Of a stretch of 64,000 bases of DNA, positions 1 to 64,000 are shown in pieces; the first letter of the stretch is position 1, and every line of letters begins with the position of its first letter. The notes below the pieces were generated by a model. It searched no databases. It had not been told where the DNA came from and saw only the letters and a program-made list of their open reading frames with translations. Source of the stretch: Acidimicrobiia bacterium (GTDB taxonomy: Bacteria > Actinomycetota > Acidimicrobiia > Spongiisociales > ZC4RG35). The stretch covers positions 6,984 to 70,983 of the forward strand of contig DASZOM010000006.1 of assembly GCA_035550735.1 (NCBI GenBank), in the 5' to 3' direction. The position numbers and the translations under genes are program-made.

Positions 1-282
1 TACGTGCTCCAGGTGGGTCGTCTCGAATCCCCGCTACGGGCGCCGGAGCGTCTCCACGAGGCGGCTCTGATCTCTTTCGAAATCGCCCGACGTCACCGCT
101 TCGCCACCGCCATGGCCAACCTTCCCGAGGGCATCGAGGTCCACGTGCTCCCCACCGGGAGCCCGGTGGCTTGGGACGACCGTCGTCAGCTTCGTTGGAG
201 CGACACCGACGGGATCGCCGAGCGCATGGCCGGTGCCTATGCCGCCGCCACCGAGTATCTCGCGGAGACGGGCGTCGGTTGA
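1..282 (+). CDS. 3' end of a gene cut by the left window edge; possibly a patatin-like lipase C-terminus (weak)
   Basis: Open frame from the window edge to TGA at 280-282. The tail ...IEVHVLPTGSPVAWDDRRQLRW... recalls C-terminal regions of actinobacterial patatin-like proteins from memory only. Confidence 0.35.
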   Translation, partial: YVLQVGRLESPLRAPERLHEAALISFEIARRHRFATAMANLPEGIEVHVLPTGSPVAWDDRRQLRWSDTDGIAERMAGAYAAATEYLAETGVG

Positions 283-1328
283 GACCGCCTCCGAGGTTCA
301 TCCGAAGGCTCGTGATCGCTCCCGGCCTGGTGTTGGGGACCCTCGCCGTCACCGTGACACTTCCGCTGACCCTCATCGTTGCCGGATTTCTCTCCCGATA
401 TGTCCCGGGCAAGTGGCGCATCTTTCGCATCTTCTGGTTTCTGTTCCTCTACCTCCTGGTCGAGGCGGCGGTGCTGGCGATGGCGTTCTCCCTGTGGCTG
501 ATCTCGGGTTTCGGGTGGAGGATCCGTCATCCCTCGTTCGTCGATGCCCACTACTCGCTCCTGGCCTGGGCCCTGCGACGGATCGTCGCCTCGGCCAAGT
601 TCACGTTCAGGTTGCGGGTCCTGCGTGAGGATGCGCCCGTCGCCCGGAGCGGGGCGGCCCACGTCCGTCCGATCCTCGTTCTCAGCCGTCATGCCGGCCC
701 CGGTGACTCTTTCCTGCTCATGGATGGGATCGCCAACGGAGTAGGGCGCCGGCCCCGCATCGTCATGAAGGAGTTCCTGCAATGGGACCCGTCGGTCGAC
801 ATCCTGTTGAACCGGCTCCCTTCGGCCTTCGTGTCTACCGCCAAGGGGGAGCGGGAGGTCCTTCTCGAGACCATCGCCGACATGGCGGGGACGATGGGGC
901 CGGACGACGCCTTCGTGATCTTCCCCGAGGGGGGCAACTACACCCGGAAGCGCGCACTGCGCGCCATCGAGAAGCTTCGCGAGATCGGCAGGCCCGATCT
1001 GGCGGAGCGCGCCGCCGAGTTGCGGAACACGCTGCCACCTCGTTCCACCGGGGTCATGACCGCTCTCGCATCGGCGCCACCCGAGTCAGACGTCTACTTC
1101 GTCGGTCATGCCGGTCTCGAGACCTTTGTGACCGCGGGCGACATCTGGAGGGGCATCCCCACCGATACCAGTGTGGCGGTCCGGGTGTGGCATGTGCCCT
1201 CCGAGCTGATCCCCCCGGCGGACCGTCAGGAGGGTTGGCTCTTCGACATGTGGGCCGAGATCGACACGTGGATCACCGAGCGTCTCGAGCTCACCGAGGA
1301 GCCCTTCGACGATCCCGAGGCCTACTGA
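279..1328 (+). CDS. PlsC/LPLAT-family acyltransferase, membrane-anchored
   Basis: HX4D block (SRHAGPGDS) and FPEGGNYT block typical of lysophospholipid acyltransferases, with hydrophobic N-terminal segments. The ORF-track start at 171 overlaps the upstream gene by 112 nt; the in-frame TTG at 279, overlapping the upstream TGA, is the more plausible start. Start uncertain. Confidence 0.75.
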   Translation: MRPPPRFIRRLVIAPGLVLGTLAVTVTLPLTLIVAGFLSRYVPGKWRIFRIFWFLFLYLLVEAAVLAMAFSLWLISGFGWRIRHPSFVDAHYSLLAWALRRIVASAKFTFRLRVLREDAPVARSGAAHVRPILVLSRHAGPGDSFLLMDGIANGVGRRPRIVMKEFLQWDPSVDILLNRLPSAFVSTAKGEREVLLETIADMAGTMGPDDAFVIFPEGGNYTRKRALRAIEKLREIGRPDLAERAAELRNTLPPRSTGVMTALASAPPESDVYFVGHAGLETFVTAGDIWRGIPTDTSVAVRVWHVPSELIPPADRQEGWLFDMWAEIDTWITERLELTEEPFDDPEAY

Positions 1329-1924
1329 GCGGGCTGCAGCCACCCAGGCCGGTCGGCTTCGAAGGCGTCGATCGCCTCCTCGTGCTCCAGCGTCAGCCCG
1401 ATGGGGTCGAGCCCGCTCAGGAGTCGCTGCTTGACCTCCGGGTCGATCTCGAAGTCGACGACGAGGTCGGTGGTCTCCACCACCTGGCGTTCCAGGTCGA
1501 TGGTGACCACCGCGTCGGGGCTTCGTGCCACCTCGCAGAGGATGTTCACCACCTCCTCGGGCAACTCGACGGTGAGGAGCCCGTTGTTGGCCGAGTTGTT
1601 GCGGAAGATGTCGCCGAACGATGGTGCGATGACGGCATCGAAGCCCCAGTCCTGGATCGCCCATACCGCGTGCTCACGTGACGAGCCGCAGCCGAAGTTG
1701 CGCCCCGCCACGAGCACCTTGGAGCCCGCCCGCTTCGGGTCGTGGGTGAAGAAGTCGGAGCTCGGGCTGCCGTCATCGGTGGTCGCCCAGTCGTAGAACA
1801 GGAATTCGCCGTAACCGGTGCGCTCGATCCGCGTGAGGAATTGCTTGGGGATGATCTGGTCGGTGTCTATGTCGACCTGCGGGAGAGGGACCATTCGCCC
1901 CGAGACGACCGAGACCGGCTTCAT
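1322..1924 (-). CDS. leuD: 3-isopropylmalate dehydratase small subunit
   Basis: [30 protein letters not shown]... and [13 protein letters not shown] motifs. The ATG at 1924 overlaps the leuC stop (ATGA). The 243-aa track ORF has a spurious 43-aa extension. Confidence 0.93.
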
Positions 1925-3318
1925 TGCCACTCCCTGACGTCTACCAACCGCCCGGCCACGGCTGCGGCCGCCGCCATCGCCGGGCTCATCAGATGGGTGC
2001 GGGCACCACGTCCCTGCCGTCCCTCGAAGTTGCGATTCGACGTGGATGCGCACCGCTCGCCGGCCGGGATCACGTCGTCGTTCATGGCGAGGCAGCTGGA
2101 GCAGCCCGCCTCACGCCACGAGAACCCGGCAGCCTCGAATATCTCATCGAGCCCCTCCATCTCGGCTTGCGCCTTGACCTGCATCGAGCCCGGCACCACC
2201 ACGGCGTTGACTCTGCTTGCGACCCTCCTTCCCGCCACCACCTTGGCCGCACGGCGCAAGTCCTCGATGCGCCCGTTGGTGCACGATCCGATGAAGACAT
2301 GGTCGATCTCGATGTCCGTGAGTGGAACCCCGGGTTTGAGGGCCATGTATTGCAGAGCGCGGGCCACCGAGTCACGCTCCATCGGGTCGGTGAAGGCGTC
2401 CGGGTCGGGCACCGACGCCGTGATCGGAGCGGTCTGGCCGGGATTGATCCCCCAGCTCACATGGGGCACCAGCGCGGCTGCATCGATGTGGTGAGTGGTG
2501 TCGAATCGGGCATCGGAATCGGTGGACAGACTCGACCAGTGCTCCACGGCGGCGTCCCAGGCGTCTCCCTTGGGGGCCTGGGGACGTCCCTCCAGGTAGT
2601 CGAAGGTGGTCTGATCGGGGGCGATCATCCCGGCGCGGGCGCCGCCCTCGATCGACATGTTGCACACGGTCATCCTCTCCTCCATGGAGAGGCCGCGGAT
2701 CGCCTCGCCCCGGTACTCGATGACGTGGCCCAGGCCCGCACCAACACCGAGCCGAGAGATCATTCCGAGGATCAGGTCCTTGGCGGTGACGCCCTGGGGG
2801 AGAGGACCATCGAACTCCACAGACATCGTCCTGGGCCGCTTCTGCCACAGGGTCTGGGTGGCGAGGACGTGCTCGACCTCCGAGGTGCCGATTCCGAAGG
2901 CGAGCGCCCCGAATGCCCCGTGCGTCGAGGTGTGGCTGTCGCCACACACGATGACCTTGCCCGGCTGGGTGTAGCCGTTCTCCGGACCGACCACATGGAC
3001 GATGCCTTGCCTCGGGTCGTCGAGGTCGAAGAACGTGATGCCGTGGTTCGCCGTGTTGCGCCGCAAGGCGTCGACCTGCTTCTTCGACTGCGGGTCCCGG
3101 ATGCCGAGGGATCTGCCCGTGGTCGGGATGGCGTGGTCGACCGTGGCGACGGTCAGGTCCGGTCTGCGGACTTTGCGACCAGCCAGGTCAAGGCCGGCGA
3201 ATGCCTGCGGCGACGTGACCTCGTGGACGAGATGGAGGTCGACGTAGAGCAGGCTCGGGTCGTCACCGGTGACCACATGGCCTTCCCACACCTTCTCGAA
3301 CAGAGTCCGACCGCTCAT
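1921..3318 (-). CDS. leuC: 3-isopropylmalate dehydratase large subunit
   Basis: Aconitase-family blocks ([28 protein letters not shown]). Start overlaps the leuB stop (ATGA). Confidence 0.95.
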
Positions 3319-4385
3319 GACACTTCGACAGGTGTGCCGACTCGTGCCGCCACCCGGTCGCCGACCTCGGAGGTGCTTGCGCCCATCTCTCCGGCACGCA
3401 GCGACGGGAGCTCACCCGCCACGGCAGCCACCGCCGCGCCGACCGAGTCGGCTGCCTCCTGCTCGCCTAGGTGGCGGAGCATCATGCCGGCCGCCCCGAT
3501 CGCGGCCAGGGGATTGATCTTCCCTGTGCCTTCGAATCCGGGGGCGGTGCCGCCGATGGGCTCGAACATGGACACGCCCTGCGGATTCACGTTGGCGCCG
3601 GAGGCGATACCCATGCCACCCTGGATGGCAGCCGCCAGGTCGGTGATGATGTCCCCGAACATGTTGTCGCTGACTATGACGTCGAAGCGGCCCGGGTCCT
3701 CGACCATCCAAAGACAGGTGGCGTCGACGTGGGCGTAGGCCGTCTCGACGTCGTCGTATTCCTCTGAGACCTCGGCGAAGACCCGCGCCCAGAGATCCCA
3801 CGCGTACTTGAGGACGTTGGTCTTTCCGCAGAGAGTGACGTGCCGACGCGGCCGGGTGCGGGCGAGCTCGAAGGCGTATCGGACGCATCTCTCCACACCG
3901 TGTCTCGTGTTGACCGACTCCTGCACGGCCACCTCGTAGGCCGTGCCCTTGGCGGTGAAGCCGCCCTTGTCCACATAGAGGCCCTCGCTGTTCTCCCGGA
4001 CCACGACGAAGTCGATGTCGTCGGGGGTGACCGCCCCCAGAGGGCTCTTGACGCCGGGATGGAGCTTGACCGGTCGCAGATTGATGTACTGGCCGAGCTC
4101 GCGGCGCATCCTGAGCAGGATGTCCTGTTCCAGGATGCCCGGCGCGACCTCGGGGTGGCCGATTGCTCCGAAGAGGATCGCGTCCGAGCCGCGGAAACCT
4201 TCGAGATCCTCCTCGGTCAGTGTCTCGCCGGTGCGTATATAGCGCTCACCACCCAGATCGGAGCGGGTGAGCTCGAATTCGATCCCATGACCGGATGACG
4301 TCGCAACGAGCACCTTCTCCGCCTCCGCCACGACTTCGGGCCCGGTCCCGTCGCCGGGCACGACCGCGATCCGGTATGCGGTCAT
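3315..4385 (-). CDS. leuB: 3-isopropylmalate dehydrogenase
   Basis: [14 protein letters not shown]-terminus, NLRP and [10 protein letters not shown] blocks of isocitrate/isopropylmalate dehydrogenases. Sits upstream of leuCD. Confidence 0.9.
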
Positions 4386-4627
4386 CTGAAGGTGTCGGTT
4401 ACTTCCTGGAAGGTCTCCATGCCGGAGACGACCTCGTCGACGATGGCCTGCACCCGAGGTGCGGAGACCTGGCCGTCGCGGTCGGCAGCGCTCTTGGTTC
4501 GGGCAAAGGCACGCTCGAACGAAGAGGACGCGAGCGACACGCCCATCTCGTCGAGGGCATGGCGGAAGGCCGCGCGCTGCTCGCCATCCTTCATTGCTTG
4601 GCTGAGGGTGATTGGCTTGGGTGTCAT
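4382..4627 (-). CDS. hypothetical 81-aa acidic protein embedded between ilvN and leuB
   Basis: GC-rich third codon positions like its neighbours. Stop overlaps the leuB ATG (ATGA). No family recognised. Confidence 0.55.
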   Translation of the reverse strand: MTPKPITLSQAMKDGEQRAAFRHALDEMGVSLASSSFERAFARTKSAADRDGQVSAPRVQAIVDEVVSGMETFQEVTDTFR

Positions 4628-4670
4628 TGGTTGCTCTCTGTTTCCTGGGTGTGTTGTTCGAGTCGACGTC

Positions 4671-5174
4671 TCACGCTTGGCCTACCACCGCACGGGGGAC
4701 TTCGGACAGCTTCTTCATCGCCACCCGGCCCGACTTGACCAGGTCGACGATTCCGTAGGGACGCATGTGCTCGAGAAACGAGGCGAGCTGGTCCGGTGAG
4801 CCCGCCACCTCGAAGGTGATCGAATTCGGTGCGAGGTCGATCATCCGGGCGCCGAAGAGCCCGGCGGTGTCGCTCACCTCGCCGCGGTTCACCGGGTCGC
4901 AGGCGACCCTTGCGATCATCACTTCGCTCTCCAGGGCGTCGTTTCGATCGAGCTCGGTGACCTTGATCACGTTGACCAGCTTGTGGAGCTGCTTCTTCAA
5001 CTGCTCCAACTCCGGAGCGTCCACCACCAGCGTGATGTGGGACCGACCCGGGACATGGGTCGGGCCGACCGCGAGGGAGTGGATGTTGAACCCTCGGTTG
5101 GAGAACATCGCCGATACCCGGGCGAGGACACCCGGCTTGTCCTCGACGATCACGGAGAGGGTGTGATGGCTCAC
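4671..5174 (-). CDS. ilvN: acetolactate synthase small (regulatory) subunit
   Basis: HTLSVIVEDKPGVLARVSAMFSNRGFNIHSLAVGPT is an ACT domain. The GTG at 5174 overlaps the ilvB stop (GTGA); the track start at 5237 would overlap ilvB by 67 nt. Confidence 0.9.
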   Translation of the reverse strand: MSHHTLSVIVEDKPGVLARVSAMFSNRGFNIHSLAVGPTHVPGRSHITLVVDAPELEQLKKQLHKLVNVIKVTELDRNDALESEVMIARVACDPVNRGEVSDTAGLFGARMIDLAPNSITFEVAGSPDQLASFLEHMRPYGIVDLVKSGRVAMKKLSEVPRAVVGQA

Positions 5175-6889
5175 AGATCTTCCTTGCTCATCACGATCAC
5201 GTCGTTGGAGGCGCCGGCCGGCACCATCGGGAAGCACATCTCATCCCGGTCACAGACCACCTCGAGGACCACCGGGCGGTCGTCGATGCTCAAGGCCTTG
5301 TCGATGGCGCTGTCGATCTCGGCGGGATGGTCGACACGCAGCCCGGCACACCCCATCGCCTCGGCGAGCTTCGGGTAGTCGGGCACGGTCGTGCCCAGAT
5401 CCACTGCGGAGAGACGGCCGCCGTAGAAGAGGTTCTGCCACTGCTTGACCATGCCGTAGCCGCCGTTGTTGAAGACCACCACCTTCACCGGGATGTCCTC
5501 GGTGGCGGCCGTGATCAGCTCCTGGACGGTCATCTGGAAGCATCCGTCCCCGTCGAGGGCGAGGACCAGCTGGTCGGGAAGGGCGGCCTTGGCGCCGATG
5601 GCTGCGGGCACGGCGAACCCCATCGTCCCCAGTCCGCCGGAGTTGATCCAAGTCCCCGGTCGCTGGAAGCCCCAGAACTGAGAGGCCCACATCTGATGCT
5701 GGCCGACACCGGACACGACGACCGCCTCGCCACCCGTGATCGCGTGGAGCCGCTCGATGAAGTGCTGGGTCTTGATGGGGCCGTCCTCCGGCTGGTCGTA
5801 GCCGAGCGGCTTCTCCTTCTGCCAGGCTCCGAGCTGGTTCAGCCACTCCCTGCGATTGGGGGCGGCCGCCCCGTCTCTGGATGCCATCAGACGGGCGTGC
5901 AAGGCCTCGATGACGAGCCTGGCGTCGCCCACGATCGGCACGTCTGCCTGACGGACCTTCCCGATCTCGGCGGGGTCCACGTCGACGTGGATGACCTTGG
6001 CGTGTGGTGCGAAGGAGGACACCTCGCCGGTGACACGGTCGTCGAAGCGAGCGCCCAGGCTGACCAGGACGTCGCAACGCTGGATCGCTGTGGTGGCCGT
6101 GTAGGTGCCGTGCATCCCGGGCATCCCCAATGCGAGCGGGTGATCGTCGGGGAAGGCGCCCCTAGCCATGAGCGTGGTCACCACCGGGGCATTGGCCGCC
6201 TCGGCGAAGGCGCGGAGCGCCTCGCCTGCGCCAGCGCGGATGACCCCGCCACCGACGTAGAGCACCGGGCGCTCGGCCGACTCGATGAGCTCGACGGCCG
6301 CCTTCACCTGCCGGGGGTGGCCGTGGGCGGTGGGGCGGTAGCCGGGGAGGCCGGCCAGGGTCGGCTCGGACCAGGCCGTGGCCTGGTTGAGCACGTCCTT
6401 GGGGATGTCGACCAGGACGGGGCCGGGACGGCCGGTCGCGGCGATGTGGAATGCCTCGTGGATCACATCGGGGATGTGGTCGGCGTCGGTCACCAGATAG
6501 GAGTGCTTCGTGCAGTGCATGGCGAGGCCGGTGGTGTAGGCCTCCTGGAACGCGTCACTCCCGATCGCGGAGGTGCCCACCTGGCCCGTGATGGCGACCA
6601 GCGGGGTCGAGTCCATCTTCGCGTTCTGGAGGGGTGTGATGAGGTTGGTTGCCCCTGGCCCGGAGGTGGCCATAGCCACACCCACCCTGCCGGTCGCCAT
6701 CGCGTAGCCCTCGGCCATGTGGCCGGCACCCTGCTCGTGACGTGCCAACACGTGACGTATCGGACTGTCCAGCAGGGGGTCGTAGGCAGGGAGTATCGCC
6801 CCGCCGGGAACCCCGAAGATCAGCTCCACTCCCTCGTGCTCGAGGCTCTCGAGGAGTGAGTGTGATCCGGTATAAGGCTGTGAAGTCAT
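5171..6889 (-). CDS. ilvB: acetolactate synthase large subunit
   Basis: ThDP-enzyme blocks (GGLGTMGFAVPAAIGA, DGDGCFQM), N-terminus MTSQPYTGSHSLLESLEHEGV. The ATG at 6889 is chosen because the longer track ORF (start 6943) runs through the terminator hairpin. Confidence 0.93.
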   Translation of the reverse strand: MTSQPYTGSHSLLESLEHEGVELIFGVPGGAILPAYDPLLDSPIRHVLARHEQGAGHMAEGYAMATGRVGVAMATSGPGATNLITPLQNAKMDSTPLVAITGQVGTSAIGSDAFQEAYTTGLAMHCTKHSYLVTDADHIPDVIHEAFHIAATGRPGPVLVDIPKDVLNQATAWSEPTLAGLPGYRPTAHGHPRQVKAAVELIESAERPVLYVGGGVIRAGAGEALRAFAEAANAPVVTTLMARGAFPDDHPLALGMPGMHGTYTATTAIQRCDVLVSLGARFDDRVTGEVSSFAPHAKVIHVDVDPAEIGKVRQADVPIVGDARLVIEALHARLMASRDGAAAPNRREWLNQLGAWQKEKPLGYDQPEDGPIKTQHFIERLHAITGGEAVVVSGVGQHQMWASQFWGFQRPGTWINSGGLGTMGFAVPAAIGAKAALPDQLVLALDGDGCFQMTVQELITAATEDIPVKVVVFNNGGYGMVKQWQNLFYGGRLSAVDLGTTVPDYPKLAEAMGCAGLRVDHPAEIDSAIDKALSIDDRPVVLEVVCDRDEMCFPMVPAGASNDVIVMSKEDL

Positions 6890-6908
6890 CTGATTCCGTT
6901 CTGGGTAC

Positions 6909-6933
6909 AAAAAACCCCCCGGTGGCCGGAGGG
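6909..6933 (-). terminator. intrinsic terminator of the ilvB attenuator
   Basis: Minus-strand RNA reads CCCUCCGG-CCA-CCGGGGGG followed by UUUUUU. This is an 8-bp GC stem with one G.U pair, ending 19 nt before the ilvB ATG. Confidence 0.6.
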
Positions 6934-6936
6934 TTG

Positions 6937-6965
6937 AGCGCACGCAGGACTTAGCTGCGTGCGCT
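6937..6965 (-). promoter_or_regulatory. 11-bp perfect hairpin of the ilvB leader
   Basis: AGCGCACGCAG-7 nt loop-CUGCGUGCGCU. The 5' arm starts inside the leader-peptide stop codon. Confidence 0.5.
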
Positions 6966-7020
6966 ACTCAATGAGGAGTACGACGAGCGCGGTGCTGGCG
7001 GCGTTGACTGTCTTTCTCAT
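6964..7020 (-). CDS. ilvB leader peptide, 18 aa: MRKTVNAASTALVVLLIE
   Basis: Read directly: ATG AGA AAG ACA GTC AAC GCC GCC AGC ACC GCG CTC GTC GTA CTC CTC ATT GAG TAG. Contains six consecutive Leu/Val/Ile codons and is followed by the hairpin and terminator. Too short to appear in the ORF track. Confidence 0.6.
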   Translation of the reverse strand: MRKTVNAASTALVVLLIE

Positions 7021-7033
7021 CGCTGAATCGTGG

Positions 7034-7063
7034 AGTATCGCGGTTATCGGCAGGCAATGTCAA
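7034..7063 (-). promoter_or_regulatory. candidate sigma-70-type promoter for the ilv leader
   Basis: Minus strand reads TTGACA (7063-7058), 18 nt spacer, GATACT (7039-7034). The -10 lies 13 nt before the leader ATG, implying a very short or absent 5' UTR. Confidence 0.35.
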
Positions 7064-7070
7064 GACATTG
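7055..7070. promoter_or_regulatory. 7-2-7 perfect palindrome CAATGTC-AA-GACATTG over the -35 element
   Basis: Seen directly in the sequence. Its position suggests an operator; the binding protein is unknown. Confidence 0.3.
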
Positions 7071-7101
7071 ACCGGTTCCGTGACGAGCAACCGCGCTGGT
7101 G

Positions 7102-7125
7102 GTGAGTCGGCTTACAGCGACTCGC
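7102..7125 (-). terminator. weak hairpin just after the ilvC stop
   Basis: GTGAGTCG-8 nt-CGACTCGC (8-bp stem with one mismatch), no U-tract. Confidence 0.25.
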
Positions 7126-8130
7126 TCAAGGGGCGGTCTTCGGCTCCAGGAAGGGCATCAGGCCGCGAAGCTCGGCGCCGACCTGCTCGATCTGGTGGGC
7201 GCGGTTGGCGGCCCGCTGCTCGAAGAGGAACGGGGCACCTTCTCGTGCCTGTGCCAGCCACTCGGCCGCGAACGCCCCGTTCCGGATCTCGGAGAGGATC
7301 TTCTTCATCTCGGCCCGGGTCTCCTCGGTGACGATGCGACTCCCCCTCGTGTAGTCGCCGTATTCGGCGGTGTCCGACACCGAGTACCGCATCCACGACA
7401 ACCCGCCCTCGTAGAGCAGGTCGACGATGAGCTTCAACTCGTGCAACGTCTCGAAATACGCGGACTCGGGCTGATACCCGGCTTCGACCAGCGTCTCGAA
7501 TGACGCCTTGATCAGCTCGGCGACCCCACCACAGAGGATCACCTGCTCGCCGAAGAGGTCCGTCTCCGTCTCCTCCTGGAACGTGGTCTCCAGGATCCCC
7601 GCACGCCCGCCACCGAGGGCGGATGCATAGGAGAGAGCGAGGGCGAGGGCGCTGCCCGAGGCGTCCTGATGGATGGCGACGAGACAGGGGACACCCGAGC
7701 CTTGCTCATAGGTGCGGCGCACCAGGTGCCCGGGCCCCTTTGGAGCGATCATCGACACGTCGACGTCATCGGGTGCTTCGATCGCCCCGAAGTGGATGTT
7801 GAAGCCGTGGGCGAACATCAGGGTGTCGCCCGCCTCGAGCCCGGGGGCGACGTCCTCTGCGTAGATCGAGGCCATGACCTGGTCGGGGACCAGCATCATT
7901 ATCACATCGGCCACCCCCACCGCCTCGGCGACGGGTAGCACGGCCAGACCCGCCTCCCTGGCCGCTTCGGCGCTCGCCGATTCGGGCCGAAGGCCCACGA
8001 CCACGTCGACCCCCGATTCGGCGAGGTTGCGGGCGTGGGCGTGGCCCTGGCTTCCGAAGCCGATGATGGCGACTCTGTGGCCCTTGATGAGATCGGGGTC
8101 GCAATCGCTGTCGTAGTAGATCGTGGCCAT
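7126..8130 (-). CDS. ilvC: ketol-acid reductoisomerase
   Basis: [11 protein letters not shown]..., [15 protein letters not shown] Rossmann motif, full-length class I KARI. The ATG at 8130 matches the family N-terminus better than the track start at 8166. Confidence 0.93.
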
Positions 8131-8172
8131 TTCCGGATTGTGGTCGACCCGATCGGCCCCGGCCAAATGAGC

Positions 8173-10356
8173 TCAGTCGAGGCTCACCGTCACCAATCCG
8201 GCCTTGAAGGCCGGGGTGCCGGAGGCGGGATCGACATGACGGGGGAGAAGGACGTTGGCCTCGGGGTAGTACATGACCGCGTTGCCCGGGGTGATGTCGG
8301 CCTCGCGGACAAGAATCGATCGCATCGAGCCCGCCGCACCGGTCACCGTGACGGGCTGGTCGATGCCAAGCCCGAGACGGTCGATGTCCAGCCGGCTCAT
8401 CATGATCACGTCACGTCGATCCTGACCCCGATAGAGGTCCTCGTCCTCGAACACAACCGTGTTGAACTGGCCCTCGGAGCGAACCGTCATCAAACGGAGA
8501 TCGCCATTCCGACCTCCGATATCGGGCAGCCGCACCGGGAGGAACCGGGCCCGCCCGCTGTCGGTGGCGAATCGGGGCTCATGGAACGTGCGCCCTGTCA
8601 CCTGGAACTCGCGACGAGTCTTGTCGATGGTGCCGACCGCCTCGTATCCGGGGATCACCTTGGCGATCGCGCTGCGGATGCTCCCGTGCCGGCGCATGTC
8701 GGCCCAGTCCAGCACCCCGGTGCGGTCGACCCGCTCTCCCATGTCGGCGATCACCGAGACCTCCGATCGTGGGCCGACATGGCGCGGTGGGCCTCCATCC
8801 GAGAGTCTCACGAAGTTGAACATGGACTCCTGGGTGGTGGCCTCGGGCTCCTCGTCGCGGGCCAACACCGGGAGGACGATCGTCTCCTTGCCTCTCCCCA
8901 GGACATGCCCGGTGTTCAGCGACGTGGACAGATAGACCACGAGGTCGAGCCGTTGCAGGGCGCGGGCCGCGAATCCGGAGTCGGGGTTCGATCCGAACAG
9001 GTTCCCACCGAGGCAGATCCCCACTTGGAGGCGGCCCTCGGCCGACCCGATCATGCAGCCCATCGTGTCCAGCCCCTCGCCTTCGGGAGGGGAGACTCCC
9101 ATCTCCGTGGCGAGTGCCTTGAGCACGGCAGTCTTGAGCTCGGGCGCCACTCCCACCGAGCCGATTCCCTGGACGTTGCTGTGGCCCCTGATGGGGAGGA
9201 GACCAGCCCGCGGCCGGCCGAGCATGCCCCTGACCATCGCCAGATTGGCGATCGCCCTGACGTTGTCGACGCCGTGGAGATGATGGGTGATGCCCATCGC
9301 CCAGGCGAAGATGGCGCTGCTCGCCCCGGCGTAGAGCTCGCCGACTCTCTCCATCGTCGCTCGGGGGACTCCGCTGCCCTCGACCAGCTCCTCCCAAGTG
9401 AGCGACTCGACGGAATCGCGATAGATGTCCCAGTCATCGGCGTGCTCGTTCACGAATCCGTGGTCCACCGCCCCGTTCTCGATGACACGCTTGGCGACAC
9501 CGGCGAGGAAGGCGATGTCGCCGCCGATGTGCGGCTGGACGTAGACGTCGGAAATGTCGGTGCCGAAGAACAGGCTCCTCATCTTCGACGGGACCCGGAA
9601 CCGAACCAGACCGGTCTCGCGGAGCGGGTTGACCACGACCACCTTCCCGCCTCTTCGCTTGAACCCGTCGAGGATGGTCATCAGACGCGGGTGGTTCGAC
9701 GCTGCATTGGACCCGATGAGGAAGAAGACATCGCCCCTTCCCAAGGTCTCCAGGTCCTCGAGCACCACCGTGGCGGTGCCCGACCCGGTGACGCTGGAGA
9801 GACCGACCCCGGACGCCTGGTGGCAGTAGTAGCTGCAGTTGTTGACGTTGTTGGTCCCGTACACACGGGCCAGAAGCTGGATCAGGAAGCCGGCTTCGTT
9901 GGACGACCTGCCACTCACGTAGAAGAAGGCCCGGTCGGGATCCGTGGCGATCAGCTTGGCGGTGATCTTGTCGATGGCCTCAGCCCAGGAGATGACTCGA
10001 TACCGGGTGTCGAGTGGGCCCGCGTAGAGGGGCCTTGTCAGCCGCCCGCACGCCTCCAGGTCCTTGGAGGTGAAGCCGGCCAGCTCGGAGAAGCCGTAGT
10101 GATCGAAAAGCGACTCCGGGACCGCGCCCTGCATGTCGGCGGCCATCGCCTGGATCGACTTCTTGCAGATCTCGGGGAAGTGGCCCGCTTCGTTGACCAT
10201 GCCACCCAATTGGCCGCCCATGCCGAGAGCGCATGTCTTGCATGCGTTGCGTGAGCGGAGTGCCCGGTACGCCGCCCGATAGCCACCTGCCTGACGCGCT
10301 TTGCGCAACAGGTACCAGATGGCGGGGAAACCGCCGCCGGCGCTCACCCGTCTCAC
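8173..10356 (-). CDS. FdhF/YdeP-family molybdopterin oxidoreductase
   Basis: N-terminal ...NACKTCALGMGGQLGGMVNEAGHFPEICKKS... is typical of YdeP-like formate-dehydrogenase-alpha relatives. 727 aa. Confidence 0.85.
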   Translation of the reverse strand: MRRVSAGGGFPAIWYLLRKARQAGGYRAAYRALRSRNACKTCALGMGGQLGGMVNEAGHFPEICKKSIQAMAADMQGAVPESLFDHYGFSELAGFTSKDLEACGRLTRPLYAGPLDTRYRVISWAEAIDKITAKLIATDPDRAFFYVSGRSSNEAGFLIQLLARVYGTNNVNNCSYYCHQASGVGLSSVTGSGTATVVLEDLETLGRGDVFFLIGSNAASNHPRLMTILDGFKRRGGKVVVVNPLRETGLVRFRVPSKMRSLFFGTDISDVYVQPHIGGDIAFLAGVAKRVIENGAVDHGFVNEHADDWDIYRDSVESLTWEELVEGSGVPRATMERVGELYAGASSAIFAWAMGITHHLHGVDNVRAIANLAMVRGMLGRPRAGLLPIRGHSNVQGIGSVGVAPELKTAVLKALATEMGVSPPEGEGLDTMGCMIGSAEGRLQVGICLGGNLFGSNPDSGFAARALQRLDLVVYLSTSLNTGHVLGRGKETIVLPVLARDEEPEATTQESMFNFVRLSDGGPPRHVGPRSEVSVIADMGERVDRTGVLDWADMRRHGSIRSAIAKVIPGYEAVGTIDKTRREFQVTGRTFHEPRFATDSGRARFLPVRLPDIGGRNGDLRLMTVRSEGQFNTVVFEDEDLYRGQDRRDVIMMSRLDIDRLGLGIDQPVTVTGAAGSMRSILVREADITPGNAVMYYPEANVLLPRHVDPASGTPAFKAGLVTVSLD

Positions 10357-10382
10357 CGGGGCAACTCTACGGATCGGTGGTG

Positions 10383-11498
10383 TCAGCGGAAACGACCGGG
10401 GGCGGTGCGTTCCGGGTCGACTCCAGCTTCGGCAAAGCCTGGGGGGAGGTCCTCGCCGATCACCTGGGATGCGATGAGGGCCCCGTAGGCGGGGGAGGTC
10501 TGCATCCCGATCCCGCCCAGGCCGACCAGCCAGAAGAACCCAGGGGCCTTCGGGTCTTCGCCGATCACCAGGTCACGGTCGGGTGAGAACGTGCGCAGAC
10601 CCGCCCACTGCGAGTTGACGGTCCGGATGTTCAAGGTGGTCGCCTCGTTTATCCGCTCGATGGCGAGGGCGACGTCTTCCATCCGGGGTCGGGCATCGGT
10701 CGGCTCGGAGGGTGTCTCCTCGGCCAGTGAGCAGAGGTATTGGACCCCGTCCGGGCGGAAGTAGAAGTTCTCGTCCACCTCGACCACCATCGGCAAGCCG
10801 GCCGAGCCCTCGCTTCCGGGGACCATGAACGCGGTTCGACGGTATGGCCGCAGCCCGATGGGGGCCACCCCGGCCATCTCGGCGATCACGTCGCCCCATG
10901 CCCCCGAGGCGTTGACGAGGACATCGCCCTCGACTGTGCGCCCGTTGGAGCGGACCTCCCAGCGACCGGCCTTGCGGGCGATGCCCACGGCCGGAGCCTG
11001 GGTCAGGATGATCGCGTCGTGGGCGCGGGCGATCCGGACGAAGGCCTGGTGAAGCGCCGCCACGTCGATGTCGGCCCCGGACGGCTCGTATAGCCCGCCT
11101 CCCACCCAGTTCGGGCTCATCACGGGCAACACGTCGAGCACGCCGCCGGTGTCGAGCAACTCGGAGCGGGAGCCTTGGAGCCGGCCCTTCTCTGCGCGCT
11201 CGGCGAGACGCTCCATCGGCTCGCCCTTCGGAGCCACCCACACCACGGCACGGTCGGAGAGGAGGGGAGCGTCGACCGACCCCTCCGGAGGGGACTCGAG
11301 AAAGGGCCGTGCCGCCTTCACCAGGGGCCGGGACCCGGCCGACCCGTAGTTCTCGACGAGCATCGCCGCCGACCTGCCCGACGTGTGATAGGCGAGACTC
11401 GGCTCCGTCTCGAGGAGGGTCACCTCGCCATGGGGAGCCAGGTGGGCAGCCGCCGCCACACCCGCAATCCCGCCACCGATCACGATGAAGTCGGTCAC
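10383..11498 (-). CDS. FAD-dependent oxidoreductase (DAO family)
   Basis: MTDFIVIGGGIAGVAAAAHLA dinucleotide-binding motif. 371 aa. Confidence 0.8.
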   Translation of the reverse strand: MTDFIVIGGGIAGVAAAAHLAPHGEVTLLETEPSLAYHTSGRSAAMLVENYGSAGSRPLVKAARPFLESPPEGSVDAPLLSDRAVVWVAPKGEPMERLAERAEKGRLQGSRSELLDTGGVLDVLPVMSPNWVGGGLYEPSGADIDVAALHQAFVRIARAHDAIILTQAPAVGIARKAGRWEVRSNGRTVEGDVLVNASGAWGDVIAEMAGVAPIGLRPYRRTAFMVPGSEGSAGLPMVVEVDENFYFRPDGVQYLCSLAEETPSEPTDARPRMEDVALAIERINEATTLNIRTVNSQWAGLRTFSPDRDLVIGEDPKAPGFFWLVGLGGIGMQTSPAYGALIASQVIGEDLPPGFAEAGVDPERTAPGRFR

Positions 11499-12466
11499 GG
11501 CTCCACCACCACCCGACCGATGGCGTTGCGGCCCTCGAGCCAGCGCAGCGCATCAGCACCCTCGGCGAGCGAGTACGTCTTCTGGATCAGCGGCTCTATC
11601 AGGCCGTTCTCCGCCCATTCCACGATCGTGGCGAAGTTCTCCCGGTGCTTCTCCGGCTCCTCTTGGGTGAACCGGCCCCAAAAGACGCCGACGATCGAGT
11701 TGCCCTTGAGCAACGGCAGGTTGAGCGGGATGCGTGGGATCCCGCCCGCGGCGAAGCCGATCACGAGCAGCCTTCCGTTCCAAGACGTCGAACGGAGAAC
11801 CTGCTCGGTGAGATCGCCGCCCACGGGGTCGTAGACGACGTCGACTCCGGCGCCCTCGGTGAGGTCATTGATCCCATCCCTGATGCCGACCTGGTCGTAC
11901 CTGATCACGTCGTCGGCGCCCGAGGCACGGACTGCGTCGGCCTTCCCGTCGGAGGAGACCGCGGCGATGACCCGCGCCCCGAGGACGTGGCCGATCTGAA
12001 CCGCGGCGAGGCCGACTCCGCCCGAGGCTCCGAGCACCAGCAACGTCTCGCCCTTCTCGAGCCGGGCACGGTCGACCAGAGCGTGGTAGGAGGTCCCGTA
12101 CCCACCAGGAAGGGTGCTCCCGACGGAGTAGTCGATCGAGTCGGGCAGTCTTGCGACGTTCTGCGAGGAGAGCAGGGCCCTCTCGGCGAGAGCCCCATGG
12201 AAGGCGAATCCGCACACGCGATCACCCGAGGAGAACTCGCCGCCCTCATCGGCTTGGAGGACGCGGCCGGCCAGTTCGTAGCCGGGGGCGAAGGGAGGGT
12301 CCGGGCGCACCTGGTACTCACCCTTCACCATGAGGAGATCGGCGAAGTTGACGGTCGTGGCTTTCACCTCGACGAGGACCGACCCCGGATGCCATTCGGG
12401 GTCGGGGAGCTCGCCCAGCCGGAGCCCGTCGATGCCGCTGTAGTCGTCACAGACCAGTGCTTTCAT
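11495..12466 (-). CDS. NADPH:quinone oxidoreductase / zinc-type MDR family
   Basis: MKALV..., GETLLVLGASGGVGLAAVQIG, and GKIVL-like C-terminus (IGRVVVEP). Stop overlaps the downstream gene's start by 4 nt. Confidence 0.85.
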   Translation of the reverse strand: MKALVCDDYSGIDGLRLGELPDPEWHPGSVLVEVKATTVNFADLLMVKGEYQVRPDPPFAPGYELAGRVLQADEGGEFSSGDRVCGFAFHGALAERALLSSQNVARLPDSIDYSVGSTLPGGYGTSYHALVDRARLEKGETLLVLGASGGVGLAAVQIGHVLGARVIAAVSSDGKADAVRASGADDVIRYDQVGIRDGINDLTEGAGVDVVYDPVGGDLTEQVLRSTSWNGRLLVIGFAAGGIPRIPLNLPLLKGNSIVGVFWGRFTQEEPEKHRENFATIVEWAENGLIEPLIQKTYSLAEGADALRWLEGRNAIGRVVVEP

Positions 12467-12479
12467 CGCCGGTCAGCCT

Positions 12480-13184
12480 ATGACTGCCGGCCGCGGCTTG
12501 CTATCTGACACAATTCAGGGCGTGCCCGTCGAGCCGCCCAGGTCCCGATTCGATCTACCCGATCCCAGTGCCGCCGACGGGGACGTGGTGGCGGTCGGTG
12601 GCGACCTGGAGGCAGGGACACTTCTCCAGGCATATCGAAGGGGGATGTTCCCCATGGACCTCCCCGACGGGCATCTGGGGTGGTGGTCACCGGTTGAGCG
12701 GGCGATCATCCCACTCAGCGGCCTGCGCGTGACCCGGTCGCTGCGACAGTCGACTCGTCGCTACTACATCACCGTCGACGAGGACTTCCTGTCGGTGATC
12801 CGCTGGTGCGCCGACATCGATCGGCCCAATGGCTGGATCACCGAGGAGGTGGTCGAGGCCTACACCACGTTGCACGATCTCGGCTGGGCCCACTCGATCG
12901 AGGTCTGGGATTCGGAGGGCTCGCTGGTCGGCGGGCTCTACGGAGTGGCCATCGGCGGGCTGTTCGCCGGGGAGAGCATGTTCCATCTGTCGAGGGACGC
13001 GTCCAAGGTGGCCCTGGTGCATCTGGTCGTGCTCATGAACCATGGTGGCAGCCTTCTCGATGTGCAGTGGCTGACCCCACATCTGGAGTCTCTTGGGGCG
13101 GTGGTCATCGGTCGCGACGAGTACCTGAGGCGTCTCCCCGAGGCTCTGTCCCGGCAAGGGCCGTTCGACAGGACCGGCGGTTAG
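12480..13184 (+). CDS. aat: leucyl/phenylalanyl-tRNA--protein transferase
   Basis: AYRRGMFPM, GWWSP..RAIIPL, GGLYGVAIGGLFAGESMFH, and KVALVHLV blocks. Start uncertain. Confidence 0.85.
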   Translation: MTAGRGLLSDTIQGVPVEPPRSRFDLPDPSAADGDVVAVGGDLEAGTLLQAYRRGMFPMDLPDGHLGWWSPVERAIIPLSGLRVTRSLRQSTRRYYITVDEDFLSVIRWCADIDRPNGWITEEVVEAYTTLHDLGWAHSIEVWDSEGSLVGGLYGVAIGGLFAGESMFHLSRDASKVALVHLVVLMNHGGSLLDVQWLTPHLESLGAVVIGRDEYLRRLPEALSRQGPFDRTGG

Positions 13185-13210
13185 AGTCGCCGCGTGCCTC
13201 CCGGAGCAGG

Positions 13211-14068
13211 ATGACGAGGACGTTCGTAGCGGGCATCGACCTGACCGCGATGGGCCGCAGAGTCGCCGACAGGGCCCGGCTCATGGCAGAGACCTCCGGG
13301 GGGACAGTCCATCTCCTCCATGTGCTCGAGCCGGTGGCGGAGGCCATGATCGAGCCCGGTCTGGCAAGGATCATGCGTGAGCATCAGAGGGCCGAGGCGG
13401 CCACCGTGGCGGAATGGCTGCGGGATAGATCCCAGGTCGACGTGGCGCTCGAGGTGGTGAAAGGGTCGCCTGCTTGGGAGATCGCCTCCCGGGCCAAGAA
13501 GGCCGAGATGGTGATTCTCGGCTCCTCCAGTGTTGATGCCTTCACCGCGGGACCGGTGACGCACCGGGTCGCCCGGATGGCGACATCCGACATCCTGGTG
13601 GTGCGTCGTCAACCCCGCGTTCCCTATCGAAGGGTCATCACGGCGGTCGACTTCTCCGAGGCGTCGCGACGCGCTATCGAGAGGTCGCTGGAGCTGTTTC
13701 CGGATTCCGAGATAACCGTCCTCTACTCGCTGCCCACACAGTTCGACTCACTCCTATCCGACGCCGGGCTCTTCCGGGAGGAGATGGATGCCTCACGAAG
13801 CGAGCGCATGGAGACCGCCCGTGACCGGATGCTGGAGTTCGCCCACCCATGGGGAGGCCGGGTGCGGACCCAGGTGGTGGACGGGCCGCCTGCGGAGACC
13901 ATCGACGAGACCGTGCGGCGACGCGGTGCGGACCTCGTCGTGGTGAGCAGCCGCGGTGCGACCGCCACCCGCATGGTCCTCCTGGGCACGGTGGCCGAGG
14001 GCCTGTTGGGCCGGGCGCCGTGTGACGTGCTGATCGTCAGGTCGGCGTCGAGCTTTCGCCGGCCCTGA
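13211..14068 (+). CDS. tandem universal stress protein (UspA x2)
   Basis: Two USP units (VHLLHV..., LGSSSVD..., VVVSSRGATAT...GTVAEGLLGRAPCDVLIV). The ATG at 13211 is used; the upstream part of the 420-aa track ORF is Arg-rich shadow overlapping aat. Confidence 0.85.
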   Translation: MTRTFVAGIDLTAMGRRVADRARLMAETSGGTVHLLHVLEPVAEAMIEPGLARIMREHQRAEAATVAEWLRDRSQVDVALEVVKGSPAWEIASRAKKAEMVILGSSSVDAFTAGPVTHRVARMATSDILVVRRQPRVPYRRVITAVDFSEASRRAIERSLELFPDSEITVLYSLPTQFDSLLSDAGLFREEMDASRSERMETARDRMLEFAHPWGGRVRTQVVDGPPAETIDETVRRRGADLVVVSSRGATATRMVLLGTVAEGLLGRAPCDVLIVRSASSFRRP

Positions 14069-14072
14069 TCGG

Positions 14073-14930
14073 TCAGATGCCAGCCAGTGCCTTCTTCACC
14101 GCCCTGGCGGCGAAGACCTTGGCCAGATGTGCCTTGTACTCCTCGGTGCCGTAGAGGTCTTCGAGGACCGTGATGCCGTCCGCCGCTCTCTCCGCAGCCG
14201 CCTTGATCGCCTCGTCCGAGCCATCGGTGCCGATGAGGGCTTCGCCCACGCCGGCGGCGAGCTGGGCGTGTGTGCCCACTCCGGTGATCGCCACCCGGGC
14301 ATCCTCGATCGTCCCGTTCGACTTTCGGACCCATGCCGCCGCGGCGGCGACCGCGTAGTCGGAGTGCCCGCCACGACGACCGAGCTTGTCATAGGCGGAG
14401 CCCTCACCCGGGCCGGCCTTGGGAATCCGTATCGACGTGAGGATCTCCTCCGGTGTCAGCGCACTGGTCAACGAGTCGACGAAGAAGTCAGCCGCGGCGA
14501 TCTCACGGGTCCCCGAAGCTGACGCCGCCACCATGACCGCGTTGCATGCGATCGCCGCCGCCGGCTGATCGGCGGCCACGTCTGCGTGGGCCAACGAGCC
14601 GCAGGTCGTCCCCCGGTTGCGCACCTGGACATCACCGGTCATCGACGCAGCCTCGGCGAGAGCGGCCGCATTGGCTCGCACCAGGTCGTGCGACATCGTG
14701 GTGCGATGACGCACCAAGGCGCCGATCTCGACATGATCCCCGGTGTCGTTCACCCCGTCGAGACCGCCGATCCGGCCGATGTCGACGAGGAGCGCAGGGG
14801 AGAACAGCCGCATCTTCATGAGGGGCAGCAGGCTCATGCCGCCCGCCATGACCTTTGCATCCTCGCCGAGCGCCCCGAGGGCCTCGTCGAGCGAGGTCGG
14901 TGCCACGTAGTCGAAAGCACGTGGATACAT
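14073..14930 (-). CDS. molybdenum hydroxylase FAD-binding subunit (CoxM/CutM-like)
   Basis: FDYVAPTSLDEALGAL...AGGMSLLPLMKMRL. Start overlaps the large-subunit stop by 1 nt. Confidence 0.85.
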   Translation of the reverse strand: MYPRAFDYVAPTSLDEALGALGEDAKVMAGGMSLLPLMKMRLFSPALLVDIGRIGGLDGVNDTGDHVEIGALVRHRTTMSHDLVRANAAALAEAASMTGDVQVRNRGTTCGSLAHADVAADQPAAAIACNAVMVAASASGTREIAAADFFVDSLTSALTPEEILTSIRIPKAGPGEGSAYDKLGRRGGHSDYAVAAAAAWVRKSNGTIEDARVAITGVGTHAQLAAGVGEALIGTDGSDEAIKAAAERAADGITVLEDLYGTEEYKAHLAKVFAARAVKKALAGI

Positions 14931-17308
14931 CAGCTCATCCTCGCTTCCTGAATCGCCGCCCAGACCTTCCTGGGACGTAGCGGCATGTCGATGTTCTTGA
15001 CCCCGAGCGGCGAAAGCGCGTCGATCACCGCATTGACCAGGGTGTGCGCCGAGCCGATCGTCCCGGCCTCACCGATCCCCTTCACACCCATCGGGTTGAT
15101 CGGAGAGGGAGTGACCGTGTGCGCCAGCTCGTACGAAGGCAAGTCCCCAGCCGTGGGCAGGGGATAGTCGATCAGCGACCCGGTCAGTAGGTTGCCGTTC
15201 TCGTCGAACAGGGCCTCTTCGAACATCGCCTGACCGATTCCCTGAGCCACGCCACCATGGATCTGGCCGTTGACGATCATCGGGTTGACCACGTTGCCGC
15301 AGTCGTCGACCGCCACGTACTTGAGGATCTCGACGTTGCCGGTGTCGGCGTCGACCTCTACGACGGCGAGATGCGTCCCGAACGGCCAGGTGGCGTTGCC
15401 CGGGCTGAACATCGACTGCGCCTCCAGACCCGACTCCACGCCCTCCGGGAGCGTGTGCGCCTGGTATGCGGCCTTGGCGATGTCGGCCCAATCGACCTTC
15501 TTGTCGGGCGAGCCGGCCACATGGGCCGCACCGTCGGCGAACTCGATGTCGTCTGCGGAGGCCTCGAGCATGTGGGCTGCGATCTGTGCCGCCTTGGCCT
15601 TCACCTGCTGGGTGGCCTGGTAGGCGGCCGCGCCGTCGACCGATATCGACCTGGAGCCGAACGTGCCGATCCCCATCGGGTGGTCACGGGTGTCGCCATG
15701 GTGGACCCTGACCCGATCGACCGGGATCCCCAAACCGTCCCCGACGATCTGGGACCACGTCGTCTCGTGGCCCTGACCGGTCGGGCCGGTGCCGATGATC
15801 ACCGTCACCGTCGCGTCCGGGTTGACCCGGACCAGGCCCGACCCGTTGAACGACGAGGGGAGGCCATAGGTGGCCCAAGAGAACCCGATCTCGGCGAGCA
15901 CAGCGGGCCCGAATCCGCACACCTCGACATAGGACCCGATGCCGATCCCGACATGACGTCCCTCGGCGCGGGCGTCGTCCCGCATCTTCAGCAAGCCCTG
16001 GTAGTCGGCGATCTCGATCAGCTTGTCCACCGCCGCGTCGTAGTTCCCCGAGTCGAGCGAGAACCCGCACCCCATCGTCGCCGGGAACTCATCGGGCTGC
16101 CAGAAGTTGCGACGACGCACCTCCAGTGGGTCCATCCCGATCTCCCGGGCGTATGCGTCGATGATGCGTTCCAGGTAGTAGATCGCCTCCGGCCGCCCCG
16201 CCCCGCGGTAGGCGTCGGTGGTCATCGTGTTGGTGACCACACAGTCGACCTTCCAACCGATAGGCATCTTGTACTGGCCCGAGGCGATCCAGAGACCGAG
16301 CAGCGGGATGGCGATGGTGAAATTCTGGTCGTAGGCGCCCATGTCTGCCAGCGCGTCGAGCTTGTAGCCGAGGAACTGGCCGTCCTTGGTGCCCACCAGG
16401 GTGGCGGTGCCCACCCAACCTCGTCCGTGGATGGTGGAGCTCGCCGCCTCCCGCCGGGTCTCGGTCCACTTGACCGTGCTGCCCAGCTCCCGTGCGACCC
16501 AGGCGGCGAGGATCTCGTCGTTGTAGACGTTGAGCTTGCAGCCGAATCCACCGCCGACCTCGGGGGCGATCACCCGGACATCCGAGGCCGCCACCCCGAG
16601 CATCTTGGAGATGGCGCCGCTCAGGGCGTGGGGGACCTGGGTGGAGCTGTGGACCGTGAAACGGCCATAACCGGGGTTGTACTCCGCCATCACCGATCTC
16701 GGCTCGATGGCAACCGGGATGAGACGCTGATTGGTCATCTCCATCGAGACCACGACCGCGTCGTCGCGCTGCATCGCCTCGTCGACCTGCGGTGTCTGGT
16801 CCTCCAGGCCCAATGCCGGCCAGTAGCCGTGGTACGTCCAGGTGAGGGTGATGTTGGAATCGAGGTCGTCGTGGACCTTGATCTCGTCGGTGGCCGCCTT
16901 TTTCAGATCGATCACCGCCGGCAGCACGTCATAGTCGACCTGGATCGCCTCGACGGCGTCCTGAGCCTGATAGCGGCTCTCTGCGACCACCAGGGCGACG
17001 GCCTCGCCGAGATGGTTGACCTGGCCGTCGGCGAGAAGTGGCCGCAGCTTGCCCGTTGTCACCTGGGCGAGCAGCGGGCCGAGATGGGCGACGTCGTCGT
17101 GTGTGTAGACCGCGACCACGCCCGGCATCGCCTTCGCCGCGCTGGTGTCGATCGAGTTGATCCTCGCCCTCGCCACCGGGGAGCGGTGGAAGGCCATGTG
17201 GAGAAGCCCGGTGGGGTTGAGGTCGTCGACGTAGAGACCGGTTCCCTGGATGAGAGCGGGGTCTTCCCGCCGGCGCACCGCCCCACCCATGACACTCGTG
17301 GTTGCCAT
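14930..17308 (-). CDS. molybdenum hydroxylase large subunit, form-II CoxL-like
   Basis: Xanthine-dehydrogenase-family large subunit. The active-site loop reads AYRGAGR, the form-II/putative signature, not the form-I AYxCSFR. Confidence 0.9.
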   Translation of the reverse strand: MATTSVMGGAVRRREDPALIQGTGLYVDDLNPTGLLHMAFHRSPVARARINSIDTSAAKAMPGVVAVYTHDDVAHLGPLLAQVTTGKLRPLLADGQVNHLGEAVALVVAESRYQAQDAVEAIQVDYDVLPAVIDLKKAATDEIKVHDDLDSNITLTWTYHGYWPALGLEDQTPQVDEAMQRDDAVVVSMEMTNQRLIPVAIEPRSVMAEYNPGYGRFTVHSSTQVPHALSGAISKMLGVAASDVRVIAPEVGGGFGCKLNVYNDEILAAWVARELGSTVKWTETRREAASSTIHGRGWVGTATLVGTKDGQFLGYKLDALADMGAYDQNFTIAIPLLGLWIASGQYKMPIGWKVDCVVTNTMTTDAYRGAGRPEAIYYLERIIDAYAREIGMDPLEVRRRNFWQPDEFPATMGCGFSLDSGNYDAAVDKLIEIADYQGLLKMRDDARAEGRHVGIGIGSYVEVCGFGPAVLAEIGFSWATYGLPSSFNGSGLVRVNPDATVTVIIGTGPTGQGHETTWSQIVGDGLGIPVDRVRVHHGDTRDHPMGIGTFGSRSISVDGAAAYQATQQVKAKAAQIAAHMLEASADDIEFADGAAHVAGSPDKKVDWADIAKAAYQAHTLPEGVESGLEAQSMFSPGNATWPFGTHLAVVEVDADTGNVEILKYVAVDDCGNVVNPMIVNGQIHGGVAQGIGQAMFEEALFDENGNLLTGSLIDYPLPTAGDLPSYELAHTVTPSPINPMGVKGIGEAGTIGSAHTLVNAVIDALSPLGVKNIDMPLRPRKVWAAIQEARMS

Positions 17309-17808
17309 CAGCTCATCCCTTCCCAGTCAGGTGGTGGCGGTTCTTCGCCACGGATCTTGGCCCCTGCATACTCGATGGCCCGAACGATGTTGTGATATCC
17401 GGTGCAGCGACACAGGTTGCCCTCGATGCCGTGGCGAATCTCGGCCTCGGTCGGGTTCGAGTTCTCATCGAGGAGGGCGACCGCGGCCATGATCATCCCC
17501 GGTGTGCAATAGCCGCACTGCAGCCCATGTCGCTCCCAGAACCCCTCCTGCACGGGGTGGAGCTGGCCGTTGTCGGCGAGACCCTCGATCGTGGTGATCT
17601 CTGCCCCATCCGCCTGCACGGCGAGCATGGTGCACGACTTGATCGCCATCCCGTCGAGATGAACGGTGCACGCCCCGCAGTAGCCCGTCTCACAGCCGAC
17701 ATGGGTCCCGGTGAGCCGGAGGTTCTCTCTGATGAAGTGGACCAACAGGGTCCTCGGCTCGACGTCGGCGGAGACGCTCCTGCCATTGACCGTCATCGAA
17801 ACTTCCAT
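17308..17808 (-). CDS. molybdenum hydroxylase [2Fe-2S] small subunit (CoxS-like)
   Basis: [12 protein letters not shown] and CGYCTPG...LCRCTGY cluster motifs. Confidence 0.9.
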
Positions 17809-17893
17809 GGGAAGACCCTTTCCGTAGGTCGGTCGAGATCACCGGAACATATCAACTGGCGACGGGGTGCGTGTTCCGAATCCCCTCGGATTC

Positions 17894-19252
17894 TCAGCGA
17901 CCGGATCGAGGCAGCGTGACCTGGAAGGTGGTGCCGGTCGCGCCCGTGGTCAGGTCGATGGAGCCACCGATCCTGTTGAGGATGGTGTGCACGGTGTGGA
18001 GCCCCAGCCCGGTTCCCTTGCCCGGTTCCTTCGTCGTGAAGAATGGGTCGAAGATGCGCGCTGTGACATGCTCGGGGATCCCCTGCCCGGTGTCGGAGAA
18101 CGTGACCACCAGCGAGTCGTCCATGTTGCGACTGGCGATGGTGAGTGTCCCTCCCGTCTCGGCCATGGCGTCGGCGGCGTTGTCGATCAGGTTGGTCCAC
18201 ACCTGATTGAGGTCCCGCCCGGGCACCTCGAGACGCGGGACCGGCTCCTCGAAGTCGAGCTCGACCTCGATGTCGGCGAGCTTGTGCTTGAGGAGAATCA
18301 GAGTGTCCCTTATGCCGTCGGTGGGGTCGATCTCCTGCACCGGGGCCCGGTCGACGAAGGAGTACTCCTTCACCACTCTCACCAACTCTGAGACCCGACG
18401 CGCCGCGATCACGAGCTCGGACATCACCTGTCTCGTCGCCAGGATCAGCCCGATCCAACGCACCTCGTGGGCCTTGAGCTCATCCGGGCTGTTCGCCACC
18501 ACCTCCTTCAATGTCTCGACCCTCCACCCCGCCTCGACCAGAGCCGGGGCGATCTGCCAGGGGTCCTCGACTCCGATCTCCTCGAGCCACGAGGCCAGCT
18601 CGTCCTCGGCCGCGGAGCGCTCCAGGGCAGACAGTGGCCGCTCCGGCTTCTCCACCGTCGCCAGGACGGTCGGATTGTCGTAGCCGGTGGCGAGCGCCTC
18701 GACCTCGCGGTCCAGCTCGCCGTGGAGCTTCGACAGCTCAGAAGTGCTTCGGGCCACGGCGGCAGCCGGGTTGTTCAGCTCGTGCATGAGCTGTGCCGCC
18801 ATCCGGCCGAGCGCGGCCATCCGCTCCTCGTGACGGAGGGTGTCCTCGATGCCGCGAAGGCGTGAGGTCACGGTGCGGAACATGCGGCGAACCACCCTGG
18901 GATCGCTGAGCAGATCCTCGAACGCGGCCACCGGGACGCGGATCACTGCGGAGTCGATCAGAGCGGTGACCGTCGCGGTGCGTGGCGCCTCGTCGAGAAG
19001 CGCGATCTCACCGACGACCTCGCCCGGGCCGATCCGGGCCAACTCCACATCCTTCGATGCGCTGTGCTTGGACACGGAGAGCTCCCCGGAGACCACCACG
19101 TACATCTCCCCGGACTCGGAGCCCTCATCGATGATGACCGTGTCCGCGGGGACCTCGATCAGCTCCGTCGACCTCGACACGCGCTCCAGGAGATCGTCGG
19201 GGAGATCGGTGAAGTAGGGCAGACCTCGCAGGACCTCTGAGATGTCGCTCAA
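17894..19252 (-). CDS. sensor histidine kinase with N-terminal cyclic-nucleotide-binding domain
   Basis: CNB domain (GEMYVVVSGELSV, GEVVGEIALLDEAPRTATV), H-box MHELNNP, and HATPase blocks (DNAADA, DTGQGI, GTGLGL). The TTG start overlaps the upstream stop (TTGA). Confidence 0.85.
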   Translation of the reverse strand: MSDISEVLRGLPYFTDLPDDLLERVSRSTELIEVPADTVIIDEGSESGEMYVVVSGELSVSKHSASKDVELARIGPGEVVGEIALLDEAPRTATVTALIDSAVIRVPVAAFEDLLSDPRVVRRMFRTVTSRLRGIEDTLRHEERMAALGRMAAQLMHELNNPAAAVARSTSELSKLHGELDREVEALATGYDNPTVLATVEKPERPLSALERSAAEDELASWLEEIGVEDPWQIAPALVEAGWRVETLKEVVANSPDELKAHEVRWIGLILATRQVMSELVIAARRVSELVRVVKEYSFVDRAPVQEIDPTDGIRDTLILLKHKLADIEVELDFEEPVPRLEVPGRDLNQVWTNLIDNAADAMAETGGTLTIASRNMDDSLVVTFSDTGQGIPEHVTARIFDPFFTTKEPGKGTGLGLHTVHTILNRIGGSIDLTTGATGTTFQVTLPRSGR

Positions 19253-20904
19253 AGCGAGGCGAGATGCTGGTGGATGAAGCGTATGGCCGTTGCCCCCTCA
19301 CCGGTTGCCCCCGCCACCCGCCTGATGGAGCCATGACGGACGTCCCCGGCTACGAAGATCCCCGGAACCGAGGACTCCAGGGGGAGGGGATCACGGTCGA
19401 CGTTCCAATCGATCAGGGGCCCCAGGTCGGCTCCGGTGAGGACGAAGCCCTTCTCGTCGAGTTGCACCAGGTCGCCGAGCCAGTCGGTCTGGGCTCTCTG
19501 GCCGATGAAGATGAACAGTGCGCCGGCCTTGTGCTCCCTCTGCTCGCCGCTCTCCAGATCCTCCACGACGAGTCGCTCGAGATGGCCTTCACCTTGCGCT
19601 GCGACGATGCGGGAACGGGTGAGCAGGGAGATCGTCTCCGTGGCATCGATGTTGTCGATCAGGTACTGGGACATTCCCTCGGTGAGGTCGCTGCCCCTGA
19701 TCACGATGGTCACCTCGTCGGTGAACCTGGTGAGGAACAGCGCCGCCTGGCCCGCCGAGTTCCCCCCGCCGACCACGAACATGGGCTGGTTGCGATGGTT
19801 CTCTGCTTCGAACGTCGACGTCCCGTAGTACACCCCGGCCCCGACCAGCTCGTCGAGCCCTTCGGCGGGAAGACGCCGGTACTCCACCCCGCTGGTGACC
19901 ACGAGGGCCTTGGCGGTGACGGTGCTGCCGTCGGCGAGATGGACGATCCGATAGGGATCCTTCCGCTCGACACGCTCCACCTTCGCCGGGACCAGGACCT
20001 CGGTGCCGAATCGTTGTGCTTGTGCGGATGCCCGCCGGGCCAGGTCTGATCCGCTGATCCCGCTCGGGAAACCCAGGTAGTTCTCTATCTTGGAGGACTG
20101 CCCGGCCTGGCCACCGGGCGCCGAGGACTCGATGAGAAGCGTCTTCAGCCCCTCCGAGGCACCGTAGACGGCGGCGGCGAGACCGGCCGGCCCGGCGCCG
20201 ACGATGACGACGTCGTAGGTAGGTGAGGTGGCCTGGGTCTTCAACCCCATCCGGTCGGCCAGCTGCTGGATGCTCGGCTTGAGCAGATAGCCGCCGTCGG
20301 GGAAGACGAGGAGGGGGAGATCGGTGTTGGACGCCCCGACGGCGGAGACGAGCTGTTCCGCCTCGGGATCCACGCCGACGGTGAAAGAGCGGTAGGGGAG
20401 CTGGTTCATCGCGAGGAAGCCCTTGAGCTCGAAGACATCCCGTGACCATGCGCTCCCGACCACGCGCACCCCTTCGAAGCTGGGGCGGAAGGAGGCTCGC
20501 CAGTCGAGGAGTAGGTCGTCGAGTATCGGATAGAGCTTCTCCTCAGGTGGATCCCAGGGTTTCATGATGTAGTGGTCGAGGCCGACCTGGTTAATGGCGT
20601 CGATGGCCGCATCGGTGTCCGCGTATGCGGTGAGCAGGGTCTTCTTGGTCTCCGGGAAGAGAGGAATCGACTCGCGCAGGACATCGATGCCCGTCACCCT
20701 CGGCATGCGCTGATCGGCGACGATCAAGGCGAGTGGCGTGCCCCGCACCGAGAGATCCTTGAGGACCTCGATGGCCTCCTCCCCGCTGGTGGCTCCCAAC
20801 ACGGAGTACTCGTCTGCGTAGTGGGCGCGGAGGTCGCGCTGGACGGCACGCATCACCTCGGGCTCGTCGTCGATGGCGAGGATGGCCGGCTTGACGGTGG
20901 TCAT
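19249..20904 (-). CDS. response-regulator receiver fused to a thioredoxin-fold linker and a TrxR-like FAD/NAD(P) flavoprotein, cysteine-free
   Basis: REC blocks (ILAIDDEPE, LIVADQRMP, KTLLTAY, IMKPW), then YDVVIVGAGPAGLAAAVYG and FVVGGGNSAGQAALFL Rossmann motifs and GIFVAGDV. The ATG at 20904 overlaps the zf-UBP stop (ATGA). Confidence 0.85.
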   Translation of the reverse strand: MTTVKPAILAIDDEPEVMRAVQRDLRAHYADEYSVLGATSGEEAIEVLKDLSVRGTPLALIVADQRMPRVTGIDVLRESIPLFPETKKTLLTAYADTDAAIDAINQVGLDHYIMKPWDPPEEKLYPILDDLLLDWRASFRPSFEGVRVVGSAWSRDVFELKGFLAMNQLPYRSFTVGVDPEAEQLVSAVGASNTDLPLLVFPDGGYLLKPSIQQLADRMGLKTQATSPTYDVVIVGAGPAGLAAAVYGASEGLKTLLIESSAPGGQAGQSSKIENYLGFPSGISGSDLARRASAQAQRFGTEVLVPAKVERVERKDPYRIVHLADGSTVTAKALVVTSGVEYRRLPAEGLDELVGAGVYYGTSTFEAENHRNQPMFVVGGGNSAGQAALFLTRFTDEVTIVIRGSDLTEGMSQYLIDNIDATETISLLTRSRIVAAQGEGHLERLVVEDLESGEQREHKAGALFIFIGQRAQTDWLGDLVQLDEKGFVLTGADLGPLIDWNVDRDPLPLESSVPGIFVAGDVRHGSIRRVAGATGEGATAIRFIHQHLASL

Positions 20905-21167
20905 GCCCTGAACAACTGGTCCTCGAAGCAGTAGCGCCAGCTCTCTCCGGGCTCGACCGACGTGATCAGGGGATGGCCCTCGTTCTCCCAATGGTGTCGG
21001 GCGTGCCGGTTCTTCGAGACGTCACAACACCCGACACGCCCACAGACGAGGCAGGCACGGAGATGGACCCAGGTGTCGCCGGCCTCGACACATTGATCGC
21101 AGACCCTGGAGAGCGGGGAGACGACGGTGGACAGGCTCTCGAAGTGCTCACATGTCTGTGTTGGCAA
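20901..21167 (-). CDS. UBP-type zinc-finger protein
   Basis: CEH...CDQC...WVHLRACLVCGRVGCCD...RHARHH...HP pattern typical of zf-UBP. 88 aa. Confidence 0.8.
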   Translation of the reverse strand: MPTQTCEHFESLSTVVSPLSRVCDQCVEAGDTWVHLRACLVCGRVGCCDVSKNRHARHHWENEGHPLITSVEPGESWRYCFEDQLFRA

Positions 21168-21305
21168 TGCACACCACCTTCCGCAGCCAACCGGGACCCT
21201 CGACCTTGCTTTCGATCATATTGGCTCCTGGGGGAGTCGCCACTCGTGGGTCTGCTAAATCTTGTCGCCAGGAGGGCCGATTTGCCGGAGCAGGACTCGA
21301 TAGAA

Positions 21306-21611
21306 GTGCGTGACGTGCCCGAGCGGCACGCCTACGTCGTCACTGTCGACGGGGTCGAGGCGGGCATGGCCGTCTATCACATCCGCGGTGGCCGCCATAT
21401 CTTCGTCCACACCGAGGTCGACGAGCAGTACTCGGGTCTGGGAGTAGGTAGCAGGCTGGTCCGCGCCGCCCTCGAGGATGTACGGGCACAGGGTGGGTCG
21501 CTCGTCGCGCTGTGCCCGTTCGTGTCTGCCTACATGAGACGTCATCCCGAGTTCGACGATCTCGTCGACCGGGAGATGACCGAGCAACTGGAGAGACGAC
21601 GTGAGAGCTGA
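21306..21611 (+). CDS. small GNAT-like N-acetyltransferase (YjdJ-type)
   Basis: ...VDGVEAGMAVYHIRGGRHIFVHTEVDEQYSGLGVGSRLVRAALEDVRAQGGSLVALCPFV. The GTG at 21306 is chosen; the upstream part of the track ORF overlaps the divergent operon. Confidence 0.65.
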   Translation: MRDVPERHAYVVTVDGVEAGMAVYHIRGGRHIFVHTEVDEQYSGLGVGSRLVRAALEDVRAQGGSLVALCPFVSAYMRRHPEFDDLVDREMTEQLERRRES

Positions 21612-21647
21612 TCCGGCATATGGAGTCGCGGCTTCGCTCCGATCTCA

Positions 21648-24275
21648 ATGGGATGGCGGAGGGCTCGAGTGATGCTGCCGACCGGCACGGTCACCTTCGT
21701 GTTCACGGACATCGAGGACTCCACCGGTTTGGCCCAACGCCTCGGTGATAGTGACTTCTCGAGGCTGGTCGACCTCCACAACTCAGTGATCCGCGCCGTC
21801 GTCGAGCGACACGGAGGTGTCGAGGTTGCGACCGAGGGAGATGCCGTCTTCACCGTCTTCGAGGACCCTCTCGCCGCGGTGACCGCAACCGTCGACATCC
21901 AAGACGCCATCGACAACGCCGAATGGGAGAGTAGAGAGGAGCCGAGAGTGCGAATCGGCGTCCACACGGGGCAAGGCTCGCTCGGGGGCGACAACTACGT
22001 CGGTCTCGACGTCCACAAGGCGAGTCGCATCGCCAACTGCGGCAATGGAGCCCAGATCCTGCTCTCGGACACCACCGCCCACCTCGTGGAGGATCGTCTT
22101 CCCGACGGTGTGACGGTGCGCACACTCGGCAGGTATCGGCTCTCCGGTTTCCCGAGTGCGGTGCCCATCCACCAACTCGAATGGCCCGGGTCACCTGGCC
22201 AGTACCCGGAGTTGCGCGCACCACGTGCCGAATCACGTGTCCCCGTCCCGCTCTCCGACTTCATCGGCCGGGAAGAGGAGATATCGCGGGCCCTCGCGGT
22301 GCTGGGCGAGAGCCGACTGGTCACACTGACCGGCCCGGGTGGCACCGGCAAGACCAGGCTGTCGCTGGAGCTGGCACGAAGGGTCGAGCCTGACCTTCCC
22401 GACGGAGCCGTGTTCGTGACTCTGGCTGCGGTCCGCGACCCCGATCTCATCCCGGCGACCATCCTCGACGCCCTGGGACTGAAAACGGCCGGAGGCATCG
22501 ACCCCCTGGTCCATCTCGAGCGTCACCTCGCGGACAAGACGATGCTGCTCGTGATCGACAACTTCGAGCAGGTAGTGCGGGGCGCAGGGATCGTGGTGCG
22601 GATACTCGAGTCCGCTGCAGGCGTGAAGGTGCTCGTCAGCTCGCGGATACCGCTTCGGGTGTTCGGCGAGCGGGAATTCCCCGTGCCGCCACTCGATGTC
22701 CCCGACCCGGCAGCGGACCTGTCCCGGGTCGAGGAGAGCGCCGGGGTGCGCCTGTTCGTGACCCGTGCCGAGGCGGTGCGCCCCGGTTTTCACCTCGACG
22801 AGTCGAATGCGGGCACGGTGGCGACGATCGCGCGGTCGCTCGACGGGCTGCCGTTGGCGATCGAGCTCGCCGCTTCCCGCATGCGCAGCCTCACCCCGGA
22901 GGCGATCCTGGAGCGTCTCGACAACCGGCTCCTCGCCGCCGATGCCCCGGATCGGCCCCAGCGCCAGCAGACGATCGTCAACGCCATCGGATGGAGCTAC
23001 GACCTGCTCGACGAGCCGACGCGGCGTCTATTCGAAGACCTGTCCGCTTTCGTGGGCGAATTCGGGCTGCCCGAGGCGGAGGCCCTCTGTCGCTTGTCGA
23101 GCTCCCCGATCGATGTCATCGACGGGATCACCCATCTGGTGGATCACAGCCTGCTTCGACAGACCCAGACCAGCGGTGATCCGAGGTTCCGGATGCTGAC
23201 CGTCATCCGCGACTTCGGCTACGGGGCCTTGGTGGCGCGGGGTGACGAGGCCGAGATCGTCAAGCGACACGGGGAGGTGTACCTCGCCGTCGCGGAGTCC
23301 GCGGCCCCCGAGATCCTCACCTCTCGTCAGCAGTACTGGCTGCGACGGCTCGCCGCCGATCACGACAACCTGCGAGCCGCCTACGACCGTGCCCTGGATC
23401 GCGGCGACGTAACCACGGCGATGAGGCTTGGAGCGAGCCTTTGGCGCTTCTGGCAGATCAGGGGGCATCTAGCCGAGGGCAGGGAACGTCTCGAGCGCGT
23501 CCTCATCGGTGGCGGTGAAGTCGATCCCTTGCTGAGAGCGCGCGCCCTGACGGGGATGGCCGGAATCATCTACTGGCAAGGAGGATTGGAGGAGCTCCTC
23601 CCGGTCTACGAAGAGGCATTGGACCTGTTCCGGGAGCATGGGGTCGAGTCGGATGTCGCCGAGGGCCTGTACAACCTGGCTTTTCCTTGCGCCTACGTTG
23701 GCGAGATCGACCGTGCCAAGTCATTGCTCAACGAGGCGATGGACATGTGGGAGCGGATCGGAGACGATCAAGGCGTGGCCCGGGCGCTGTGGGGGCTTGG
23801 AGTGGTGTTCAGCTATTCGGATGACCATGAGAGAGTCATCGAGCACGCTGCTCGGTCGGTCGAGGTCTTCGAGGGCCTCGACGCGCCCTTCGATCTGGGA
23901 TGGGCCCTGTTCATGGAGGCACAGGCCAACGCCAAGCTCGGCCGGTTCGAGGAGGCCGAGCGATTACTGGCGAGGGCTTTGGAGATCTTCGCAGGGGTGA
24001 GCGATGTCTCGGCGCTGACGCTCATCACGGAAGTGACCGTCCTCTTAGCCGTGGCCAGGGAAGACCGTGCCGCGGCCGGGTTCCTCGCAGGTGCCGCCCA
24101 TCGATTGAAGGCAGACACCGGTGTCGAGATCGGCGATGTCCGGCTGAACCAGTTCCCCCAGGTAGAGGCGTTCCTCAGTGAGCGCGACGAGGCGTTGGAA
24201 ACCGCTTTCCAAGAGGGTTTCGCCTCCGGGCTCGACGATGTGATCGCGAGGGCCAGGGCTCTGCTTCGGTCGTGA
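21648..24275 (+). CDS. class III adenylate/guanylate cyclase - P-loop NTPase (STAND) - TPR protein
   Basis: Cyclase blocks GTVTFVFTDIEDST, ATEGDAVFTVF, and VRIGVHTGQ. Walker A LTGPGGTGKTRL and Walker B LLVIDNFEQ. The C-terminal ~300 aa are TPR-like repeats. No HTH was seen. Confidence 0.85.
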   Translation: MGWRRARVMLPTGTVTFVFTDIEDSTGLAQRLGDSDFSRLVDLHNSVIRAVVERHGGVEVATEGDAVFTVFEDPLAAVTATVDIQDAIDNAEWESREEPRVRIGVHTGQGSLGGDNYVGLDVHKASRIANCGNGAQILLSDTTAHLVEDRLPDGVTVRTLGRYRLSGFPSAVPIHQLEWPGSPGQYPELRAPRAESRVPVPLSDFIGREEEISRALAVLGESRLVTLTGPGGTGKTRLSLELARRVEPDLPDGAVFVTLAAVRDPDLIPATILDALGLKTAGGIDPLVHLERHLADKTMLLVIDNFEQVVRGAGIVVRILESAAGVKVLVSSRIPLRVFGEREFPVPPLDVPDPAADLSRVEESAGVRLFVTRAEAVRPGFHLDESNAGTVATIARSLDGLPLAIELAASRMRSLTPEAILERLDNRLLAADAPDRPQRQQTIVNAIGWSYDLLDEPTRRLFEDLSAFVGEFGLPEAEALCRLSSSPIDVIDGITHLVDHSLLRQTQTSGDPRFRMLTVIRDFGYGALVARGDEAEIVKRHGEVYLAVAESAAPEILTSRQQYWLRRLAADHDNLRAAYDRALDRGDVTTAMRLGASLWRFWQIRGHLAEGRERLERVLIGGGEVDPLLRARALTGMAGIIYWQGGLEELLPVYEEALDLFREHGVESDVAEGLYNLAFPCAYVGEIDRAKSLLNEAMDMWERIGDDQGVARALWGLGVVFSYSDDHERVIEHAARSVEVFEGLDAPFDLGWALFMEAQANAKLGRFEEAERLLARALEIFAGVSDVSALTLITEVTVLLAVAREDRAAAGFLAGAAHRLKADTGVEIGDVRLNQFPQVEAFLSERDEALETAFQEGFASGLDDVIARARALLRS

Positions 24276-24321
24276 CGACACGGTGGGAAGCGGCTCGCCC
24301 TCGTTACTGTTCCCTCGATTG

Positions 24322-24399
24322 GGGCCCGTAGCTCAATCAGGTCAGAGCAGCGGACTCATAATCCGTTGGTTGCAGGTTCAAGTCCTGCCGGGCCCACCA
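24322..24399 (+). tRNA. tRNA-Met (anticodon CAT), CCA encoded
   Basis: Cloverleaf folded by hand: acceptor GGGCCCG/CGGGCCC, D-stem GCTC/GAGC, anticodon stem GCGGA/TCCGT with loop CTCATAA, T-arm GCAGG-TTCAAGT-CCTGC, discriminator A, CCA. It lacks the initiator GGG/CCC anticodon stem. Ile2 (lysidine) identity cannot be excluded. Confidence 0.9.
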
Positions 24400-24403
24400 C
24401 CAC

Positions 24404-24823
24404 ATGGAAATCGATCGTCAGGGCCCGGCTGATGTAGAGCGGGTTATCGCCGCGGGGAATCTCTTCGACCATCCCCCGAAGAGGGACCTGGTCGAGAGCT
24501 TTCTCGCCCGGGATGGACATCACCTGATCTTCGCGAACGTGGATGGAGTCGACGTCGGCTTCGTGAGCGGCGTCGAGATCGCCCATCCCGACAAGAGAGT
24601 GGAAATGCTGCTCTACGAACTGGGCGTGGACGAACCTCACCGAGGACGGGGCATCGGGCGGGCCCTGACCCTGGCACTCGTCGCAGTGGCGGTAGAGGCC
24701 GGTTGCCGTGGCATGTGGGTGACGACCGAAGGAGACAACGAGGCCGCACTGGCTACATACCGGTCCGCGGGAGCATCCGGGCCCGAATCGGGTGTCATCC
24801 TCGAATGGCGCTTCGACGACTGA
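24404..24823 (+). CDS. GNAT-family N-acetyltransferase
   Basis: Acetyl-CoA motif HRGRGIGRALTLALV plus the NEAALATYRSAG block. The ATG lies 5 nt after the tRNA CCA end. Confidence 0.75.
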   Translation: MEIDRQGPADVERVIAAGNLFDHPPKRDLVESFLARDGHHLIFANVDGVDVGFVSGVEIAHPDKRVEMLLYELGVDEPHRGRGIGRALTLALVAVAVEAGCRGMWVTTEGDNEAALATYRSAGASGPESGVILEWRFDD

Positions 24824-24840
24824 ACAGGAACCCGTTGCCA

Positions 24841-24868
24841 TGTCGAAATCCGCGATCCTTTGTTCGTC
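24841..24868 (+). promoter_or_regulatory. candidate ECF42-type promoter (TGTCGA-N18-CGTC)
   Basis: TGTCGA at 24841-24846 and CGTC at 24865-24868, 40 nt upstream of the YCII ATG. The motif is assigned from recollection of the published ECF42 consensus. Confidence 0.3.
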
Positions 24869-24908
24869 GTATTCGAGCAAGCATTCCTCCGTCGAGAAGG
24901 GAGAAGAG

Positions 24909-25281
24909 GATGCCCCGTTATGCAGCTCTCATCTATGTGACTGAGGACGACGATCCCTCGGACCAGGCAACGAACGACGCGGTGATGGCCGACTACAACG
25001 CGTTCACCGCGGCGGTGACCGCAGCCGGCGTCATCGCCGGAGGGGAGGCGTTGGAGCCGACGAGCACCGCGACCACGGTTCATGTCGAGGGTGGGAAGGG
25101 CGGGAAGGTCGTTCACACCGATGGCCCGTACGCGGAGACCAAGGAAGTCCTCGGCGGGTTCTACCTGCTCGACTGTGCCGACCTCGACGAGGCCCTGGAC
25201 TGGGCTGCCCAGATCCCGGGCGCCTGGCACGGGCTGGTGGAGGTCCGCCCGGTCGTCGACTTCAGCCAGGGTGGGCAGTGA
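24909..25281 (+). CDS. YCII-related (DGPF) domain protein
   Basis: MPRYAALIY...TDGPYAETKEVLGGFYLLDCADLDEALDWAAQIP. Confidence 0.85.
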
Positions 25282-26504
25282 CAGTCGAGGAGACGATACG
25301 AGTAGAGGGTGGCCGGATCCTGGCCACCCTCATTCGATTGACCCGCGACTTCGACCTTGCCCAGGACGCACTCCAGGAGGCCGCGGTCACAGCCCTCGAG
25401 CAATGGACCGCCAGGGGCATTCCCGAGAGCCCGGCCGCGTGGCTGACGACGGTCTCCAGACGCAAGGCGCTCGATCTGATGCGTCGGGAAGGGCGACGTC
25501 GGGCCAAGGAGGGGGAAGCACAGATGACGCTGCTGATCGGAGCAGAGGAGGACGGCGCCGGTGACGACCGCCTCCGCTTGATATTCACCTGTTGTCACCC
25601 TGCGCTCTCGCCCGAAACCCGGGTGATGCTGACCCTTCGCACCATCGGCGGGCTCAACACCCATGAGATCGCCCGGGTGTTCCTGCTCAACGAGGCCACG
25701 GTCGGGCAAAGGATCAGCCGTGCCAAGAGGAAGATCTCGGTGGCAGGGATTCCCTACCGGATCCCTGCGGGCCACGAGCTGCCTGATCGGCTCCCCGCAG
25801 TGCTCGGCACGCTCTATCTGATGTTCACCACGGGCCATCATGCCATCGCAGGCCGTCTCGACTCCCGTGTCGATCTCGCCGACGAGTCGATACGTCTCAC
25901 CCGCATGCTGTCGACCCTGATGCCCGACGAACCGGAGGTGCACGGCCTGCTCGCCCTGATGTTGGCCACGCATGCTCGACGTGCCGCCCGGGTCGATGCG
26001 CGTGGTCATCTCGTGCTGCTTCCCGATCAGGACCGGTCTCTCTGGGATCACGCAGCCATCGACGAGGCCAAGACGATCGTGGAGCGGGCTCTCCGTCTTC
26101 GCCGCGCCGGGGCCTATCAGATCGAGGCGGCGATCGCTTGTCTCCATGGGCGAGCCCCCTCCGACGAGGAGACCGACTGGGCGCAGATCGTGGATCTCTA
26201 CCGGGCGTTGGAGAGAATCGAGCCGGGACCGGTGACCACTGTCAATCGGGCGGTGGCCGAGTCGAAGGTGACAGGCCCGGCCGCCGGACTAGCCCTGCTC
26301 GAGGGTGTCGACGACGTCGAGCATTGGCATCTCTATTGGGCGGTTCGTGCCGAGCTGCAACGGCAACTGGGAGACATGACGGGGGCTTCTCGCGCCTACG
26401 AGCGCGCCCTGGCGTGCGAGATGAACGACTCCGACAGGGATCACCTCCAGCTTCGCCTCGAGTCACTGCCCGGAACGACGGGGGTTCCGTCGATCAGGGC
26501 CTGA
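25278..26504 (+). CDS. ECF sigma factor with long C-terminal TPR-like extension (ECF42-type)
   Basis: Sigma-2 region (DLAQDALQEAAVTALEQW) and sigma-4 region (LTLRTIGGLNTHEIARVFLLNEATVGQRISRAKRKI), plus a ~220-aa extension. The GTG start overlaps the YCII stop. Confidence 0.85.
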   Translation: MTVEETIRVEGGRILATLIRLTRDFDLAQDALQEAAVTALEQWTARGIPESPAAWLTTVSRRKALDLMRREGRRRAKEGEAQMTLLIGAEEDGAGDDRLRLIFTCCHPALSPETRVMLTLRTIGGLNTHEIARVFLLNEATVGQRISRAKRKISVAGIPYRIPAGHELPDRLPAVLGTLYLMFTTGHHAIAGRLDSRVDLADESIRLTRMLSTLMPDEPEVHGLLALMLATHARRAARVDARGHLVLLPDQDRSLWDHAAIDEAKTIVERALRLRRAGAYQIEAAIACLHGRAPSDEETDWAQIVDLYRALERIEPGPVTTVNRAVAESKVTGPAAGLALLEGVDDVEHWHLYWAVRAELQRQLGDMTGASRAYERALACEMNDSDRDHLQLRLESLPGTTGVPSIRA

Positions 26505-26510
26505 AAGACC

Positions 26511-27488
26511 TCACGACGCTCCGTCCCACCAGTCGAGCACGCGCAGGGCCCGCAGCGTCACCCAACGTGACGGCTTGCCCTCGCCGTCGTCGATGTCGAA
26601 CCAGGTTCGACCTCCCGGATTCCAATCCAGAGGCCACTTACCGTCTTCGAGACGCCGCGACCGGAGGTGATCGATCGCTTCACCCAATCGGAGATCAGGC
26701 GACGCGCTGGTGAGCTGCGCAGCCGACCGGAAGTAGTCGAGGGCGCGGAGCACGTCGTAGTGCCAGCGATTGGGATGGAGCAGATGGAGATAACGCTCAT
26801 CGGCCGGCTCGCCGGTGCTGAGCCGCCGGAACAGCGAGCGTGCGAGCAGATACTCCTCCCCTGAGAGACGAGCCTCTCGGGACTCGGGTGTTCCCTTCCC
26901 GGCCCGTTCGAATTCCAGCAGTCCTTCCAGGACGTTGATAGTCGTATCGAAAGAAGACCGGACCGATCCGTTCTCTGCCTCACAGTTCCACCCGCCGTCA
27001 TCCAGGCGCTCTCCCACGAGCCTGTCCACGAGGGGGGTCATGTCGACACCGAAGTAGGTGCCATTGGCGACGGTCATCCCGTTGATGCAGGGCTCCACCT
27101 CACCGTCCCAATATCGCTGCCCGGCATGCTCCCATCGGGCGTTCTCGCCGATGAGCTCGGTCATCCGCTCGACCCGTTCCGTGCCCGGTGCCAACCCGAA
27201 CTCACGCAGCTGAGAGAGCGAATGCGTGGTCGAGGTCCACGGCTGACCAGCCTCGTCACCACCCCAGACGAAGTCGGCGGGGAAGTGTGCGCCTCCTGCC
27301 CACCTTCCGTCCTCGTCCTCGAGCTCGAGAAGCCGGGTACCCCAGCCCTCGGTTTCCACTTTCGCCCGTTCAGCCGCCCAGGCAGTCTCCGGTGCGTGAA
27401 GCAGGTCGCGCATCACCTGCCAGCGGATCGCAGGGTCGGACTCGACCGGGTCGAGGAGCCAATCGATGACCGGGGTGTCGCTGGTCAC
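26511..27488 (-). CDS. hypothetical protein with prenyltransferase/terpene-cyclase-like (alpha/alpha toroid) repeats
   Basis: Repeated DG(R/G/K)W motifs (DGRWAGG, DGGWNCE, DGKWPLDW). The family call is tentative. Confidence 0.5.
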   Translation of the reverse strand: MTSDTPVIDWLLDPVESDPAIRWQVMRDLLHAPETAWAAERAKVETEGWGTRLLELEDEDGRWAGGAHFPADFVWGGDEAGQPWTSTTHSLSQLREFGLAPGTERVERMTELIGENARWEHAGQRYWDGEVEPCINGMTVANGTYFGVDMTPLVDRLVGERLDDGGWNCEAENGSVRSSFDTTINVLEGLLEFERAGKGTPESREARLSGEEYLLARSLFRRLSTGEPADERYLHLLHPNRWHYDVLRALDYFRSAAQLTSASPDLRLGEAIDHLRSRRLEDGKWPLDWNPGGRTWFDIDDGEGKPSRWVTLRALRVLDWWDGAS

Positions 27489-27680
27489 GAGACGACCCTA
27501 CCGGCGGGCCAGTGCATGTCCCGGCCTGTAGCATCTCGCCGGCCGACGACAACAGTCGAATGGGTCTAACTGCCCATGGCAGCAACGAGGTTGCCGCCGA
27601 TCATGACCATATGTCGCTGGCCGGGAGAGGGAGGAAACCATGCGGCCGCGAGCCGAGGTGAGAGGAATCCAGAGGTGACG

Positions 27681-28649
27681 ATGGCCAAGCGCGCGCTGTC
27701 ACCCCGATTCTGGAAACGGGCATTGGAGGTCCACGGGCTGTCCGGTGTGATCCGCGCCGGTCTCAGGTCGCTGAGACCGCACGGCGACGACACGGAAGAT
27801 ACGCCCTATCTCGATCTGACCGCTGTCTCCGACGACCCGATCGAGACCCTGTACAAGGGCATCGAGGCCGGCGCCACCCCTGTGATCTCCATACCCATCA
27901 GCTCTCTCAGAGTGGAGAGCCTCGGCTTGAGGCTCGATGACCTCGACAACAATCCCTACACCCGTACGGTGGCCGAGTACATCAGCGGGGAGCACACGAC
28001 CTACTCGGGTTCCGCGCTCGAACGCCATTTGACGAGCTGGCAGCCGAAGAGTCTCGCCGAGTTTCTCGGCCTCGACCCTGATCACTCGAGTGAGTTGCTG
28101 CGTAGCCCGCTTCAGGCCGAGATTCTCCCATGGGAGGTGGCCGTCACCTACGAGGATCTGGTCGCCCGGAGAGAGAGGGCCGAGCGAAGCCTCGCATTGA
28201 AGTTCGGACCCCGCTCAGGCGGTCATGGCGCCACCACACATGGCCCGGTCTCCGAGGAGTTGGGGCGTTACCGGTTCGACAAGCACCGGCAGGTGGCTGA
28301 GTCGATGGGGCGCGACGCCGGGCTCAAGGACCGCTCCGACCCGACGTGGTGGGACCCGAGCCGGGGTGGTTACGTAGAGGCGCAATTGCTGGTGGACGAG
28401 TCCGTGGCGGTGGGTGTGGTGCGTGAAGGAAAGCATCGCACGGCGGCTCTGGCTGCCCTCGGCGTGGAACGGATGGTGGTCGCTCTGCCGGCGCGATATC
28501 CCATGGTTCACCGATCGGAGGCGGCTTCCTGGCCCGGGGTCCGTTCCGAGGTGTTCACCCTGGAGCAGGCACTAGGAGTCTTCGATCGCTTCTTCGCCGG
28601 CGTGGCGCCCTGGGCCTCGATCCCCGGCGACCCTCATCAGGCCAGATAG
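27681..28649 (+). CDS. hypothetical protein
   Basis: ATG at 27681 preceded by AGAGGTGA. The only motif noticed is C-terminal REGKHRTAALAALGVERMVV, reminiscent of the ParB/Srx GxxR signature. The N-terminal 35 aa of the track ORF are probably not translated. Confidence 0.5.
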   Translation: MAKRALSPRFWKRALEVHGLSGVIRAGLRSLRPHGDDTEDTPYLDLTAVSDDPIETLYKGIEAGATPVISIPISSLRVESLGLRLDDLDNNPYTRTVAEYISGEHTTYSGSALERHLTSWQPKSLAEFLGLDPDHSSELLRSPLQAEILPWEVAVTYEDLVARRERAERSLALKFGPRSGGHGATTHGPVSEELGRYRFDKHRQVAESMGRDAGLKDRSDPTWWDPSRGGYVEAQLLVDESVAVGVVREGKHRTAALAALGVERMVVALPARYPMVHRSEAASWPGVRSEVFTLEQALGVFDRFFAGVAPWASIPGDPHQAR

Positions 28650-28774
28650 CCGGCACACTCCTCGTGCCCGCAGACGCATCTGGTTGCGCCTTCGATGGGG
28701 CTGCTGCAGCTCGTGCTGCAGTACTCGGTACCGCCGGCGGTCATACAGGTGCACATGTCGTGGGCGCACTCCAT
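28637..28774 (-). CDS. 45-aa Cys/His-rich protein, bacterial metallothionein-like (SmtA/BmtA pattern)
   Basis: Read directly: MECAHDMCTCMTAGGTEYCSTSCSSPIEGATRCVCGHEECAGYLA, with 8 Cys and 2 His. GAGGAG lies 7 nt upstream of the ATG. Absent from the ORF track because it is under 60 aa. Confidence 0.6.
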   Translation of the reverse strand: MECAHDMCTCMTAGGTEYCSTSCSSPIEGATRCVCGHEECAGYLA

Positions 28775-28872
28775 GCTCGACTCCTCACTCGGTGACGGAC
28801 CCGCTTACCCTCGGCCGACGGGCCAGAAACGACGTCTTCGCCTGATTCGCCTCCGCCACGCCATGCGATAGG

Positions 28873-30261
28873 TTGACGACCGTGGCAAACACCGAGCGGC
28901 GCGTCGTGATCGTCGCCAATCGTCTGCCCATCGCCTACGACGCGAAGTCCGGGGAATGGGCCACCAGCCCGGGCGGACTCGTCTCGGCGCTGACCCCGAT
29001 CTTGCAGCAGACAAAAGGGAGCTGGGTCGGCTGGAGTGGGGTGGCCGGACGGAGGTTCAAGCCGTTTCTCCACTCCGGGATCAACCAGGTGCCGGTGACC
29101 TTGAGCCAGGAGGAGTACGAGGAGTTCTACGTCGGCTTCTGCAACGGCACGCTCTGGCCCCTCTATCACGACGCCTTGCGAACGCCCCAGTTCCACCGTC
29201 ACTGGTGGAGGCCTTACGAAAAGGTGAACCGGCGCTTCGCCGACATTGCGGCCGAGGCCCTGACCAAGAATGACGTCGCCTGGGTCCAGGACTACCAACT
29301 GCAACTCGTGCCCAAGATGATCAGGGACGCGATGAAGGTGCACCGGATCGGCTTCTATCTGCACATCCCGTTCCCGCCGGTGGAGCTCTTTGCCAAGCTG
29401 CCCTGGAGACGACAGGTGCTCGAAGGGCTCCTCGGCTCCGATGTGCTCGCCTTCCAGTCACGCTCCAGTCGGACCAATTTCGCCGTCGCCGCCCGGCGAA
29501 TCAGCGGTGCCACCGGCTCATCCACCAGATTGGAATGGGAAGGGAGGACGATCCTCCTCCAAGTTGCGCCGATCGGCATCGATACCGACGTTTTCGACGA
29601 CATGGCCGAATCGGAGGAGACGGCTCGACGCGCCACCCGGATCAGAGCCCGTCTCGGTGATCCCGACGTGGTCATTCTCGGTGTCGATCGTCTCGACTAC
29701 ACCAAAGGGATCGATTTGCGGATGCGAGCGCTCCAACAACTTCTCGAGCGGCGCAGGGACCTTCGGGGCCGGGTCGTGTTCGTCCAGATCGCGGTGCCCA
29801 GCCGCGAGGATGTGGCCGAGTACCGGAAGATCAGAGAGGACATCGAAGGGCTGGTCGGCCGGATCAACGGAGATCTCGCGGAGGTCGGGCGCCCGCCGAT
29901 CCACTACCTCTATCGGAGCGTCCCATTCGACGAGCTCGTGGCGTACTACAGGGCGGCCGACGTGATGTTCGTGACCCCGTTGCGCGACGGGATGAACCTG
30001 GTCGCCAAGGAATACGTGGCCACCCGGTTCGACGACACCGGCTCGTTGATCCTCAGCGAGTTCGCCGGAGCCGCCGAGCAGCTCAAAGAGGCTCACATAG
30101 TCAACCCGTACGACCTCGACGGACTGGCGTCGACCCTCGAGGAGGCGATCGAGACCGCATCGGTGCGGGGCAACGAGCAGATGAAGGCGCTGCGCCGCTC
30201 GGTGGGAGCCCATGACGTCTTCTGGTGGGCCGAGAGGTGTCTCGGGGCTCTGGGACTTTGA
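28873..30261 (+). CDS. otsA: trehalose-6-phosphate synthase (GT20)
   Basis: VIVANRLP..., [42 protein letters not shown] start. Confidence 0.92.
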
Positions 30262-30977
30262 CGCTGCGTGAGGCGATAGAAGACCTCCTACGGCACCGGC
30301 CCGTGCTGGTGGGCGTCGACTTCGACGGCACACTCGCCCCACTGGTCGACCATCCGTCCCTGGCGGAGCCTGACGCCACCGCGATCGAGATCCTGGTTCG
30401 GCTCGCCGCCCGGCCGGGGATGACCGTGGCGGTGGTCTCGGGAAGGTCCCTGGCAGATCTGAGGGAGCGGCTCGGTGACGTCCCGGGTGCGATCTTCATC
30501 GGCGAGCATGGCAACGACACCGGCGAGCCAGCCACCCCCGGCCCGGTGCTCGAGGAGGCAATCCGCCTGGTCGCCGATGTGGTAGCGGCCACGCCCGGCT
30601 CGATCTTCGAGACGAAGCCCAACTCGGTCAGCTTTCACTATCGAAACGTCGAGCCCGGGAACGAGGTGGAGGTCCTGGAGCGGCTTCGTGCCTTCGCCGA
30701 CGCCAGACCGGACCTCTCATGGCTCGAGGGCAAGACCGTGGTCGAAATCAGCACCGGCGGCATGAACAAGGGCGCCGCCATGCGGGAGCTGGCCGGCGAG
30801 GAGGGGCGGATCCTCTACATCGGCGACGACACCACCGACGAGACGGTGTTCGCACAGCTCGGCCCCGCGGACGTCGGCATCAAGGTGGGGCCGGGGGAGA
30901 CCAAGGCGGAGTTTCGAGTCGACGACGTGGCGGGGGTCGTTGAAGTCCTGGAGGTGATCGACCTAACTTCGGCGTGA
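30225..30977 (+). CDS. otsB: trehalose-6-phosphate phosphatase (HAD)
   Basis: VGVDFDGTLAP HAD motif I, KGAAMREL, and YIGDDTTDE motif. The start is uncertain because it overlaps the otsA 3' end. Confidence 0.85.
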   Translation: MGREVSRGSGTLTLREAIEDLLRHRPVLVGVDFDGTLAPLVDHPSLAEPDATAIEILVRLAARPGMTVAVVSGRSLADLRERLGDVPGAIFIGEHGNDTGEPATPGPVLEEAIRLVADVVAATPGSIFETKPNSVSFHYRNVEPGNEVEVLERLRAFADARPDLSWLEGKTVVEISTGGMNKGAAMRELAGEEGRILYIGDDTTDETVFAQLGPADVGIKVGPGETKAEFRVDDVAGVVEVLEVIDLTSA

Positions 30978-32587
30978 TGGCCAGGGTCGCTCACGACGCC
31001 TGGTGGAAGCAGGCGGTCTTCTACCAGATCTACCCGCTCAGCTTCGCCGATTCCAATGAGGATTCGTACGGGGACCTCGAGGGCATCATCAACCACCTCG
31101 ACTACCTCTCCGACACGCTGGGGGTCGACGCCATCTGGCTCTCACCGTTCTTCAGGAGCCCGATGAAGGACTGGGGCTACGACATCTCCGACCACACCGA
31201 CGTCGATCCCGTGTTCGGCAATCTCGACACGGCCAAGTGGCTACTCAGCGCGGCCCATGACCGGGGGATGAGGGTGATCGTCGACTACGTGATCAACCAC
31301 ACCTCCGACCAGCACCCCTGGTTCCTCGAGTCGAAGTCCTCACGCGACAACCCGAAGCGGGACTGGTACGTCTGGCGTGACGGACGGGGCGACGACCCTC
31401 CCAACAACTGGGTGAGTGTCTTCAGTGGCCCTTCGTGGAGCTTCGACACCACCACCGGGCAGTGGTATCGCCACACCTATCTCAGCGAGCAGCCCGACCT
31501 CAACTGGCGGAACGAGGAGGTCGTCGAGGCGATGCTGGGCGTCGCCCGCTTCTGGCTGGATCTCGGCGTGGACGGGTTCAGGGTCGATGCCGCCCATCAG
31601 ATGATGAAGGATCCCCTGGAACGGGACAACCCTCCGGCTCCACCCGACTACCCACGGCCCTACAAGGACATGGGGGAGTACGACAGCTTCATCCATCTCT
31701 ATGACTTCGGGCATCCCGACGTCCACGAGATCCACCGTCGCCTCCGTGCCGTGACCGACGAGTACGACCGGGACGTGCTCACCGTGGGGGAGATCCACAT
31801 CTTCGACCTGCCCGAGTGGTCTTCCTACTACGGAGAGGACTTCGACCAGCTCAGCATGCCCTTCAACTTCCACCTCATGGCTGCGGACTGGAACGCCCCG
31901 AGTCTCCGGGCCGTGATCGAGGCAGTCTTGTGGAACGTCCCGGTCGGTGGGTGGACCAACTGGACCTTGGGCAACCACGACGAGATCAGACTCGCTTCCC
32001 GTCTCCCTCCCGGGCACGAGCGTCTCGCCGCGCTTCTCCTCCTCACCCTTCGCGGCACCCCCTTCCTCTACTACGGGGACGAGCTGGGAATGACCCAGGT
32101 GGCGGTGACCCCGACGCAGGCCCGGGACCCCTGGGGACGCAACGTGGAGTGGCTGAGCCGGGACGGGGCGCGCACCCCGATGCAGTGGACCGATGCGCCA
32201 CACGCCGGATTCTGCGTCCCGGAGTGCGAGCCATGGCTACCCGTCGGGCCCGATTTCGAGATCAGAAACGTGACCCGGGAGCTCGACGACCCGGAGTCGA
32301 TCCTCAACATGTACCGGCGTCTGATCCAGCTGCGGAAGAAGCATTCCGCCCTCGGCCTCGGTTCGTTCCTCGCCCATCCGACCTCGAACGAGTCACTCCT
32401 CGCGTATCGACGGGAGTCCGACTCGGAGACTCTCACCGTCGTCCTCAACTTCGCCGAGGAGTCACGCACCATCAATGTGGGTAGGGGCGAGGTGATCTTC
32501 TCGACCGCAGACCCGGAGCGCAACGGTCGGATCCAGGTCGAACCGATGCTCGCCGCCGGTGAGGGACTGGTGATCAGTCACGTCTGA
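30974..32587 (+). CDS. GH13 alpha-glucosidase / oligo-1,6-glucosidase / trehalose-6-P-hydrolase-type enzyme
   Basis: WWKQAVFYQIYP, DAIWLSPFF, DYVINHTS, GFRVDAAH, VGEI, and GNHD blocks. Start overlaps the otsB stop. Confidence 0.9.
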   Translation: MMARVAHDAWWKQAVFYQIYPLSFADSNEDSYGDLEGIINHLDYLSDTLGVDAIWLSPFFRSPMKDWGYDISDHTDVDPVFGNLDTAKWLLSAAHDRGMRVIVDYVINHTSDQHPWFLESKSSRDNPKRDWYVWRDGRGDDPPNNWVSVFSGPSWSFDTTTGQWYRHTYLSEQPDLNWRNEEVVEAMLGVARFWLDLGVDGFRVDAAHQMMKDPLERDNPPAPPDYPRPYKDMGEYDSFIHLYDFGHPDVHEIHRRLRAVTDEYDRDVLTVGEIHIFDLPEWSSYYGEDFDQLSMPFNFHLMAADWNAPSLRAVIEAVLWNVPVGGWTNWTLGNHDEIRLASRLPPGHERLAALLLLTLRGTPFLYYGDELGMTQVAVTPTQARDPWGRNVEWLSRDGARTPMQWTDAPHAGFCVPECEPWLPVGPDFEIRNVTRELDDPESILNMYRRLIQLRKKHSALGLGSFLAHPTSNESLLAYRRESDSETLTVVLNFAEESRTINVGRGEVIFSTADPERNGRIQVEPMLAAGEGLVISHV

Positions 32588-32608
32588 ACGACCTGGCATC
32601 ATTGAGCC

Positions 32609-34162
32609 ATGGCGGCAACATCCGATCGCCTGGGTGGCATCCTCGGAACCGACCAGTACCAGCTGGCGATGGCGCAGGTCTATTGGAAGGAGGGGCTGGC
32701 CGACCGGCCGGCGCAGTTCGACTACTTCTTCCGCGGCTACCCCGACTACGGGACCCACCAGGCGGGATACTGCATCACGTCGGGGCTGGGCTGGCTGCTG
32801 GAGTGGATGGAGGGAGTCCGTTTCGAGGCCGAGGACATCGATCTCCTCGCGTCACAGGTCTCCGCGACGGGCGCTCCCAGGTTCGACCGGGGTTTCCTCG
32901 ACTGGCTGACTCGTCACGGCAACCTGGGGTCGATAGAGATGAGGGCCGTTCCCGAGGGCAGGGTCGTTCACGCCAATGCCCCGGTGGCGGTGGTGCGCGG
33001 GCCTCTGGCCATGACCCAGATCCTCGAGACGCCCTTGCTCAACCGGCTCAACTACCCGACCCTCGTCGCCACCAAGGCGGCCCGTGTCGACGAGGCGGCG
33101 CGGGGTGCGGCGGTTCTCGAGTTCGGGATGCGACGCGGCCCGCACAGCGGTGTCCATGCGGGTGGAAGGGGCGCATTGGTCGGCGGAGCCGACTTCACGT
33201 CGAACGTCGCCCTCTCCCACGCCATGGGGATCGACCCCAAGGGCACCCACGCCCATTCCATGGTCCAGGCCTTCCTCGCCCTCGGCTTCGACGAAGCCGA
33301 CGCGTTCCGAAAGTTCGCCGACCTCTATCCCGACGAGTGCATCCTGTTGGTCGACACCATCGACGTCCTCGGCTCGGGAGTGCCCAACGCCATCCGTGTC
33401 TTCGAGGAGCTTCGAGCCAAGGGCCACGAGCCGGCAGGCATCCGGATCGACTCCGGGGACCTCGCCTACATGACCATCCAGTCGGCGATCCTGCTCGACG
33501 ACGCCGGATTCGAAGACGTGGCCATCGTGCTCTCGTCGGACTTGGACGAGCTGGTGATCTGGCAGATCCTCTCCCAGCTCGAGTCGGAAGCCCCCCGATA
33601 CGGTCTCGATCCGGCGCACCTGGTGGGTCGTGTCACCTTCGGGGTCGGCACCCGGCTGATCACATCCCATGGCGACCCATCGTTGGGAGGGGTCTACAAG
33701 CTCGTCGCCATCGACGACGACTCGGGGCGCTCCGAACCCGCCATCAAGATCTCCGAGAACGTCGAGAAGATGGCCATACCAGGGGAGAAGAAGGTCCTGC
33801 GGGTCTACGACAGCCGCGGGCTGGCGACTGCCGACATCATCGCGCTCGCCGACGAGGAACCGATGGCGGCCGACGTCGTCGAGCTCTTCCACCCACACCG
33901 CGAGCTGCACCGCACGTTGCGCAAGGAGCAGGTCTCGGCGACCGAGTCACTGCTCGACCTGGTGTTTGCCGACGGGGCGCGTCTCGACGGTGAGCCCGAC
34001 CTGGAGTCACTGCGCAAGCGCCGCCAGGACGACCTCGACCGGCTCCACCCGGGGGTGCGTCGTCTCGTCAACCCCCACATCTATCACGTCTCGTTGACCA
34101 GAGGTCTCAAGGACCTCCAGGCCGAGCTGGTGAGGCGTCTAAGCAACGGTGACGCCGGATGA
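32609..34162 (+). CDS. pncB: nicotinate phosphoribosyltransferase
   Basis: TDQYQLAMAQVYW, EFGMRR, GTHAHS, and IRIDSGDL blocks. Confidence 0.9.
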   Translation: MAATSDRLGGILGTDQYQLAMAQVYWKEGLADRPAQFDYFFRGYPDYGTHQAGYCITSGLGWLLEWMEGVRFEAEDIDLLASQVSATGAPRFDRGFLDWLTRHGNLGSIEMRAVPEGRVVHANAPVAVVRGPLAMTQILETPLLNRLNYPTLVATKAARVDEAARGAAVLEFGMRRGPHSGVHAGGRGALVGGADFTSNVALSHAMGIDPKGTHAHSMVQAFLALGFDEADAFRKFADLYPDECILLVDTIDVLGSGVPNAIRVFEELRAKGHEPAGIRIDSGDLAYMTIQSAILLDDAGFEDVAIVLSSDLDELVIWQILSQLESEAPRYGLDPAHLVGRVTFGVGTRLITSHGDPSLGGVYKLVAIDDDSGRSEPAIKISENVEKMAIPGEKKVLRVYDSRGLATADIIALADEEPMAADVVELFHPHRELHRTLRKEQVSATESLLDLVFADGARLDGEPDLESLRKRRQDDLDRLHPGVRRLVNPHIYHVSLTRGLKDLQAELVRRLSNGDAG

Positions 34163-34717
34163 GACCATCTGGGCGACGGCCCGGGCGCCGTCTCCTGGGG
34201 AGAGGTTGACCGGACGCGTCCCGTCTGCGAGCAGGGTCGTCTCGAATCGGGAGGCGGCGTCCACTGCGGTCTCCTTGACGCAATAGTCGAGGGCGAGCCC
34301 GACCACCACGATCTTCACGACCCCCGAGAGCTCCTCGGCGAGACCGGTGGAGGTCACGCTCCCGGTCACCGGGTCACGCACGTGGAACGCCGAGTAGCCG
34401 TCCTCGCCACCCACCCCCTTCTTGACGAAGATGGCGTCGTCCACGACGTCCAGGCCGGGATGGAACCGAGCCCCTTCAGTCTCGGCGACACAATGCACCG
34501 GCCAGATCCCTCCGTCCTTCTCGAAGTGCGGTGTCGACGCCGGGTGCCAGTCTTGCGTGTAGACGAGGGTCGCCCCGCCGGCACGGGCCTCCTCGATCTG
34601 GGCATTGATGAAGCCGATCGCTTCCTCTCCTCCGGCGACGTACAGACTCCCACCAGGGTCGGCGAAGTCGTTCTGGACGTCCACGACGATCAACGCGGTG
34701 CCGGAGTCGTAGTTCAT
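34139..34717 (-). CDS. pncA: nicotinamidase/pyrazinamidase (isochorismatase family)
   Basis: ALIVVDVQNDF, DWHP, HCV, and VVGLALDYCV motifs. Its 3' end overlaps pncB convergently by 24 nt. Confidence 0.88.
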   Translation of the reverse strand: MNYDSGTALIVVDVQNDFADPGGSLYVAGGEEAIGFINAQIEEARAGGATLVYTQDWHPASTPHFEKDGGIWPVHCVAETEGARFHPGLDVVDDAIFVKKGVGGEDGYSAFHVRDPVTGSVTSTGLAEELSGVVKIVVVGLALDYCVKETAVDAASRFETTLLADGTRPVNLSPGDGARAVAQMVSSGVTVA

Positions 34718-34733
34718 GCCCTTGACACTAGGG

Positions 34734-34777
34734 GCGGGCCGGCTCTCCCTCGAGGTCGAGGGTCAGAGCCGGCCCGC
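34734..34777 (-). terminator. long GC hairpin between the small membrane gene and pncA
   Basis: GCGGGCCGGCTCT-18 nt-AGAGCCGGCCCGC, a 13-bp perfect stem. The loop holds a nested inverted repeat CCCTCGA/TCGAGGG. No clear U-tract. Confidence 0.45.
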
Positions 34778-34785
34778 AGGTCCGG

Positions 34786-35067
34786 CTATCGGTGCTCTGG
34801 GTCGTCCTGGGGGCTCTCCAAGGCATTGCCCGCGCCCGCCGGGTCGGGGGCCGGAGGCTCCTCCGACCCGTCACGTGGCCCGAAGGCGAGCGGTGCGATC
34901 ACCGCGATCCCGATCAGGATCAGCAGGGTCGGCCAGAACCACGAGCCGAGATCCCCGATGGCATCGAACAACCCCGAGGGCTCAGCCGGGATCAGGAAGA
35001 TCAGCCCGATGGCGGCGGCCACCAGCCCTGAAATGAATGAGAGGGCGTCGAATCTGTGTGTCTTCAT
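34786..35067 (-). CDS. small membrane protein (2 TM) with Pro/acidic tail
   Basis: Hydrophobic stretches FISGLVAAAIGLIFLI and WPTLLILIGIAVIAPLAF. Start overlaps the upstream PspC gene's stop by 4 nt. Confidence 0.6.
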   Translation of the reverse strand: MKTHRFDALSFISGLVAAAIGLIFLIPAEPSGLFDAIGDLGSWFWPTLLILIGIAVIAPLAFGPRDGSEEPPAPDPAGAGNALESPQDDPEHR

Positions 35068-36296
35068 TGGTTGCTCCTCGAGCGATAGTCGACATCGATG
35101 TTCCCGACATTGACTTGGGCATCGATGACCAGCAAGCCGCTTTCTCCCGGGGCGTCGAAGGTCATCGCGGTGTCACCGAAGCCGAAGGACTCGTCGCCCG
35201 GACCGGCGACCCGTCCGATGTCCACCCGCGCCTCACCGTCGATGCCGACACCGTCGGGCACCCAGATCTCGATGTTCCCCGCATCGACGCTCACCCCCAG
35301 CTCGACGATCTCACCGTCCCAGGGAAGCCGACGCAGGTCGATCACCATCGAGCCCACATCGATCCGGTAGGAGCTCTCCAGGTCCTCGAAGGACGTTGGG
35401 ATGACGGTGTGGTCGAAATTCTCGGAGTTCCAGTCGTATTCGAAGGCGGGTGAGAACATGAGCGTCGGGATCATGAGCGCACCCAGCAGGATCAACCAGC
35501 GCGCCCGGCCATAGATCGATCCCACCAAGAGCCCCACGCCGAGCACGGTCACCGAGAGCGCCAGGTAGTGCCTCGGATCGGCATCGATGGCGATCGCCGG
35601 CACGTTGTCGAGCACGGCGAGCACGCCCATCGCCAGCAGCATCAGCCCGATGGTGATCCGGCCGAGGATCGAATGCTCGCGGGGACGCGCCGGTGGCGGC
35701 TCCGGAGGAGTCCTCCTAGCCCGAGGCGGCGGGGGCACCCGCCCACCGGCGGGGGAGTCGCCGGTGAGGTCACCTCTCTCGGTGACTGTCGTGGTTGTCG
35801 TCATTTGTTGAACTCCCTCCTTTGACTCAGGGGTCTCCCCGTCCGCCGGAGGCGAGCCGGGCGACGACTCGCCGCGCGGAGGCAGGTAGCCCAGGTAGAG
35901 GAGCAACCCGACCACGAGCAACGCCGCGGCCCAAACCACCTCACCTGCGAGGATGGTGAAGTTGTCGAGGATGATCACGCCGGCGAGGACGATGAGCCCG
36001 ATGCCCACCCACGACCTGGGGCCCGCGGCGCCGGTGAACCAACGCTCGGCGTTCGATTCGGCCTCGTCCTCCGACCTGATGAATGCCCACCCTGCCGCGT
36101 ACAGGACGACGCCGAGGCCTCCCATGAAGGCGGTGACTATGAACAGGAGCCTCGGTATCCATGGGGCGATCCCGAAGTTCTCGGCCAAACCCTGGGCGAC
36201 GCCGCCCAGCATCCGGCCGCGAACAGGCCGCACCAGGTGCAACCTGCGCTCTGGGCGCTCGGACTGGGCCGACGCCGTCGTGTCTGTGTTTTCCAT
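35064..36296 (-). CDS. PspC-domain membrane protein
   Basis: RGRMLGGVAQGLAENFGIAPWIPRLLFIVTAFMGGLGVVLYAAGWAFI is a PspC domain, followed by multiple TM segments and a C-terminal beta-rich domain. Confidence 0.8.
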   Translation of the reverse strand: MENTDTTASAQSERPERRLHLVRPVRGRMLGGVAQGLAENFGIAPWIPRLLFIVTAFMGGLGVVLYAAGWAFIRSEDEAESNAERWFTGAAGPRSWVGIGLIVLAGVIILDNFTILAGEVVWAAALLVVGLLLYLGYLPPRGESSPGSPPADGETPESKEGVQQMTTTTTVTERGDLTGDSPAGGRVPPPPRARRTPPEPPPARPREHSILGRITIGLMLLAMGVLAVLDNVPAIAIDADPRHYLALSVTVLGVGLLVGSIYGRARWLILLGALMIPTLMFSPAFEYDWNSENFDHTVIPTSFEDLESSYRIDVGSMVIDLRRLPWDGEIVELGVSVDAGNIEIWVPDGVGIDGEARVDIGRVAGPGDESFGFGDTAMTFDAPGESGLLVIDAQVNVGNIDVDYRSRSNQ

Positions 36297-36340
36297 GATT
36301 GCAAATCGACCAGAACCACCGGCTTCTTGGTATCGGTGAC

Positions 36341-36372
36341 CACCCTGAGCCCACCCTGAGCCGGTCAGGGGG
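36341..36372. repeat. perfect 11-bp tandem repeat CACCCTGAGCC x2 plus an inverted third half-site (CCCTGA..TCAGGG)
   Basis: Seen directly in the divergent promoter region between the PspC gene and the PspC-HK gene. Confidence 0.4.
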
Positions 36373-36415
36373 CTCCCTCATTGTGGTTGGGCTCGCACGG
36401 GGGCATCATTTCGAC

Positions 36416-37582
36416 GTGGTATCGACCGCAGAGACGATTTCGCCCCGACTTCACCGTCGAAGGTCGAGACGCGTGGTCGCCGGCGTGGCCGGTGGCATCG
36501 CCGACTCGCTGGGGGTTCGCGACGCCTACGTGAGAGCCGCGTTCCTCACGCTGCTCACCGTGTGGGGGATCGGGGGCTTCGTCTACATGCTCGGCTGGCT
36601 TGCCACCTATGACAGGGTGGATGATCGCCGGGCACAACCGGTGCACAGCGTGAGGGCCCTCGGTCTCGGTGTCGCCTTCACCGGGCTGATCCTGTTGATG
36701 GGATCTCTGGGTATGTGGCCCAACCCCGTCTTGGTGCTCACCACGGGCGCTCTCTCGTTTGGAGTCGCCGCGGTCACCGACCCTGCGAGCCCGGGTCCTC
36801 TCGCCGCCCTGCTCGACCCCGGGGTGAACAAGGTGAGCCGGCTCCGGCTCATCATCGGAGGCCTTCTCCTCGTCGGCGGGATCGTGATGTTCTCCAGCGC
36901 CGTGGGGCGCATCTTCGAGGTGGGGGTGGTCTTCCTCGCCGTGTTCCTCACCGGTCTGGGCATCCTCATCGCCTTCGGACCGTGGGTGCGTCGCCTGGTC
37001 TCCGATCTCGGCCGCGAGCGGAGCGAGAGGATCAGGCAGGAGGAGCGGGCCGAGGTCGCCGCCCACCTCCATGACTCCGTGCTGCAGACCCTCGCCCTGA
37101 TACAGCGCAGTGACGACCCACAACGGATGGCGATGCTGGCCCGTCACCAGGAGACCGAGCTTCGCGACTGGCTCTACGGGAGCGCCCCTTTCGACGGCGT
37201 GGATCTGGTCTCGACGGCCCTTCGCCAGGCGGCATCCCGGGTCGAGCACGACTTCGGGGTTCCCATCGACGTGGTGACGGTGGGGGATCAGCCCGTGGTG
37301 GAGCGGAGCCGCGCGATGGTTGGGGCTGCTTCGGAAGCCATGGTCAACGCGGCGAAGCACTCCGGGGCGGCGAGGGTGTCCCTCTACATGGAAGTCGAGG
37401 ACGGAGGCACCACCGTCTACATAACCGACCAGGGCAAGGGATTCGACGCCGAGGCGATACCTGCGCACCGTCGCGGTATCGTCGAGTCGATACGGGCACG
37501 AATGGCAAAGGTCGGGGGAGAGGCCGAGATCGACAGCGAGCCAGGAGAGGGCACCGAGGTGATACTGAGGCTGCGCCCGTGA
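36416..37582 (+). CDS. sensor histidine kinase with N-terminal PspC domain (HisKA_3 type)
   Basis: PspC domain (RVVAGVAGGIADSLGVRDAYVRAAFLTLLTVWGIGGFVYMLGWL), TM segments, H-box AAHLHDSVLQTL, and ATPase blocks (NAAKHSGA, DQGKGF, EPGEGTEV). The GTG at 36416 is preferred because the track start at 36299 abuts the divergent gene. Start uncertain. Confidence 0.8.
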   Translation: MVSTAETISPRLHRRRSRRVVAGVAGGIADSLGVRDAYVRAAFLTLLTVWGIGGFVYMLGWLATYDRVDDRRAQPVHSVRALGLGVAFTGLILLMGSLGMWPNPVLVLTTGALSFGVAAVTDPASPGPLAALLDPGVNKVSRLRLIIGGLLLVGGIVMFSSAVGRIFEVGVVFLAVFLTGLGILIAFGPWVRRLVSDLGRERSERIRQEERAEVAAHLHDSVLQTLALIQRSDDPQRMAMLARHQETELRDWLYGSAPFDGVDLVSTALRQAASRVEHDFGVPIDVVTVGDQPVVERSRAMVGAASEAMVNAAKHSGAARVSLYMEVEDGGTTVYITDQGKGFDAEAIPAHRRGIVESIRARMAKVGGEAEIDSEPGEGTEVILRLRP

Positions 37583-38214
37583 GCATCTCCGTCTACCTGG
37601 TCGATGATCATCGCCTGTTCCTCTCGGGGGTAAGGGCTGAGCTCGCCGACGAGTTCCGCATCGTGGGAACCGGCTACGACGTCGACACCGCCATCGAGGA
37701 GATCAGGGGCTATCGCCCCGACGTGGTCCTCGTCGACGTCCACATGCCGGACGGGGGAGGGATCGCAGTGGTCGAGGGTGTCACCGGGACCGATCCCGAC
37801 GTCAAGTTCCTGGCGCTATCCGTCTCAGACCAGGCCGAGGACGTCATCGCCATGATCAGGGCGGGGGCGCGGGGTTACGTCACCAAGACGATCGCTCCGG
37901 AGGATCTGGCGGACGCCATCCGCCGGATCCACGCCGGGGACGCCGTCTTCTCACCGCGACTGGCCGGATTCGTGCTCGATGCATTCGCCGGCGCCATCCC
38001 CTCCGATGAGGACCCCGAGCTCGATCAGCTCACCTCACGGGAGAAAGACGTCCTCCGTCTCATCGCCCGCGGCTTCGCCTACAAGCAGGTAGCGCGCAAG
38101 CTGAACATCTCGATCAAGACCGTGGAGACCCACGTCTCGTCGGTGCTGCGCAAGCTGCAGCTGTCCAACCGGCACGAATTGGCGAGATGGGCGAGCAAAC
38201 GGCGCATCGTCTGA
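37579..38214 (+). CDS. LuxR/NarL-family response regulator
   Basis: REC domain (VYLVDDH, VVLVDVHMPDG, ALSV, YVTK) plus LuxR HTH (LTSREKDVLRLIARGFAYKQVARKLNISIKTVETHVSSVLRKL). Confidence 0.92.
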   Translation: MSISVYLVDDHRLFLSGVRAELADEFRIVGTGYDVDTAIEEIRGYRPDVVLVDVHMPDGGGIAVVEGVTGTDPDVKFLALSVSDQAEDVIAMIRAGARGYVTKTIAPEDLADAIRRIHAGDAVFSPRLAGFVLDAFAGAIPSDEDPELDQLTSREKDVLRLIARGFAYKQVARKLNISIKTVETHVSSVLRKLQLSNRHELARWASKRRIV

Positions 38215-39143
38215 GCGTGGGCCTCGAGATCACCCCGGAAGAGATCACGGCTGCCGCGAGCCGGATCGAGAAGCATGTCCGCCGTACACCGGTCCTGGAG
38301 ACGGGCGATCTGCTGGGTCGCGGGTTCTCACTCGTCTTCAAGCTGGAGCATCTCCAGGTCACCGGCTCGTTCAAGCCCCGCGGTGCCTTCTCGCTGCTGA
38401 CGGCGACCGATGTTCCAACCGCCGGGGTGGTCGCCGCCTCCGGGGGGAATTTCGGCATTGCGGTGGCCCATGCGGCATCCCGGCTCGGCTTGCCAGCGAC
38501 GATCTTCGTCCCCGAGTCCTCACCCGCCGAGAAGATCGGCCGGATAGGCAGTCATGGGGCACGGGTAGAGGTCGTCCCCGGCTACTACGACGACGCCCTC
38601 GCCGCCTCGCGTCGCCACGCTGCGGAGACCGGGGCGTGCCAGGCACATGCCTACGACCAGCCCGCGGTGGTCGCAGGGCAGGGCACCATGGCGAGAGAGT
38701 TGGAGGAGCAGTCGCAGTTCGACGTCGTGCTGGTGGCCGTGGGTGGGGGAGGGCTCATCGGTGGGGTCGCCAGCTGGGTGCGGGACCGGTCGACAGTGGT
38801 CGCGGTGGAGCCGGTGGAATGCCAGAGCCTCCACGCCTCGCTCGCTGCCGGTCGACAGGTCGAAGTGGAAGTCGGTGGCGTTGCCGCGTCGTCGCTCGGG
38901 GCGCGGACCGTGGGTGACCACGCTTGGGCGGCGAGGCATTGGATCGACGAGTCGGTGGTCGTCTCCGACGAGGTCATCGTCGACGCACAACGCCTCATCT
39001 GGTCCGAGCTGAGGCTGGCCGTGGAACCGGCGGCCGCCGCCACCGTCGCTGCCCTGACGACCGGTGCCTACACCCCGCCCCGGGGTTCGCGAGTGGTGGC
39101 GGTGCTCAGCGGCGGGAACGTCGATCCCGCCAGCGTCGGCTGA
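38187..39143 (+). CDS. PLP-dependent threonine/serine dehydratase-family enzyme, no ACT domain
   Basis: LEHLQVTGSFKPRGAF Lys motif and ASGGNFG. Alternative GTG start at 38217, just after the regulator's stop. Confidence 0.8.
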   Translation: MGEQTAHRLSVGLEITPEEITAAASRIEKHVRRTPVLETGDLLGRGFSLVFKLEHLQVTGSFKPRGAFSLLTATDVPTAGVVAASGGNFGIAVAHAASRLGLPATIFVPESSPAEKIGRIGSHGARVEVVPGYYDDALAASRRHAAETGACQAHAYDQPAVVAGQGTMARELEEQSQFDVVLVAVGGGGLIGGVASWVRDRSTVVAVEPVECQSLHASLAAGRQVEVEVGGVAASSLGARTVGDHAWAARHWIDESVVVSDEVIVDAQRLIWSELRLAVEPAAAATVAALTTGAYTPPRGSRVVAVLSGGNVDPASVG

Positions 39144-39155
39144 TCCCGGCGAGGC

Positions 39156-40166
39156 TCACCCCGCCACTGCGGGTTGTGGCATCGGCGCGCTGCCCAGGTG
39201 GCTCTCCAACACCTCCCAGACCGCAGGTTGGGCCAGGGTTCGCTTCATTGCGATCAGGGTCCGCATGAAGGTCGGCACGGCCCGATCCGGGTCGAGAGGG
39301 TTGGGCCGCATGGCGTTTTGAACCGAAGGAGATGGGGTCAACGTCACCACATCGCAATTCGGCCAAGCGTCCCGGATTAACGCGACCTCCTCGCTGAGGG
39401 AGCGGACACCAACCCGGTCGAACATCTTCTCATGGAATCGGGCTCGTCTCCTGTGCTCACTGGCGGCCATAGGAGCGAGGATGAGCACAAGATCGAGGGG
39501 AGCACCATGCCCGAGCACGAGGTCGGCATGGGTGCCCGAGGCGACGCCTCCGTCCACGAAGAGCCGGCCGTCGATCGGATAAGGGCAGAACACGAGGGGC
39601 ACCGCCGACGAGGCGGCCACTGCGTCGGCGATGCCGACGTCGGGCGCCCCTTGGGTGCCGAAGGCGGTCCTGCGCCCGGTCTCGATCTCATAGGCGACGA
39701 TCGCAGTCGGTGCCTGGGGCCAGCCCGAGGCTGCGTCCGCTCCGATGTTGTCCGTGACCCATCGACCGATCCCGGAGGCCGTGTAGCGCGCCGGTGAGCC
39801 GAGGAACAGGGTGAGACCGGGACGACGGACCCCGGGCACCAGACCGTGCCGCACCCATTTGCCAACGGTGGCCGAGGCACCCCTGGCATAGACGTGGGAG
39901 CGAATCCTCTCGGCCACGTCCTCCCGCTCGTCGCTGGGGAGCACCAGCCAGTCCAGTCCGAGTGCCTCGTGACGGACCAGGGACGCGACGAAAGCGCCAC
40001 ATGAGGTGCCCACGATGACGTTGGCGCTGTTGGGATCCCACCCGGTCGCCATCTCGATGGCCATCAAGGCGCCGATCTCATATGCAGCGCCGGTGATGCC
40101 CCCGCCGCCGAGGACCAGACCTACCCTGCTCACACGGTCACGATAGGACCGCGGCGGGGTCAGCAA
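39156..40166 (-). CDS. patatin-like phospholipase
   Basis: GLVLGGGGITGAAYEIG oxyanion motif, GTSCG nucleophile elbow, and DGG (VDGGVAS) Asp motif. Confidence 0.85.
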   Translation of the reverse strand: MLTPPRSYRDRVSRVGLVLGGGGITGAAYEIGALMAIEMATGWDPNSANVIVGTSCGAFVASLVRHEALGLDWLVLPSDEREDVAERIRSHVYARGASATVGKWVRHGLVPGVRRPGLTLFLGSPARYTASGIGRWVTDNIGADAASGWPQAPTAIVAYEIETGRRTAFGTQGAPDVGIADAVAASSAVPLVFCPYPIDGRLFVDGGVASGTHADLVLGHGAPLDLVLILAPMAASEHRRRARFHEKMFDRVGVRSLSEEVALIRDAWPNCDVVTLTPSPSVQNAMRPNPLDPDRAVPTFMRTLIAMKRTLAQPAVWEVLESHLGSAPMPQPAVAG

Positions 40167-40192
40167 CAGCCATCGTCACCGGGTCGAGCGAT

Positions 40193-40402
40193 TCAGCCGA
40201 ATGTCCTGCCGCAGCCTTTGCAGTGGCTGTCGTGCTCGTGTGTCGGCGCATAACACCACGGGCATGGAAGATCGTCGCCTCGCTCATCCCTGGCCGAGAC
40301 CGCGAGCCGGCTTGCCGGCCTGAATCGCTCGTTGCCTCTCACCCCTTTGGCGAGGACGAACAGACCCGTCGTTGCCGTGGCGACCACCAATGCTTCGAAC
40401 AT
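40193..40402 (-). CDS. 69-aa membrane-anchored zinc-ribbon protein
   Basis: MFEALVVATATTGLFVLAKGV (TM) ...CPWC...(9)...CKGC. AAGGAG lies 7 nt upstream of the ATG at 40402. The 183-aa track ORF extension is Arg/Gly shadow. Confidence 0.5.
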   Translation of the reverse strand: MFEALVVATATTGLFVLAKGVRGNERFRPASRLAVSARDERGDDLPCPWCYAPTHEHDSHCKGCGRTFG

Positions 40403-40491
40403 GTCCGCACTCCTTGCCGAGAGTACGGAGAGGCTAAGCGGGGGTCGGGCGGATTCCGTGGATTTGCCGGGCAGGGCCGAGAGCGGCTGCC

Positions 40492-41322
40492 TCAGCCGCC
40501 CATGACGGCTTCGGTGAGGTCGTCGACGAGGTAGTGGAGGTCGCCGAGACGGCCTTCCCGGACCTCGGCGGCGTCCAGCATCATCATGGCCGAGTGATAG
40601 GCGACCCAGGAGCGATAGCGGCTCTCGGGAAGCTCTGCGCTGTAGCCCTTGCGAAATGCGGCAGCGGCGTCCTCGCCGTGATTGACCGCGAATTGCCACA
40701 CGGCCAGCGTCAGATCCCACTCCGGCGGCCCCAGCGTGGCCCATTCCCAGTCGACCAGCGTCACGGCACCGTCCTCGTTCACCACGAACTTGGACGGGGT
40801 GGGACGAGTGTGCGAAGGCACCGGATCGGTGGCTAGGGGAGGCTCGAGCTCGAGCGCCTTGTCGAGCACCACCTGCTGCATCCCGAAGCGGCGTCGGAAC
40901 CGGCCGAGACGCTCCACAGTGGAGCGATAGTGGCTCTTCACATAGTCCCGGTCGATGCCGACCACCAGGTTGGTGATCTCGGCCTGGGCACTGTGGACGT
41001 TGCGCAGGGTTCGCCCGGCGGCCTCGACGACGTCGAGGTTCTTGGGAAGGCTGGACAGGTTCCAGCTGCCTCCGTCGGTCATCTTCAGCCAGGCCTGATC
41101 GCCCTCGATCCCGTGGTTGAGGATGGTGGGGACGCCTTCGATGCCGGCGAGCGCCTCCAGGGCCCGTCGCTCACGCTTCTCCCGCGAAGCAACGGGATAG
41201 ACCTTGACGATCGAGCTGTCCACCTCGTTTTCCGTGACCCGATACACCTTGTTGGCCCCGGCTGCCAGCTCACGAATGCGCGCCTTTGGGTAGAGCCCCT
41301 CGACCAGTCCCCGTTGCGTCAT
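40492..41322 (-). CDS. aminoglycoside/choline-kinase-like phosphotransferase (APH family)
   Basis: Kinase-like fold: VYRV...VKVY, catalytic HTRPTPSKFVV, and LVDWEWATLGPPEWDL. Confidence 0.75.
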   Translation of the reverse strand: MTQRGLVEGLYPKARIRELAAGANKVYRVTENEVDSSIVKVYPVASREKRERRALEALAGIEGVPTILNHGIEGDQAWLKMTDGGSWNLSSLPKNLDVVEAAGRTLRNVHSAQAEITNLVVGIDRDYVKSHYRSTVERLGRFRRRFGMQQVVLDKALELEPPLATDPVPSHTRPTPSKFVVNEDGAVTLVDWEWATLGPPEWDLTLAVWQFAVNHGEDAAAAFRKGYSAELPESRYRSWVAYHSAMMMLDAAEVREGRLGDLHYLVDDLTEAVMGG

Positions 41323-41409
41323 CCCTAACCACCCCTGTCGAACTCGAGCCGGCGACTAGCCCCTGTCGCCGAATTACCCTGCCGCAGGCTAGCGACAACA
41401 AGGCAATTT

Positions 41410-43338
41410 GTGGACCTTCGTCTTCCCGACCAGACCATCATCACCCTCGACCCGGGTGCCACCGGCCTGCAGGCTGCCGAGGCGATCGGGCCCGGCCTGG
41501 CTCGTGCCGCGGTGGCGGTCAAGATCGACGGCGAGCTACGCGACCTGTCACGCCCCATCGAAGACGGCGGAGACTTCGAGGTGATAACCCTCGATTCGGA
41601 CGAGGGCCTGCACGTCCTGCGTCACTCGACGGCACATATCCTCGCCCAGGCGGTGCTCGACCTGTTCCGGGGGGCGACATTCGCCATCGGCCCGCCCATC
41701 GAGGATGGCTTCTACTACGACTTCGAGGTACCCGAGCCATTCACCCCGGAGGACCTGGAGAAACTCGAGACCCGCATGTCCGAGATCATCGCCGCCGACC
41801 AGCCGTTCACCCGGGTGGTGATGTCCCGAGACGAGGCGATCCAGGCCTTCGGTGACCACAAGTTCAAGGTCGAGATCATCGAGAGCCTCGACCCGGACGA
41901 GGTGTCGGGTACAGACGAGGTCACCGCCTATCGCAACAACGGCTTCATCGACCTCTGCCGTGGGCCGCACCTCCCTTCGACCGGGCGCATCCCCGCCTTC
42001 AGGCTGTTGCGCAGCTCAGGCGCCTACTGGCGCGGCGACCAGGCCCGGGAGCAGCTGCAGCGTGTCTACGGGACCGCCTGGGCCTCCAAGGCCGATCTCG
42101 AGGCCCATCTGCATCGTCTGGAGGAGGCGGAGAAGCGGGACCACCGCCGGCTGGGGACCGAGCTCGATCTGTACAGCTTCCCCCCACAGCTGGGCGCCGG
42201 GCTCGCCGTATGGCACCCCAAGGGCGGGATGCTGCGAAAGCTGGTCGAGGATCACAGCCGGCTCCTCCACCAACGATTCGGATTCGACTTCGTGTTCACC
42301 CCCCACATCGGCCGGGAAGAGCTCTGGGAGACCTCCGGGCACCTCGAGTTCTACGCCGAGAACATGTACCCGAAGATGCAGTACGAGGGGGATCCGGGAT
42401 ATCGGGTCAAGCCGATGAACTGTCCGTTCCACGTCCTCATCTACCAGAGCCGACAGCGTTCCTATCGGGAGCTCCCGATGCGATTGGGCGAGCTGGGCGG
42501 GGTCTACCGCTACGAGCAGTCGGGTGTCGTTCACGGCATCCTCCGCGCCCGCGGGTTCACACAGGACGACTCGCACACCTTCTGCACCGAGGGTCAGGTC
42601 GCGGACGAGCTGAAGCTGCACCTCGACTTCGTGCTCACCTGGCTGCGCGACTTCGGGTTCGACGAATTCGAGGCGGACCTGAGCACCCGGCCGGAGAAGG
42701 CGATCATCCACGAGGAGGAGCGCTGGGACGTCGCCGAGGCCGCGCTGGCCGACGCCTTGGAGGCGCACGACGTCGCGTATCGGGTGGCACCGGGCGAGGG
42801 TGCCTTCTACGGGCCCAAGATCGACGTCCACATCAAGGATGCGATCGGGCGGCGCTGGCAGTGCTCGACCATCCAGCTCGACGTGAACACCCCGCGACGG
42901 TTCGGTCTCCAGTACATCGACTCGGACAACACACCCGTCCGGCCCTACATGATCCACTGCGCCAAGGCGGGGTCCCTGGAGCGATTCATGGGGATCCTGG
43001 TCGAGCATCATGCCGGCGCGTTCCCCATGTGGCTGGCCCCGGTCCAGGTCTCGATCATCCCGGTCGCCGATCGCCACGATGAGTACGCGAGACGGGTCCA
43101 ACAGTCCCTGGTTGAGGCCGGTCTCCGGGTCGAGGTCGATCTCTCCAGTGACACTGTCGGGGACAAGATCCGTCGCGCTCTCACCCAGAAGCACCCGGCG
43201 GTGCTGGTCGTCGGTGACGACGACATCGCGAACTCAACAGTCGGGCTCCGGCTCTATGGCGAGGACCGGGACGACCGCGACTTGCCCCTCGTTGAGGCGA
43301 CGAACCGGCTGGTGGGGCTGGCCCGGCGCCCGTCGTGA
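41410..43338 (+). CDS. thrS: threonine--tRNA ligase
   Basis: TGS N-terminus, HSTAHILAQA, class II motifs (FRLLRSSGAYWRG, ELGGVYRYEQSG, HGILRARGFTQDD), and an anticodon-binding C-terminus. GTG start. Confidence 0.95.
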   Translation: MDLRLPDQTIITLDPGATGLQAAEAIGPGLARAAVAVKIDGELRDLSRPIEDGGDFEVITLDSDEGLHVLRHSTAHILAQAVLDLFRGATFAIGPPIEDGFYYDFEVPEPFTPEDLEKLETRMSEIIAADQPFTRVVMSRDEAIQAFGDHKFKVEIIESLDPDEVSGTDEVTAYRNNGFIDLCRGPHLPSTGRIPAFRLLRSSGAYWRGDQAREQLQRVYGTAWASKADLEAHLHRLEEAEKRDHRRLGTELDLYSFPPQLGAGLAVWHPKGGMLRKLVEDHSRLLHQRFGFDFVFTPHIGREELWETSGHLEFYAENMYPKMQYEGDPGYRVKPMNCPFHVLIYQSRQRSYRELPMRLGELGGVYRYEQSGVVHGILRARGFTQDDSHTFCTEGQVADELKLHLDFVLTWLRDFGFDEFEADLSTRPEKAIIHEEERWDVAEAALADALEAHDVAYRVAPGEGAFYGPKIDVHIKDAIGRRWQCSTIQLDVNTPRRFGLQYIDSDNTPVRPYMIHCAKAGSLERFMGILVEHHAGAFPMWLAPVQVSIIPVADRHDEYARRVQQSLVEAGLRVEVDLSSDTVGDKIRRALTQKHPAVLVVGDDDIANSTVGLRLYGEDRDDRDLPLVEATNRLVGLARRPS

Positions 43339-43823
43339 GCGAGGACACGCCCCGGATCGACCGGGAGGGGATCTACATCGAGCGTGACCTGGCCGACCGG
43401 GTCGCGATCGAAGAGGAGCTCGACTCCAACGTCACCGGGGAATACCGATTCCCGACACCCCGGAGACGTCGCATCGCCGCCTGGGTCTACCTCGTCGCCG
43501 CCGCGGCGACGATTTTCGCCTTCCCCGAGGGATGGGTGATCTCCATCGGGCTCGCCGGGGTCGCGGTCTGGCACTTCCTCTCTGCCTGGCCGATGGAGAT
43601 CGACGAGCACGAGGCGATGACCACGGCTGCCGGGAAGGTCGGGTTCGCGGTCGGCCATGCCTCTGCGTCCGTGCGGTTCAAGGGATGGAGGTCGCGTCCG
43701 AGATGGTCGGTCGTGATGTACTCGGCCACCGAGCCGCCCGATCAGCGTGCCCTCGTCGTGGTGGACGCCGTCAGCGGTGAGGTCGTGGAGCCGCCCTATG
43801 TGGAGGACGTCACCGCGGTCTGA
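43335..43823 (+). CDS. hypothetical membrane protein coupled to thrS
   Basis: Two TM segments (IAAWVYLVAAAATIFAF, VISIGLAGVAVWHFL). Start overlaps the thrS stop (GTGA). Confidence 0.6.
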   Translation: MSEDTPRIDREGIYIERDLADRVAIEEELDSNVTGEYRFPTPRRRRIAAWVYLVAAAATIFAFPEGWVISIGLAGVAVWHFLSAWPMEIDEHEAMTTAAGKVGFAVGHASASVRFKGWRSRPRWSVVMYSATEPPDQRALVVVDAVSGEVVEPPYVEDVTAV

Positions 43824-43834
43824 GCGACCAGCGG

Positions 43835-45139
43835 CTAGCGCTCTTCGATCGGGACCACGGTGCGGTCGGTCTTGCCGATGTAGATCTGACGGGGGCGGTA
43901 GATGCGCGCCTCGGGATCGCCGGCGAGCTCCCGCCACTGTGCCAGCCATCCCGGCAGACGGCCCATCGCGAACAGCACGGTGAACATGTCGGTGGGAAAG
44001 CCCATCGCCCGGTAGATGATCCCCGAGTAGAAGTCGACGTTCGGGTAGAGCTTGCGCTCCACGAAGTAATCGTCGGAGAGCGCTATCTCCTCGAGCTGCA
44101 GGGCGAGGTCGAGGATCGGGTCATCCACTCCCATCGCCTCGAGGACGTCCTCGGCCGCCTTCTTGAGGATCTTCGCCCGGGGGTCGAAGTTCTTGTACAC
44201 CCGGTGGCCGAATCCCATCAGTCGGAATGGGTCGTCCTTGTCCTTTGCCCGCTTGATCACGGTTTCGATGTCGTCCCCGGATGCCGTTATCTGGTCGAGC
44301 ATCTCGAGCACGGCCTGGTTGGCACCCCCGTGTAGAGGGCCGCTCAATGCGGCGATGCCCGCCGATATCGAGCTGAATATGTTGGCGTGACCAGAGCCCA
44401 CCAGACGCACGGCGGAAGACGAGCAGTTCTGCCCGTGGTCGGCGTGGAGGATGAGGAGCATGTTCAACGCCTTGGCCACCACCGGATCGGGCCGGTAGTC
44501 CTCGGCGGGGACCGAGAACATCATCCGGAGGAAGTTCTCCGAGTAGTCGAGCGTGTTGTCCGGATAGACGTAGGGCTGATGCACCGAGTACTTGTATGAC
44601 CAGGCGATCATCGTTGGGGTCTTGGCGATGAGCCGTCGGGCGCTCAGGTCGACCGCATCCCGGTCGAGGGGGTCGAGGGCGTCCGGGTAATAGGTGGCCA
44701 GCGCGGATGTGGCCGCCGCCAGGATCGACATCGGGTGAGCGCTGTGCGGGAAGGCCTCGAACAGGCGCTTCATGTCCTCCCGCAGCAGGGTGTGATGGGT
44801 GATCGTGTCCGTGTAGGCATCGAGCTCGGTCTTGGTCGGCAGATCCCCGTATTGGAGGAGGTAGGCCACCTCGAGGAAACCGGTGCTCTCGGCGAGCTGC
44901 TCGATGGGATAGCCGCGGTAGTGCAGAATGCCCTCTTCCCCGTTGATGTAGGTGATCTCGGATCGTCCCTCGGCCGTGTTGCCGAAGCCTCGGTCCAACG
45001 TGACGAGACCCAGCGAGGAGCGCAGGCTGGAGATGTCGATCGCATCCTCGTCTTCGGTCCCTGTGAAGACAGGCAGCTCCAACTCGCGGTCCCCGTAGCG
45101 CAAAACGGCGTCGGCCATCCCAATCCTTTCTGGTGTCAC
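43835..45139 (-). CDS. gltA: citrate synthase (type II)
   Basis: ILHADHGQNCS, GPLHGGAN, and MGFGHRVYK catalytic blocks. Confidence 0.93.
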   Translation of the reverse strand: MTPERIGMADAVLRYGDRELELPVFTGTEDEDAIDISSLRSSLGLVTLDRGFGNTAEGRSEITYINGEEGILHYRGYPIEQLAESTGFLEVAYLLQYGDLPTKTELDAYTDTITHHTLLREDMKRLFEAFPHSAHPMSILAAATSALATYYPDALDPLDRDAVDLSARRLIAKTPTMIAWSYKYSVHQPYVYPDNTLDYSENFLRMMFSVPAEDYRPDPVVAKALNMLLILHADHGQNCSSSAVRLVGSGHANIFSSISAGIAALSGPLHGGANQAVLEMLDQITASGDDIETVIKRAKDKDDPFRLMGFGHRVYKNFDPRAKILKKAAEDVLEAMGVDDPILDLALQLEEIALSDDYFVERKLYPNVDFYSGIIYRAMGFPTDMFTVLFAMGRLPGWLAQWRELAGDPEARIYRPRQIYIGKTDRTVVPIEER

Positions 45140-47184
45140 GCGTCCTCGGAGCGAGCAGCGATCACGGCTTGCGCCTCATTGTGGGGCACTTCCTCGTAGT
45201 GGTCGAACTCCATCTCGAACGTCCCTCGACCCGAGGTGATGGATCTCAGCTCGGCTGCGTACTGCTGCATCTCGGCCATGGGCACCTCGGCGTTGACCGT
45301 GCGCAACGAGCCTTCACCCTCCATGCCGAGCACCTTGCCCCGCTTCGAGTTGATGTCACCCATCACGTCACCCAGATTCTCCTCGGGGACCGTGATCGCA
45401 ACCTTCATGATGGGCTCCAACAGCACCGGCTTCAGCTTGTCGGCTGCGGCCTTCACCGCCTGGATGCCGGCCATGCGGAAGGACATCTCGTCGGAGTCCA
45501 CGGCGTGGTACTTGCCGTCGTAGAGCTCGGCGGCGACGTCCACCACCGGGAACCCGGCGAGGACCCCTCGTTGCAGCGCCTCCTGGACCCCTTTGTCTAC
45601 GGCCGGGATCAGCCCCCTGGGGATGGATCCACCCTTGATCGAGTCGATGAACTCGTAGCCGCTCCCGCGGGGCCTGGGGGAGAAGCGGACGGAGGCGACG
45701 CCGAACTGGCCCCTCCCGCCCGATTGCTTCTTGTGCTTCCCCTCCGCATCGGCGGTCGCCATGATCGACTCCCGGTAGGGGATCTTGGGGATGGTGGAGT
45801 CGATCTCCACGCCGTACATGCGCCTGATCCGGGCGAGGGTCACCTCGAGATGGGTGTCGCCGAGACCGGAGAGGATGGTCTCGCCGGTCTCCGCCCTGCG
45901 TTCGACGCTGATCGTGGGGTCGCTCTCCTCGATGCGGTGGAGAGCGGTGGACATCTTCTCGTCGTCCTGGTGAGAGTGGGGAGCGATCGCCAGCTCGGCA
46001 ACCGGGGTCGGGTACCGAACCGGTTCGATGACGGCATCGAGCCCGGGGGAGCGGAGGGTGTCGCCCGGCTGGAGGTCCTCCACCTTGGCGACCGCACCGA
46101 TCCCGCCCACCGGCAGCTCGGAGACGTCCTGGTGGTCCTTGCCCTGGAGCTTGAAGAGGCTGTGGAGCCGGACCCGGCCGCCCCGCGCCAGCTCCAGGTC
46201 CATGTCGGCCTTCACCGTGCCCGAGTAGATGCGGAACAGCGAGATCCGCCCGACGAACGGATCGGAGAAGGTCTTGAAGACGTAGGCGAGCACCGGGCCG
46301 TCCGCCGAAGGCTCGATGGCGGTGCCCTGCCGTAGCGCAGGCATCGAGCGCTCCAGCGGGCTGGGCCCGTAATCGAGGATGAACTCGAGGAGGAGGTCGA
46401 TACCGATCAGCTTGTCCGCTGAGGTGACGAGGACAGGATGGATCTCGCCGGCGATGATGCCGTGGTGGATCGTGTCGACGATCTGCTGGCGGCTGGGCTC
46501 CGTGCCCTCGAAGTACGCCTCCATCATCGCGTCGTCGGTCTCGACGACGCTCTCGATCAGGGCCGTGTGGGCGATGTGGACCAGATCGGCCACGTCGTCG
46601 GGAAGGTCGACTTGCTTGCCGTTTGGTGACCCCGCCTCGTACTCGTAGGCACGCTCCGTCGCCACCCGCACCACTCCGCGCAGGCTCTCCTCCGAGCCGA
46701 GAGGGACCTGAATGGGCGCCAGCGACTTGCCGAACGAGCTCCTCAGCTCGTCCATGACCCGTTCGTAAGAGGCACGCTCCCGGTCGAGCTTCGTGATGAC
46801 GATTGCTCGGGGGATGCCCTCTTCCTCGGCGGCTCTCCACAAGACCTCGGTCTGCACCTCGACGCCGTCGACGGCCGACACGGCGAACAGGGCCAGATCG
46901 GCGGCACGCAGGGCCGTTCTGGCGTCACCTCCGAACTCGGTGGAGCCAGGCGAGTCGAGGATGTTGATGCGGGTTCCGTTCCAATCGACGGTCGCCACCG
47001 CCAAACCGAGTGAGATCCCACGCTCGATCTCCTCGGGCTCGTAGTCGAATGTCGTGGTGCCTTGCTCGATCGATCCCATCCGGTTTGTTGCTCCGCCGAC
47101 GAAGAGCATGGCCTCGGCGAGCGTGGTCTTCCCGCTGCCGCCATGACCGACCAGGGCGACGTTCCTGATCTTCTCGGGAACCAC
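45136..47184 (-). CDS. elongation factor G paralogue (EF-G2-like GTPase)
   Basis: IRNVALVGHGGSGKTTL P-loop, DSPGSTEF, and ITKLD, with EF-G domains II-V. The P-loop differs from canonical EF-G AHIDAGKT. Confidence 0.9.
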   Translation of the reverse strand: MVPEKIRNVALVGHGGSGKTTLAEAMLFVGGATNRMGSIEQGTTTFDYEPEEIERGISLGLAVATVDWNGTRINILDSPGSTEFGGDARTALRAADLALFAVSAVDGVEVQTEVLWRAAEEEGIPRAIVITKLDRERASYERVMDELRSSFGKSLAPIQVPLGSEESLRGVVRVATERAYEYEAGSPNGKQVDLPDDVADLVHIAHTALIESVVETDDAMMEAYFEGTEPSRQQIVDTIHHGIIAGEIHPVLVTSADKLIGIDLLLEFILDYGPSPLERSMPALRQGTAIEPSADGPVLAYVFKTFSDPFVGRISLFRIYSGTVKADMDLELARGGRVRLHSLFKLQGKDHQDVSELPVGGIGAVAKVEDLQPGDTLRSPGLDAVIEPVRYPTPVAELAIAPHSHQDDEKMSTALHRIEESDPTISVERRAETGETILSGLGDTHLEVTLARIRRMYGVEIDSTIPKIPYRESIMATADAEGKHKKQSGGRGQFGVASVRFSPRPRGSGYEFIDSIKGGSIPRGLIPAVDKGVQEALQRGVLAGFPVVDVAAELYDGKYHAVDSDEMSFRMAGIQAVKAAADKLKPVLLEPIMKVAITVPEENLGDVMGDINSKRGKVLGMEGEGSLRTVNAEVPMAEMQQYAAELRSITSGRGTFEMEFDHYEEVPHNEAQAVIAARSEDA

Positions 47185-47260
47185 GAAACCTCCTTGTGGA
47201 AAAACGCGATCCTAACCCTGGTGATCCCCCACGTTTTCAGGCGGGTGCTACTTTCTCGCC

Positions 47261-47830
47261 GTGATCGATACCCGGGTCAGGCCGCATGTGACCCGCTACC
47301 TCGACGCCATGGGACGAGGGCTGGCCTCCATCGGCTTCACACCGGCGGCGATGACCGCCCTCGGCCTTGCGCTGGTGCTCACCGGAGCCGTGATGGTGGG
47401 GATGAACCGTCTTCTCCTGGGCGCATGCGTGATCGCGGTGGGATCGATGCTCGACGGGCTCGATGGTGCGGTGGCGCGGGCCTCGGGGCAGGTGTCCGCC
47501 CGGGGCGCCTTCCTGGATTCCGCGTTTGACCGTGTCGGTGAGATCGCGGCCTTCGCCGGTCTCGCCTTCGCCATGGAGGGTGAGGCGAGGGTCCTGTTGC
47601 TGATCGTGCTGTCCGTGGGCGGGGCGATGCTCGTCCCCTACATGCGGGCACGAGCCGAGGCGGAGGGCCTTGCCGGCCAAGGCGGGCTCATGGGCCGCAC
47701 CGAGAGACTGATCCTCTTCTGCGCCGGGCTGATCTTCGGGTTCGTCGAGCCGATGCTCTGGATCTTCGTGGTGCTGGTCTGGGTGACGGCGCTGACCCGT
47801 TTCACCCGCTCCTATCGCTCCATCTCGTGA
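47261..47830 (+). CDS. pgsA: CDP-alcohol phosphatidyltransferase (phosphatidylinositol-phosphate synthase type)
   Basis: DGLDGAVAR...FLDSAFDRVGE matches the CDP-alcohol motif D(x)2DG(x)2AR...D(x)3D. Synteny with the acyltransferase and pimA. Confidence 0.85.
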   Translation: MIDTRVRPHVTRYLDAMGRGLASIGFTPAAMTALGLALVLTGAVMVGMNRLLLGACVIAVGSMLDGLDGAVARASGQVSARGAFLDSAFDRVGEIAAFAGLAFAMEGEARVLLLIVLSVGGAMLVPYMRARAEAEGLAGQGGLMGRTERLILFCAGLIFGFVEPMLWIFVVLVWVTALTRFTRSYRSIS

Positions 47831-48705
47831 TGGACTATCTCGCCTACCTGGCCCTTCGCGCCGGTATGGGACTTCTCGGTGTCCTCCCGGGTGCGGCCGT
47901 TCGCCGGATGGGGTCGTGGTTCGGCCGGGCATGGGCCATCTTCGACAGGCGGCGGAGGGCGATGGCGACACGTCACATGAGACGGGTGCTCGGCGAGCAG
48001 GTCTCGGCCGAGGAGGCCGCCATCGAGGTCATGAGGGCCTATGGCCGCTATTACGCCGAGGCATTGTGGGCCAGGGCGCATCGTGTCGAGGAGATGCTGG
48101 CGGTCACCCGGGTCGACGGTCTGGAGCACATCCTGGCGGCGCGCGACGCCGGCACCGGGATGATCTACGCCCTGCCCCACATGGGGAACTGGGAGGCTGC
48201 CGCCCCTATCGCCGTGAGCGAGGGCGTCCCGGTGGTGGCGGTGGCGGAGGAGCTGCCCAACCTCCGCATCACCGACTGGTTCACCGAGATGCGAGCCGGC
48301 TTTGGGATCGAGATCGTGCTCGCCACCGGCCGTGTCGAGGTGATGCGTCGGCTCGAGGAGGCGATCGCCCGGAACAAGGCTGTCGCCCTGCTCTGCGACC
48401 GTGACCTCAAGGGGAGGGGAGTGGAGGTGGAGTTCTTCGGGGAGAAGACCACCCTGCCTCCGGGCCCGGCCACCCTCGCCGTGCGCACCGGGGCTCCACT
48501 GCTGCCGGTCGGGTGCTATTTCGCCGACGGCGGCTATCGGGTCGTCATCAAGCCGCCGCTTCCGGTGCCCGACGCGGGCACTCGCGGCCAGAAGGTGGAG
48601 GCGATGACTCAATCGCTCGCCTACGAGCTCGAGAAGATCATCTCCGAAGATCCCCGTCAGTGGCACCTGGTGGTGCCCAACTGGCCGTCCGACCGTGAGA
48701 CGTGA
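47827..48705 (+). CDS. lauroyl/myristoyl (LpxL/HtrB-family) acyltransferase, PIM acyltransferase type
   Basis: PHMGNWE motif, and LLCDRDL. Position between pgsA and pimA as in mycobacterial PatA. Confidence 0.8.
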   Translation: MMDYLAYLALRAGMGLLGVLPGAAVRRMGSWFGRAWAIFDRRRRAMATRHMRRVLGEQVSAEEAAIEVMRAYGRYYAEALWARAHRVEEMLAVTRVDGLEHILAARDAGTGMIYALPHMGNWEAAAPIAVSEGVPVVAVAEELPNLRITDWFTEMRAGFGIEIVLATGRVEVMRRLEEAIARNKAVALLCDRDLKGRGVEVEFFGEKTTLPPGPATLAVRTGAPLLPVGCYFADGGYRVVIKPPLPVPDAGTRGQKVEAMTQSLAYELEKIISEDPRQWHLVVPNWPSDRET

Positions 48706-49734
48706 GTGAGGATCGGGCTCCTCTGCCCCTATGACCTCTCCCAGCCGGGCGGGGTGCAGGAACAGGTGAAAGGCCTGCGCGCGGCGTTGCGCGGCTACGA
48801 CGACGAGGTAGTGATCCTCGCTCCCGGAGCAGGAGACGACGACGACACGGTCGACCTGGGCGGGACGGTCTCGGTGCCCGGCAACCTGTCCAAGGTCCCG
48901 ATCAGCCTCGATCCGACGGTGGGCCGGCGAATCAAGGCTGCGACCGCCGGGCTCGACCTGGTTCATGTCCACGAGCCCCTGATGCCGATGGCCTCGCTGA
49001 TGGCGCTGCGCTGCGACCGACCGGTGGTCGCCACGTTCCATGCCGCAACGAGCCCGCTGGGGACCCGTCTCTACCGGCTGCTCGGGCCACGGATCCGCTC
49101 CCTCCTCGGCCCGAATTTGAGACGGGTGACCGCGGTGTCGCCGACCGCAGCCGCTCCTGTGTCCGACTCGCTACCGGTGTCCATCGTGCCCAACGGCCTC
49201 GACGTCGCCGCCTTCACACGAGACGGGCAGCCCTCAGCGCTCCGAGTCTGCTTCCTCGGTCGGGACGAGCCACGCAAGGGCCTCGACGTCCTACTCGCGG
49301 CATGGGCGGATGTGGCAGCCGAGATTCCCGACGCCGAACTGATCGCGATGGGGGCGAACCGGGGCTCCGAGGGAGTCCAATGGCTCGGTCGAGTCGGTGA
49401 GCGCACCAAGGTCGACACCCTGTCGAGCTCGGCGATCTACGTAGCCCCCCATCTGGGCCGGGAGTCGTTCGGGATCGTCCTGGTGGAGGCTATGGCCGCC
49501 GGTGCCGCTGTGGTCGCATCAGACCTCGAGGCGTTCCGCTACGTGGCAGGCGATGCTGCCCTCTACTTCCCGCCGGGTGACAGCAAGGCACTCGCCGAGC
49601 GCTTGACTTCGTTGCTCCGTGGCGAGGACGAGAGGCGGCGTCTACGTGCCGCCGGCAGGGAACGCGCCCAGCGCTTCGACTGGGAGAGAGTGGCCGGGCA
49701 CTACCGCTCCGTCTACCAGCAGGCGCTCTCTTAG
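48706..49734 (+). CDS. pimA: GT4 glycosyltransferase, phosphatidylinositol mannosyltransferase type
   Basis: [22 protein letters not shown]-terminus, and the [16 protein letters not shown]7E motif. Conserved synteny. Confidence 0.78.
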
Positions 49735-49787
49735 GAGAGAAGGCGGTCGGACGGTACAATTCGACCTCGCAAAGGAGACTCGTAGAC

Positions 49788-50669
49788 GTGGAAACAGGGA
49801 CAGATCGTGTCAAGCGCGGCCTAGCCGAGATGTTGAAAGGCGGCGTCATCATGGACGTCGTCGACGCAGATCAGGCCAGGATCGCCGAAGAGGCCGGGGC
49901 CGTGTCGGTGATGGCGCTCGAGCGGGTACCTGCCGACATCCGCAAGGACGGCGGCGTGGCCCGGATGTCTGACCCCTCGAAGATCGAGGAGATCCAGAAC
50001 GCGGTCACAATTCCGGTGATGGCGAAGTGCCGGATCGGCCACTTCGCCGAGGCTGCGGTGCTGCAGTCACTCGGCATCGACTACATCGACGAGTCAGAGG
50101 TGCTCACCCCGGCCGACGAGGAGCACCATGTCGACAAGTGGGCCTTCACAACGCCGTTCGTTTGTGGCGCCCGCAATCTCGGTGAGGCTCTCCGGCGGAT
50201 CGGCGAGGGCGCAGCCATGATCCGGACCAAGGGCGAGGCCGGCACCGGCAATGTGGTCGAGGCGGTCCGTCACATGAGGACGATGACCAACGAGATCCGC
50301 CGGCTCGCATCCCTCGGCCAGGAGCAGCTGATGTCCGCGGCCCGTGACCTCGCTGCTCCTTACGACCTGGTCCGTGAAGTCGCCGAGACCGGGAAGCTCC
50401 CGGTGGTGAACTTCGCCGCAGGTGGGATCGCCACCCCCGCAGACGCCGCCCTGATGATGGGCCTCGGTGTCGACGGTGTCTTCGTCGGCTCCGGCATCTT
50501 CAAGAGCTCCGACCCGGCCGGCTACGCCCGTGCCATCGTCGAGGCGACCACGTTCTGGAACGAGCCGGACGTCGTTGCCAAGGTGTCCCGTGGCCTCGGC
50601 CAGGCAATGCCCGGCCTGGAGATGGAGACCCTCTCGGAAGCGGAGCAGCTGGCGCGTCGAGGCTGGTGA
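49788..50669 (+). CDS. pdxS: pyridoxal 5'-phosphate synthase lyase subunit
   Basis: [39 protein letters not shown], and [13 protein letters not shown]. Confidence 0.95.
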
Positions 50670-51235
50670 GCATGGCCCGGGTCGGCGTGCTCGCCCTACA
50701 GGGCGACTTCCGTGAGCACCTGAGGATCCTCACCGATCTGGGTGTCGAGCCCGTGCCGGTGAAGACGCCGGAACAGCTCTCCTCGGTGGGCGCACTGGTC
50801 ATTCCCGGAGGAGAGTCCACCACGATCGGGAAGCTGGCAGTCCGCTTCGGCCTCCTGGCGCCACTCGCCGAGGCCATCGATCGAGGTTTGCCCGTCTACG
50901 GCACCTGCGCCGGGATGATCCTGCTGTCCGGCGCAGTGACCGAGGGTGACCAACCACTGATCGGCGCCCTCGATGTCGTGGTCAAGCGGAATGCATTCGG
51001 CCGCCAGAACGAGTCCTTCGAGGCCGACCTCGACGTCACCGGCCTGACCGAGCCCTTTCACGCCGTCTTCATCCGCGCTCCCTGGATCGAGAAGGTTGGG
51101 TCCGAGGTCGAGGTCCTCGCCGAGATGGGCGAGCATCCCGTGATGGTGCGTCAGGATCGAGTCCTGGCGACCTCGTTCCATCCCGAGCTGACCGGTGACG
51201 AGCGGATCCACCAGATGCTGCTCGACCTGATCTGA
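50666..51235 (+). CDS. pdxT: pyridoxal 5'-phosphate synthase glutaminase subunit
   Basis: [19 protein letters not shown], and FHPELT. Start overlaps the pdxS stop. Confidence 0.93.
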
Positions 51236-51242
51236 GGCCCGT

Positions 51243-51992
51243 ATGGCTGGACACTCCAAATGGGCGAACATCAAGCACCGCAAGGGCCGCCAGGATGCGG
51301 CGCGAGGGAAGCTGTTCGGAAAACTGGCCAAGGCGATCGAGGTTGCGGCACGCGAGGGTGGAGGCAACGTCGATTTCAACCCGACCCTGGCCACCGCGGT
51401 CGAGAAGGCCAAGGCGGCCTCGATGCCCAACGACAACATCGACCGGGCGATCAAGCGCGGGTCCGGCGAGGCCGAAGGTGCGTCCTACGAGGAGTTCTAC
51501 TACGAGGGCTACGGTCCCGGCGGGGTCGCCCTCTACGTTCAGGTCCTCACCGACAATCGAAACAGGGCCGCCTCCGACGTACGCTCGACATTCACACGCC
51601 ACAACGGAAACCTCGGCGAGCCCGGCTCGGTCGGATACCTGTTCGACCAGAAGGGATTGATCATGGTGACCGGTGATGAGGACGAGATCATGCTCGCCGC
51701 CCTGGACGCCGGCGCCGAGGACGTCCGCGACGCCGGTGACGGGATATTCGAGGTGATCACATCGGCGGGGGACGTGCGGCCGGTCCGAGACGCCCTCGTC
51801 GCCGGTGGTGTCGAGGTGGAGAGCTCGGACGTCACCCAACTTCCCTCCAACCTCGTCCCGGTGGAGGAAGGCACCGCCAGGCAGGTTCTGCGGCTCATCG
51901 ACGCCCTCGACGACCTGGACGATGTCCAGGCTGTCTACTCCAACTACGACATCGACGACTCGGTCATGGAGAAAGTCCTGGCCGAGGCGTGA
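51243..51992 (+). CDS. yebC: YebC/PmpR-family DNA-binding regulator
   Basis: MAGHSKWANIKHRKGRQDA..., and YEGYGPGGVA. Confidence 0.93.
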   Translation: MAGHSKWANIKHRKGRQDAARGKLFGKLAKAIEVAAREGGGNVDFNPTLATAVEKAKAASMPNDNIDRAIKRGSGEAEGASYEEFYYEGYGPGGVALYVQVLTDNRNRAASDVRSTFTRHNGNLGEPGSVGYLFDQKGLIMVTGDEDEIMLAALDAGAEDVRDAGDGIFEVITSAGDVRPVRDALVAGGVEVESSDVTQLPSNLVPVEEGTARQVLRLIDALDDLDDVQAVYSNYDIDDSVMEKVLAEA

Positions 51993-52408
51993 GCGCCACC
52001 GTCGACGAAGTCAAAGCCTTCTTCGCCGAGCATCTCCCCTTCTTCGACAGATTCGGTTTCTCCGTCGAGTCGATCGAAGACGGCGTCGGAGTCGCCCGTT
52101 TCACCTACGACCCGACCTGGACCAGGCCGTACGGCGTGATCAACGGGGGCACGCTGATGGCACTCGCCGACGTGGCGGTCTACCTGGCGATATTCGGCCG
52201 TCACGGGATCGTCCCCCTGGCGGTGACCAACGAGCTGAAGATGAACTTCCTCCGCCCGGCGATGGATGGTGACGTGCTCGCCCGTGCAGTCCTGTTGAAA
52301 GCGGGGCGGCGGATCGCCTACGGAACGGTCGACGTCTTCATGGACGGCGCACCGGAGAGGCTGGTCGCCCACGCCACGTCCAGCTATGTGATGCCGGACA
52401 CAGCGTGA
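51989..52408 (+). CDS. PaaI-family hotdog thioesterase
   Basis: GVINGGTLMALADVAV and RAGRRIAYGTVDV blocks. Confidence 0.8.
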   Translation: MSATVDEVKAFFAEHLPFFDRFGFSVESIEDGVGVARFTYDPTWTRPYGVINGGTLMALADVAVYLAIFGRHGIVPLAVTNELKMNFLRPAMDGDVLARAVLLKAGRRIAYGTVDVFMDGAPERLVAHATSSYVMPDTA

Positions 52409-52878
52409 GCTACGAGCTAAGTCCGGTCACCGTGTCCGCCTTCGTCCCGGCACCCCCGGACGAGGTATTCGCTTACGTGTCGGACACCCGCAACGACCCC
52501 AAGTGGTGCCCCAACGTCACCGGCGTCGAGCAGGTCTCTGGCGAAGGGGTTGGAGTCGGCTCCCGCTTTCGGTTCCACCAGAGCATTGAGGTGCAGGGGA
52601 GGACCCTCGACTCCGAGGTCGAGGTCGAAGTGCTCTCCATTGCCGATCGTGCCATCGAATGGGCTGTCGACGACCGCTTCCAATCCCGTCATGTCCGTCT
52701 CGGTGTCGAGCCGGTCGAGGGCGGATCGAAGGTGACCCAGCGGACTACAGCCACCTTCAAACGCAAGCCGGGCATAGCCCGTTGGGCGTACCCCTTCCTG
52801 GCTCGGCGAACCTTCCGAAAGCAGTTCACCGAGTTGGCCGGGGTATTCGGCCAACGAACCCCACCACCTGATCCATGA
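52405..52878 (+). CDS. SRPBCC-family (polyketide cyclase/START-like) protein
   Basis: VFAYVSDTRNDPKWCPNV N-terminal block. About 157 aa. Confidence 0.75.
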   Translation: MSYELSPVTVSAFVPAPPDEVFAYVSDTRNDPKWCPNVTGVEQVSGEGVGVGSRFRFHQSIEVQGRTLDSEVEVEVLSIADRAIEWAVDDRFQSRHVRLGVEPVEGGSKVTQRTTATFKRKPGIARWAYPFLARRTFRKQFTELAGVFGQRTPPPDP

Positions 52879-53018
52879 AGCGACTCGGCCGAGCGATGCA
52901 GGGCTTGATGTCGATTGCGGACGCTGCGTCAGACGATGACGACCTGCGGCTTCGCAAGCGCGTCGGGGTGACAGCCGGCCTGGTACCGATTGTCGCGCCG
53001 CTCACATTGCCGATTTAG
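52875..53018 (+). pseudogene. 47-codon ORF coupled (ATGA) to the SRPBCC gene; possible truncated gene remnant
   Basis: MKRLGRAMQGLMSIADAASDDDDLRLRKRVGVTAGLVPIVAPLTLPI*. It ends abruptly where G+C drops. No family is assignable. Confidence 0.2.
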
Positions 53019-53187
53019 GCGCTGTGTCCCGTCAGCTACGTGCTAGCAGCGGCACTGCCAAGCAGATTCGAGTTCGAGGAGCCGATCGTGGAAGTCAAAG
53101 GACTCCAGCCTCTCCGTGCCTATCTGCTGAAGCGGTCTAGTCCGCCGGCTGGCTGGGGCGGTCGGAGCGACGAGGAGGGCAGCTACG

Positions 53188-54435
53188 TCAACTCGACTGG
53201 TTCGGTGTGTATCGCCAGGCTTCCACTGAGGGGCAGCATCCTCCTCCCCAGTGGAGGAGTTGGGCTCCCGTCCAGACTGTGTAGCGGGCTGTGGGATACC
53301 CGAGCACTCGCGCTGTCGTCCAACTGTCGAGAGCGGGGTCGTAGAAGGCGGCGATCGAGCCACAAGAACCGAAGGCGATCACCTGATCGCCCGCCCGAGT
53401 GGGTTCGCCCTGTCCTTCACATGGTGGGATAGGTACAGGAGTTGTCTCCACCCAACTCTCGTCGCCAGGTGTGTATGACATGGTCTTGGCACCGTCGCCG
53501 CTACCGCTCCACGCCAAGAACCTGTCGCCTGTCCAGGCGGTGAACCTGGCGTCGGCCGCCTCGTGGTTGGTCTCGGTCGACAGCTCGGTCGCCGGGAGGG
53601 GCCGCCACGCTTCTCCGTCCCATGCGACACCAAGAAGTGCTCTGTCATGGGGGTACGACTGATGGTTGTCACCGAATGCGTAGACCGCCTCGCCTGTCCA
53701 TCGGAGCGATCCATAGTTCGCGTCGATTCCGGTTGGCCCGATCAGCGTCCACTCGTCACGTGCCGGGTCGTAGGCGGCCGCAATGTCGTCGGCCGCGGAC
53801 CAAACGAAGAGTTGATCACCCGTCCAGACGGCTCCCAAAGTTCCTTCGTTGGTGCTTCGGGTGGGAACGGGAGATTCGGCGATAAGTGACCAGGTATCGC
53901 TGGAAGGGTCGTAGGACGCTCCATCTCTCAGACCCGTACCTCCCACGATCAGCATCGCCTGGCCGGTCCAAGCGGCGACGTGATGAGCCCGAGGGCTTAG
54001 CGGTGCTTGCGCGATCAACCGCCAAGTGTCGGTATCGGGGTTGTAAGCGGCACCGTCAGCAAGGTATGGCCCACCATCACCGGTATCACCGCCCCAAACG
54101 ATCATCTCCTCGCCGGTCCAGACCACAGAATGTCCACCTCGCAGGCTGAGAGGACCGATGTCGATCGATTCGCTGTCGTAGGCGGCCGTTGTCGTGGTCG
54201 CGACTGTCGTCGTGGGAGTTGGCAACGAGGAGGTCGTGCTCGTGAAGGTTGGCAAACCCGTTGTGGTCACCAAGGCGGTATGCGTCGTCGATGGCACGGT
54301 TTGGCCCGTACAACTCGAAACGACCAAGCCCATCAGGCACGATGCGAAAGTCAGTCGTCGCACATGAATACGACGTCGAAAGTCCGCGAACCGTTCACGT
54401 TCAGCCCAAGGTCCATCCCGCGCGCCAACTGGCAA
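53188..54435 (-). CDS. secreted/lipoprotein beta-propeller protein with six Kelch-like WTG repeats
   Basis: Lipobox-like LMGLVVSSC, then a Thr-rich linker, then repeats VVWTGEEMIVWGG, VAAWTGQAMLIVGG, GAVWTGDQLFVWS, LRWTGEAVYAFG, FTAWTGDRFLAWSG, and YTVWTGAQLLHWGG. The true start may be the GTG at 54363. Confidence 0.7.
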   Translation of the reverse strand: MPVGARDGPWAERERFADFRRRIHVRRLTFASCLMGLVVSSCTGQTVPSTTHTALVTTTGLPTFTSTTSSLPTPTTTVATTTTAAYDSESIDIGPLSLRGGHSVVWTGEEMIVWGGDTGDGGPYLADGAAYNPDTDTWRLIAQAPLSPRAHHVAAWTGQAMLIVGGTGLRDGASYDPSSDTWSLIAESPVPTRSTNEGTLGAVWTGDQLFVWSAADDIAAAYDPARDEWTLIGPTGIDANYGSLRWTGEAVYAFGDNHQSYPHDRALLGVAWDGEAWRPLPATELSTETNHEAADARFTAWTGDRFLAWSGSGDGAKTMSYTPGDESWVETTPVPIPPCEGQGEPTRAGDQVIAFGSCGSIAAFYDPALDSWTTARVLGYPTARYTVWTGAQLLHWGGGCCPSVEAWRYTPNQSS

Positions 54436-54493
54436 TTTCGGGCGGAGAAAAAATCCGGATTCCGCTGACGACTCTCTTGTTTTTGTCGGTGGC

Positions 54494-54507
54494 CGAACGT
54501 ATGTTCG
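54494..54507. promoter_or_regulatory. LexA SOS box (CGAAC-GTAT-GTTCG) upstream of the DUF222-HNH gene
   Basis: Matches the Gram-positive/mycobacterial consensus TCGAAC-N4-GTTCGA at 10/12 positions. It ends 4 nt before the ATG at 54512. Confidence 0.6.
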
Positions 54508-54511
54508 GGGT

Positions 54512-55648
54512 ATGGGTTGGGAGAGAGCGTCAACGGATGAGATCGAACTGGCGTTGGATCATTTCGCCGGTCTCAGCTCGGCCGGTCTGGCCCGAATATG
54601 TGAGCTGATTGGCGAGGTGGATGTCCGGCAGTCGTGGATGGCCGACGGCGCCCGCAACCTGGTGGACTGGGTGGCGGCGAAACTTCGGGTGCGTCATGAG
54701 AGCGCAGCCCAGCTGGTCAACGTTTCCAGGCGTTTGGCGGATCTTCCGTTGCTGTCGGAACGGTTTGGTGAGGGTGGATTGTCGTTGGATCAGGTGGATG
54801 CGATCTCTCGGATCGCCACCGCAGACACCGAAACCGAAGTGATCGAAGCGGCTGTTGGAATGTCGAATGCGATGTTGGATCGGGCCGCCCGCCGCCGGCA
54901 GGGTATGACCGAAGACAAGGCCCGGTCGGTGTGGCAGCGACGGCAGCTGATCCGACAGTGGAACCTCGACGAATCAGAGCTCAGATTCCGAGGTCGGCTC
55001 CCTGGAGACGCCGGACGCCTCTTCGACCAGGCCATCGACACCCGCATCGACACCATCCCGGAGAATCCGGAAACCGGCATGTTCGACGCCTATCAGACCC
55101 GGGCCGCCGACGCACTCACCGAACTCGCCGCCACCAGCGGAACATCAGGTTCAGACTCGACCCCGAACCGGTTGAACATCTTCGCTGACCTCGAAGCGCT
55201 CACCACCAGTGACCAGGGTGTCGCCGAGTTGGACAACGGAGCGCTCATCCCCAACACCACCGCACAACGACTCGCCTGCGACAGCCTGATCCGGGGGATC
55301 ATCAGAGACGGAGAACAAGTCATCGGCATCGGAAGAGCCAGCCGACAGGTCCCGGCCTGGCTCCGCGACCTCGTCTACCACCGCGACGGATACCAATGCC
55401 AACATCCAGGCTGTCGCCACAGCCGATGGCTGCAGATCCACCACATCACCCCCTGGTCCCAAGACGGCACCACCAACCTCGACAACCTCATCCTCCTCTG
55501 CGGACACCACCACCGTTGGCTCCACCAACACGACTGGCACATCACCGGACCACCCGGCATGCGGGTCTTCCGCAAACCCGACCGGACCCCCTACCCAGCG
55601 CCCAAACCAGCACTCCACCCACGACTCCAACAGCTCGTCCCAACCTAG
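54512..55648 (+). CDS. DUF222 + HNH endonuclease domain protein (REP13E12-like)
   Basis: HNH block CQHPGC...IHHITPWSQDGTTNLDNLILLCGHHHRWLH. The N-terminal region is typical of actinobacterial DUF222 proteins. Confidence 0.88.
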   Translation: MGWERASTDEIELALDHFAGLSSAGLARICELIGEVDVRQSWMADGARNLVDWVAAKLRVRHESAAQLVNVSRRLADLPLLSERFGEGGLSLDQVDAISRIATADTETEVIEAAVGMSNAMLDRAARRRQGMTEDKARSVWQRRQLIRQWNLDESELRFRGRLPGDAGRLFDQAIDTRIDTIPENPETGMFDAYQTRAADALTELAATSGTSGSDSTPNRLNIFADLEALTTSDQGVAELDNGALIPNTTAQRLACDSLIRGIIRDGEQVIGIGRASRQVPAWLRDLVYHRDGYQCQHPGCRHSRWLQIHHITPWSQDGTTNLDNLILLCGHHHRWLHQHDWHITGPPGMRVFRKPDRTPYPAPKPALHPRLQQLVPT

Positions 55649-55720
55649 GGGCAGCCGCCCCCACCTCCGATTTCCGTACCGAGAAAACCCCGCAACCACC
55701 AGCGATCCGATTATCGTCTA

Positions 55721-55732
55721 GAACATATGTTC
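55721..55732. promoter_or_regulatory. LexA SOS box (GAAC-ATAT-GTTC) centred on the ruvC start codon
   Basis: tAGAACATATGTTCGt matches TCGAAC-N4-GTTCGA at 10/12 positions. The ATG at 55727-55729 lies in the N4 spacer. Confidence 0.6.
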
Positions 55733-56209
55733 GTTCTGGGCATCGACCCCGGTCTGTCCGTCACCGGATATGGGCTCGTCCAGGGATCACACCCACCCAC
55801 CGCCATGCGAGCCGGAGTCATACGCACCGACGTCGAAACCACCGTCCCGCGTCGTCTCGCCGAGCTGCATGCAGGTCTGGTCCAGGTCATCGCCGACAGC
55901 AACCCGGATGCCATCGCCTTGGAGACCGTCTTCACCAACCGCAACCTGCAGACGGCGATGTCGGTGGGAAGGGCGTCGGGCGTGGCCATCCTCGCCGCCG
56001 CCCAAGCCGACGTCCCTGTCTACGAGTATGTGCCGACGGCGGTGAAAGCAGCCGTGACCGGAGACGGTTCGGCTAACAAGGGGCAGGTGCAGCAGATGGT
56101 GGCTCGACTTCTCAGGCTCGCCGAGGCTCCGACCCCGGCCGATGCCGCCGATGCCCTGGCGATTGCACTCTGTCACCTCCGGGCTGCGCCACTGGAGCCG
56201 GCCCGGTGA
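55727..56209 (+). CDS. ruvC: Holliday junction resolvase
   Basis: VLGIDPGLSVTGYGLV, LETVFTN, and DAADALAIALCH catalytic acidic blocks. Confidence 0.92.
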   Translation: MFVLGIDPGLSVTGYGLVQGSHPPTAMRAGVIRTDVETTVPRRLAELHAGLVQVIADSNPDAIALETVFTNRNLQTAMSVGRASGVAILAAAQADVPVYEYVPTAVKAAVTGDGSANKGQVQQMVARLLRLAEAPTPADAADALAIALCHLRAAPLEPAR

Positions 56210-56775
56210 TCGGCCGGCTGCGCGGCGTCTTGGTTTCCAGCCGGGAGAGCGGCATCGTGATCGACGTGGGCGGGATCGGTTACGAGGTGGCGATGACGAC
56301 GAGGGACCTGGCGACACTGCCAGGGATAGGCGAGGACATCGTCGTCCACACCCACACTCACGTCCGTGAGGAGGAGCTGAGCTTGTTCGGATTTGGGAAC
56401 GAGCCCGACAGGGATCTCTTCCGGATCCTGCTCGGCGCCAGCGGCGTCGGGCCGAAGGTGGCCATGGCGCTGCTCGCCTCGATGACGAACGACGAGATCG
56501 TGAGAGCCATCACCGGGGAAGACCCGGATGCGCTCACCATCGCACCCGGGGTGGGCAAGCGGGGGGCGCAGAAGATCGTGCTCGAGCTGGGCCCGAAGCT
56601 GGCCGGCAGGGAGACCGAGGTCGTTGGTGCCCGCTCACTCGGCGGTGTCCGCCAGGCGCTGGAGGGGCTCGGCTACTCGACCGCCGAGATCAACGCGGTG
56701 GTCGGCGACCTCGACCCCGACGACCCGATCGAGGCCCAGGTGAAGACCGCTCTGCAGAGGCTGGGCAAGAGATGA
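56206..56775 (+). CDS. ruvA: Holliday junction branch-migration complex subunit
   Basis: MIGRLRG..., GIGYEV, FGF, and [14 protein letters not shown] start overlapping the ruvC stop. Confidence 0.92.
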
Positions 56776-57788
56776 GCCGCGAGGAGAGCCTGCTCAGCCC
56801 GACCATCGAGGATCCGGAGGAGATCTCGCTTCGCCCCCGGACGCTGGCCGACTTCGTCGGACAGGATCAGGTCAAGGAGCGTCTCCAAATCTCGATAGAC
56901 GCCTCGATCCAGGAGGGTCGCTCCCTGGACCATGTGCTGTTCTCGGGCCCGCCCGGGCTGGGCAAGACCACGCTGGCCGGGATCATCGCTGCCGAGAAAG
57001 GCGTCAACTTCCGGGTCACCTCCGGGCCGGCGTTGGAGCGACCCGGAGACCTCGCCGCCATCCTCTCCAACCTCAACGACCAGGACGTCTTCTTCATCGA
57101 CGAGATCCATCGCCTCCCCAGGGCGGTCGAGGAGGTGCTCTACCCGGCGATGGAGGACTTCGCCCTCGACGTGGTGCTGGGCAAGGGCCCCACGGCACAG
57201 TCGATCCGCATCGACCTGCCCCGTTTCACCCTGGTCGGGGCGACGACGCGAAAGGGCAAGGTGACCGCTCCGCTCCGGGACCGATTCGGGATCGAGGAAC
57301 GGCTCGACTACTACGAGCCGGACGACCTGGCACGGATCATCCGCCGCTCCGCCGGCATCATCGACGTGGAGATCGGCGGCGACGCCGCCCATCTCATCTC
57401 CCATCGCAGCCGGCAGACCCCGCGTATCGCCAACCGTCTGCTCGCCAGGGTGAGGGACTATGCGGTGGCGAGGGCGGAGGGGACCATCACCCTCGACGTC
57501 GCCGAGGAGGCCCTCTCCATATACGAGGTCGACGTGCTCGGGCTCGACAAGGTCGATCGCGCCATCCTCGATGCCATCGTCGGGAAGTTCGGCGGCGGGC
57601 CGGTCGGCCTGTCCACGCTGGCCATCGCCGTCGGTGAGGAGCCGGAGACCGTCGAGGACGCCTACGAGCCCTTCCTGCTCCAGTCGGGTTTGATCAAGAG
57701 AACCCCGCGGGGGCGGGTGGCCACAGCCCATGCCTACGTCCACCTGGGTATGGAGCCGCCGACCGACCCCCAGGGAACCCTGCTCTGA
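56772..57788 (+). CDS. ruvB: Holliday junction DNA helicase
   Basis: [31 protein letters not shown], and LVGATTR. Confidence 0.95.
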
Positions 57789-58798
57789 AGGTCTCGGACT
57801 TCCAGTACGACCTGCCGGAGAGCGCCATCGCGCAAGCCGCCATCGAGCCCCGGCACGACTCGCGCTTGCTCGACGCCCGGGACATGAGCGACCACACCTT
57901 TCTCGATCTGGCCGACCTGCTCCAACCCGAAGACCTGGTGGTGGTCAATCGCACCCGGGTGCGGGCGGCCCGGCTGTTCGGAGAGAGAGCCGGCACCGGG
58001 GGCCGAGTCGAGCTTCTTCTTCTCGAGCGGAATCCCGACAGGTCTTGGGTTGCCCTCGCCCGGCCCTCCCGTCGGCTCCGACCAGGAGTCGAGATCGATC
58101 TCGGTGGCTTCTCGGCGATGATCCGGTCCCATCCCGATGGAGGCAGGGTGCGGGTCGAGTTGACCGCCGACGACGAGGAGAAGGCCATCGCCGGCAGCGG
58201 CCAGGTCCCGCTCCCTCCCTACTTCACCGGCCATCTCGACGACCCGGAGCGTTACCAGACCATCTTCGCCAGCGACCCCGGGTCGGCGGCAGCACCCACG
58301 GCCGGGCTCCATTTCACCGACGAGGTGCTGTCGAGACTCCGGGCCCGGTCCATTCGCCTGGCCAGTGTCGACCTGCATGTCTCCCTGGACACGTTCCGAC
58401 CGATGACCACTGACGAGGTCGAGGATCACGAGATGCACTCGGAGTGGTGTGCGGTGCCTGCTGAGACCGCGTCGGCGATCGCGGAAACACGCCAACGGGG
58501 AGCGAGAGTGGTTGCGGTCGGCACCACCGTGGTGCGGACTCTCGAATCGAAGGCGAACGGCTCAGGAGGGGTGATACCGGGGGAGGGGAGAACCGACCTG
58601 TTCCTGAGACCCGGCAGCAAGTTCGACGTGGTCGACCTGCTCGTGACCAATTTCCACCTTCCGGGCTCGACGTTGCTGGTGCTCCTCGCCGCCTTCATGG
58701 GAGATGGCTGGCGTGAGGTCTACGAGACGGCTCTCGACCGCGGATACCGGTTTCTCTCCTTCGGCGACGCCATGTTGGCCGCCCGCGATCGCACCTAG
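57785..58798 (+). CDS. queA: S-adenosylmethionine:tRNA ribosyltransferase-isomerase
   Basis: [40 protein letters not shown], and [11 protein letters not shown]. The conserved N-terminus (K)[15 protein letters not shown] lies upstream of the first ATG/GTG/TTG (57866). A CTG at 57785 overlapping the ruvB stop is the only plausible start. Confidence 0.85.
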
Positions 58799-58809
58799 CC
58801 TCCCAAGGA

Positions 58810-59937
58810 ATGCCCGCCGTTACCTGGAAGTCCGTGGCCATAGATGCCGCCGCCCGAACCGGCGTGCTCGCCACGCCACACGGTGAGGTGCGCACCCCGG
58901 CGTTCATGCCGGTCGGGACCCGGGCCGCGGTGAAGGCGGTGGACACCGACGATCTCCTCGCCGTCGGGGCCGAGATCATCCTGGCCAACACCTATCACCT
59001 GATGCTGCGCCCCGGTGCGGCACTCATCGCAGATCTCGGCGGTCTCCACGGCTTCATGAGCTGGGAGGGGCCGATCCTCACCGACTCGGGTGGCTTCCAG
59101 ATCTTCTCGCTGGACCCCGACATCGGCGAGGAAGGGGCGGTCTTCACTTCGATCTACGACGGGGCCAGGGTCGAGTTGACCCCGGAGGCTGCGGTGGCGA
59201 TCCAGGAGCAACTGGGGCCCGACATCGCCATGGCCCTCGACGTCTGTGTCGGCCTGCCCGCACCCCGGGAACGGGTGGAGACCGAGATGCGGCGCACCCT
59301 GCGCTGGGCGGAACGAGGCATCCGGGCCCATCGGCGGTCCGACCAGTCCCTGTTCGGGATCGTCCAGGGAGGCGTCGACCTCGACCTCCGGGCCGAGAGC
59401 GCCAGGGAGACCGCCGCCCTCGGGTTCGACGGTTTCGGCATCGGTGGGCTCTCGGTGGGCGAGCCGGCCCACGAGAGGAACGCAGCCCTGGAGGCGGCGG
59501 TCGGCGAGCTTCCCGACGACAAGCCTCGGTATGTCATGGGTCTCGGTGACACCGAAGGCCTCCTCGACGCCATCGCCAGAGGGGCCGACATGTTCGACTG
59601 CGTCATACCCACCAGACTCGCCCGTCACGGGCGGGCACTGAGCCGCCATGGCGACTTCAACGTCAACAGGGTCGACTTCGCCACGGACGACCGGCCCATC
59701 GACAGCGAGTGCCGGTGTCTCACCTGCTCCCGCTACAGCCGTGCATACCTGCGTCACCTGGTGCGGATGAGCGAGTTGAGCGCCCATCGCCTGCTCACCA
59801 TCCACAACCTCGCCTATGTGCTCGACCTGGTCGACGGTGCCGCCGAGGCCATCGAGGAGGGCAGGTTCACCGACTTCGTGAGAGACACCCGTTCGACCCG
59901 TGAGGGTGGTTCGCACTCGGAGATGCCGGACGCCTAA
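58810..59937 (+). CDS. tgt: queuine tRNA-ribosyltransferase
   Basis: TPAFMPVGT, LANTYHL, TDSGGFQ, GIVQGG, GFGIGGLSVGE, and the zinc motif CxCxxC...H (CRCLTCSRYSRAYLRH). Confidence 0.93.
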   Translation: MPAVTWKSVAIDAAARTGVLATPHGEVRTPAFMPVGTRAAVKAVDTDDLLAVGAEIILANTYHLMLRPGAALIADLGGLHGFMSWEGPILTDSGGFQIFSLDPDIGEEGAVFTSIYDGARVELTPEAAVAIQEQLGPDIAMALDVCVGLPAPRERVETEMRRTLRWAERGIRAHRRSDQSLFGIVQGGVDLDLRAESARETAALGFDGFGIGGLSVGEPAHERNAALEAAVGELPDDKPRYVMGLGDTEGLLDAIARGADMFDCVIPTRLARHGRALSRHGDFNVNRVDFATDDRPIDSECRCLTCSRYSRAYLRHLVRMSELSAHRLLTIHNLAYVLDLVDGAAEAIEEGRFTDFVRDTRSTREGGSHSEMPDA

Positions 59938-59972
59938 TCTCGCCGCGAATTGACCCCACCTGCGGAGGAACT

Positions 59973-60275
59973 GTGATTTCTGTGGTGCTCGCCCAAGAGA
60001 CGCCGCCGGCAGGCGGCGGCTGGTTCAACCTCGTGTTCCTCGCCCTGTTGGTGGGCGTCTTCTATTTCCTGATCATCCGCCCCCAGCGAAAGCGCAGCCA
60101 GCAGCAGCGCGACATGGCCGAGTCGCTGGGCGTCGGCGACGAGGTGAGGACGATCGGGGGGATCCACGGAGTGGTCGCATCGATCAGCGAGGACAGCGTG
60201 GTCCTCAAGGTCGAGGACGGCCAGATCCGGGTGTCGAAGCGCGCCATTGGAACCAGGGTCGGCGACCAAGCCTGA
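59973..60275 (+). CDS. yajC: preprotein translocase subunit YajC
   Basis: Single TM, then FYFLIIRPQRKR and GDEVRTIGGIHG. GGAGGA SD before the GTG. Confidence 0.85.
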   Translation: MISVVLAQETPPAGGGWFNLVFLALLVGVFYFLIIRPQRKRSQQQRDMAESLGVGDEVRTIGGIHGVVASISEDSVVLKVEDGQIRVSKRAIGTRVGDQA

Positions 60276-60333
60276 CCTGCCCGTCGGCGTCTCCCGGGCC
60301 GAGGATCGTCGAGTTCGGCCGTAGACTTCCCAC

Positions 60334-60852
60334 GTGAGCAATCTCGAAGCATTGGTCAGGGACATTCCCGACTTTCCCCAGGAAGGCGTGGTTTTCAAGG
60401 ACATCACGCCGGTCCTCGCCGACGCCGGGGCGTTCAGTGACCTGATCGGTGCGATGTCCGAACCGTTCCGGGACCAGGGCATCACCAAGGTCGCCGGGAT
60501 CGAGGCTCGAGGGTTCACACTGGCCACGCCGGTCGCAGACCGGATCGGGGCCGGATTCATCCCATTGCGCAAGCCGGGGAAGCTGCCCTACCAGACGGTC
60601 AAGGCGGAGTACGAGCTCGAGTACGGGCTCGACTCGCTCGAAGTGCACACCGATGCCGTGTTCGAAGGGGAGAAAGTCCTGCTCGTCGATGATGTCATCG
60701 CCACCGGCGGCACTGCTGCGGCCGCCATCGCCCTGCTCCGGAATGTCGGCGCGGAAGTGGTGGCGTTCTCGGTGTTCATCGAGCTCGTCTTCCTGGGCGG
60801 CGCAGAGAAGATCGATGGCGTCCCGATACATGCCCTTCTCAGATACGACTGA
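60334..60852 (+). CDS. apt: adenine phosphoribosyltransferase
   Basis: FPQEGVVFKDITP, GIEARGF, and the PRPP loop VLLVDDVIATGGTAAA. Confidence 0.92.
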   Translation: MSNLEALVRDIPDFPQEGVVFKDITPVLADAGAFSDLIGAMSEPFRDQGITKVAGIEARGFTLATPVADRIGAGFIPLRKPGKLPYQTVKAEYELEYGLDSLEVHTDAVFEGEKVLLVDDVIATGGTAAAAIALLRNVGAEVVAFSVFIELVFLGGAEKIDGVPIHALLRYD

Positions 60853-62992
60853 CACCTTCACGTCGGCGACCCTCGACGACGTGATCGAGGCCTTCGGCGC
60901 CCATTACCCCGAGGGCGACGTCGACATGTTGCGCCGGGCGCACGAGCTGGCTTCACGGGCCCACGAGGGCCAGGTACGCAAGACAGGCGACCCGTACATC
61001 ACCCATCCCACGACGGTTGCCCACATGCTGGCCCAATACGGGCTCGATGCCGAGACCATCGCCGCCGCCCTTCTCCACGACACCGTGGAGGACACCCCGC
61101 TGACCCTCTCCGAGGTCGAGGCCAAGTTCGGGCGGCAGATCGCACAACTGATCGACGGAGTCACCAAGCTCGATCGGGTCCGGTACTCGAGCCGGGAACA
61201 GGCCCAGGCCGCCAGCATCCGCAAGATGGTCGTGGCCATGGCCAAGGACGTCCGCGTACTCATCATCAAGCTGTTCGACCGGCTCCATAACATGCGCACC
61301 GTGTACGCGCTGCGCGAGGAGAAGCAGATCAGAGTGGCTCGGGAGACCCTCGACGTCTACGCCCCACTGGCGCATCGGCTCGGGGTCCAGGAGATCAAGC
61401 ACGAGTTCGAGGATCGCTGCTTCGCCATCCTGTACCCGGGCCCCAACGCAGAGATCATGGCGAAGCTGGCCGAGGCGGCGCCCGAGCGTGAGGCTTTCAT
61501 CGAGAAGATGGTCGCCGAGATCGGGGGCATGCTCTCCGACTCCGGGATCGAGGCCGAGGTGACCGGTCGACCCAAGCACCAGTTCTCCATCTACCGCAAG
61601 ATGCTGGAGCAGAACCGGCCCTTCGAGGACATCCACGACCTGATCGGCATCCGCATCATCACCCAGAGCACACGCGACTGTTATGCCGCGCTGGGCCTAG
61701 TGCACAGCCACTGGGTGCCGGTGACCGGACGGTTCAAGGACTATGTGGCGATGCCCAAGATCAACCTCTACCAGTCGTTGCACACCACCGTGATCGGGCC
61801 GGATGGCAAGCCGCTCGAGGTCCAGATCCGCACCGAGGAGATGCACCGGAGGGCGGAATCGGGCATCGCCGCCCACTGGCGCTACAAGGAAGGCGACATC
61901 TCGGCGGCGGCTCTGATGGACTTCGAGTCGCTGCTCGACGATCCGGACGAGTTCCTCGACAACCTCAAGCTCGATCTCTACCAGGACGAGGTGTTCGTGC
62001 TGACCCCCGGAGGCGACGTCAAGGAGCTTCCCAAGGGCGCCACGCCGGTCGATTTCGCGTATGCGGTGCACACAGAGGTCGGGCATCGCTGTGTCGGCGC
62101 CAAGGTCAACGGGAGACTCGTCCCCCTCTCCACCAAGCTCGACTCCGGGGACATCGTCGAGATCCTCACCTCCAACGCCGGTGACGCCGGCCCGTCACGT
62201 GACTGGCAGAAGTATGTCCGCACGGGCAAGGCCCGCACCAAGATCAAGCAGTGGTTCCAGCGGGAGCGTCGCGACACCGCCCTCGTCGTCGGCAAGGAGC
62301 AGATCCAGGCGTTGTTCAAGCGGGAGGCACCCGATCTGACCAGCGCCGAGCAAGCACAGCATCTCGCCGCCATCGCCGAGGAGCTGGGTCAACGCGATGC
62401 CCAGGCCCTGCAGGTGGCGCTCGCCGAGGGGGTCGTCTCCTTCGACTCCCTGGTGGTGCGTCTCCATCGCCGGCTGGACCCCGGGGGCGGAGACGACCTC
62501 TTCCAGCCCACCCGGAGACGGAGGCCCTCCGGGTCCGCCCATGTAGTCGTCGAGGGTCACGACGACATGCTGGTCCAGCTCGCCCAGTGCTGCTCCCCGG
62601 TGCCCGGCGATCCGATCGTCGGCTATGTCACCGTGGGCAGGGGGGTATCGGTGCACAGGGCAGACTGCACCAACGTCTCCTCGCTCGCCGATCGTCGCGA
62701 GCGCTCCGTCGACGTGAGCTGGCCAAGCGACGTCGCCGGTGCCTTCGTGGTCTGGATCCAGGTTGAGGCGCTCGACCGGGCCCGGCTCCTCCGGGACGTG
62801 ACCTCGGTCATCTCCGACACTGGTGCCAACATCACCGCCTCCTCCACCAACACAGGCGAGGACCGGGTGGCGGTGCTCAAGTACGAAGTCGAACTCTCCG
62901 ACCCCTCTCAGCTCTCCCGGCTCCTCACCGACATCAGGGGAGTCGACGGCGTGTACACGGCCTTCCGGCTGGCGAACGACCCTTCGGCCTGA
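60830..62992 (+). CDS. relA: bifunctional (p)ppGpp synthetase/hydrolase
   Basis: HD domain (HPTTVAHML...HDTVEDT), synthetase block (RPKHQFSIYRKM, HDLIGIRII, YQSLHTTV), and TGS and ACT C-terminus. The ATG at 60830 (or 60815) is used; the 847-aa track ORF overlaps apt in another frame. Confidence 0.92.
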   Translation: MPFSDTTDTFTSATLDDVIEAFGAHYPEGDVDMLRRAHELASRAHEGQVRKTGDPYITHPTTVAHMLAQYGLDAETIAAALLHDTVEDTPLTLSEVEAKFGRQIAQLIDGVTKLDRVRYSSREQAQAASIRKMVVAMAKDVRVLIIKLFDRLHNMRTVYALREEKQIRVARETLDVYAPLAHRLGVQEIKHEFEDRCFAILYPGPNAEIMAKLAEAAPEREAFIEKMVAEIGGMLSDSGIEAEVTGRPKHQFSIYRKMLEQNRPFEDIHDLIGIRIITQSTRDCYAALGLVHSHWVPVTGRFKDYVAMPKINLYQSLHTTVIGPDGKPLEVQIRTEEMHRRAESGIAAHWRYKEGDISAAALMDFESLLDDPDEFLDNLKLDLYQDEVFVLTPGGDVKELPKGATPVDFAYAVHTEVGHRCVGAKVNGRLVPLSTKLDSGDIVEILTSNAGDAGPSRDWQKYVRTGKARTKIKQWFQRERRDTALVVGKEQIQALFKREAPDLTSAEQAQHLAAIAEELGQRDAQALQVALAEGVVSFDSLVVRLHRRLDPGGGDDLFQPTRRRRPSGSAHVVVEGHDDMLVQLAQCCSPVPGDPIVGYVTVGRGVSVHRADCTNVSSLADRRERSVDVSWPSDVAGAFVVWIQVEALDRARLLRDVTSVISDTGANITASSTNTGEDRVAVLKYEVELSDPSQLSRLLTDIRGVDGVYTAFRLANDPSA

Positions 62993-63639
62993 TGCCGAGA
63001 ATCGAGCGCATCCCGGCGTGGCTCGCCGAGACGAATTGCTACGTGGTGGCTTCGGACTCCGGGCAGGCGATCCTGGTCGACGCCCCGCCCGACCCCGACC
63101 CCATCGGCTCACACATCGCCGACCTGGGGCTGGCCGTGGTGGGAATCCTCCTCACCCACGGCCACATCGACCACACCGGGGGAGCCGGCGCCCTCGCCGC
63201 CAAGACGAATGCGGTCACCTACGCCCACCCCGACGACGATTTCCTGACCCTTCATCCCATCGAGCAGCTGAGGTCGATGTGGGGCATGGTCCCGCCCGGC
63301 TCGTACGACGTGCCCGAGGTCATCGAGCATCTCGGGGACGGACAGGTCCTGCGGATGGCCGATCTCGAGCTGGAGGTCCGGCACACACCGGGTCACACGC
63401 CTGGCCACTGTTGCTTCTACTGGGCGACCGAAGGCGTGCTGTTCAGCGGTGACCAGCTCTTCGCAGGTTCGATCGGGCGGACCGACCTGCCAGGGGGCTC
63501 CCACCGCCAGCTCGTCGACTCGATGCGAGATCGGGTGATGACCCTCGAAGACGAGGTGGCTGTCCTCCCCGGTCACGGCCCGGAGACAACGATCGGCCGG
63601 GAACGCAAGACCAACCCGTTCCGGGATCAGTGGCTGTGA
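62992..63639 (+). CDS. MBL-fold metallo-hydrolase (glyoxalase II-like)
   Basis: THGHIDHTGG is the HxHxDH motif, with later HTPGH and GH. Confidence 0.85.
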   Translation: MPRIERIPAWLAETNCYVVASDSGQAILVDAPPDPDPIGSHIADLGLAVVGILLTHGHIDHTGGAGALAAKTNAVTYAHPDDDFLTLHPIEQLRSMWGMVPPGSYDVPEVIEHLGDGQVLRMADLELEVRHTPGHTPGHCCFYWATEGVLFSGDQLFAGSIGRTDLPGGSHRQLVDSMRDRVMTLEDEVAVLPGHGPETTIGRERKTNPFRDQWL

Positions 63640-63705
63640 CCTGCGCCCGCGTCTGCGGTTGAACCGACCGGAAGTGGGTAAGAGCCATGAGGCGAAAGGA
63701 GCCAC

Positions 63706-64000
63706 ATGTTTGCCAATACCCAAGCCTTCAGCGGCTTCGCCGTCCCCGACCTGCAGGAAGCGGAGAGGTTCTACGGGGACACCCTCGGCATCGACGTAAC
63801 GAGGGGGGAGATGGGCGACCTGACCTTGAAGCTGGCCGGGGGCAGGGACACGTTCATCTACGAGAAGCCGGACTTCGTTCCCGCCACCTACACGATCCTC
63901 AACTTCGTCGTCGATGACGTCGACGAGGCGGTGGTCGACCTCACGGACAAGGGCATCCAGTTCGAGCAATACGACGAGTTCGACCAGGATGAGAAGGGTG
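63706..64000 (+). CDS. VOC/glyoxalase-family protein, 5' part (runs off the right edge)
   Basis: AAAGGAG SD 5 nt before the ATG at 63706. MFANTQAFSGFAVPDLQEAERFYGDTLGIDV... is open to the window end. The track ORF 63687-63917 is in a different, Arg-rich frame. Confidence 0.7.
   Translation, partial: MFANTQAFSGFAVPDLQEAERFYGDTLGIDVTRGEMGDLTLKLAGGRDTFIYEKPDFVPATYTILNFVVDDVDEAVVDLTDKGIQFEQYDEFDQDEKG

Follow-up and report, generated by a model that had tools for sequence, protein, structure and literature searches.

What would a histidine kinase with a cyclic-nucleotide-binding (CNB) domain control through a response regulator that ends in a flavoprotein, and what would a UBP-type zinc finger encoded beside them contribute? 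The window analysed here, a 64,000-nucleotide stretch of DNA from an Acidimicrobiia bacterium, raises this question with three minus-strand genes; their reading frames and their ATGA and TTGA overlaps, as reported in an initial annotation, were recovered from the sequence. Our preferred reading, to which we give a probability of roughly one half, is a cytoplasmic two-component module in which the CNB kinase would act on a REC-TrxB regulator with NAD(P)H-dependent electron transfer, with the zf-UBP protein as an accessory.

21168..21290, no strand: divergent intergenic region between the zf-UBP gene and a GNAT gene (21291-21611, plus strand), from the ORF layout
20901..21167, minus strand: zf-UBP gene, 88 aa, TTG start
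20901..20904, minus strand: ATGA overlap, zf-UBP stop TGA (20903-20901) with regulator ATG (20904-20902), read off the sequence
19249..20904, minus strand: response-regulator gene, 551 aa, REC, Grx-like domain and TrxR-like flavoprotein
20530..20904, minus strand: REC domain, residues 1-125, with invariant catalytic residues (AF2 pLDDT about 85-93 in the region)
20713..20715, minus strand: codon of the phospho-acceptor D64, within the REC domain
20230..20487, minus strand: glutaredoxin/mycoredoxin-like domain without cysteines, residues about 140-225, lying after REC and before the flavin module
19252..20223, minus strand: TrxR-like FAD/NAD(P)H module, residues 228-551, aligned to S. aureus TrxR 4GCM
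19249..19252, minus strand: TTGA overlap, regulator stop TGA (19251-19249) with kinase TTG (19252-19250), read off the sequence
17894..19252, minus strand: soluble histidine-kinase gene, 452 aa
18968..19012, minus strand: phosphate-binding cassette G81-V95, GEIALLDEAPRTATV, with residues invariant in the clade
18782..18784, minus strand: codon of H157, predicted phospho-acceptor in the H-box MHELNNPAAA, invariant in alignment A3

The ATG at 20904 was preferred to the upstream TTG at 20991 as the regulator start because a length of 551 aa is shared by nearly all of its 120 closest homologues. The geometry of the regulator/kinase overlap recurs in related loci, where the final base of the regulator's last codon is also the first of the kinase match. 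Four-base overlaps are frequent in bacterial operons and in themselves unremarkable; what goes beyond chance is that the gene set stays conserved across phyla and gene orders, not the overlaps per se. The operon promoter presumably lies within 21168..21290, a region in which a sequence scan detected no sigma-70-like site.

Of 69 cross-phylum REC-type loci in the neighbourhood census, 61 have the family-specific kinase adjacent to the regulator and in the same orientation, and such loci span Actinomycetota, Chloroflexota, Acidobacteriota, Bacteroidota, Cyanobacteriota, Gemmatimonadota, Planctomycetota, Verrucomicrobiota and Pseudomonadota. Of 78 Acidimicrobiia loci, about 66 (about 85%) have the zf-UBP gene with this pair, as do 21 of the 69 others (30%), with four gene orders observed (zf-RR-HK, RR-HK-zf, HK-RR-zf and zf-HK-RR). 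These data bear out the expectation that the three genes co-occur well beyond chance. The conserved core is nevertheless the kinase-regulator pair: zf-UBP is not essential to it, because the gene does not occur at about 70% of the cross-phylum regulator loci and most of its copies are located elsewhere. The accessory role ascribed to zf-UBP thus stands in so far as the gene accompanies the pair across phyla, but only as a facultative one.

All domains named in the initial annotation, including zf-UBP, cNMP_binding and HATPase_c, pass their Pfam thresholds. The kinase matches cNMP_binding at 73.8 bits (1e-20) and HATPase_c at 79.6 bits (3e-22), and consists of a CNB domain, a long signalling helix with the H-box, a three-helix insert, a second DHp helix and a CA domain. 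It carries the H-box, which is conserved across phyla, together with the N, G1, F and G2 boxes, and adopts the classical DHp-CA core fold in line with its top Foldseek matches (the DHp-CA cores of ZraS, HK853, YycG and CckA); its AF2 model has a pLDDT of 82.5. In the cassette GEIALLDEAPRTATV, G81, E82, A84, L85, P90, R91 and A93 do not vary among 47 Acidimicrobiia kinases. A canonical cNMP cassette is present in 53 of 72 kinases of this class versus 1 of 63 elsewhere, where the CNB-like domains are devoid of the cassette Arg and Glu, and the cyclic-nucleotide input therefore looks clade-specific. The route from cyclic nucleotide to phosphorylation suggested earlier is thus plausible in Acidimicrobiia but is not the logic of the whole family. 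Nor does the R-T-A pattern mark a cAMP-type domain, as had been assumed: PKA carries R-A-A, PKG R-T-A and bacterial cAMP binders R-S/T-A. PKG and PKA are both among the best PDB matches. The adenylate cyclase gene neighbouring the module in the window is conserved in only 1 of 78 loci. We propose that, in the Acidimicrobiia clade, binding of cAMP or cGMP most likely tunes autophosphorylation of the soluble kinase, whose CNB domain, with its intact cassette, is predicted to be joined to H157 by one continuous helix, and that the kinase would then phosphorylate D64 of the regulator.

The regulator matches Response_reg at 52 bits and Pyr_redox_2 at 122 bits. Its REC domain is complete, as had been noted, with D12, D13, D64, T92 and K115 all present and invariant in 38 homologues (alignment A1). 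The protein contains no cysteine, and the same is true of 112 of its 120 closest homologues. The mycoredoxin-like domain that follows REC had been missed in the earlier reading. Pfam Glutaredoxin matches 15 of 24 members of the regulator's family, the family profile matches mycoredoxin-1 (Rv3198A, PDB 2LQO) over the whole fold at 1e-10, and the AF2 model shows a beta-alpha-beta-alpha-beta-beta-alpha topology. This middle domain thus has its fold in common with mycoredoxin-1 and the glutaredoxins, but their active site WCGYC is replaced by W153-S154-R-D-V (family pattern W-S-x-x-[S/V]), and thiol-disulfide chemistry is therefore impossible.

The flavin module aligns with S. aureus TrxR 4GCM at 1e-47 and, by sequence, shares the two-Rossmann-domain fold of low-molecular-weight TrxB (TIGR01292; S. 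aureus 4GCM, E. coli 1TDE); the AF2 model is poor in this region (pLDDT 65.5). The FAD GxGxxG, GGQ, NAD(P)H GGGNSAGQ (GGGNSA in common with TrxB) and C-terminal GD motifs are retained, and the FAD/NAD(P)H motifs form invariant columns. The output is indeed a flavoprotein and not a DNA-binding domain, as proposed earlier. The regulator differs from TrxB in its added N-terminal REC and Grx-like domains and in the absence of CxxC and of any cysteine. CxxC is replaced by G361-T-S-T-F and occurs in only 1 of 123 representatives of the family, which has the motif G[VI][YF]YG-x4-EA around this position; an acidic residue is kept, the invariant E366 aligning with the post-CxxC aspartate of S. aureus TrxR. 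The score against TIGR01292 (228 bits) falls below the NCBIfam cut-off of 343. Assignment as a thioredoxin reductase was rejected: having lost the redox-active CxxC, the flavoprotein cannot act as a reductase of thioredoxin or of other disulfides. Judged from these residues, disulfide reduction is excluded and the regulator is predicted to be unable to reduce thioredoxin by the TrxR mechanism. What had been labelled a "redox enzyme" is better described as a TrxR-like module devoid of cysteines, and a sensing pseudo-enzyme is possible.

The most likely output would be an electron transfer that depends on NAD(P)H and is controlled by phosphorylation, from the flavin to an acceptor other than a disulfide. 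Small molecules, metals and partner proteins are candidate acceptors, and control may act via REC-driven changes in the TrxR-type dimer. Such an activity is supported by the precedent of the TrxR-type ferredoxin-NADP+ reductases, among which B. subtilis YumC (3LZW) and Chlorobaculum 3AB1 match the regulator at 1e-17 to 1e-19. Like other TrxR-like flavoenzymes without CxxC, they have lost this motif and pass electrons to a non-disulfide acceptor, but they are far more distant from the regulator than true TrxRs and have no REC or Grx-like domain. The neighbourhood census detected no ferredoxin-like gene as a conserved neighbour of the kinase-regulator pair.

A sister architecture, represented by Streptomyces angustmyceticus WP_260640578 and Deinococcus aquaticus WP_273991014, has a Grx-like domain and a CxxC-less TrxR-like body like the regulator's (42-48% identity over residues about 126-551), with a CNB-like domain fused directly to the flavoprotein in place of the kinase and REC route. 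The NCBI product name of these proteins is misleading because CxxC is missing, and their genes are also found adjoining zf-UBP genes. Their CNB-like cassette is degenerate in the three examples inspected, without the cassette Arg and Glu; because the kinases outside Acidimicrobiia lack the same residues, a cyclic nucleotide is not the conserved signal of the family.

The regulator architecture is already catalogued in censuses as "TrxB" or "REC-TrxB" (PMC5847659, PMC9953108), a class with REC fused to a TrxB-like pyridine-nucleotide-disulphide-oxidoreductase domain, of which the window protein is a typical member. The census entries for this class give architecture alone; they assign no function and do not appear to mention the missing CxxC, the inactive mycoredoxin-like domain, a dedicated kinase family or a zf-UBP partner. 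Among the 150 best representatives at 50% identity, about 97 have the REC-TrxB architecture. The initial annotation was aware of no experimental work on the trio, and our literature search likewise yielded no functional study of the trio or of the regulator. The module is a real signalling system, widespread in bacteria and functionally uncharacterised.

The zf-UBP gene encodes a free-standing UBP-type zinc finger (Pfam PF02148, 48.8 bits, 8e-13, cut-off 22.7) with the ligand pattern C6, H8, C22, C25, C39, C42, C47, C48, H55, H59, H65 and C80. Its closest solved relative, PDB 2IDA (3.9e-22), is a bacterial 'hypothetical protein', a close homologue in the same Pfam family with no function assigned. 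Pfam family and zinc-ligand framework are also common to the ZnF-UBP domains of HDAC6 and USP5, from which the bacterial proteins differ in being free-standing and in their WVHLR insertion and GCCD-x-SKN motif (conservation of GCCD-x-SKN-x-HA reaches at least 90% across 124 bacterial homologues). The bacterial proteins do not retain the carboxylate-binding arginine of HDAC6: the residue that we take to bind the ubiquitin carboxylate in HDAC6 and USP5 falls opposite D49 or V50 in each of the two HMMER alignments. D49 is invariant in 13 cross-phylum zf-UBPs (alignment A5), and its conservation across the 124 homologues is at least 90%. We infer a zinc-binding accessory that would partner TrxR-like proteins of the regulator's family, probably through protein or peptide recognition rather than canonical Gly-Gly tail binding.

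The loss of both thiol centres would be equally compatible with a pseudo-enzyme or a sensor. The flavoprotein could thus read the NAD(P)H/NAD(P)+ or flavin redox state as a cysteine-less Grx-TrxR pseudo-enzyme and either modulate REC phosphorylation (phosphate sink or kinase feedback) or gate target binding, so that the module would integrate a redox signal with that of the kinase. This is possible but rather unlikely. It would account for the family-wide loss of thiols with retention of nucleotide and flavin motifs, for the lack of a conserved acceptor gene beside the pair across phyla and for a C-terminus of fixed length ending in H-x-[YH]-L-x-x-x, but the invariant E366 and the strictly conserved YYG...EA motif point to a working active site, and conservation (60-76% across the bacterial class, about 50% across phyla) is very high for a mere binding scaffold. 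As for the zinc finger, it could be a frequent neighbour only, the pair being the functional unit, as its frequent absence from regulator loci and the 61 of 80 zf-UBP genes without a TrxR-like or kinase neighbour would suggest. We consider this very unlikely: adjacency survives the four gene orders and at least six phyla, the genes abut closely or overlap (by 4 nt in the window and in Streptomyces fungicidicus), and zf-UBP is independently associated with the CNB-fused sister proteins. Among the neighbours of zf-UBP genes, members of the TrxR-like family are the commonest (about 19-23 of 80 loci). Least probable is binding of the Gly-Gly-type C-terminus of a ubiquitin-like protein, either Pup, the candidate of the initial annotation, or a MoaD/ThiS-type sulfur carrier, which we added; it would link the module to the tagging of proteins or to sulfur transfer for cofactors. 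The domain does belong to PF02148, W32, W77 and Y/W79 align with the HDAC6 pocket aromatics, and Mo-enzyme genes neighbour the module in Acidimicrobiia. The presumed arginine position is however D49 or V50, the census detected no ubiquitin-like gene as a conserved neighbour, and the module is present in Deinococcota, Cyanobacteriota and Bacteroidota, which to our knowledge have no Pup, leaving the Pup link unsupported.

The remaining alternative concerns the genes downstream of the kinase.

17809..17893, minus strand: kinase-coxS gap, 85 bp, with a short hairpin GAATCC-GAGG-GGATTC after the kinase stop and no T-run
17308..17808, minus strand: coxS (Pfam Fer2_2, MoCoBD_1/2 and FAD_binding_5 found across coxSLM)
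14930..17308, minus strand: coxL, AYRGAGR motif, form II type
14073..14930, minus strand: coxM, coxSLM spanning 14073..17808

In Acidimicrobiia the module might be an accessory of this form-II coxSLM molybdenum hydroxylase, with the flavoprotein and/or zf-UBP as a regulated electron outlet, inlet or maturation factor and the cyclic nucleotide reporting carbon or energy starvation. We regard this as unlikely, although in about 42 of 78 Acidimicrobiia loci a cox cluster directly adjoins the module, on its upstream side (coxSLM-zf-RR-HK) or its downstream side (zf-RR-HK-coxSLM). The linkage is gone outside the class (CoxL occurs in 2 of 80 cross-phylum loci centred on TrxR-like genes and in 0 of 80 centred on zf-UBP) and could therefore be inherited synteny; coxSLM is lineage-specific context outside the core module. 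A sequence scan detected no terminator-like site in the kinase-coxS gap, and co-transcription of the kinase operon with cox is possible. Additional zf-UBP copies lie inside cox clusters at four loci (L020, L024, L026 and L071), which also speaks for a cox connection, as does the recurrence, in 37 of 78 loci, of a tandem USP gene beside the cluster.

The region 17894-21167 of the window holds three ORFs, all on the minus strand, in which successive genes overlap at ATGA (20901-20904) and TTGA (19249-19252), as read from the sequence. This confirms the overlapping three-gene operon proposed in the initial annotation, and the domains named there (zf-UBP, Response_reg, Pyr_redox_2, cNMP_binding and HATPase_c) were all found by Pfam. 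The operon and its neighbours are laid out as follows.

Genes of the operon and its surroundings (window positions)
20901-21167, minus strand: zf-UBP gene, 88 aa, TTG start
19249-20904, minus strand: regulator gene, 551 aa, ATG start at 20904
17894-19252, minus strand: kinase gene, 452 aa, TTG start
14073-17808, minus strand: coxS-coxL-coxM cluster, directly downstream of the kinase gene
about 13211-14068, plus strand: tandem universal-stress-protein-like (USP) gene, converging on coxM
21291-21611, plus strand: small GNAT gene (Acetyltransf_CG)
21648-24275, plus strand: class III adenylate/guanylate cyclase with STAND/AAA NTPase and TPR, 875 aa
24322-24396, plus strand: tRNA gene (Rfam RF00005, 75 bits)
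24703-25281 and 25278-26504, plus strand: two overlapping ORFs

The regulator ORF can be extended upstream to a TTG at 20991; the ATG at 20904 was retained as its start because nearly all of the best 120 homologues are 551 aa long. Promoter, terminator and Rfam scans of the 13-25 kb part of the window returned the tRNA and nothing else relevant. The second of the two overlapping ORFs (408 aa) looks, by eye, like an ECF-type sigma factor.

The regulator matches Response_reg with 52 bits and Pyr_redox_2 with 122 bits (Pfam). Its REC domain had been described as complete, and this is borne out by the invariance of the five catalytic residues (D12, D13, D64, T92 and K115) in an alignment of 38 homologues. 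Over its last 320 residues the regulator aligns with genuine thioredoxin reductases (S. aureus 4GCM, 1e-47), and the FAD/NAD(P)H motifs GAGPAGL, GGQ, GGGNSAGQ and AGDVR are invariant. At the CxxC site the regulator reads YYG-TSTF-E: the CAVC of 4GCM lies opposite G-TSTF, and the invariant E366 is an acidic residue opposite the aspartate that follows the CxxC of thioredoxin reductase. Nine members of the family, drawn from five phyla, have the motif G[VI]YYG-x4-EA at this site, and only 1 of 123 representatives (50% clustering) has a CxxC there. The regulator contains no cysteine at all, and the same holds for 112 of the 120 closest homologues. Without a CxxC it therefore falls outside the thioredoxin reductases by their defining test; it scores 228.2 bits against TIGR01292, under the cut-off of 343.45. 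Identifying the acceptor of the flavoprotein would correct a systematic mis-annotation of such proteins as "thioredoxin reductase" or "thioredoxin-disulfide reductase". The AF2 model of the regulator is too poor in its flavin module (pLDDT 65.5) for a reading of the active site.

Between the REC and flavin modules, residues of about 140-225 form a glutaredoxin-like domain that the initial annotation had missed. A profile of 24 family members matches mycoredoxin-1 (Rv3198A, 2LQO) at 1e-10; Pfam Glutaredoxin matches 15 of these 24, the window copy by itself not being among the matches, and the topology of residues 146-218 in the AF2 model fits a thioredoxin fold. Opposite the WCGYC of mycoredoxin-1, the family consensus reads WSPRS and the window protein WSRDV, so that neither has a CxxC or CxxS active site in this domain. 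Because of these domains and the loss of cysteine, we describe the regulator as a REC domain followed by a dead mycoredoxin-like domain and a TrxR-like domain without CxxC. It resembles a one-time Grx-TrxR disulfide relay in which the flavin and nicotinamide sites survive and all thiol chemistry is gone.

The joining of REC to a TrxB-like Pyr_redox_2 domain places the regulator in the REC-TrxB class, a category that appears by name in the response-regulator censuses PMC5847659 and PMC9953108. Within its family the window copy is unexceptional, and the operon is a two-component system with a mis-annotated, uncharacterised enzymatic output of an already catalogued regulator class and an unusual accessory. 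At E <= 1e-30, the window regulator matches 3,341 representatives of 50%-identity clusters, a count that takes in ordinary TrxB-type proteins too. About 29 of the best 150 representatives are sisters in which a CNB-like domain takes the place of REC on the same Cys-less Grx-like and TrxR-like body; that of Streptomyces angustmyceticus sits in the order clpB-trxA-zfUBP-CNB_TrxRL. Taken with the kinase-regulator pairs, these sisters suggest that a CAP/CNB-fold sensor feeds the flavoprotein either in cis or via a phosphorelay.

In the kinase, H157 of the motif MHELNNPAAA, the predicted phospho-acceptor on DHp helix 1, is invariant among 47 Acidimicrobiia homologues and kept across phyla, within an H-box LAALGxxAAxLxHELNNPAAA common to kinases of different phyla. 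Pfam HisKA (PF00512) gave no match in the kinase at E <= 0.01. HATPase_c was detected with 79.6 bits, and the GHKL boxes N, G1, F and G2 (NLIDNAADA, DTGQG, FDPFFTTK and GTGLGL) are invariant. The AF2 model (mean pLDDT 82.5) resolves the following segments.

Segments of the kinase in the AF2 model
residues 30-107: CNB beta-barrel
residues 118-190: continuous helix bearing H157
helices 209-251 (between-helix stretch about 191-256): three-helix insert of ~65 residues
residues 257-296: second DHp helix
residues 306-448: CA domain

The insert thus separates the two DHp helices, and Foldseek searches with the model recover the classical DHp-CA cores of ZraS, HK853, YycG and CckA. As no membrane segment was seen, the kinase is considered a soluble sensor. 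The kinase of this family on a Nostoc edaphicum plasmid (locus L083, 9290-10681) has an N-terminal REC-like domain in place of the CNB-like domain, which shows that these kinases can exchange their sensor module.

The CNB domain scores 73.8 bits against a cNMP_binding gathering cut-off of 27.5, and its PDB matches include the CNB domains of PKG, PKA, CRP, MlotiK1 and Mt-Pat. The phosphate-binding cassette GEIALLDEAPRTATV fits the pattern G-E-x-A-L ... R-[ST]-A, with G81, E82, A84, L85, R91 and A93 invariant in the 47 kinases. The canonical form (G-E ... R-[ST]-A) is present in 53 of 72 Acidimicrobiia kinases versus 1 of 63 cross-phylum kinases, and the cassette is degenerate in the three CNB-fused sisters inspected. 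On this distribution we infer, with good reason, that the kinase would be under cyclic-nucleotide control in the window's clade, a reading that does not extend to the family at large. The R-T-A triplet had been taken as a mark of cAMP; this did not hold, as the best PDB matches include PKG as well as PKA. The cassettes of PKA, PKG and bacterial cAMP binders read R-A-A, R-T-A and R-S/T-A respectively, and the comparison of PKA, PKG, CRP and MlotiK1 cassettes indicates that R-T-A does not tell cAMP from cGMP. The cyclase-STAND-TPR gene lies 480 bp upstream of the operon, with the small GNAT gene in between, and its product is a possible local source of cyclic nucleotide for the kinase. As a conserved source a neighbouring adenylate cyclase was ruled out, since one occurs at 1 of 78 loci.

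Three neighbourhood censuses were performed on contigs at one genome per species. Census (a) comprised 78 loci of near relatives of the regulator (59-76% identity), almost all from Acidimicrobiia MAGs; about 66 of them show the order zf-UBP, regulator, kinase (zf-RR-HK) with tight junctions. Census (b) comprised 80 loci from the cross-phylum family alignment, 69 of which are REC-type, and covered actinomycetes (Streptomyces, Nocardia, Mycolicibacterium), Chloroflexota, Cyanobacteriota, Acidobacteriota, Bacteroidota, Gemmatimonadota, Planctomycetota, Verrucomicrobiota and Burkholderiales. The family-specific kinase adjoins the regulator on the same strand at 61 of the 69 REC-type loci, and a zf-UBP gene is present at 21, in the orders RR-HK-zf, zf-RR-HK, HK-RR-zf and zf-HK-RR. 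Census (c) comprised 80 loci centred on zf-UBP genes of over twelve phyla: at 61 of them both partners are missing, and a TrxR-like member of REC or CNB type is the commonest neighbour (about 19-23 loci). These counts therefore identify the kinase-regulator pair as the core and the zf-UBP as a recurrent, facultative third component. Annotated records of cultured organisms agree with this, with RR-HK-zf and 4-nt overlaps in Streptomyces fungicidicus p1, zf-HK-RR in a Deinococcus sp., and regulator plus kinase in Deinococcus aetherius, Caballeronia and Nostoc. The carriers of the module span more than ten bacterial phyla and include Streptomyces, Deinococcus, Mycolicibacterium and Nostoc. All-against-all ORF clustering of the 80 cross-phylum loci revealed no further conserved neighbour beyond these three genes; GNAT, USP, cox and adenylate cyclase genes were rejected as conserved partners, being lineage- or window-specific.

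Bacterial UBP-type zinc fingers are relatives of the eukaryotic ubiquitin-recognition domain. The window protein scores 48.8 bits against a cut-off of 22.7 (Pfam PF02148), with conserved Cys/His ligand columns. Its nearest solved relative is the bacterial structural-genomics "hypothetical protein" 2IDA (3.9e-22), while HDAC6 and USP5 match at only 1e-4 to 1e-2; identity among bacterial homologues of different phyla is 50-60%. These homologues have in common the signature C-x-H ... C-x2-C ... GDTWVHLR-x-C-x2-CG-x-VGCCD-x-SKN-x-HA ... HP ... EPGE-x-W-x-[WY]-C, in which the vicinal C47-C48 are invariant. The aromatic residues of the HDAC6 pocket are kept (W32, W77 and Y79). In HDAC6 and USP5 an arginine (R1155 and R221, respectively) and a tyrosine bind the Gly-Gly carboxylate of ubiquitin. 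In two HMMER alignments, with a gap beside the site, this arginine falls opposite D49 or V50 and the tyrosine opposite V50 or S51; D49 is invariant in 13 cross-phylum zf-UBPs and at least 90% conserved among 124 homologues. With the carboxylate arginine replaced, canonical Gly-Gly tail binding appears doubtful. We rejected the idea that the zf-UBP reads the regulator's own C-terminus, because the tail H-x-[YH]-L-x-x-x is identical with or without an adjacent zf-UBP gene. A role as rubredoxin-like iron carrier is unlikely, the ligand sets being mixed Cys/His as in zinc sites.

Some zf-UBP genes have other company. DUF5996 (PF19459, 4e-137; for instance L199, 5420-6331) is the second commonest neighbour, at 12 of 80 loci, mainly in Acidobacteriota. 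At the three zf-UBP loci inspected first (L079, L080 and L081), a heavy-metal P-type ATPase (HMA/E1-E2) and/or CDF efflux gene lies <=6 kb away, and in JGI a number of zf-UBP proteins are named as belonging to CPA2 antiporters. These connections may reflect a metal or ion link, or coincidence.

The motif AYRGAGR of the window CoxL is the form-II signature (non-canonical CO dehydrogenase-like), not that of form I. A coxSLM cluster lies directly upstream (coxSLM-zf-RR-HK) or, as in the window, downstream of the module at about 42 of 78 Acidimicrobiia loci. Acidimicrobiia are an abundant, poorly cultured lineage of soil and water, and the intact cassette and the cox linkage suggest that they possess a cyclic-nucleotide-controlled redox response. 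Some cox clusters also contain an extra zf-UBP copy, placed next to coxS on the side of coxM or coxL and apart from the kinase-regulator pair (L020, L024, L026 at about 3930-4230, and L071 at 12922-13176); zf-UBP and Cox may thus have a separate relationship in this class.

From the architecture, the retention and loss of motifs and the genomic coupling, all of which are observed, we infer a ligand, a phosphotransfer, a catalytic function and a zf-UBP partner, arranged as follows. Cyclic nucleotide binding to the kinase would alter autophosphorylation of H157; phosphotransfer from H157 to D64 would rearrange the TrxR-like dimer in its quaternary or domain structure; this change would switch the NAD(P)H-dependent passage of electrons from FAD to an acceptor other than a disulfide; and the zf-UBP would act as an adaptor that binds the flavoprotein or a substrate. 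We give this switched-flavoenzyme scheme as a whole a probability of about 0.5. The flavoprotein could instead be a redox-sensing pseudo-enzyme, a less likely reading that would fit the loss of cysteine together with the kept nucleotide-binding motifs. In this one clade the module could also be an accessory of the form-II Cox enzyme, in agreement with the cox linkage in Acidimicrobiia, which is itself lineage-specific; we regard this as unlikely.

The zinc finger leaves room for other views. It could be a mere neighbour, as the many zf-UBP genes standing alone would allow; the recurrence of the trio in several gene orders makes this very unlikely. Binding of Pup or a ubiquitin-like tail, to which the kept pocket aromatics might point, is highly improbable: the link to Pup made in the initial annotation is contradicted by the replacement of the carboxylate arginine with Asp and by the presence of the module in phyla that are not known to have Pup. 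A bolder and decidedly unlikely proposal is that flavoprotein and zf-UBP are the two halves of a split machine for redox work or recognition. On one view the cysteine-rich zf-UBP, with C47-C48, would dock at the flavin-facing place of the former CxxC, and the flavoprotein would reduce or read a zinc-thiolate switch in trans; on the other, the charge-reversed tail pocket of the zf-UBP would bring a particular protein terminus to a flavoenzyme gated by phosphorylation. Either, if true, would be the first function assigned to the prokaryotic ancestor of ZnF-UBP domains that bind ubiquitin, and would give two-component signalling a new type of output, which in Acidimicrobiia would be cyclic-nucleotide-driven and wired to a form-II Cox-type molybdoenzyme.

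To our knowledge, what nearly all response regulators studied so far govern is transcription, the turnover of c-di-GMP or chemotaxis. Under the switched-flavoenzyme scheme, phosphorylation would be coupled to a flavoprotein apparently derived from a Grx-TrxR relay and devoid of any redox cysteine, in a widespread family of which a dedicated kinase is a nearly obligatory companion; its acceptor, once worked out, would represent a new output chemistry for two-component systems. The facultative zf-UBP offers a concrete, genetically tractable entry to the role of bacterial UBP-type zinc fingers. Full-text searches turned up no functional study of the regulator, of its kinase family or of zf-UBP proteins in bacteria; a comparative-genomic mention of the zf-UBP neighbourhood is possible, most likely in the work of Burroughs, Iyer and Aravind (Mol Biosyst, 2011), reportedly on prokaryotic binuclear treble clefs.

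Several minor observations concern the distribution of the module and its surroundings. CNB-type TrxR-like members and bacterial-type zf-UBPs occur on archaeal MAG contigs (L165, a Nitrososphaeraceae archaeon; L184, a Nitrososphaerales archaeon; L232, a Methanosarcinales archaeon), through either horizontal transfer or binning contamination. USP homologues are present at 37 of 78 Acidimicrobiia loci, and in Streptomyces fungicidicus one lies divergently beside the regulator (L085, 3859-4731). Both Deinococcus aetherius (L082) and Nostoc edaphicum (L083) have a gene for a "low temperature requirement protein A" at a distance of a few kb on the downstream side of the module. Finally, a second kinase paralogue of Deinococcus aetherius adjoins a small GNAT gene, like the GNAT gene in the window.

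Follow-up and report, generated by a model that had tools for sequence, protein, structure and literature searches.

Response regulators that join a receiver (REC) domain to a thioredoxin reductase (TrxR)-like output have been catalogued as the class “REC-thioredoxin reductase” (PMC5847659). A full-text literature search found neither a functional study of the REC form nor a discussion of the missing cysteines; the architecture is catalogued but functionally uncharacterized. ATII-TrxR, which on domain architecture alone is probably a member of a sister form carrying a cNMP-binding domain, was described as an FAD-containing dimer that oxidizes both NADH and, with a kcat of 9 per s, NADPH; reduction of thioredoxin (Trx) and DTNB was also reported, and the missing CxxC was left undiscussed (PMC6544261). 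When the cysteine numbering of ATII-TrxR (206, 223, 376, and 467) was set against the homologue from C. metallidurans CH34, only the first two positions fit, with an offset of 11. Mycoredoxin-1, NrdH-redoxin, and BC3987 are small glutaredoxin (Grx)-like redoxins; TrxR acts as the reductant for several of them.

The REC-type regulator studied here lies in a 64,000-nucleotide stretch of an Acidimicrobiia genome (GCA_035550735.1, contig DASZOM010000006.1, positions 6,984 to 70,983), referred to below as the window. The first-pass annotation placed the gene correctly at 19249-20904 and missed its strand, which is minus. The features of the locus are as follows.

17894..19252, minus: partner histidine kinase of 452 aa without Cys; cNMP-binding domain at the N terminus (Pfam, sequence)
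18767-18784, minus: kinase H-box HELNNP, followed by the HATPase_c domain
18974-19012, minus: kinase phosphate-binding cassette G-E-I-A-L-L-D-E-A-P-R-T-A, canonical
19249..20904, minus: response regulator gene (REC, Grx-like, and TrxR-like domains), 551 aa, 0 Cys (ORF and translation)
19252..20223, minus: low-Mr thioredoxin-reductase-like FAD/NAD(P)H domain, residues 228-551 (PDB 4gcm, E = 1e-47)
inside 19690-19704, minus: R403, sole remnant of TrxR HRRxxxR, at least 90% conserved
19741..19770, minus: NAD(P)H-binding GGGNSAGQAA (379-388); G379 and N382 invariant, S383-A388 at least 90% conserved
19804..19836, minus: G-V-Y-Y-G-T-S-T-F-E-A (357-367), replacing TrxR G-V-S-x-C-A-T-C-D-G (alignments)
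20182..20199, minus: FAD-binding GxGxxG, G236-A-G-P-A-G241; G236, G238, and G241 invariant in 110 diverse members
20239..20475, minus: degenerate glutaredoxin/NrdH/mycoredoxin-like domain, residues 144-222 (profile match to Mrx1, 2lqo)
20302-20322, minus: cis-Pro loop D-L-P197, kept; P197 at least 90% conserved
20434-20448, minus: former W-C-x-x-C, now W153-S-R-D-V157 (alignment to Mrx1 W-C-G-Y-C)
20536..20889, minus: REC domain, residues 6-123 (Pfam, 9.5e-14)
20713-20715, minus: phospho-acceptor D64 of REC, which with D12/D13, T92, and K115 is invariant in close relatives
20901..21167, minus: UBP-type zinc-finger (zf-UBP) protein of 88 aa with 8 Cys, encoded by the first operon gene (Pfam zf-UBP, 8e-13)
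21648..24275, plus: class III adenylate/guanylate cyclase-STAND ATPase-TPR protein, 875 aa (Pfam Guanylate_cyc, AAA_16/22, TPR_12)

Pfam assigns the regulator a Response_reg domain (8-120) and a Pyr_redox_2 domain (230-537). The claim that the TrxR CxxC has been replaced just upstream of GGGNxA was supported by two kinds of alignment: in HMMER alignments to solved TrxRs, CAVCDG stands opposite Y-G-T-S-T-F-E-A, immediately upstream of GGGNSAGQ, and in a MAFFT alignment with E. coli TrxB, C135, C138, and D139 fall on T362, F365, and E366. The family form of the former CxxC motif is G-V-[YF]-Y-G-A-x-x-x-E-A. Across the 110 sequences, in which mean column identity is 23%, G265 and Q266 are invariant along with the FAD and NAD(P)H motif residues listed above, and G520-D521 joins SAGQAA and R403 among the positions conserved in at least 90%. 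At the NADPH 2'-phosphate site HRRxxxR, R403 alone is kept (I-R-G-S-D-L), the family consensus being V-R-G. The AF2 model superposed on TrxR with a TMt of up to 0.95 in Foldseek, and is predicted to match the FR (NADPH-to-flavin) state best (5mh4, 0.95, versus 0.65 for the FO-state structure 5mjk). The regulator scored 228.2 bits with the TIGR01292 model, against a cutoff of 343.45, and this score and the missing CxxC agree with the first-pass view that a thioredoxin-reductase label is unjustified. JGI nevertheless names the family proteins “thioredoxin reductase (NADPH),” and many cNMP-fused relatives are still “...thioredoxin-disulfide reductase” in RefSeq, which names the REC form “FAD-dependent oxidoreductase.”

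Other TrxR-fold families were considered and rejected. The first pass had offered two possibilities, an enzyme acting like the TrxR-type ferredoxin/flavodoxin-NADP+ reductases (FNRs) or a non-catalytic sensor, and both are plausible; on alignment the regulator is not a member of the YumC-type family: 3lzw scored 70 bits (1e-18) versus 166 bits for TrxR, no FNR model was among its top NCBIfam matches, and the flavin-stacking C-terminal extension is missing, the regulator ending 9 residues past the aligned core, with its last helix (530-550) as the terminus, where 3lzw runs on for 24. AhpF models gave 152-167 bits against cutoffs of 503-688, and the regulator has no Cys and a single Grx-like domain. 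The bacillithiol disulfide reductase model for YpdA/Bdr (TIGR04018) gave 62 bits against a cutoff of 340.

The 551-aa product contains no cysteine, as had been observed at the outset, and its ORF holds no in-frame TGY codon. Since the regulator has no Cys, intramolecular dithiol-disulfide chemistry is impossible; to that extent the claim that such chemistry is precluded holds. Absence of cysteine is not a statistical oddity in this genome (Cys frequency, 0.71%), where 9 of the 39 window proteins, the partner kinase among them, are Cys-free. To judge from the alignments, the significant feature is the family-conserved loss at two catalytic sites rather than the total absence of Cys. A survey of homologous fusions recovered CxxC at the TrxR site in 0 of 322 relatives and at the Grx site in 0 of 273, and the REC-type members share no conserved Cys column. 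The Cys-less sites are thus real here and not peculiar to a single protein, being the trait of a very large family.

The segment between REC and the FAD domain had been proposed to adopt a glutaredoxin/thioredoxin fold, and three lines of evidence concur. Two AF2 models (pLDDT, 95.7 and 93.0) give residues 145-222 the topology beta-alpha-beta-alpha-beta-beta-alpha; the domain profile matches M. tuberculosis mycoredoxin-1 (Mrx1, 2lqo) with an E value of 1.6e-10; and Mrx1, BC3987, Grx, and NrdH lead a Foldseek search with the domain-only model (TM, 0.7-0.85). Pfam Glutaredoxin matched 10 of 31 members. There is indeed no CxxC at the expected site, although the register first given was three residues off, the site being S154-R-D-V157 after W153 and not S151-A-W-S154. 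Because C-x-x-C became S-x-x-[S/V], no thiol-disulfide exchange is possible in this domain. These comparisons show that the output arose from a fusion between a low-Mr thioredoxin reductase and an NrdH/mycoredoxin-like redoxin, and that both dithiols were lost family-wide.

The REC domain retains the full catalytic set of acidic pocket, phospho-acceptor Asp, Thr, and Lys, and is nearest in sequence to the receivers of the HD-GYP/RpfG type. The regulator belongs to a conserved three-gene module with a zf-UBP protein and a cNMP-binding histidine kinase, an operon that had been overlooked. The regulator ATG at 20904 shares ATGA with the stop of the upstream zf-UBP gene, and the TTG start of the kinase overlaps the regulator stop (TTGA); the regulator start is sound, since homologues are likewise 551 aa. 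Scans of 17600-21700 for promoters and terminators found none, and are uninformative in a genome of 66% GC. An adjacent same-strand homologous kinase was present at about 68 of 80 loci, which span Actinomycetota, Cyanobacteria, Bacteroidota, Acidobacteriota, Gemmatimonadota, Chloroflexota, and Burkholderiales, and all eight diverse partner kinases tested carried the cNMP_binding domain. About 0.5 kb separates the operon from the cyclase gene upstream of it, and similar cyclases occur near the module in loci L001, L003, L010, and L027. We infer that this cyclase probably supplies the cyclic nucleotide that the kinase senses and that in the source genome the upstream signal is probably cAMP; a cAMP input cannot be generalized to the family, because the cAMP-binding Arg is missing from most partner kinases outside this clade. 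Pycsar and other anti-phage cyclic-nucleotide systems were rejected: the PADLOC matches were limited to the generic cNMP-binding domain in the kinase and weak cyclase-fold hits, with none for the regulator or the zf-UBP protein.

Members of the family are present in at least 593 species from many phyla and take two forms, the one described here and a sister architecture, also overlooked in the first pass, in which a cNMP_binding domain replaces REC (at least 22 of 150 representatives). The zf-UBP protein, which matches PDB 2ida (4e-22) and whose Cys/His ligands are conserved in 21 orthologues, is encoded within about 3.5 kb of the regulator gene, often overlapping it, at 21 of the 80 REC-type loci, and it also adjoins cNMP-type genes in Streptomyces, Rhodococcus, and Rhizobium. 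All-against-all ORF clustering of the 80 loci identified the kinase and zf-UBP genes as the only conserved neighbors, with no other redox partner; an additional apparent cluster proved to be an artefact caused by antisense ORFs in high-GC DNA.

We favor, with a probability of roughly 0.5, the model of an NAD(P)H-using flavoenzyme output that is gated by phosphorylation and works without dithiols on a non-disulfide acceptor. Hydride would pass from NAD(P)H onto FAD and electrons would then go straight to the acceptor, for which the co-encoded zf-UBP metalloprotein, a ferredoxin-like protein, a quinone, and O2 are candidates. Phosphorylation of D64 would gate this flux, in response to cAMP made by the neighboring class III cyclase and read by the canonical cNMP site of the kinase, and the dead Grx-like domain, together with the conserved G-V-Y-Y-G-A...E-A surface, may form an internal docking or gating element, much as Trx docks on TrxR. 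In the sister form, the cNMP-binding domain fused directly to the Grx-like and TrxR-like domains would bypass the phosphorelay. In favor of the model are the family-wide loss of both CxxC motifs alongside preserved cofactor sites, the predicted FR-like conformation, the complete REC catalytic set, the conserved kinase and zf-UBP neighbors, the sister architecture, the NAD(P)H oxidation described for ATII-TrxR, and, at this locus, the canonical cassette of the kinase and the nearby cyclase. Several points count against it: the conserved cofactor sites suit an NAD(P)H/redox sensor equally well, no redox partner besides the kinase and zf-UBP genes is conserved, the superposition on the FR state is itself a prediction, and most partner kinases of other clades lack the cAMP-binding Arg. 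The Trx and DTNB reduction reported for ATII-TrxR is a further point against it.

A possible, if less than probable, alternative is that the Grx-like and TrxR-like domains are a non-catalytic pseudoenzyme, binding FAD and NAD(P)(H) only to report redox or nucleotide state. They would then provide a second input, acting on REC phosphorylation, on the kinase, or on a partner protein, and would transfer no net electrons. This reading is favored by the loss of both catalytic dithiols, by the lack of a conserved redox substrate gene in the neighborhood, by the position of the protein among signaling domains, and by the replacement of the former active-site loop with a conserved surface motif that suggests a protein interface. 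The hydride-transfer apparatus, however, including both Rossmann motifs and the GD motif, is strictly conserved across phyla, whereas pseudoenzymes usually lose their cofactor motifs, and the probable relative ATII-TrxR has turnover rates of 2-9 per s with NAD(P)H (PMC6544261).

It is distinctly unlikely that the protein is a disulfide reductase with its thiols in trans, the flavin reducing a disulfide outside the enzyme. The substrate might be a low-molecular-weight disulfide bound by the Grx-like domain, as proposed for YpdA, or a CxxC pair, either of the zf-UBP protein or of a thioredoxin docking at the former internal CxxC. The Grx-like domain is similar to NrdH and BC3987, which are TrxR substrates, and still has the cis-Pro loop for substrate; the Cys-rich zf-UBP protein, whose gene is translationally coupled to that of the regulator, contains two conserved CxxC pairs; and on actinobacterial plasmids the gene order is clpB-trxA-zfUBP followed by the cNMP-fused TrxR-like gene. 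The reported reduction of DTNB and Trx by ATII-TrxR (PMC6544261) points the same way and, if correct, means that thiol chemistry is still open to this fold by another route; the placement of that protein by domain architecture alone and the silence of its study on the missing CxxC weaken the argument. Against this reading, too, the zf-UBP cysteines are canonical Zn ligands, and the YpdA score of 62 bits falls far below the cutoff of 340. We know of no firm precedent in the TrxR fold for direct transfer from flavin to an external disulfide.

That the cysteine loss is a sequencing or frame error, a caveat raised in the first pass, or reflects a pseudogenized TrxB fusion is of negligible probability and refuted by the conservation data, with no point found in its support: the ORF is intact, with a GC3 of 0.83 and translational coupling on both sides, the whole-protein AF2 model has a pLDDT of 95.7 and a pTM of 0.91, an identical public protein and relatives at 70-87% identity share the motif, and the same motifs recur in hundreds of orthologues at 36-87% identity.

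Labels such as thioredoxin reductase or thioredoxin-disulfide reductase are attached to thousands of proteins whose sequences contradict them; the bacterial species concerned number at least 593 and include Streptomyces, Nostoc/Anabaena, Hymenobacter, Deinococcus, and Burkholderiales. Few output classes of response regulators lack a known function, and this family is among them. It is also an example of a TrxR-redoxin fusion repurposed after losing both dithiols, and a direct, testable link from cAMP or two-component signaling to NAD(P)H/flavin redox chemistry. For the UBP-type zinc-finger proteins of bacteria (solved structure 2ida), it gives an initial clue to function. A further proposal, which we regard as unlikely, is that the Grx-like and TrxR-like domains and the zf-UBP protein form a new signal output, in which the gated flavoenzyme passes NAD(P)H electrons to a small Cys/His metalloprotein, or reads its redox or metal state, so that the redox centre is supplied in trans. 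If this were true, gating by cyclic nucleotide or phosphorelay would convert a second-messenger signal into a protein redox signal, and would do so in stress- or dormancy-type gene neighborhoods across many phyla.

Compared with known systems, the regulator resembles CheB, RpfG, and PleD/WspR, in which a phospho-accepting REC controls a fused enzyme domain, and differs from them in that its output is a flavoprotein oxidoreductase fold. With TrxB (EC 1.8.1.9) it shares the two-Rossmann FAD/NAD(P)H fold, the best sequence match (about 31% identity) and structural match, and the FAD GxGxxG, NADPH GGGxxA, and GD motifs, and its E366 keeps an acidic side chain where TrxB has the acid catalyst Asp139; unlike TrxB, it has G-V-Y-Y-G-T-S-T-F-E-A in place of CxxC, a single Arg of HRRxxxR, a score under the curated cutoff, and N-terminal REC and Grx-like fusions. 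AhpF, the next-best NCBIfam match, likewise has a Trx-fold domain directly upstream of a TrxR-like core, but the regulator has one such domain rather than a tandem two, neither CxxC, and no peroxiredoxin partner nearby, and its predicted domain arrangement does not superpose (rmsd, 19-29 A). The homology to mycoredoxin-1, NrdH-redoxin, and BC3987 extends to the pre-active-site Trp and the cis-Pro loop but not to the C-x-x-C. The cNMP-fused relatives have the same Grx-like and TrxR-like module at 40-48% identity, with G-V-Y-Y-x-A...E-A, no CxxC, and a zf-UBP neighbor in several genomes; they differ in having a fused cNMP-binding sensor where the regulator has REC and a separate cNMP-binding kinase, and about 65% of them carry one Cys, absent from the regulator, at the column of H370. 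The FNRs of the YumC and Chlorobaculum type are much weaker in sequence similarity and lack sensor and Grx-like domains, but they too have a TrxR fold without CxxC, in which FAD reduced by NAD(P)H hands its electrons to an acceptor other than a thiol, and they are the closest working analogy for this output.

The regulator, a Cys-free protein in which a receiver (REC) domain precedes degenerate glutaredoxin-like (Grx-like) and thioredoxin reductase-like (TrxR-like) domains, lies in the following setting.

12806..14068, plus strand: tandem universal stress protein
14073..17808, minus strand: molybdenum hydroxylase operon of three genes (2Fe-2S subunit, 166 aa; MoCo large subunit, 792 aa; FAD subunit, 285 aa), directly downstream of the kinase after an 85-bp gap
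17894..19252, minus strand: partner kinase, a cNMP-binding histidine kinase, 452 aa
19249..20904, minus strand: regulator, translating to 551 aa with 0 Cys and no TGY codon in frame; Pfam domains Response_reg (residues 8-120) and Pyr_redox_2 (230-537)
20901..21167, minus strand: zf-UBP, an 88-aa UBP-type zinc-finger protein
~21255..21611, plus strand: small GNAT gene (Acetyltransf_CG), divergent from the operon
21648..24275, plus strand: class III adenylate/guanylate cyclase-STAND/AAA ATPase-TPR protein, 875 aa, opposite in strand to the operon and ~0.5 kb upstream of it
24703..26504, plus strand: YCII-domain protein and ECF-type sigma factor
28873..32587, plus strand: trehalose cluster

The regulator's ATG shares bases with the stop codon of the upstream 88-aa gene (ATGA), and its stop codon with the TTG start of the downstream 452-aa gene (TTGA), so the three genes are translationally coupled. 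Translation and the absence of in-frame TGY codons confirmed the first-pass annotation of a 551-aa product lacking Cys, and with it the claim that dithiol chemistry within the protein is impossible. The window proteome is Cys-poor overall: Cys accounts for 0.71% of its residues, and of the 39 predicted proteins 9 lack it altogether, among them the partner kinase and a 682-aa protein at 45136..47184. The total absence of Cys is unremarkable in this genome; the meaningful feature is the loss of Cys at catalytic positions.

The nearest solved structures to the TrxR-like domain are genuine thioredoxin reductases (4gcm, E = 1e-47), whose CAVCDG aligns opposite Y-G-T-S-T-F-E-A, immediately ahead of GGGNSAGQ. 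An alignment with E. coli TrxB had been proposed as a check; in MAFFT, C135, C138, and D139 fell on T362, F365, and E366, so that the CxxC is replaced. The regulator scored 228 bits against a cutoff of 343 for TIGR01292, the NCBIfam model for thioredoxin-disulfide reductase, and with the CxxC missing, the earlier objection to that label holds. Identity as YpdA was rejected, the score being 62 bits where the cutoff is 340. With 110 diverse relatives as input, AlphaFold2 gave a full-length prediction (pLDDT 95.7, pTM 0.91) that superposes much more closely on the FR state of thioredoxin reductase, with NADPH turned toward the flavin (5mh4, TMt 0.95), than on the FO state (5mjk, TMt 0.65).

The linker between these domains had been described as a glutaredoxin/thioredoxin fold, a description borne out by profile, Pfam, and structural matches. 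Residues 146 to 218 are modeled as beta-alpha-beta-alpha-beta-beta-alpha; the segment profile matches Mycobacterium tuberculosis mycoredoxin-1 (Mrx1; 2lqo, E = 1.6e-10), and Pfam Glutaredoxin was matched by 10 of 31 members. A domain-only model (pLDDT 93) resembled Mrx1, the Bacillus cereus thioredoxin-like protein BC3987, glutaredoxins, and NrdH at TM 0.7 to 0.85 (rmsd ~1.8 A). The CxxC position, previously read as S-A-W-S, was misplaced: the profile alignment sets W-C-G-Y-C of Mrx1 against a family W-S-x-x-S, making the true equivalent S154-R-D-V157, after W153. P197 in the cis-Pro loop is at least 90% conserved. Because NrdH and BC3987, among the closest structural relatives, are physiological substrates of thioredoxin reductase, the comparison suggests an ancestral reductase fused with its own redoxin substrate. 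A public cluster representative given as 100% identical (P0001) carries Glu in place of Gly190 in this domain, its single difference from the window protein.

A survey of homologues for CxxC found none at the TrxR site in 322 gathered sequences and none at the Grx site in 273. The 120 closest homologues (identity at least 70%; the named ones from Acidimicrobiia MAGs) share the motif G-V-Y-Y-G-T-S-x-I-E-A, and 112 contain no Cys and 8 a single one. Among 1.8 billion cluster representatives searched, 3,341 matched at E <= 1e-30, the best 150 of which were 36 to 60% identical to the query; in every intact member aligned among these 150, G-V-[YF]-Y-G-A-x-x-x-E-A replaces the CxxC segment and x-W-S-x the Grx CxxC. 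As judged from these alignments, CxxC loss is a family trait and not peculiar to the window protein. Across 110 sequences with a mean column identity of 23%, FAD sites (G236, G238, G241), NAD(P)H sites (G379, N382, S-A-G-Q-A-A), and G265-Q266, R403, and G520-D521 are invariant or nearly so, a pattern indicating strong purifying selection on the FAD and NAD(P)H sites. No conserved Cys column was found in REC-type members. Among the 37 cNMP-type and unclassified representatives (those not classed as REC-type), 24 carry one Cys that aligns with query residue H370, five residues past the conserved Glu (E-A-x-x-C); the window's clade has His in this column, and other REC-type members vary there, a difference that may mark a functional split in the family.

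REC occupies the N terminus in 101 of the 150 representatives, and in at least 22 a cNMP-binding domain takes its exact position (the cNMP-type, or sister form), with Pfam confirmation for seven. One 714-aa representative (P0125) adds a C-terminal cNMP-binding domain to the REC-type architecture, as though the beginning of the neighboring kinase had been joined on; another, of 703 aa (P0132), has SnoaL_2 at its N terminus, before the module. Scanning one genome per species, we found relatives in at least 593 species, including members of Streptomyces, Catenulispora, Dactylosporangium, Anabaena, Nostoc, Hymenobacter, Dyadobacter, Chitinophaga, Chryseobacterium, and Caballeronia, as well as many Acidobacteriota, Gemmatimonadota, and Chloroflexota. 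Galperin's census lists "REC-thioredoxin reductase" and calls the architecture "Mycobacterium-like" (PMC5847659); we found no functional study of this architecture in the literature. JGI names the protein "thioredoxin reductase (NADPH)"; in RefSeq the REC form appears as "FAD-dependent oxidoreductase" and the sister form often as "...thioredoxin-disulfide reductase". The family is large, catalogued, and partly misannotated, and the window protein is an ordinary member.

With its intact REC domain, the regulator is a bona fide response regulator. A same-strand kinase of ~465 aa, often overlapping, flanks the regulator gene in ~68 of 80 loci and is homologous to that of the window (E = 1e-47 to 1e-158). 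Each of eight partner kinases sampled from diverse phyla begins with a cNMP_binding domain (six score above the Pfam cutoff), but the canonical phosphate-binding cassette G-E-x-A-L-x5-P-R-[ST]-A is kept only in the window's clade, so cAMP, probably the input to the window kinase (G-E-I-A-L-L-D-E-A-P-R-T-A), cannot be generalized to the whole family. Most partner kinases outside the clade (loci L007 to L084) keep the fold without the phosphate-binding Arg, as in the Nostoc cassette F-G-E-I-P-V-L-T-D-E-P-V-P-V-T, and may bind a ligand other than a cyclic nucleotide. Cyclases similar to the 875-aa protein, in which no DNA-binding domain was detected, occur near the module in other loci, with larger relatives (1,221 to 1,265 aa) in L001 and L003. 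The regulator is not one of the Pycsar-like defense systems.

In 21 of 80 REC-type loci, spanning seven phyla, a zf-UBP gene occurs no more than ~3.5 kb away; in S. fungicidicus, where the order is regulator-kinase-zfUBP, it overlaps the kinase gene. It is also immediately upstream of the cNMP-type gene in Streptomyces angustmyceticus and Rhodococcus, and likewise in Rhizobium johnstonii; its presence beside both forms links it to the Grx-like/TrxR-like unit itself and not to the two-component parts. On large plasmids of S. angustmyceticus (L087) and Rhodococcus sp. PD04 (L091), the order cbpM-clpB-trxA-zfUBP-cNMP-TrxR-like links the module to thioredoxin and heat shock chaperones. The Cys/His ligands of zf-UBP are conserved, and the structure of a bacterial homologue has been solved (2ida, no function assigned). 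Clustering of all neighboring ORFs revealed no other conserved partner. The 792-aa molybdenum hydroxylase subunit contains A-Y-R-G-A-G-R, which we take to be the form-II CoxL-type signature; synteny with the module recurs in L001 and L003/4 (Acidimicrobiia, Actinomycetes), with a homologous large subunit upstream in L005, and is absent from loci of other phyla. Near the module in Acidimicrobiia, Streptomyces, and Deinococcus (L001, L003, L086), one repeatedly finds genes for GNAT, LtrA (low-temperature requirement A), MBL-fold hydrolase, PAS, and universal stress proteins, which hints at a setting of stress or dormancy. In the window, it is near a tandem universal stress protein, a YCII-domain protein beside an ECF-type sigma factor with DUF6596, and OtsA (GT20), trehalose phosphatase, and an alpha-amylase-family enzyme.

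We infer, with a probability of roughly one half, that the regulator is a phosphorylation-gated NAD(P)H:acceptor flavoenzyme. Phosphorylation would gate electron flow from NAD(P)H to an acceptor, and the former CxxC loop, a Tyr-rich conserved surface in which Glu replaces the acid catalyst, would act together with the dead redoxin domain in docking or gating. ATII-TrxR, a probable family member by its cNMP-binding and TrxB architecture, lends this partial support: the 552-aa protein, 87% identical to one from C. metallidurans, is an FAD-containing dimer and oxidizes NADPH and NADH (PMC6544261). The C. metallidurans CH34 homologue reads G-V-Y-Y-W-A-S-P-V-E-A-K-L-C, without CxxC. A non-catalytic redox or nucleotide sensor is a less likely second reading; the conserved cofactor sites would fit it equally well, and the NAD(P)H oxidation by ATII-TrxR speaks against it. 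We consider it improbable that the regulator is a reductase relying on thiols in trans, whether those of zf-UBP, of Trx, or of a low-molecular-weight disulfide. ATII-TrxR was also reported to reduce DTNB and Trx, in a paper that does not remark on the missing CxxC (PMC6544261); the lone Cys of many cNMP-type relatives is not available to the Cys-free window protein.

TrxB and AhpF are the regulator's closest relatives by descent, but it lacks the CxxC that defines them and scores below the curated cutoff of each. As a proposed flavoenzyme, it is nearest in mode of working to the TrxR-type ferredoxin/flavodoxin-NADP+ reductases, but departs from them in two hallmarks: its sequence is not close to theirs, and the C-terminal extension that stacks on the flavin is absent. 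Taken as a whole, the family is set apart within the TrxR-fold flavoproteins by its dead redoxin domain, its reductase core free of Cys, its sensor (REC or cNMP), and the recurrence of zf-UBP as a partner.
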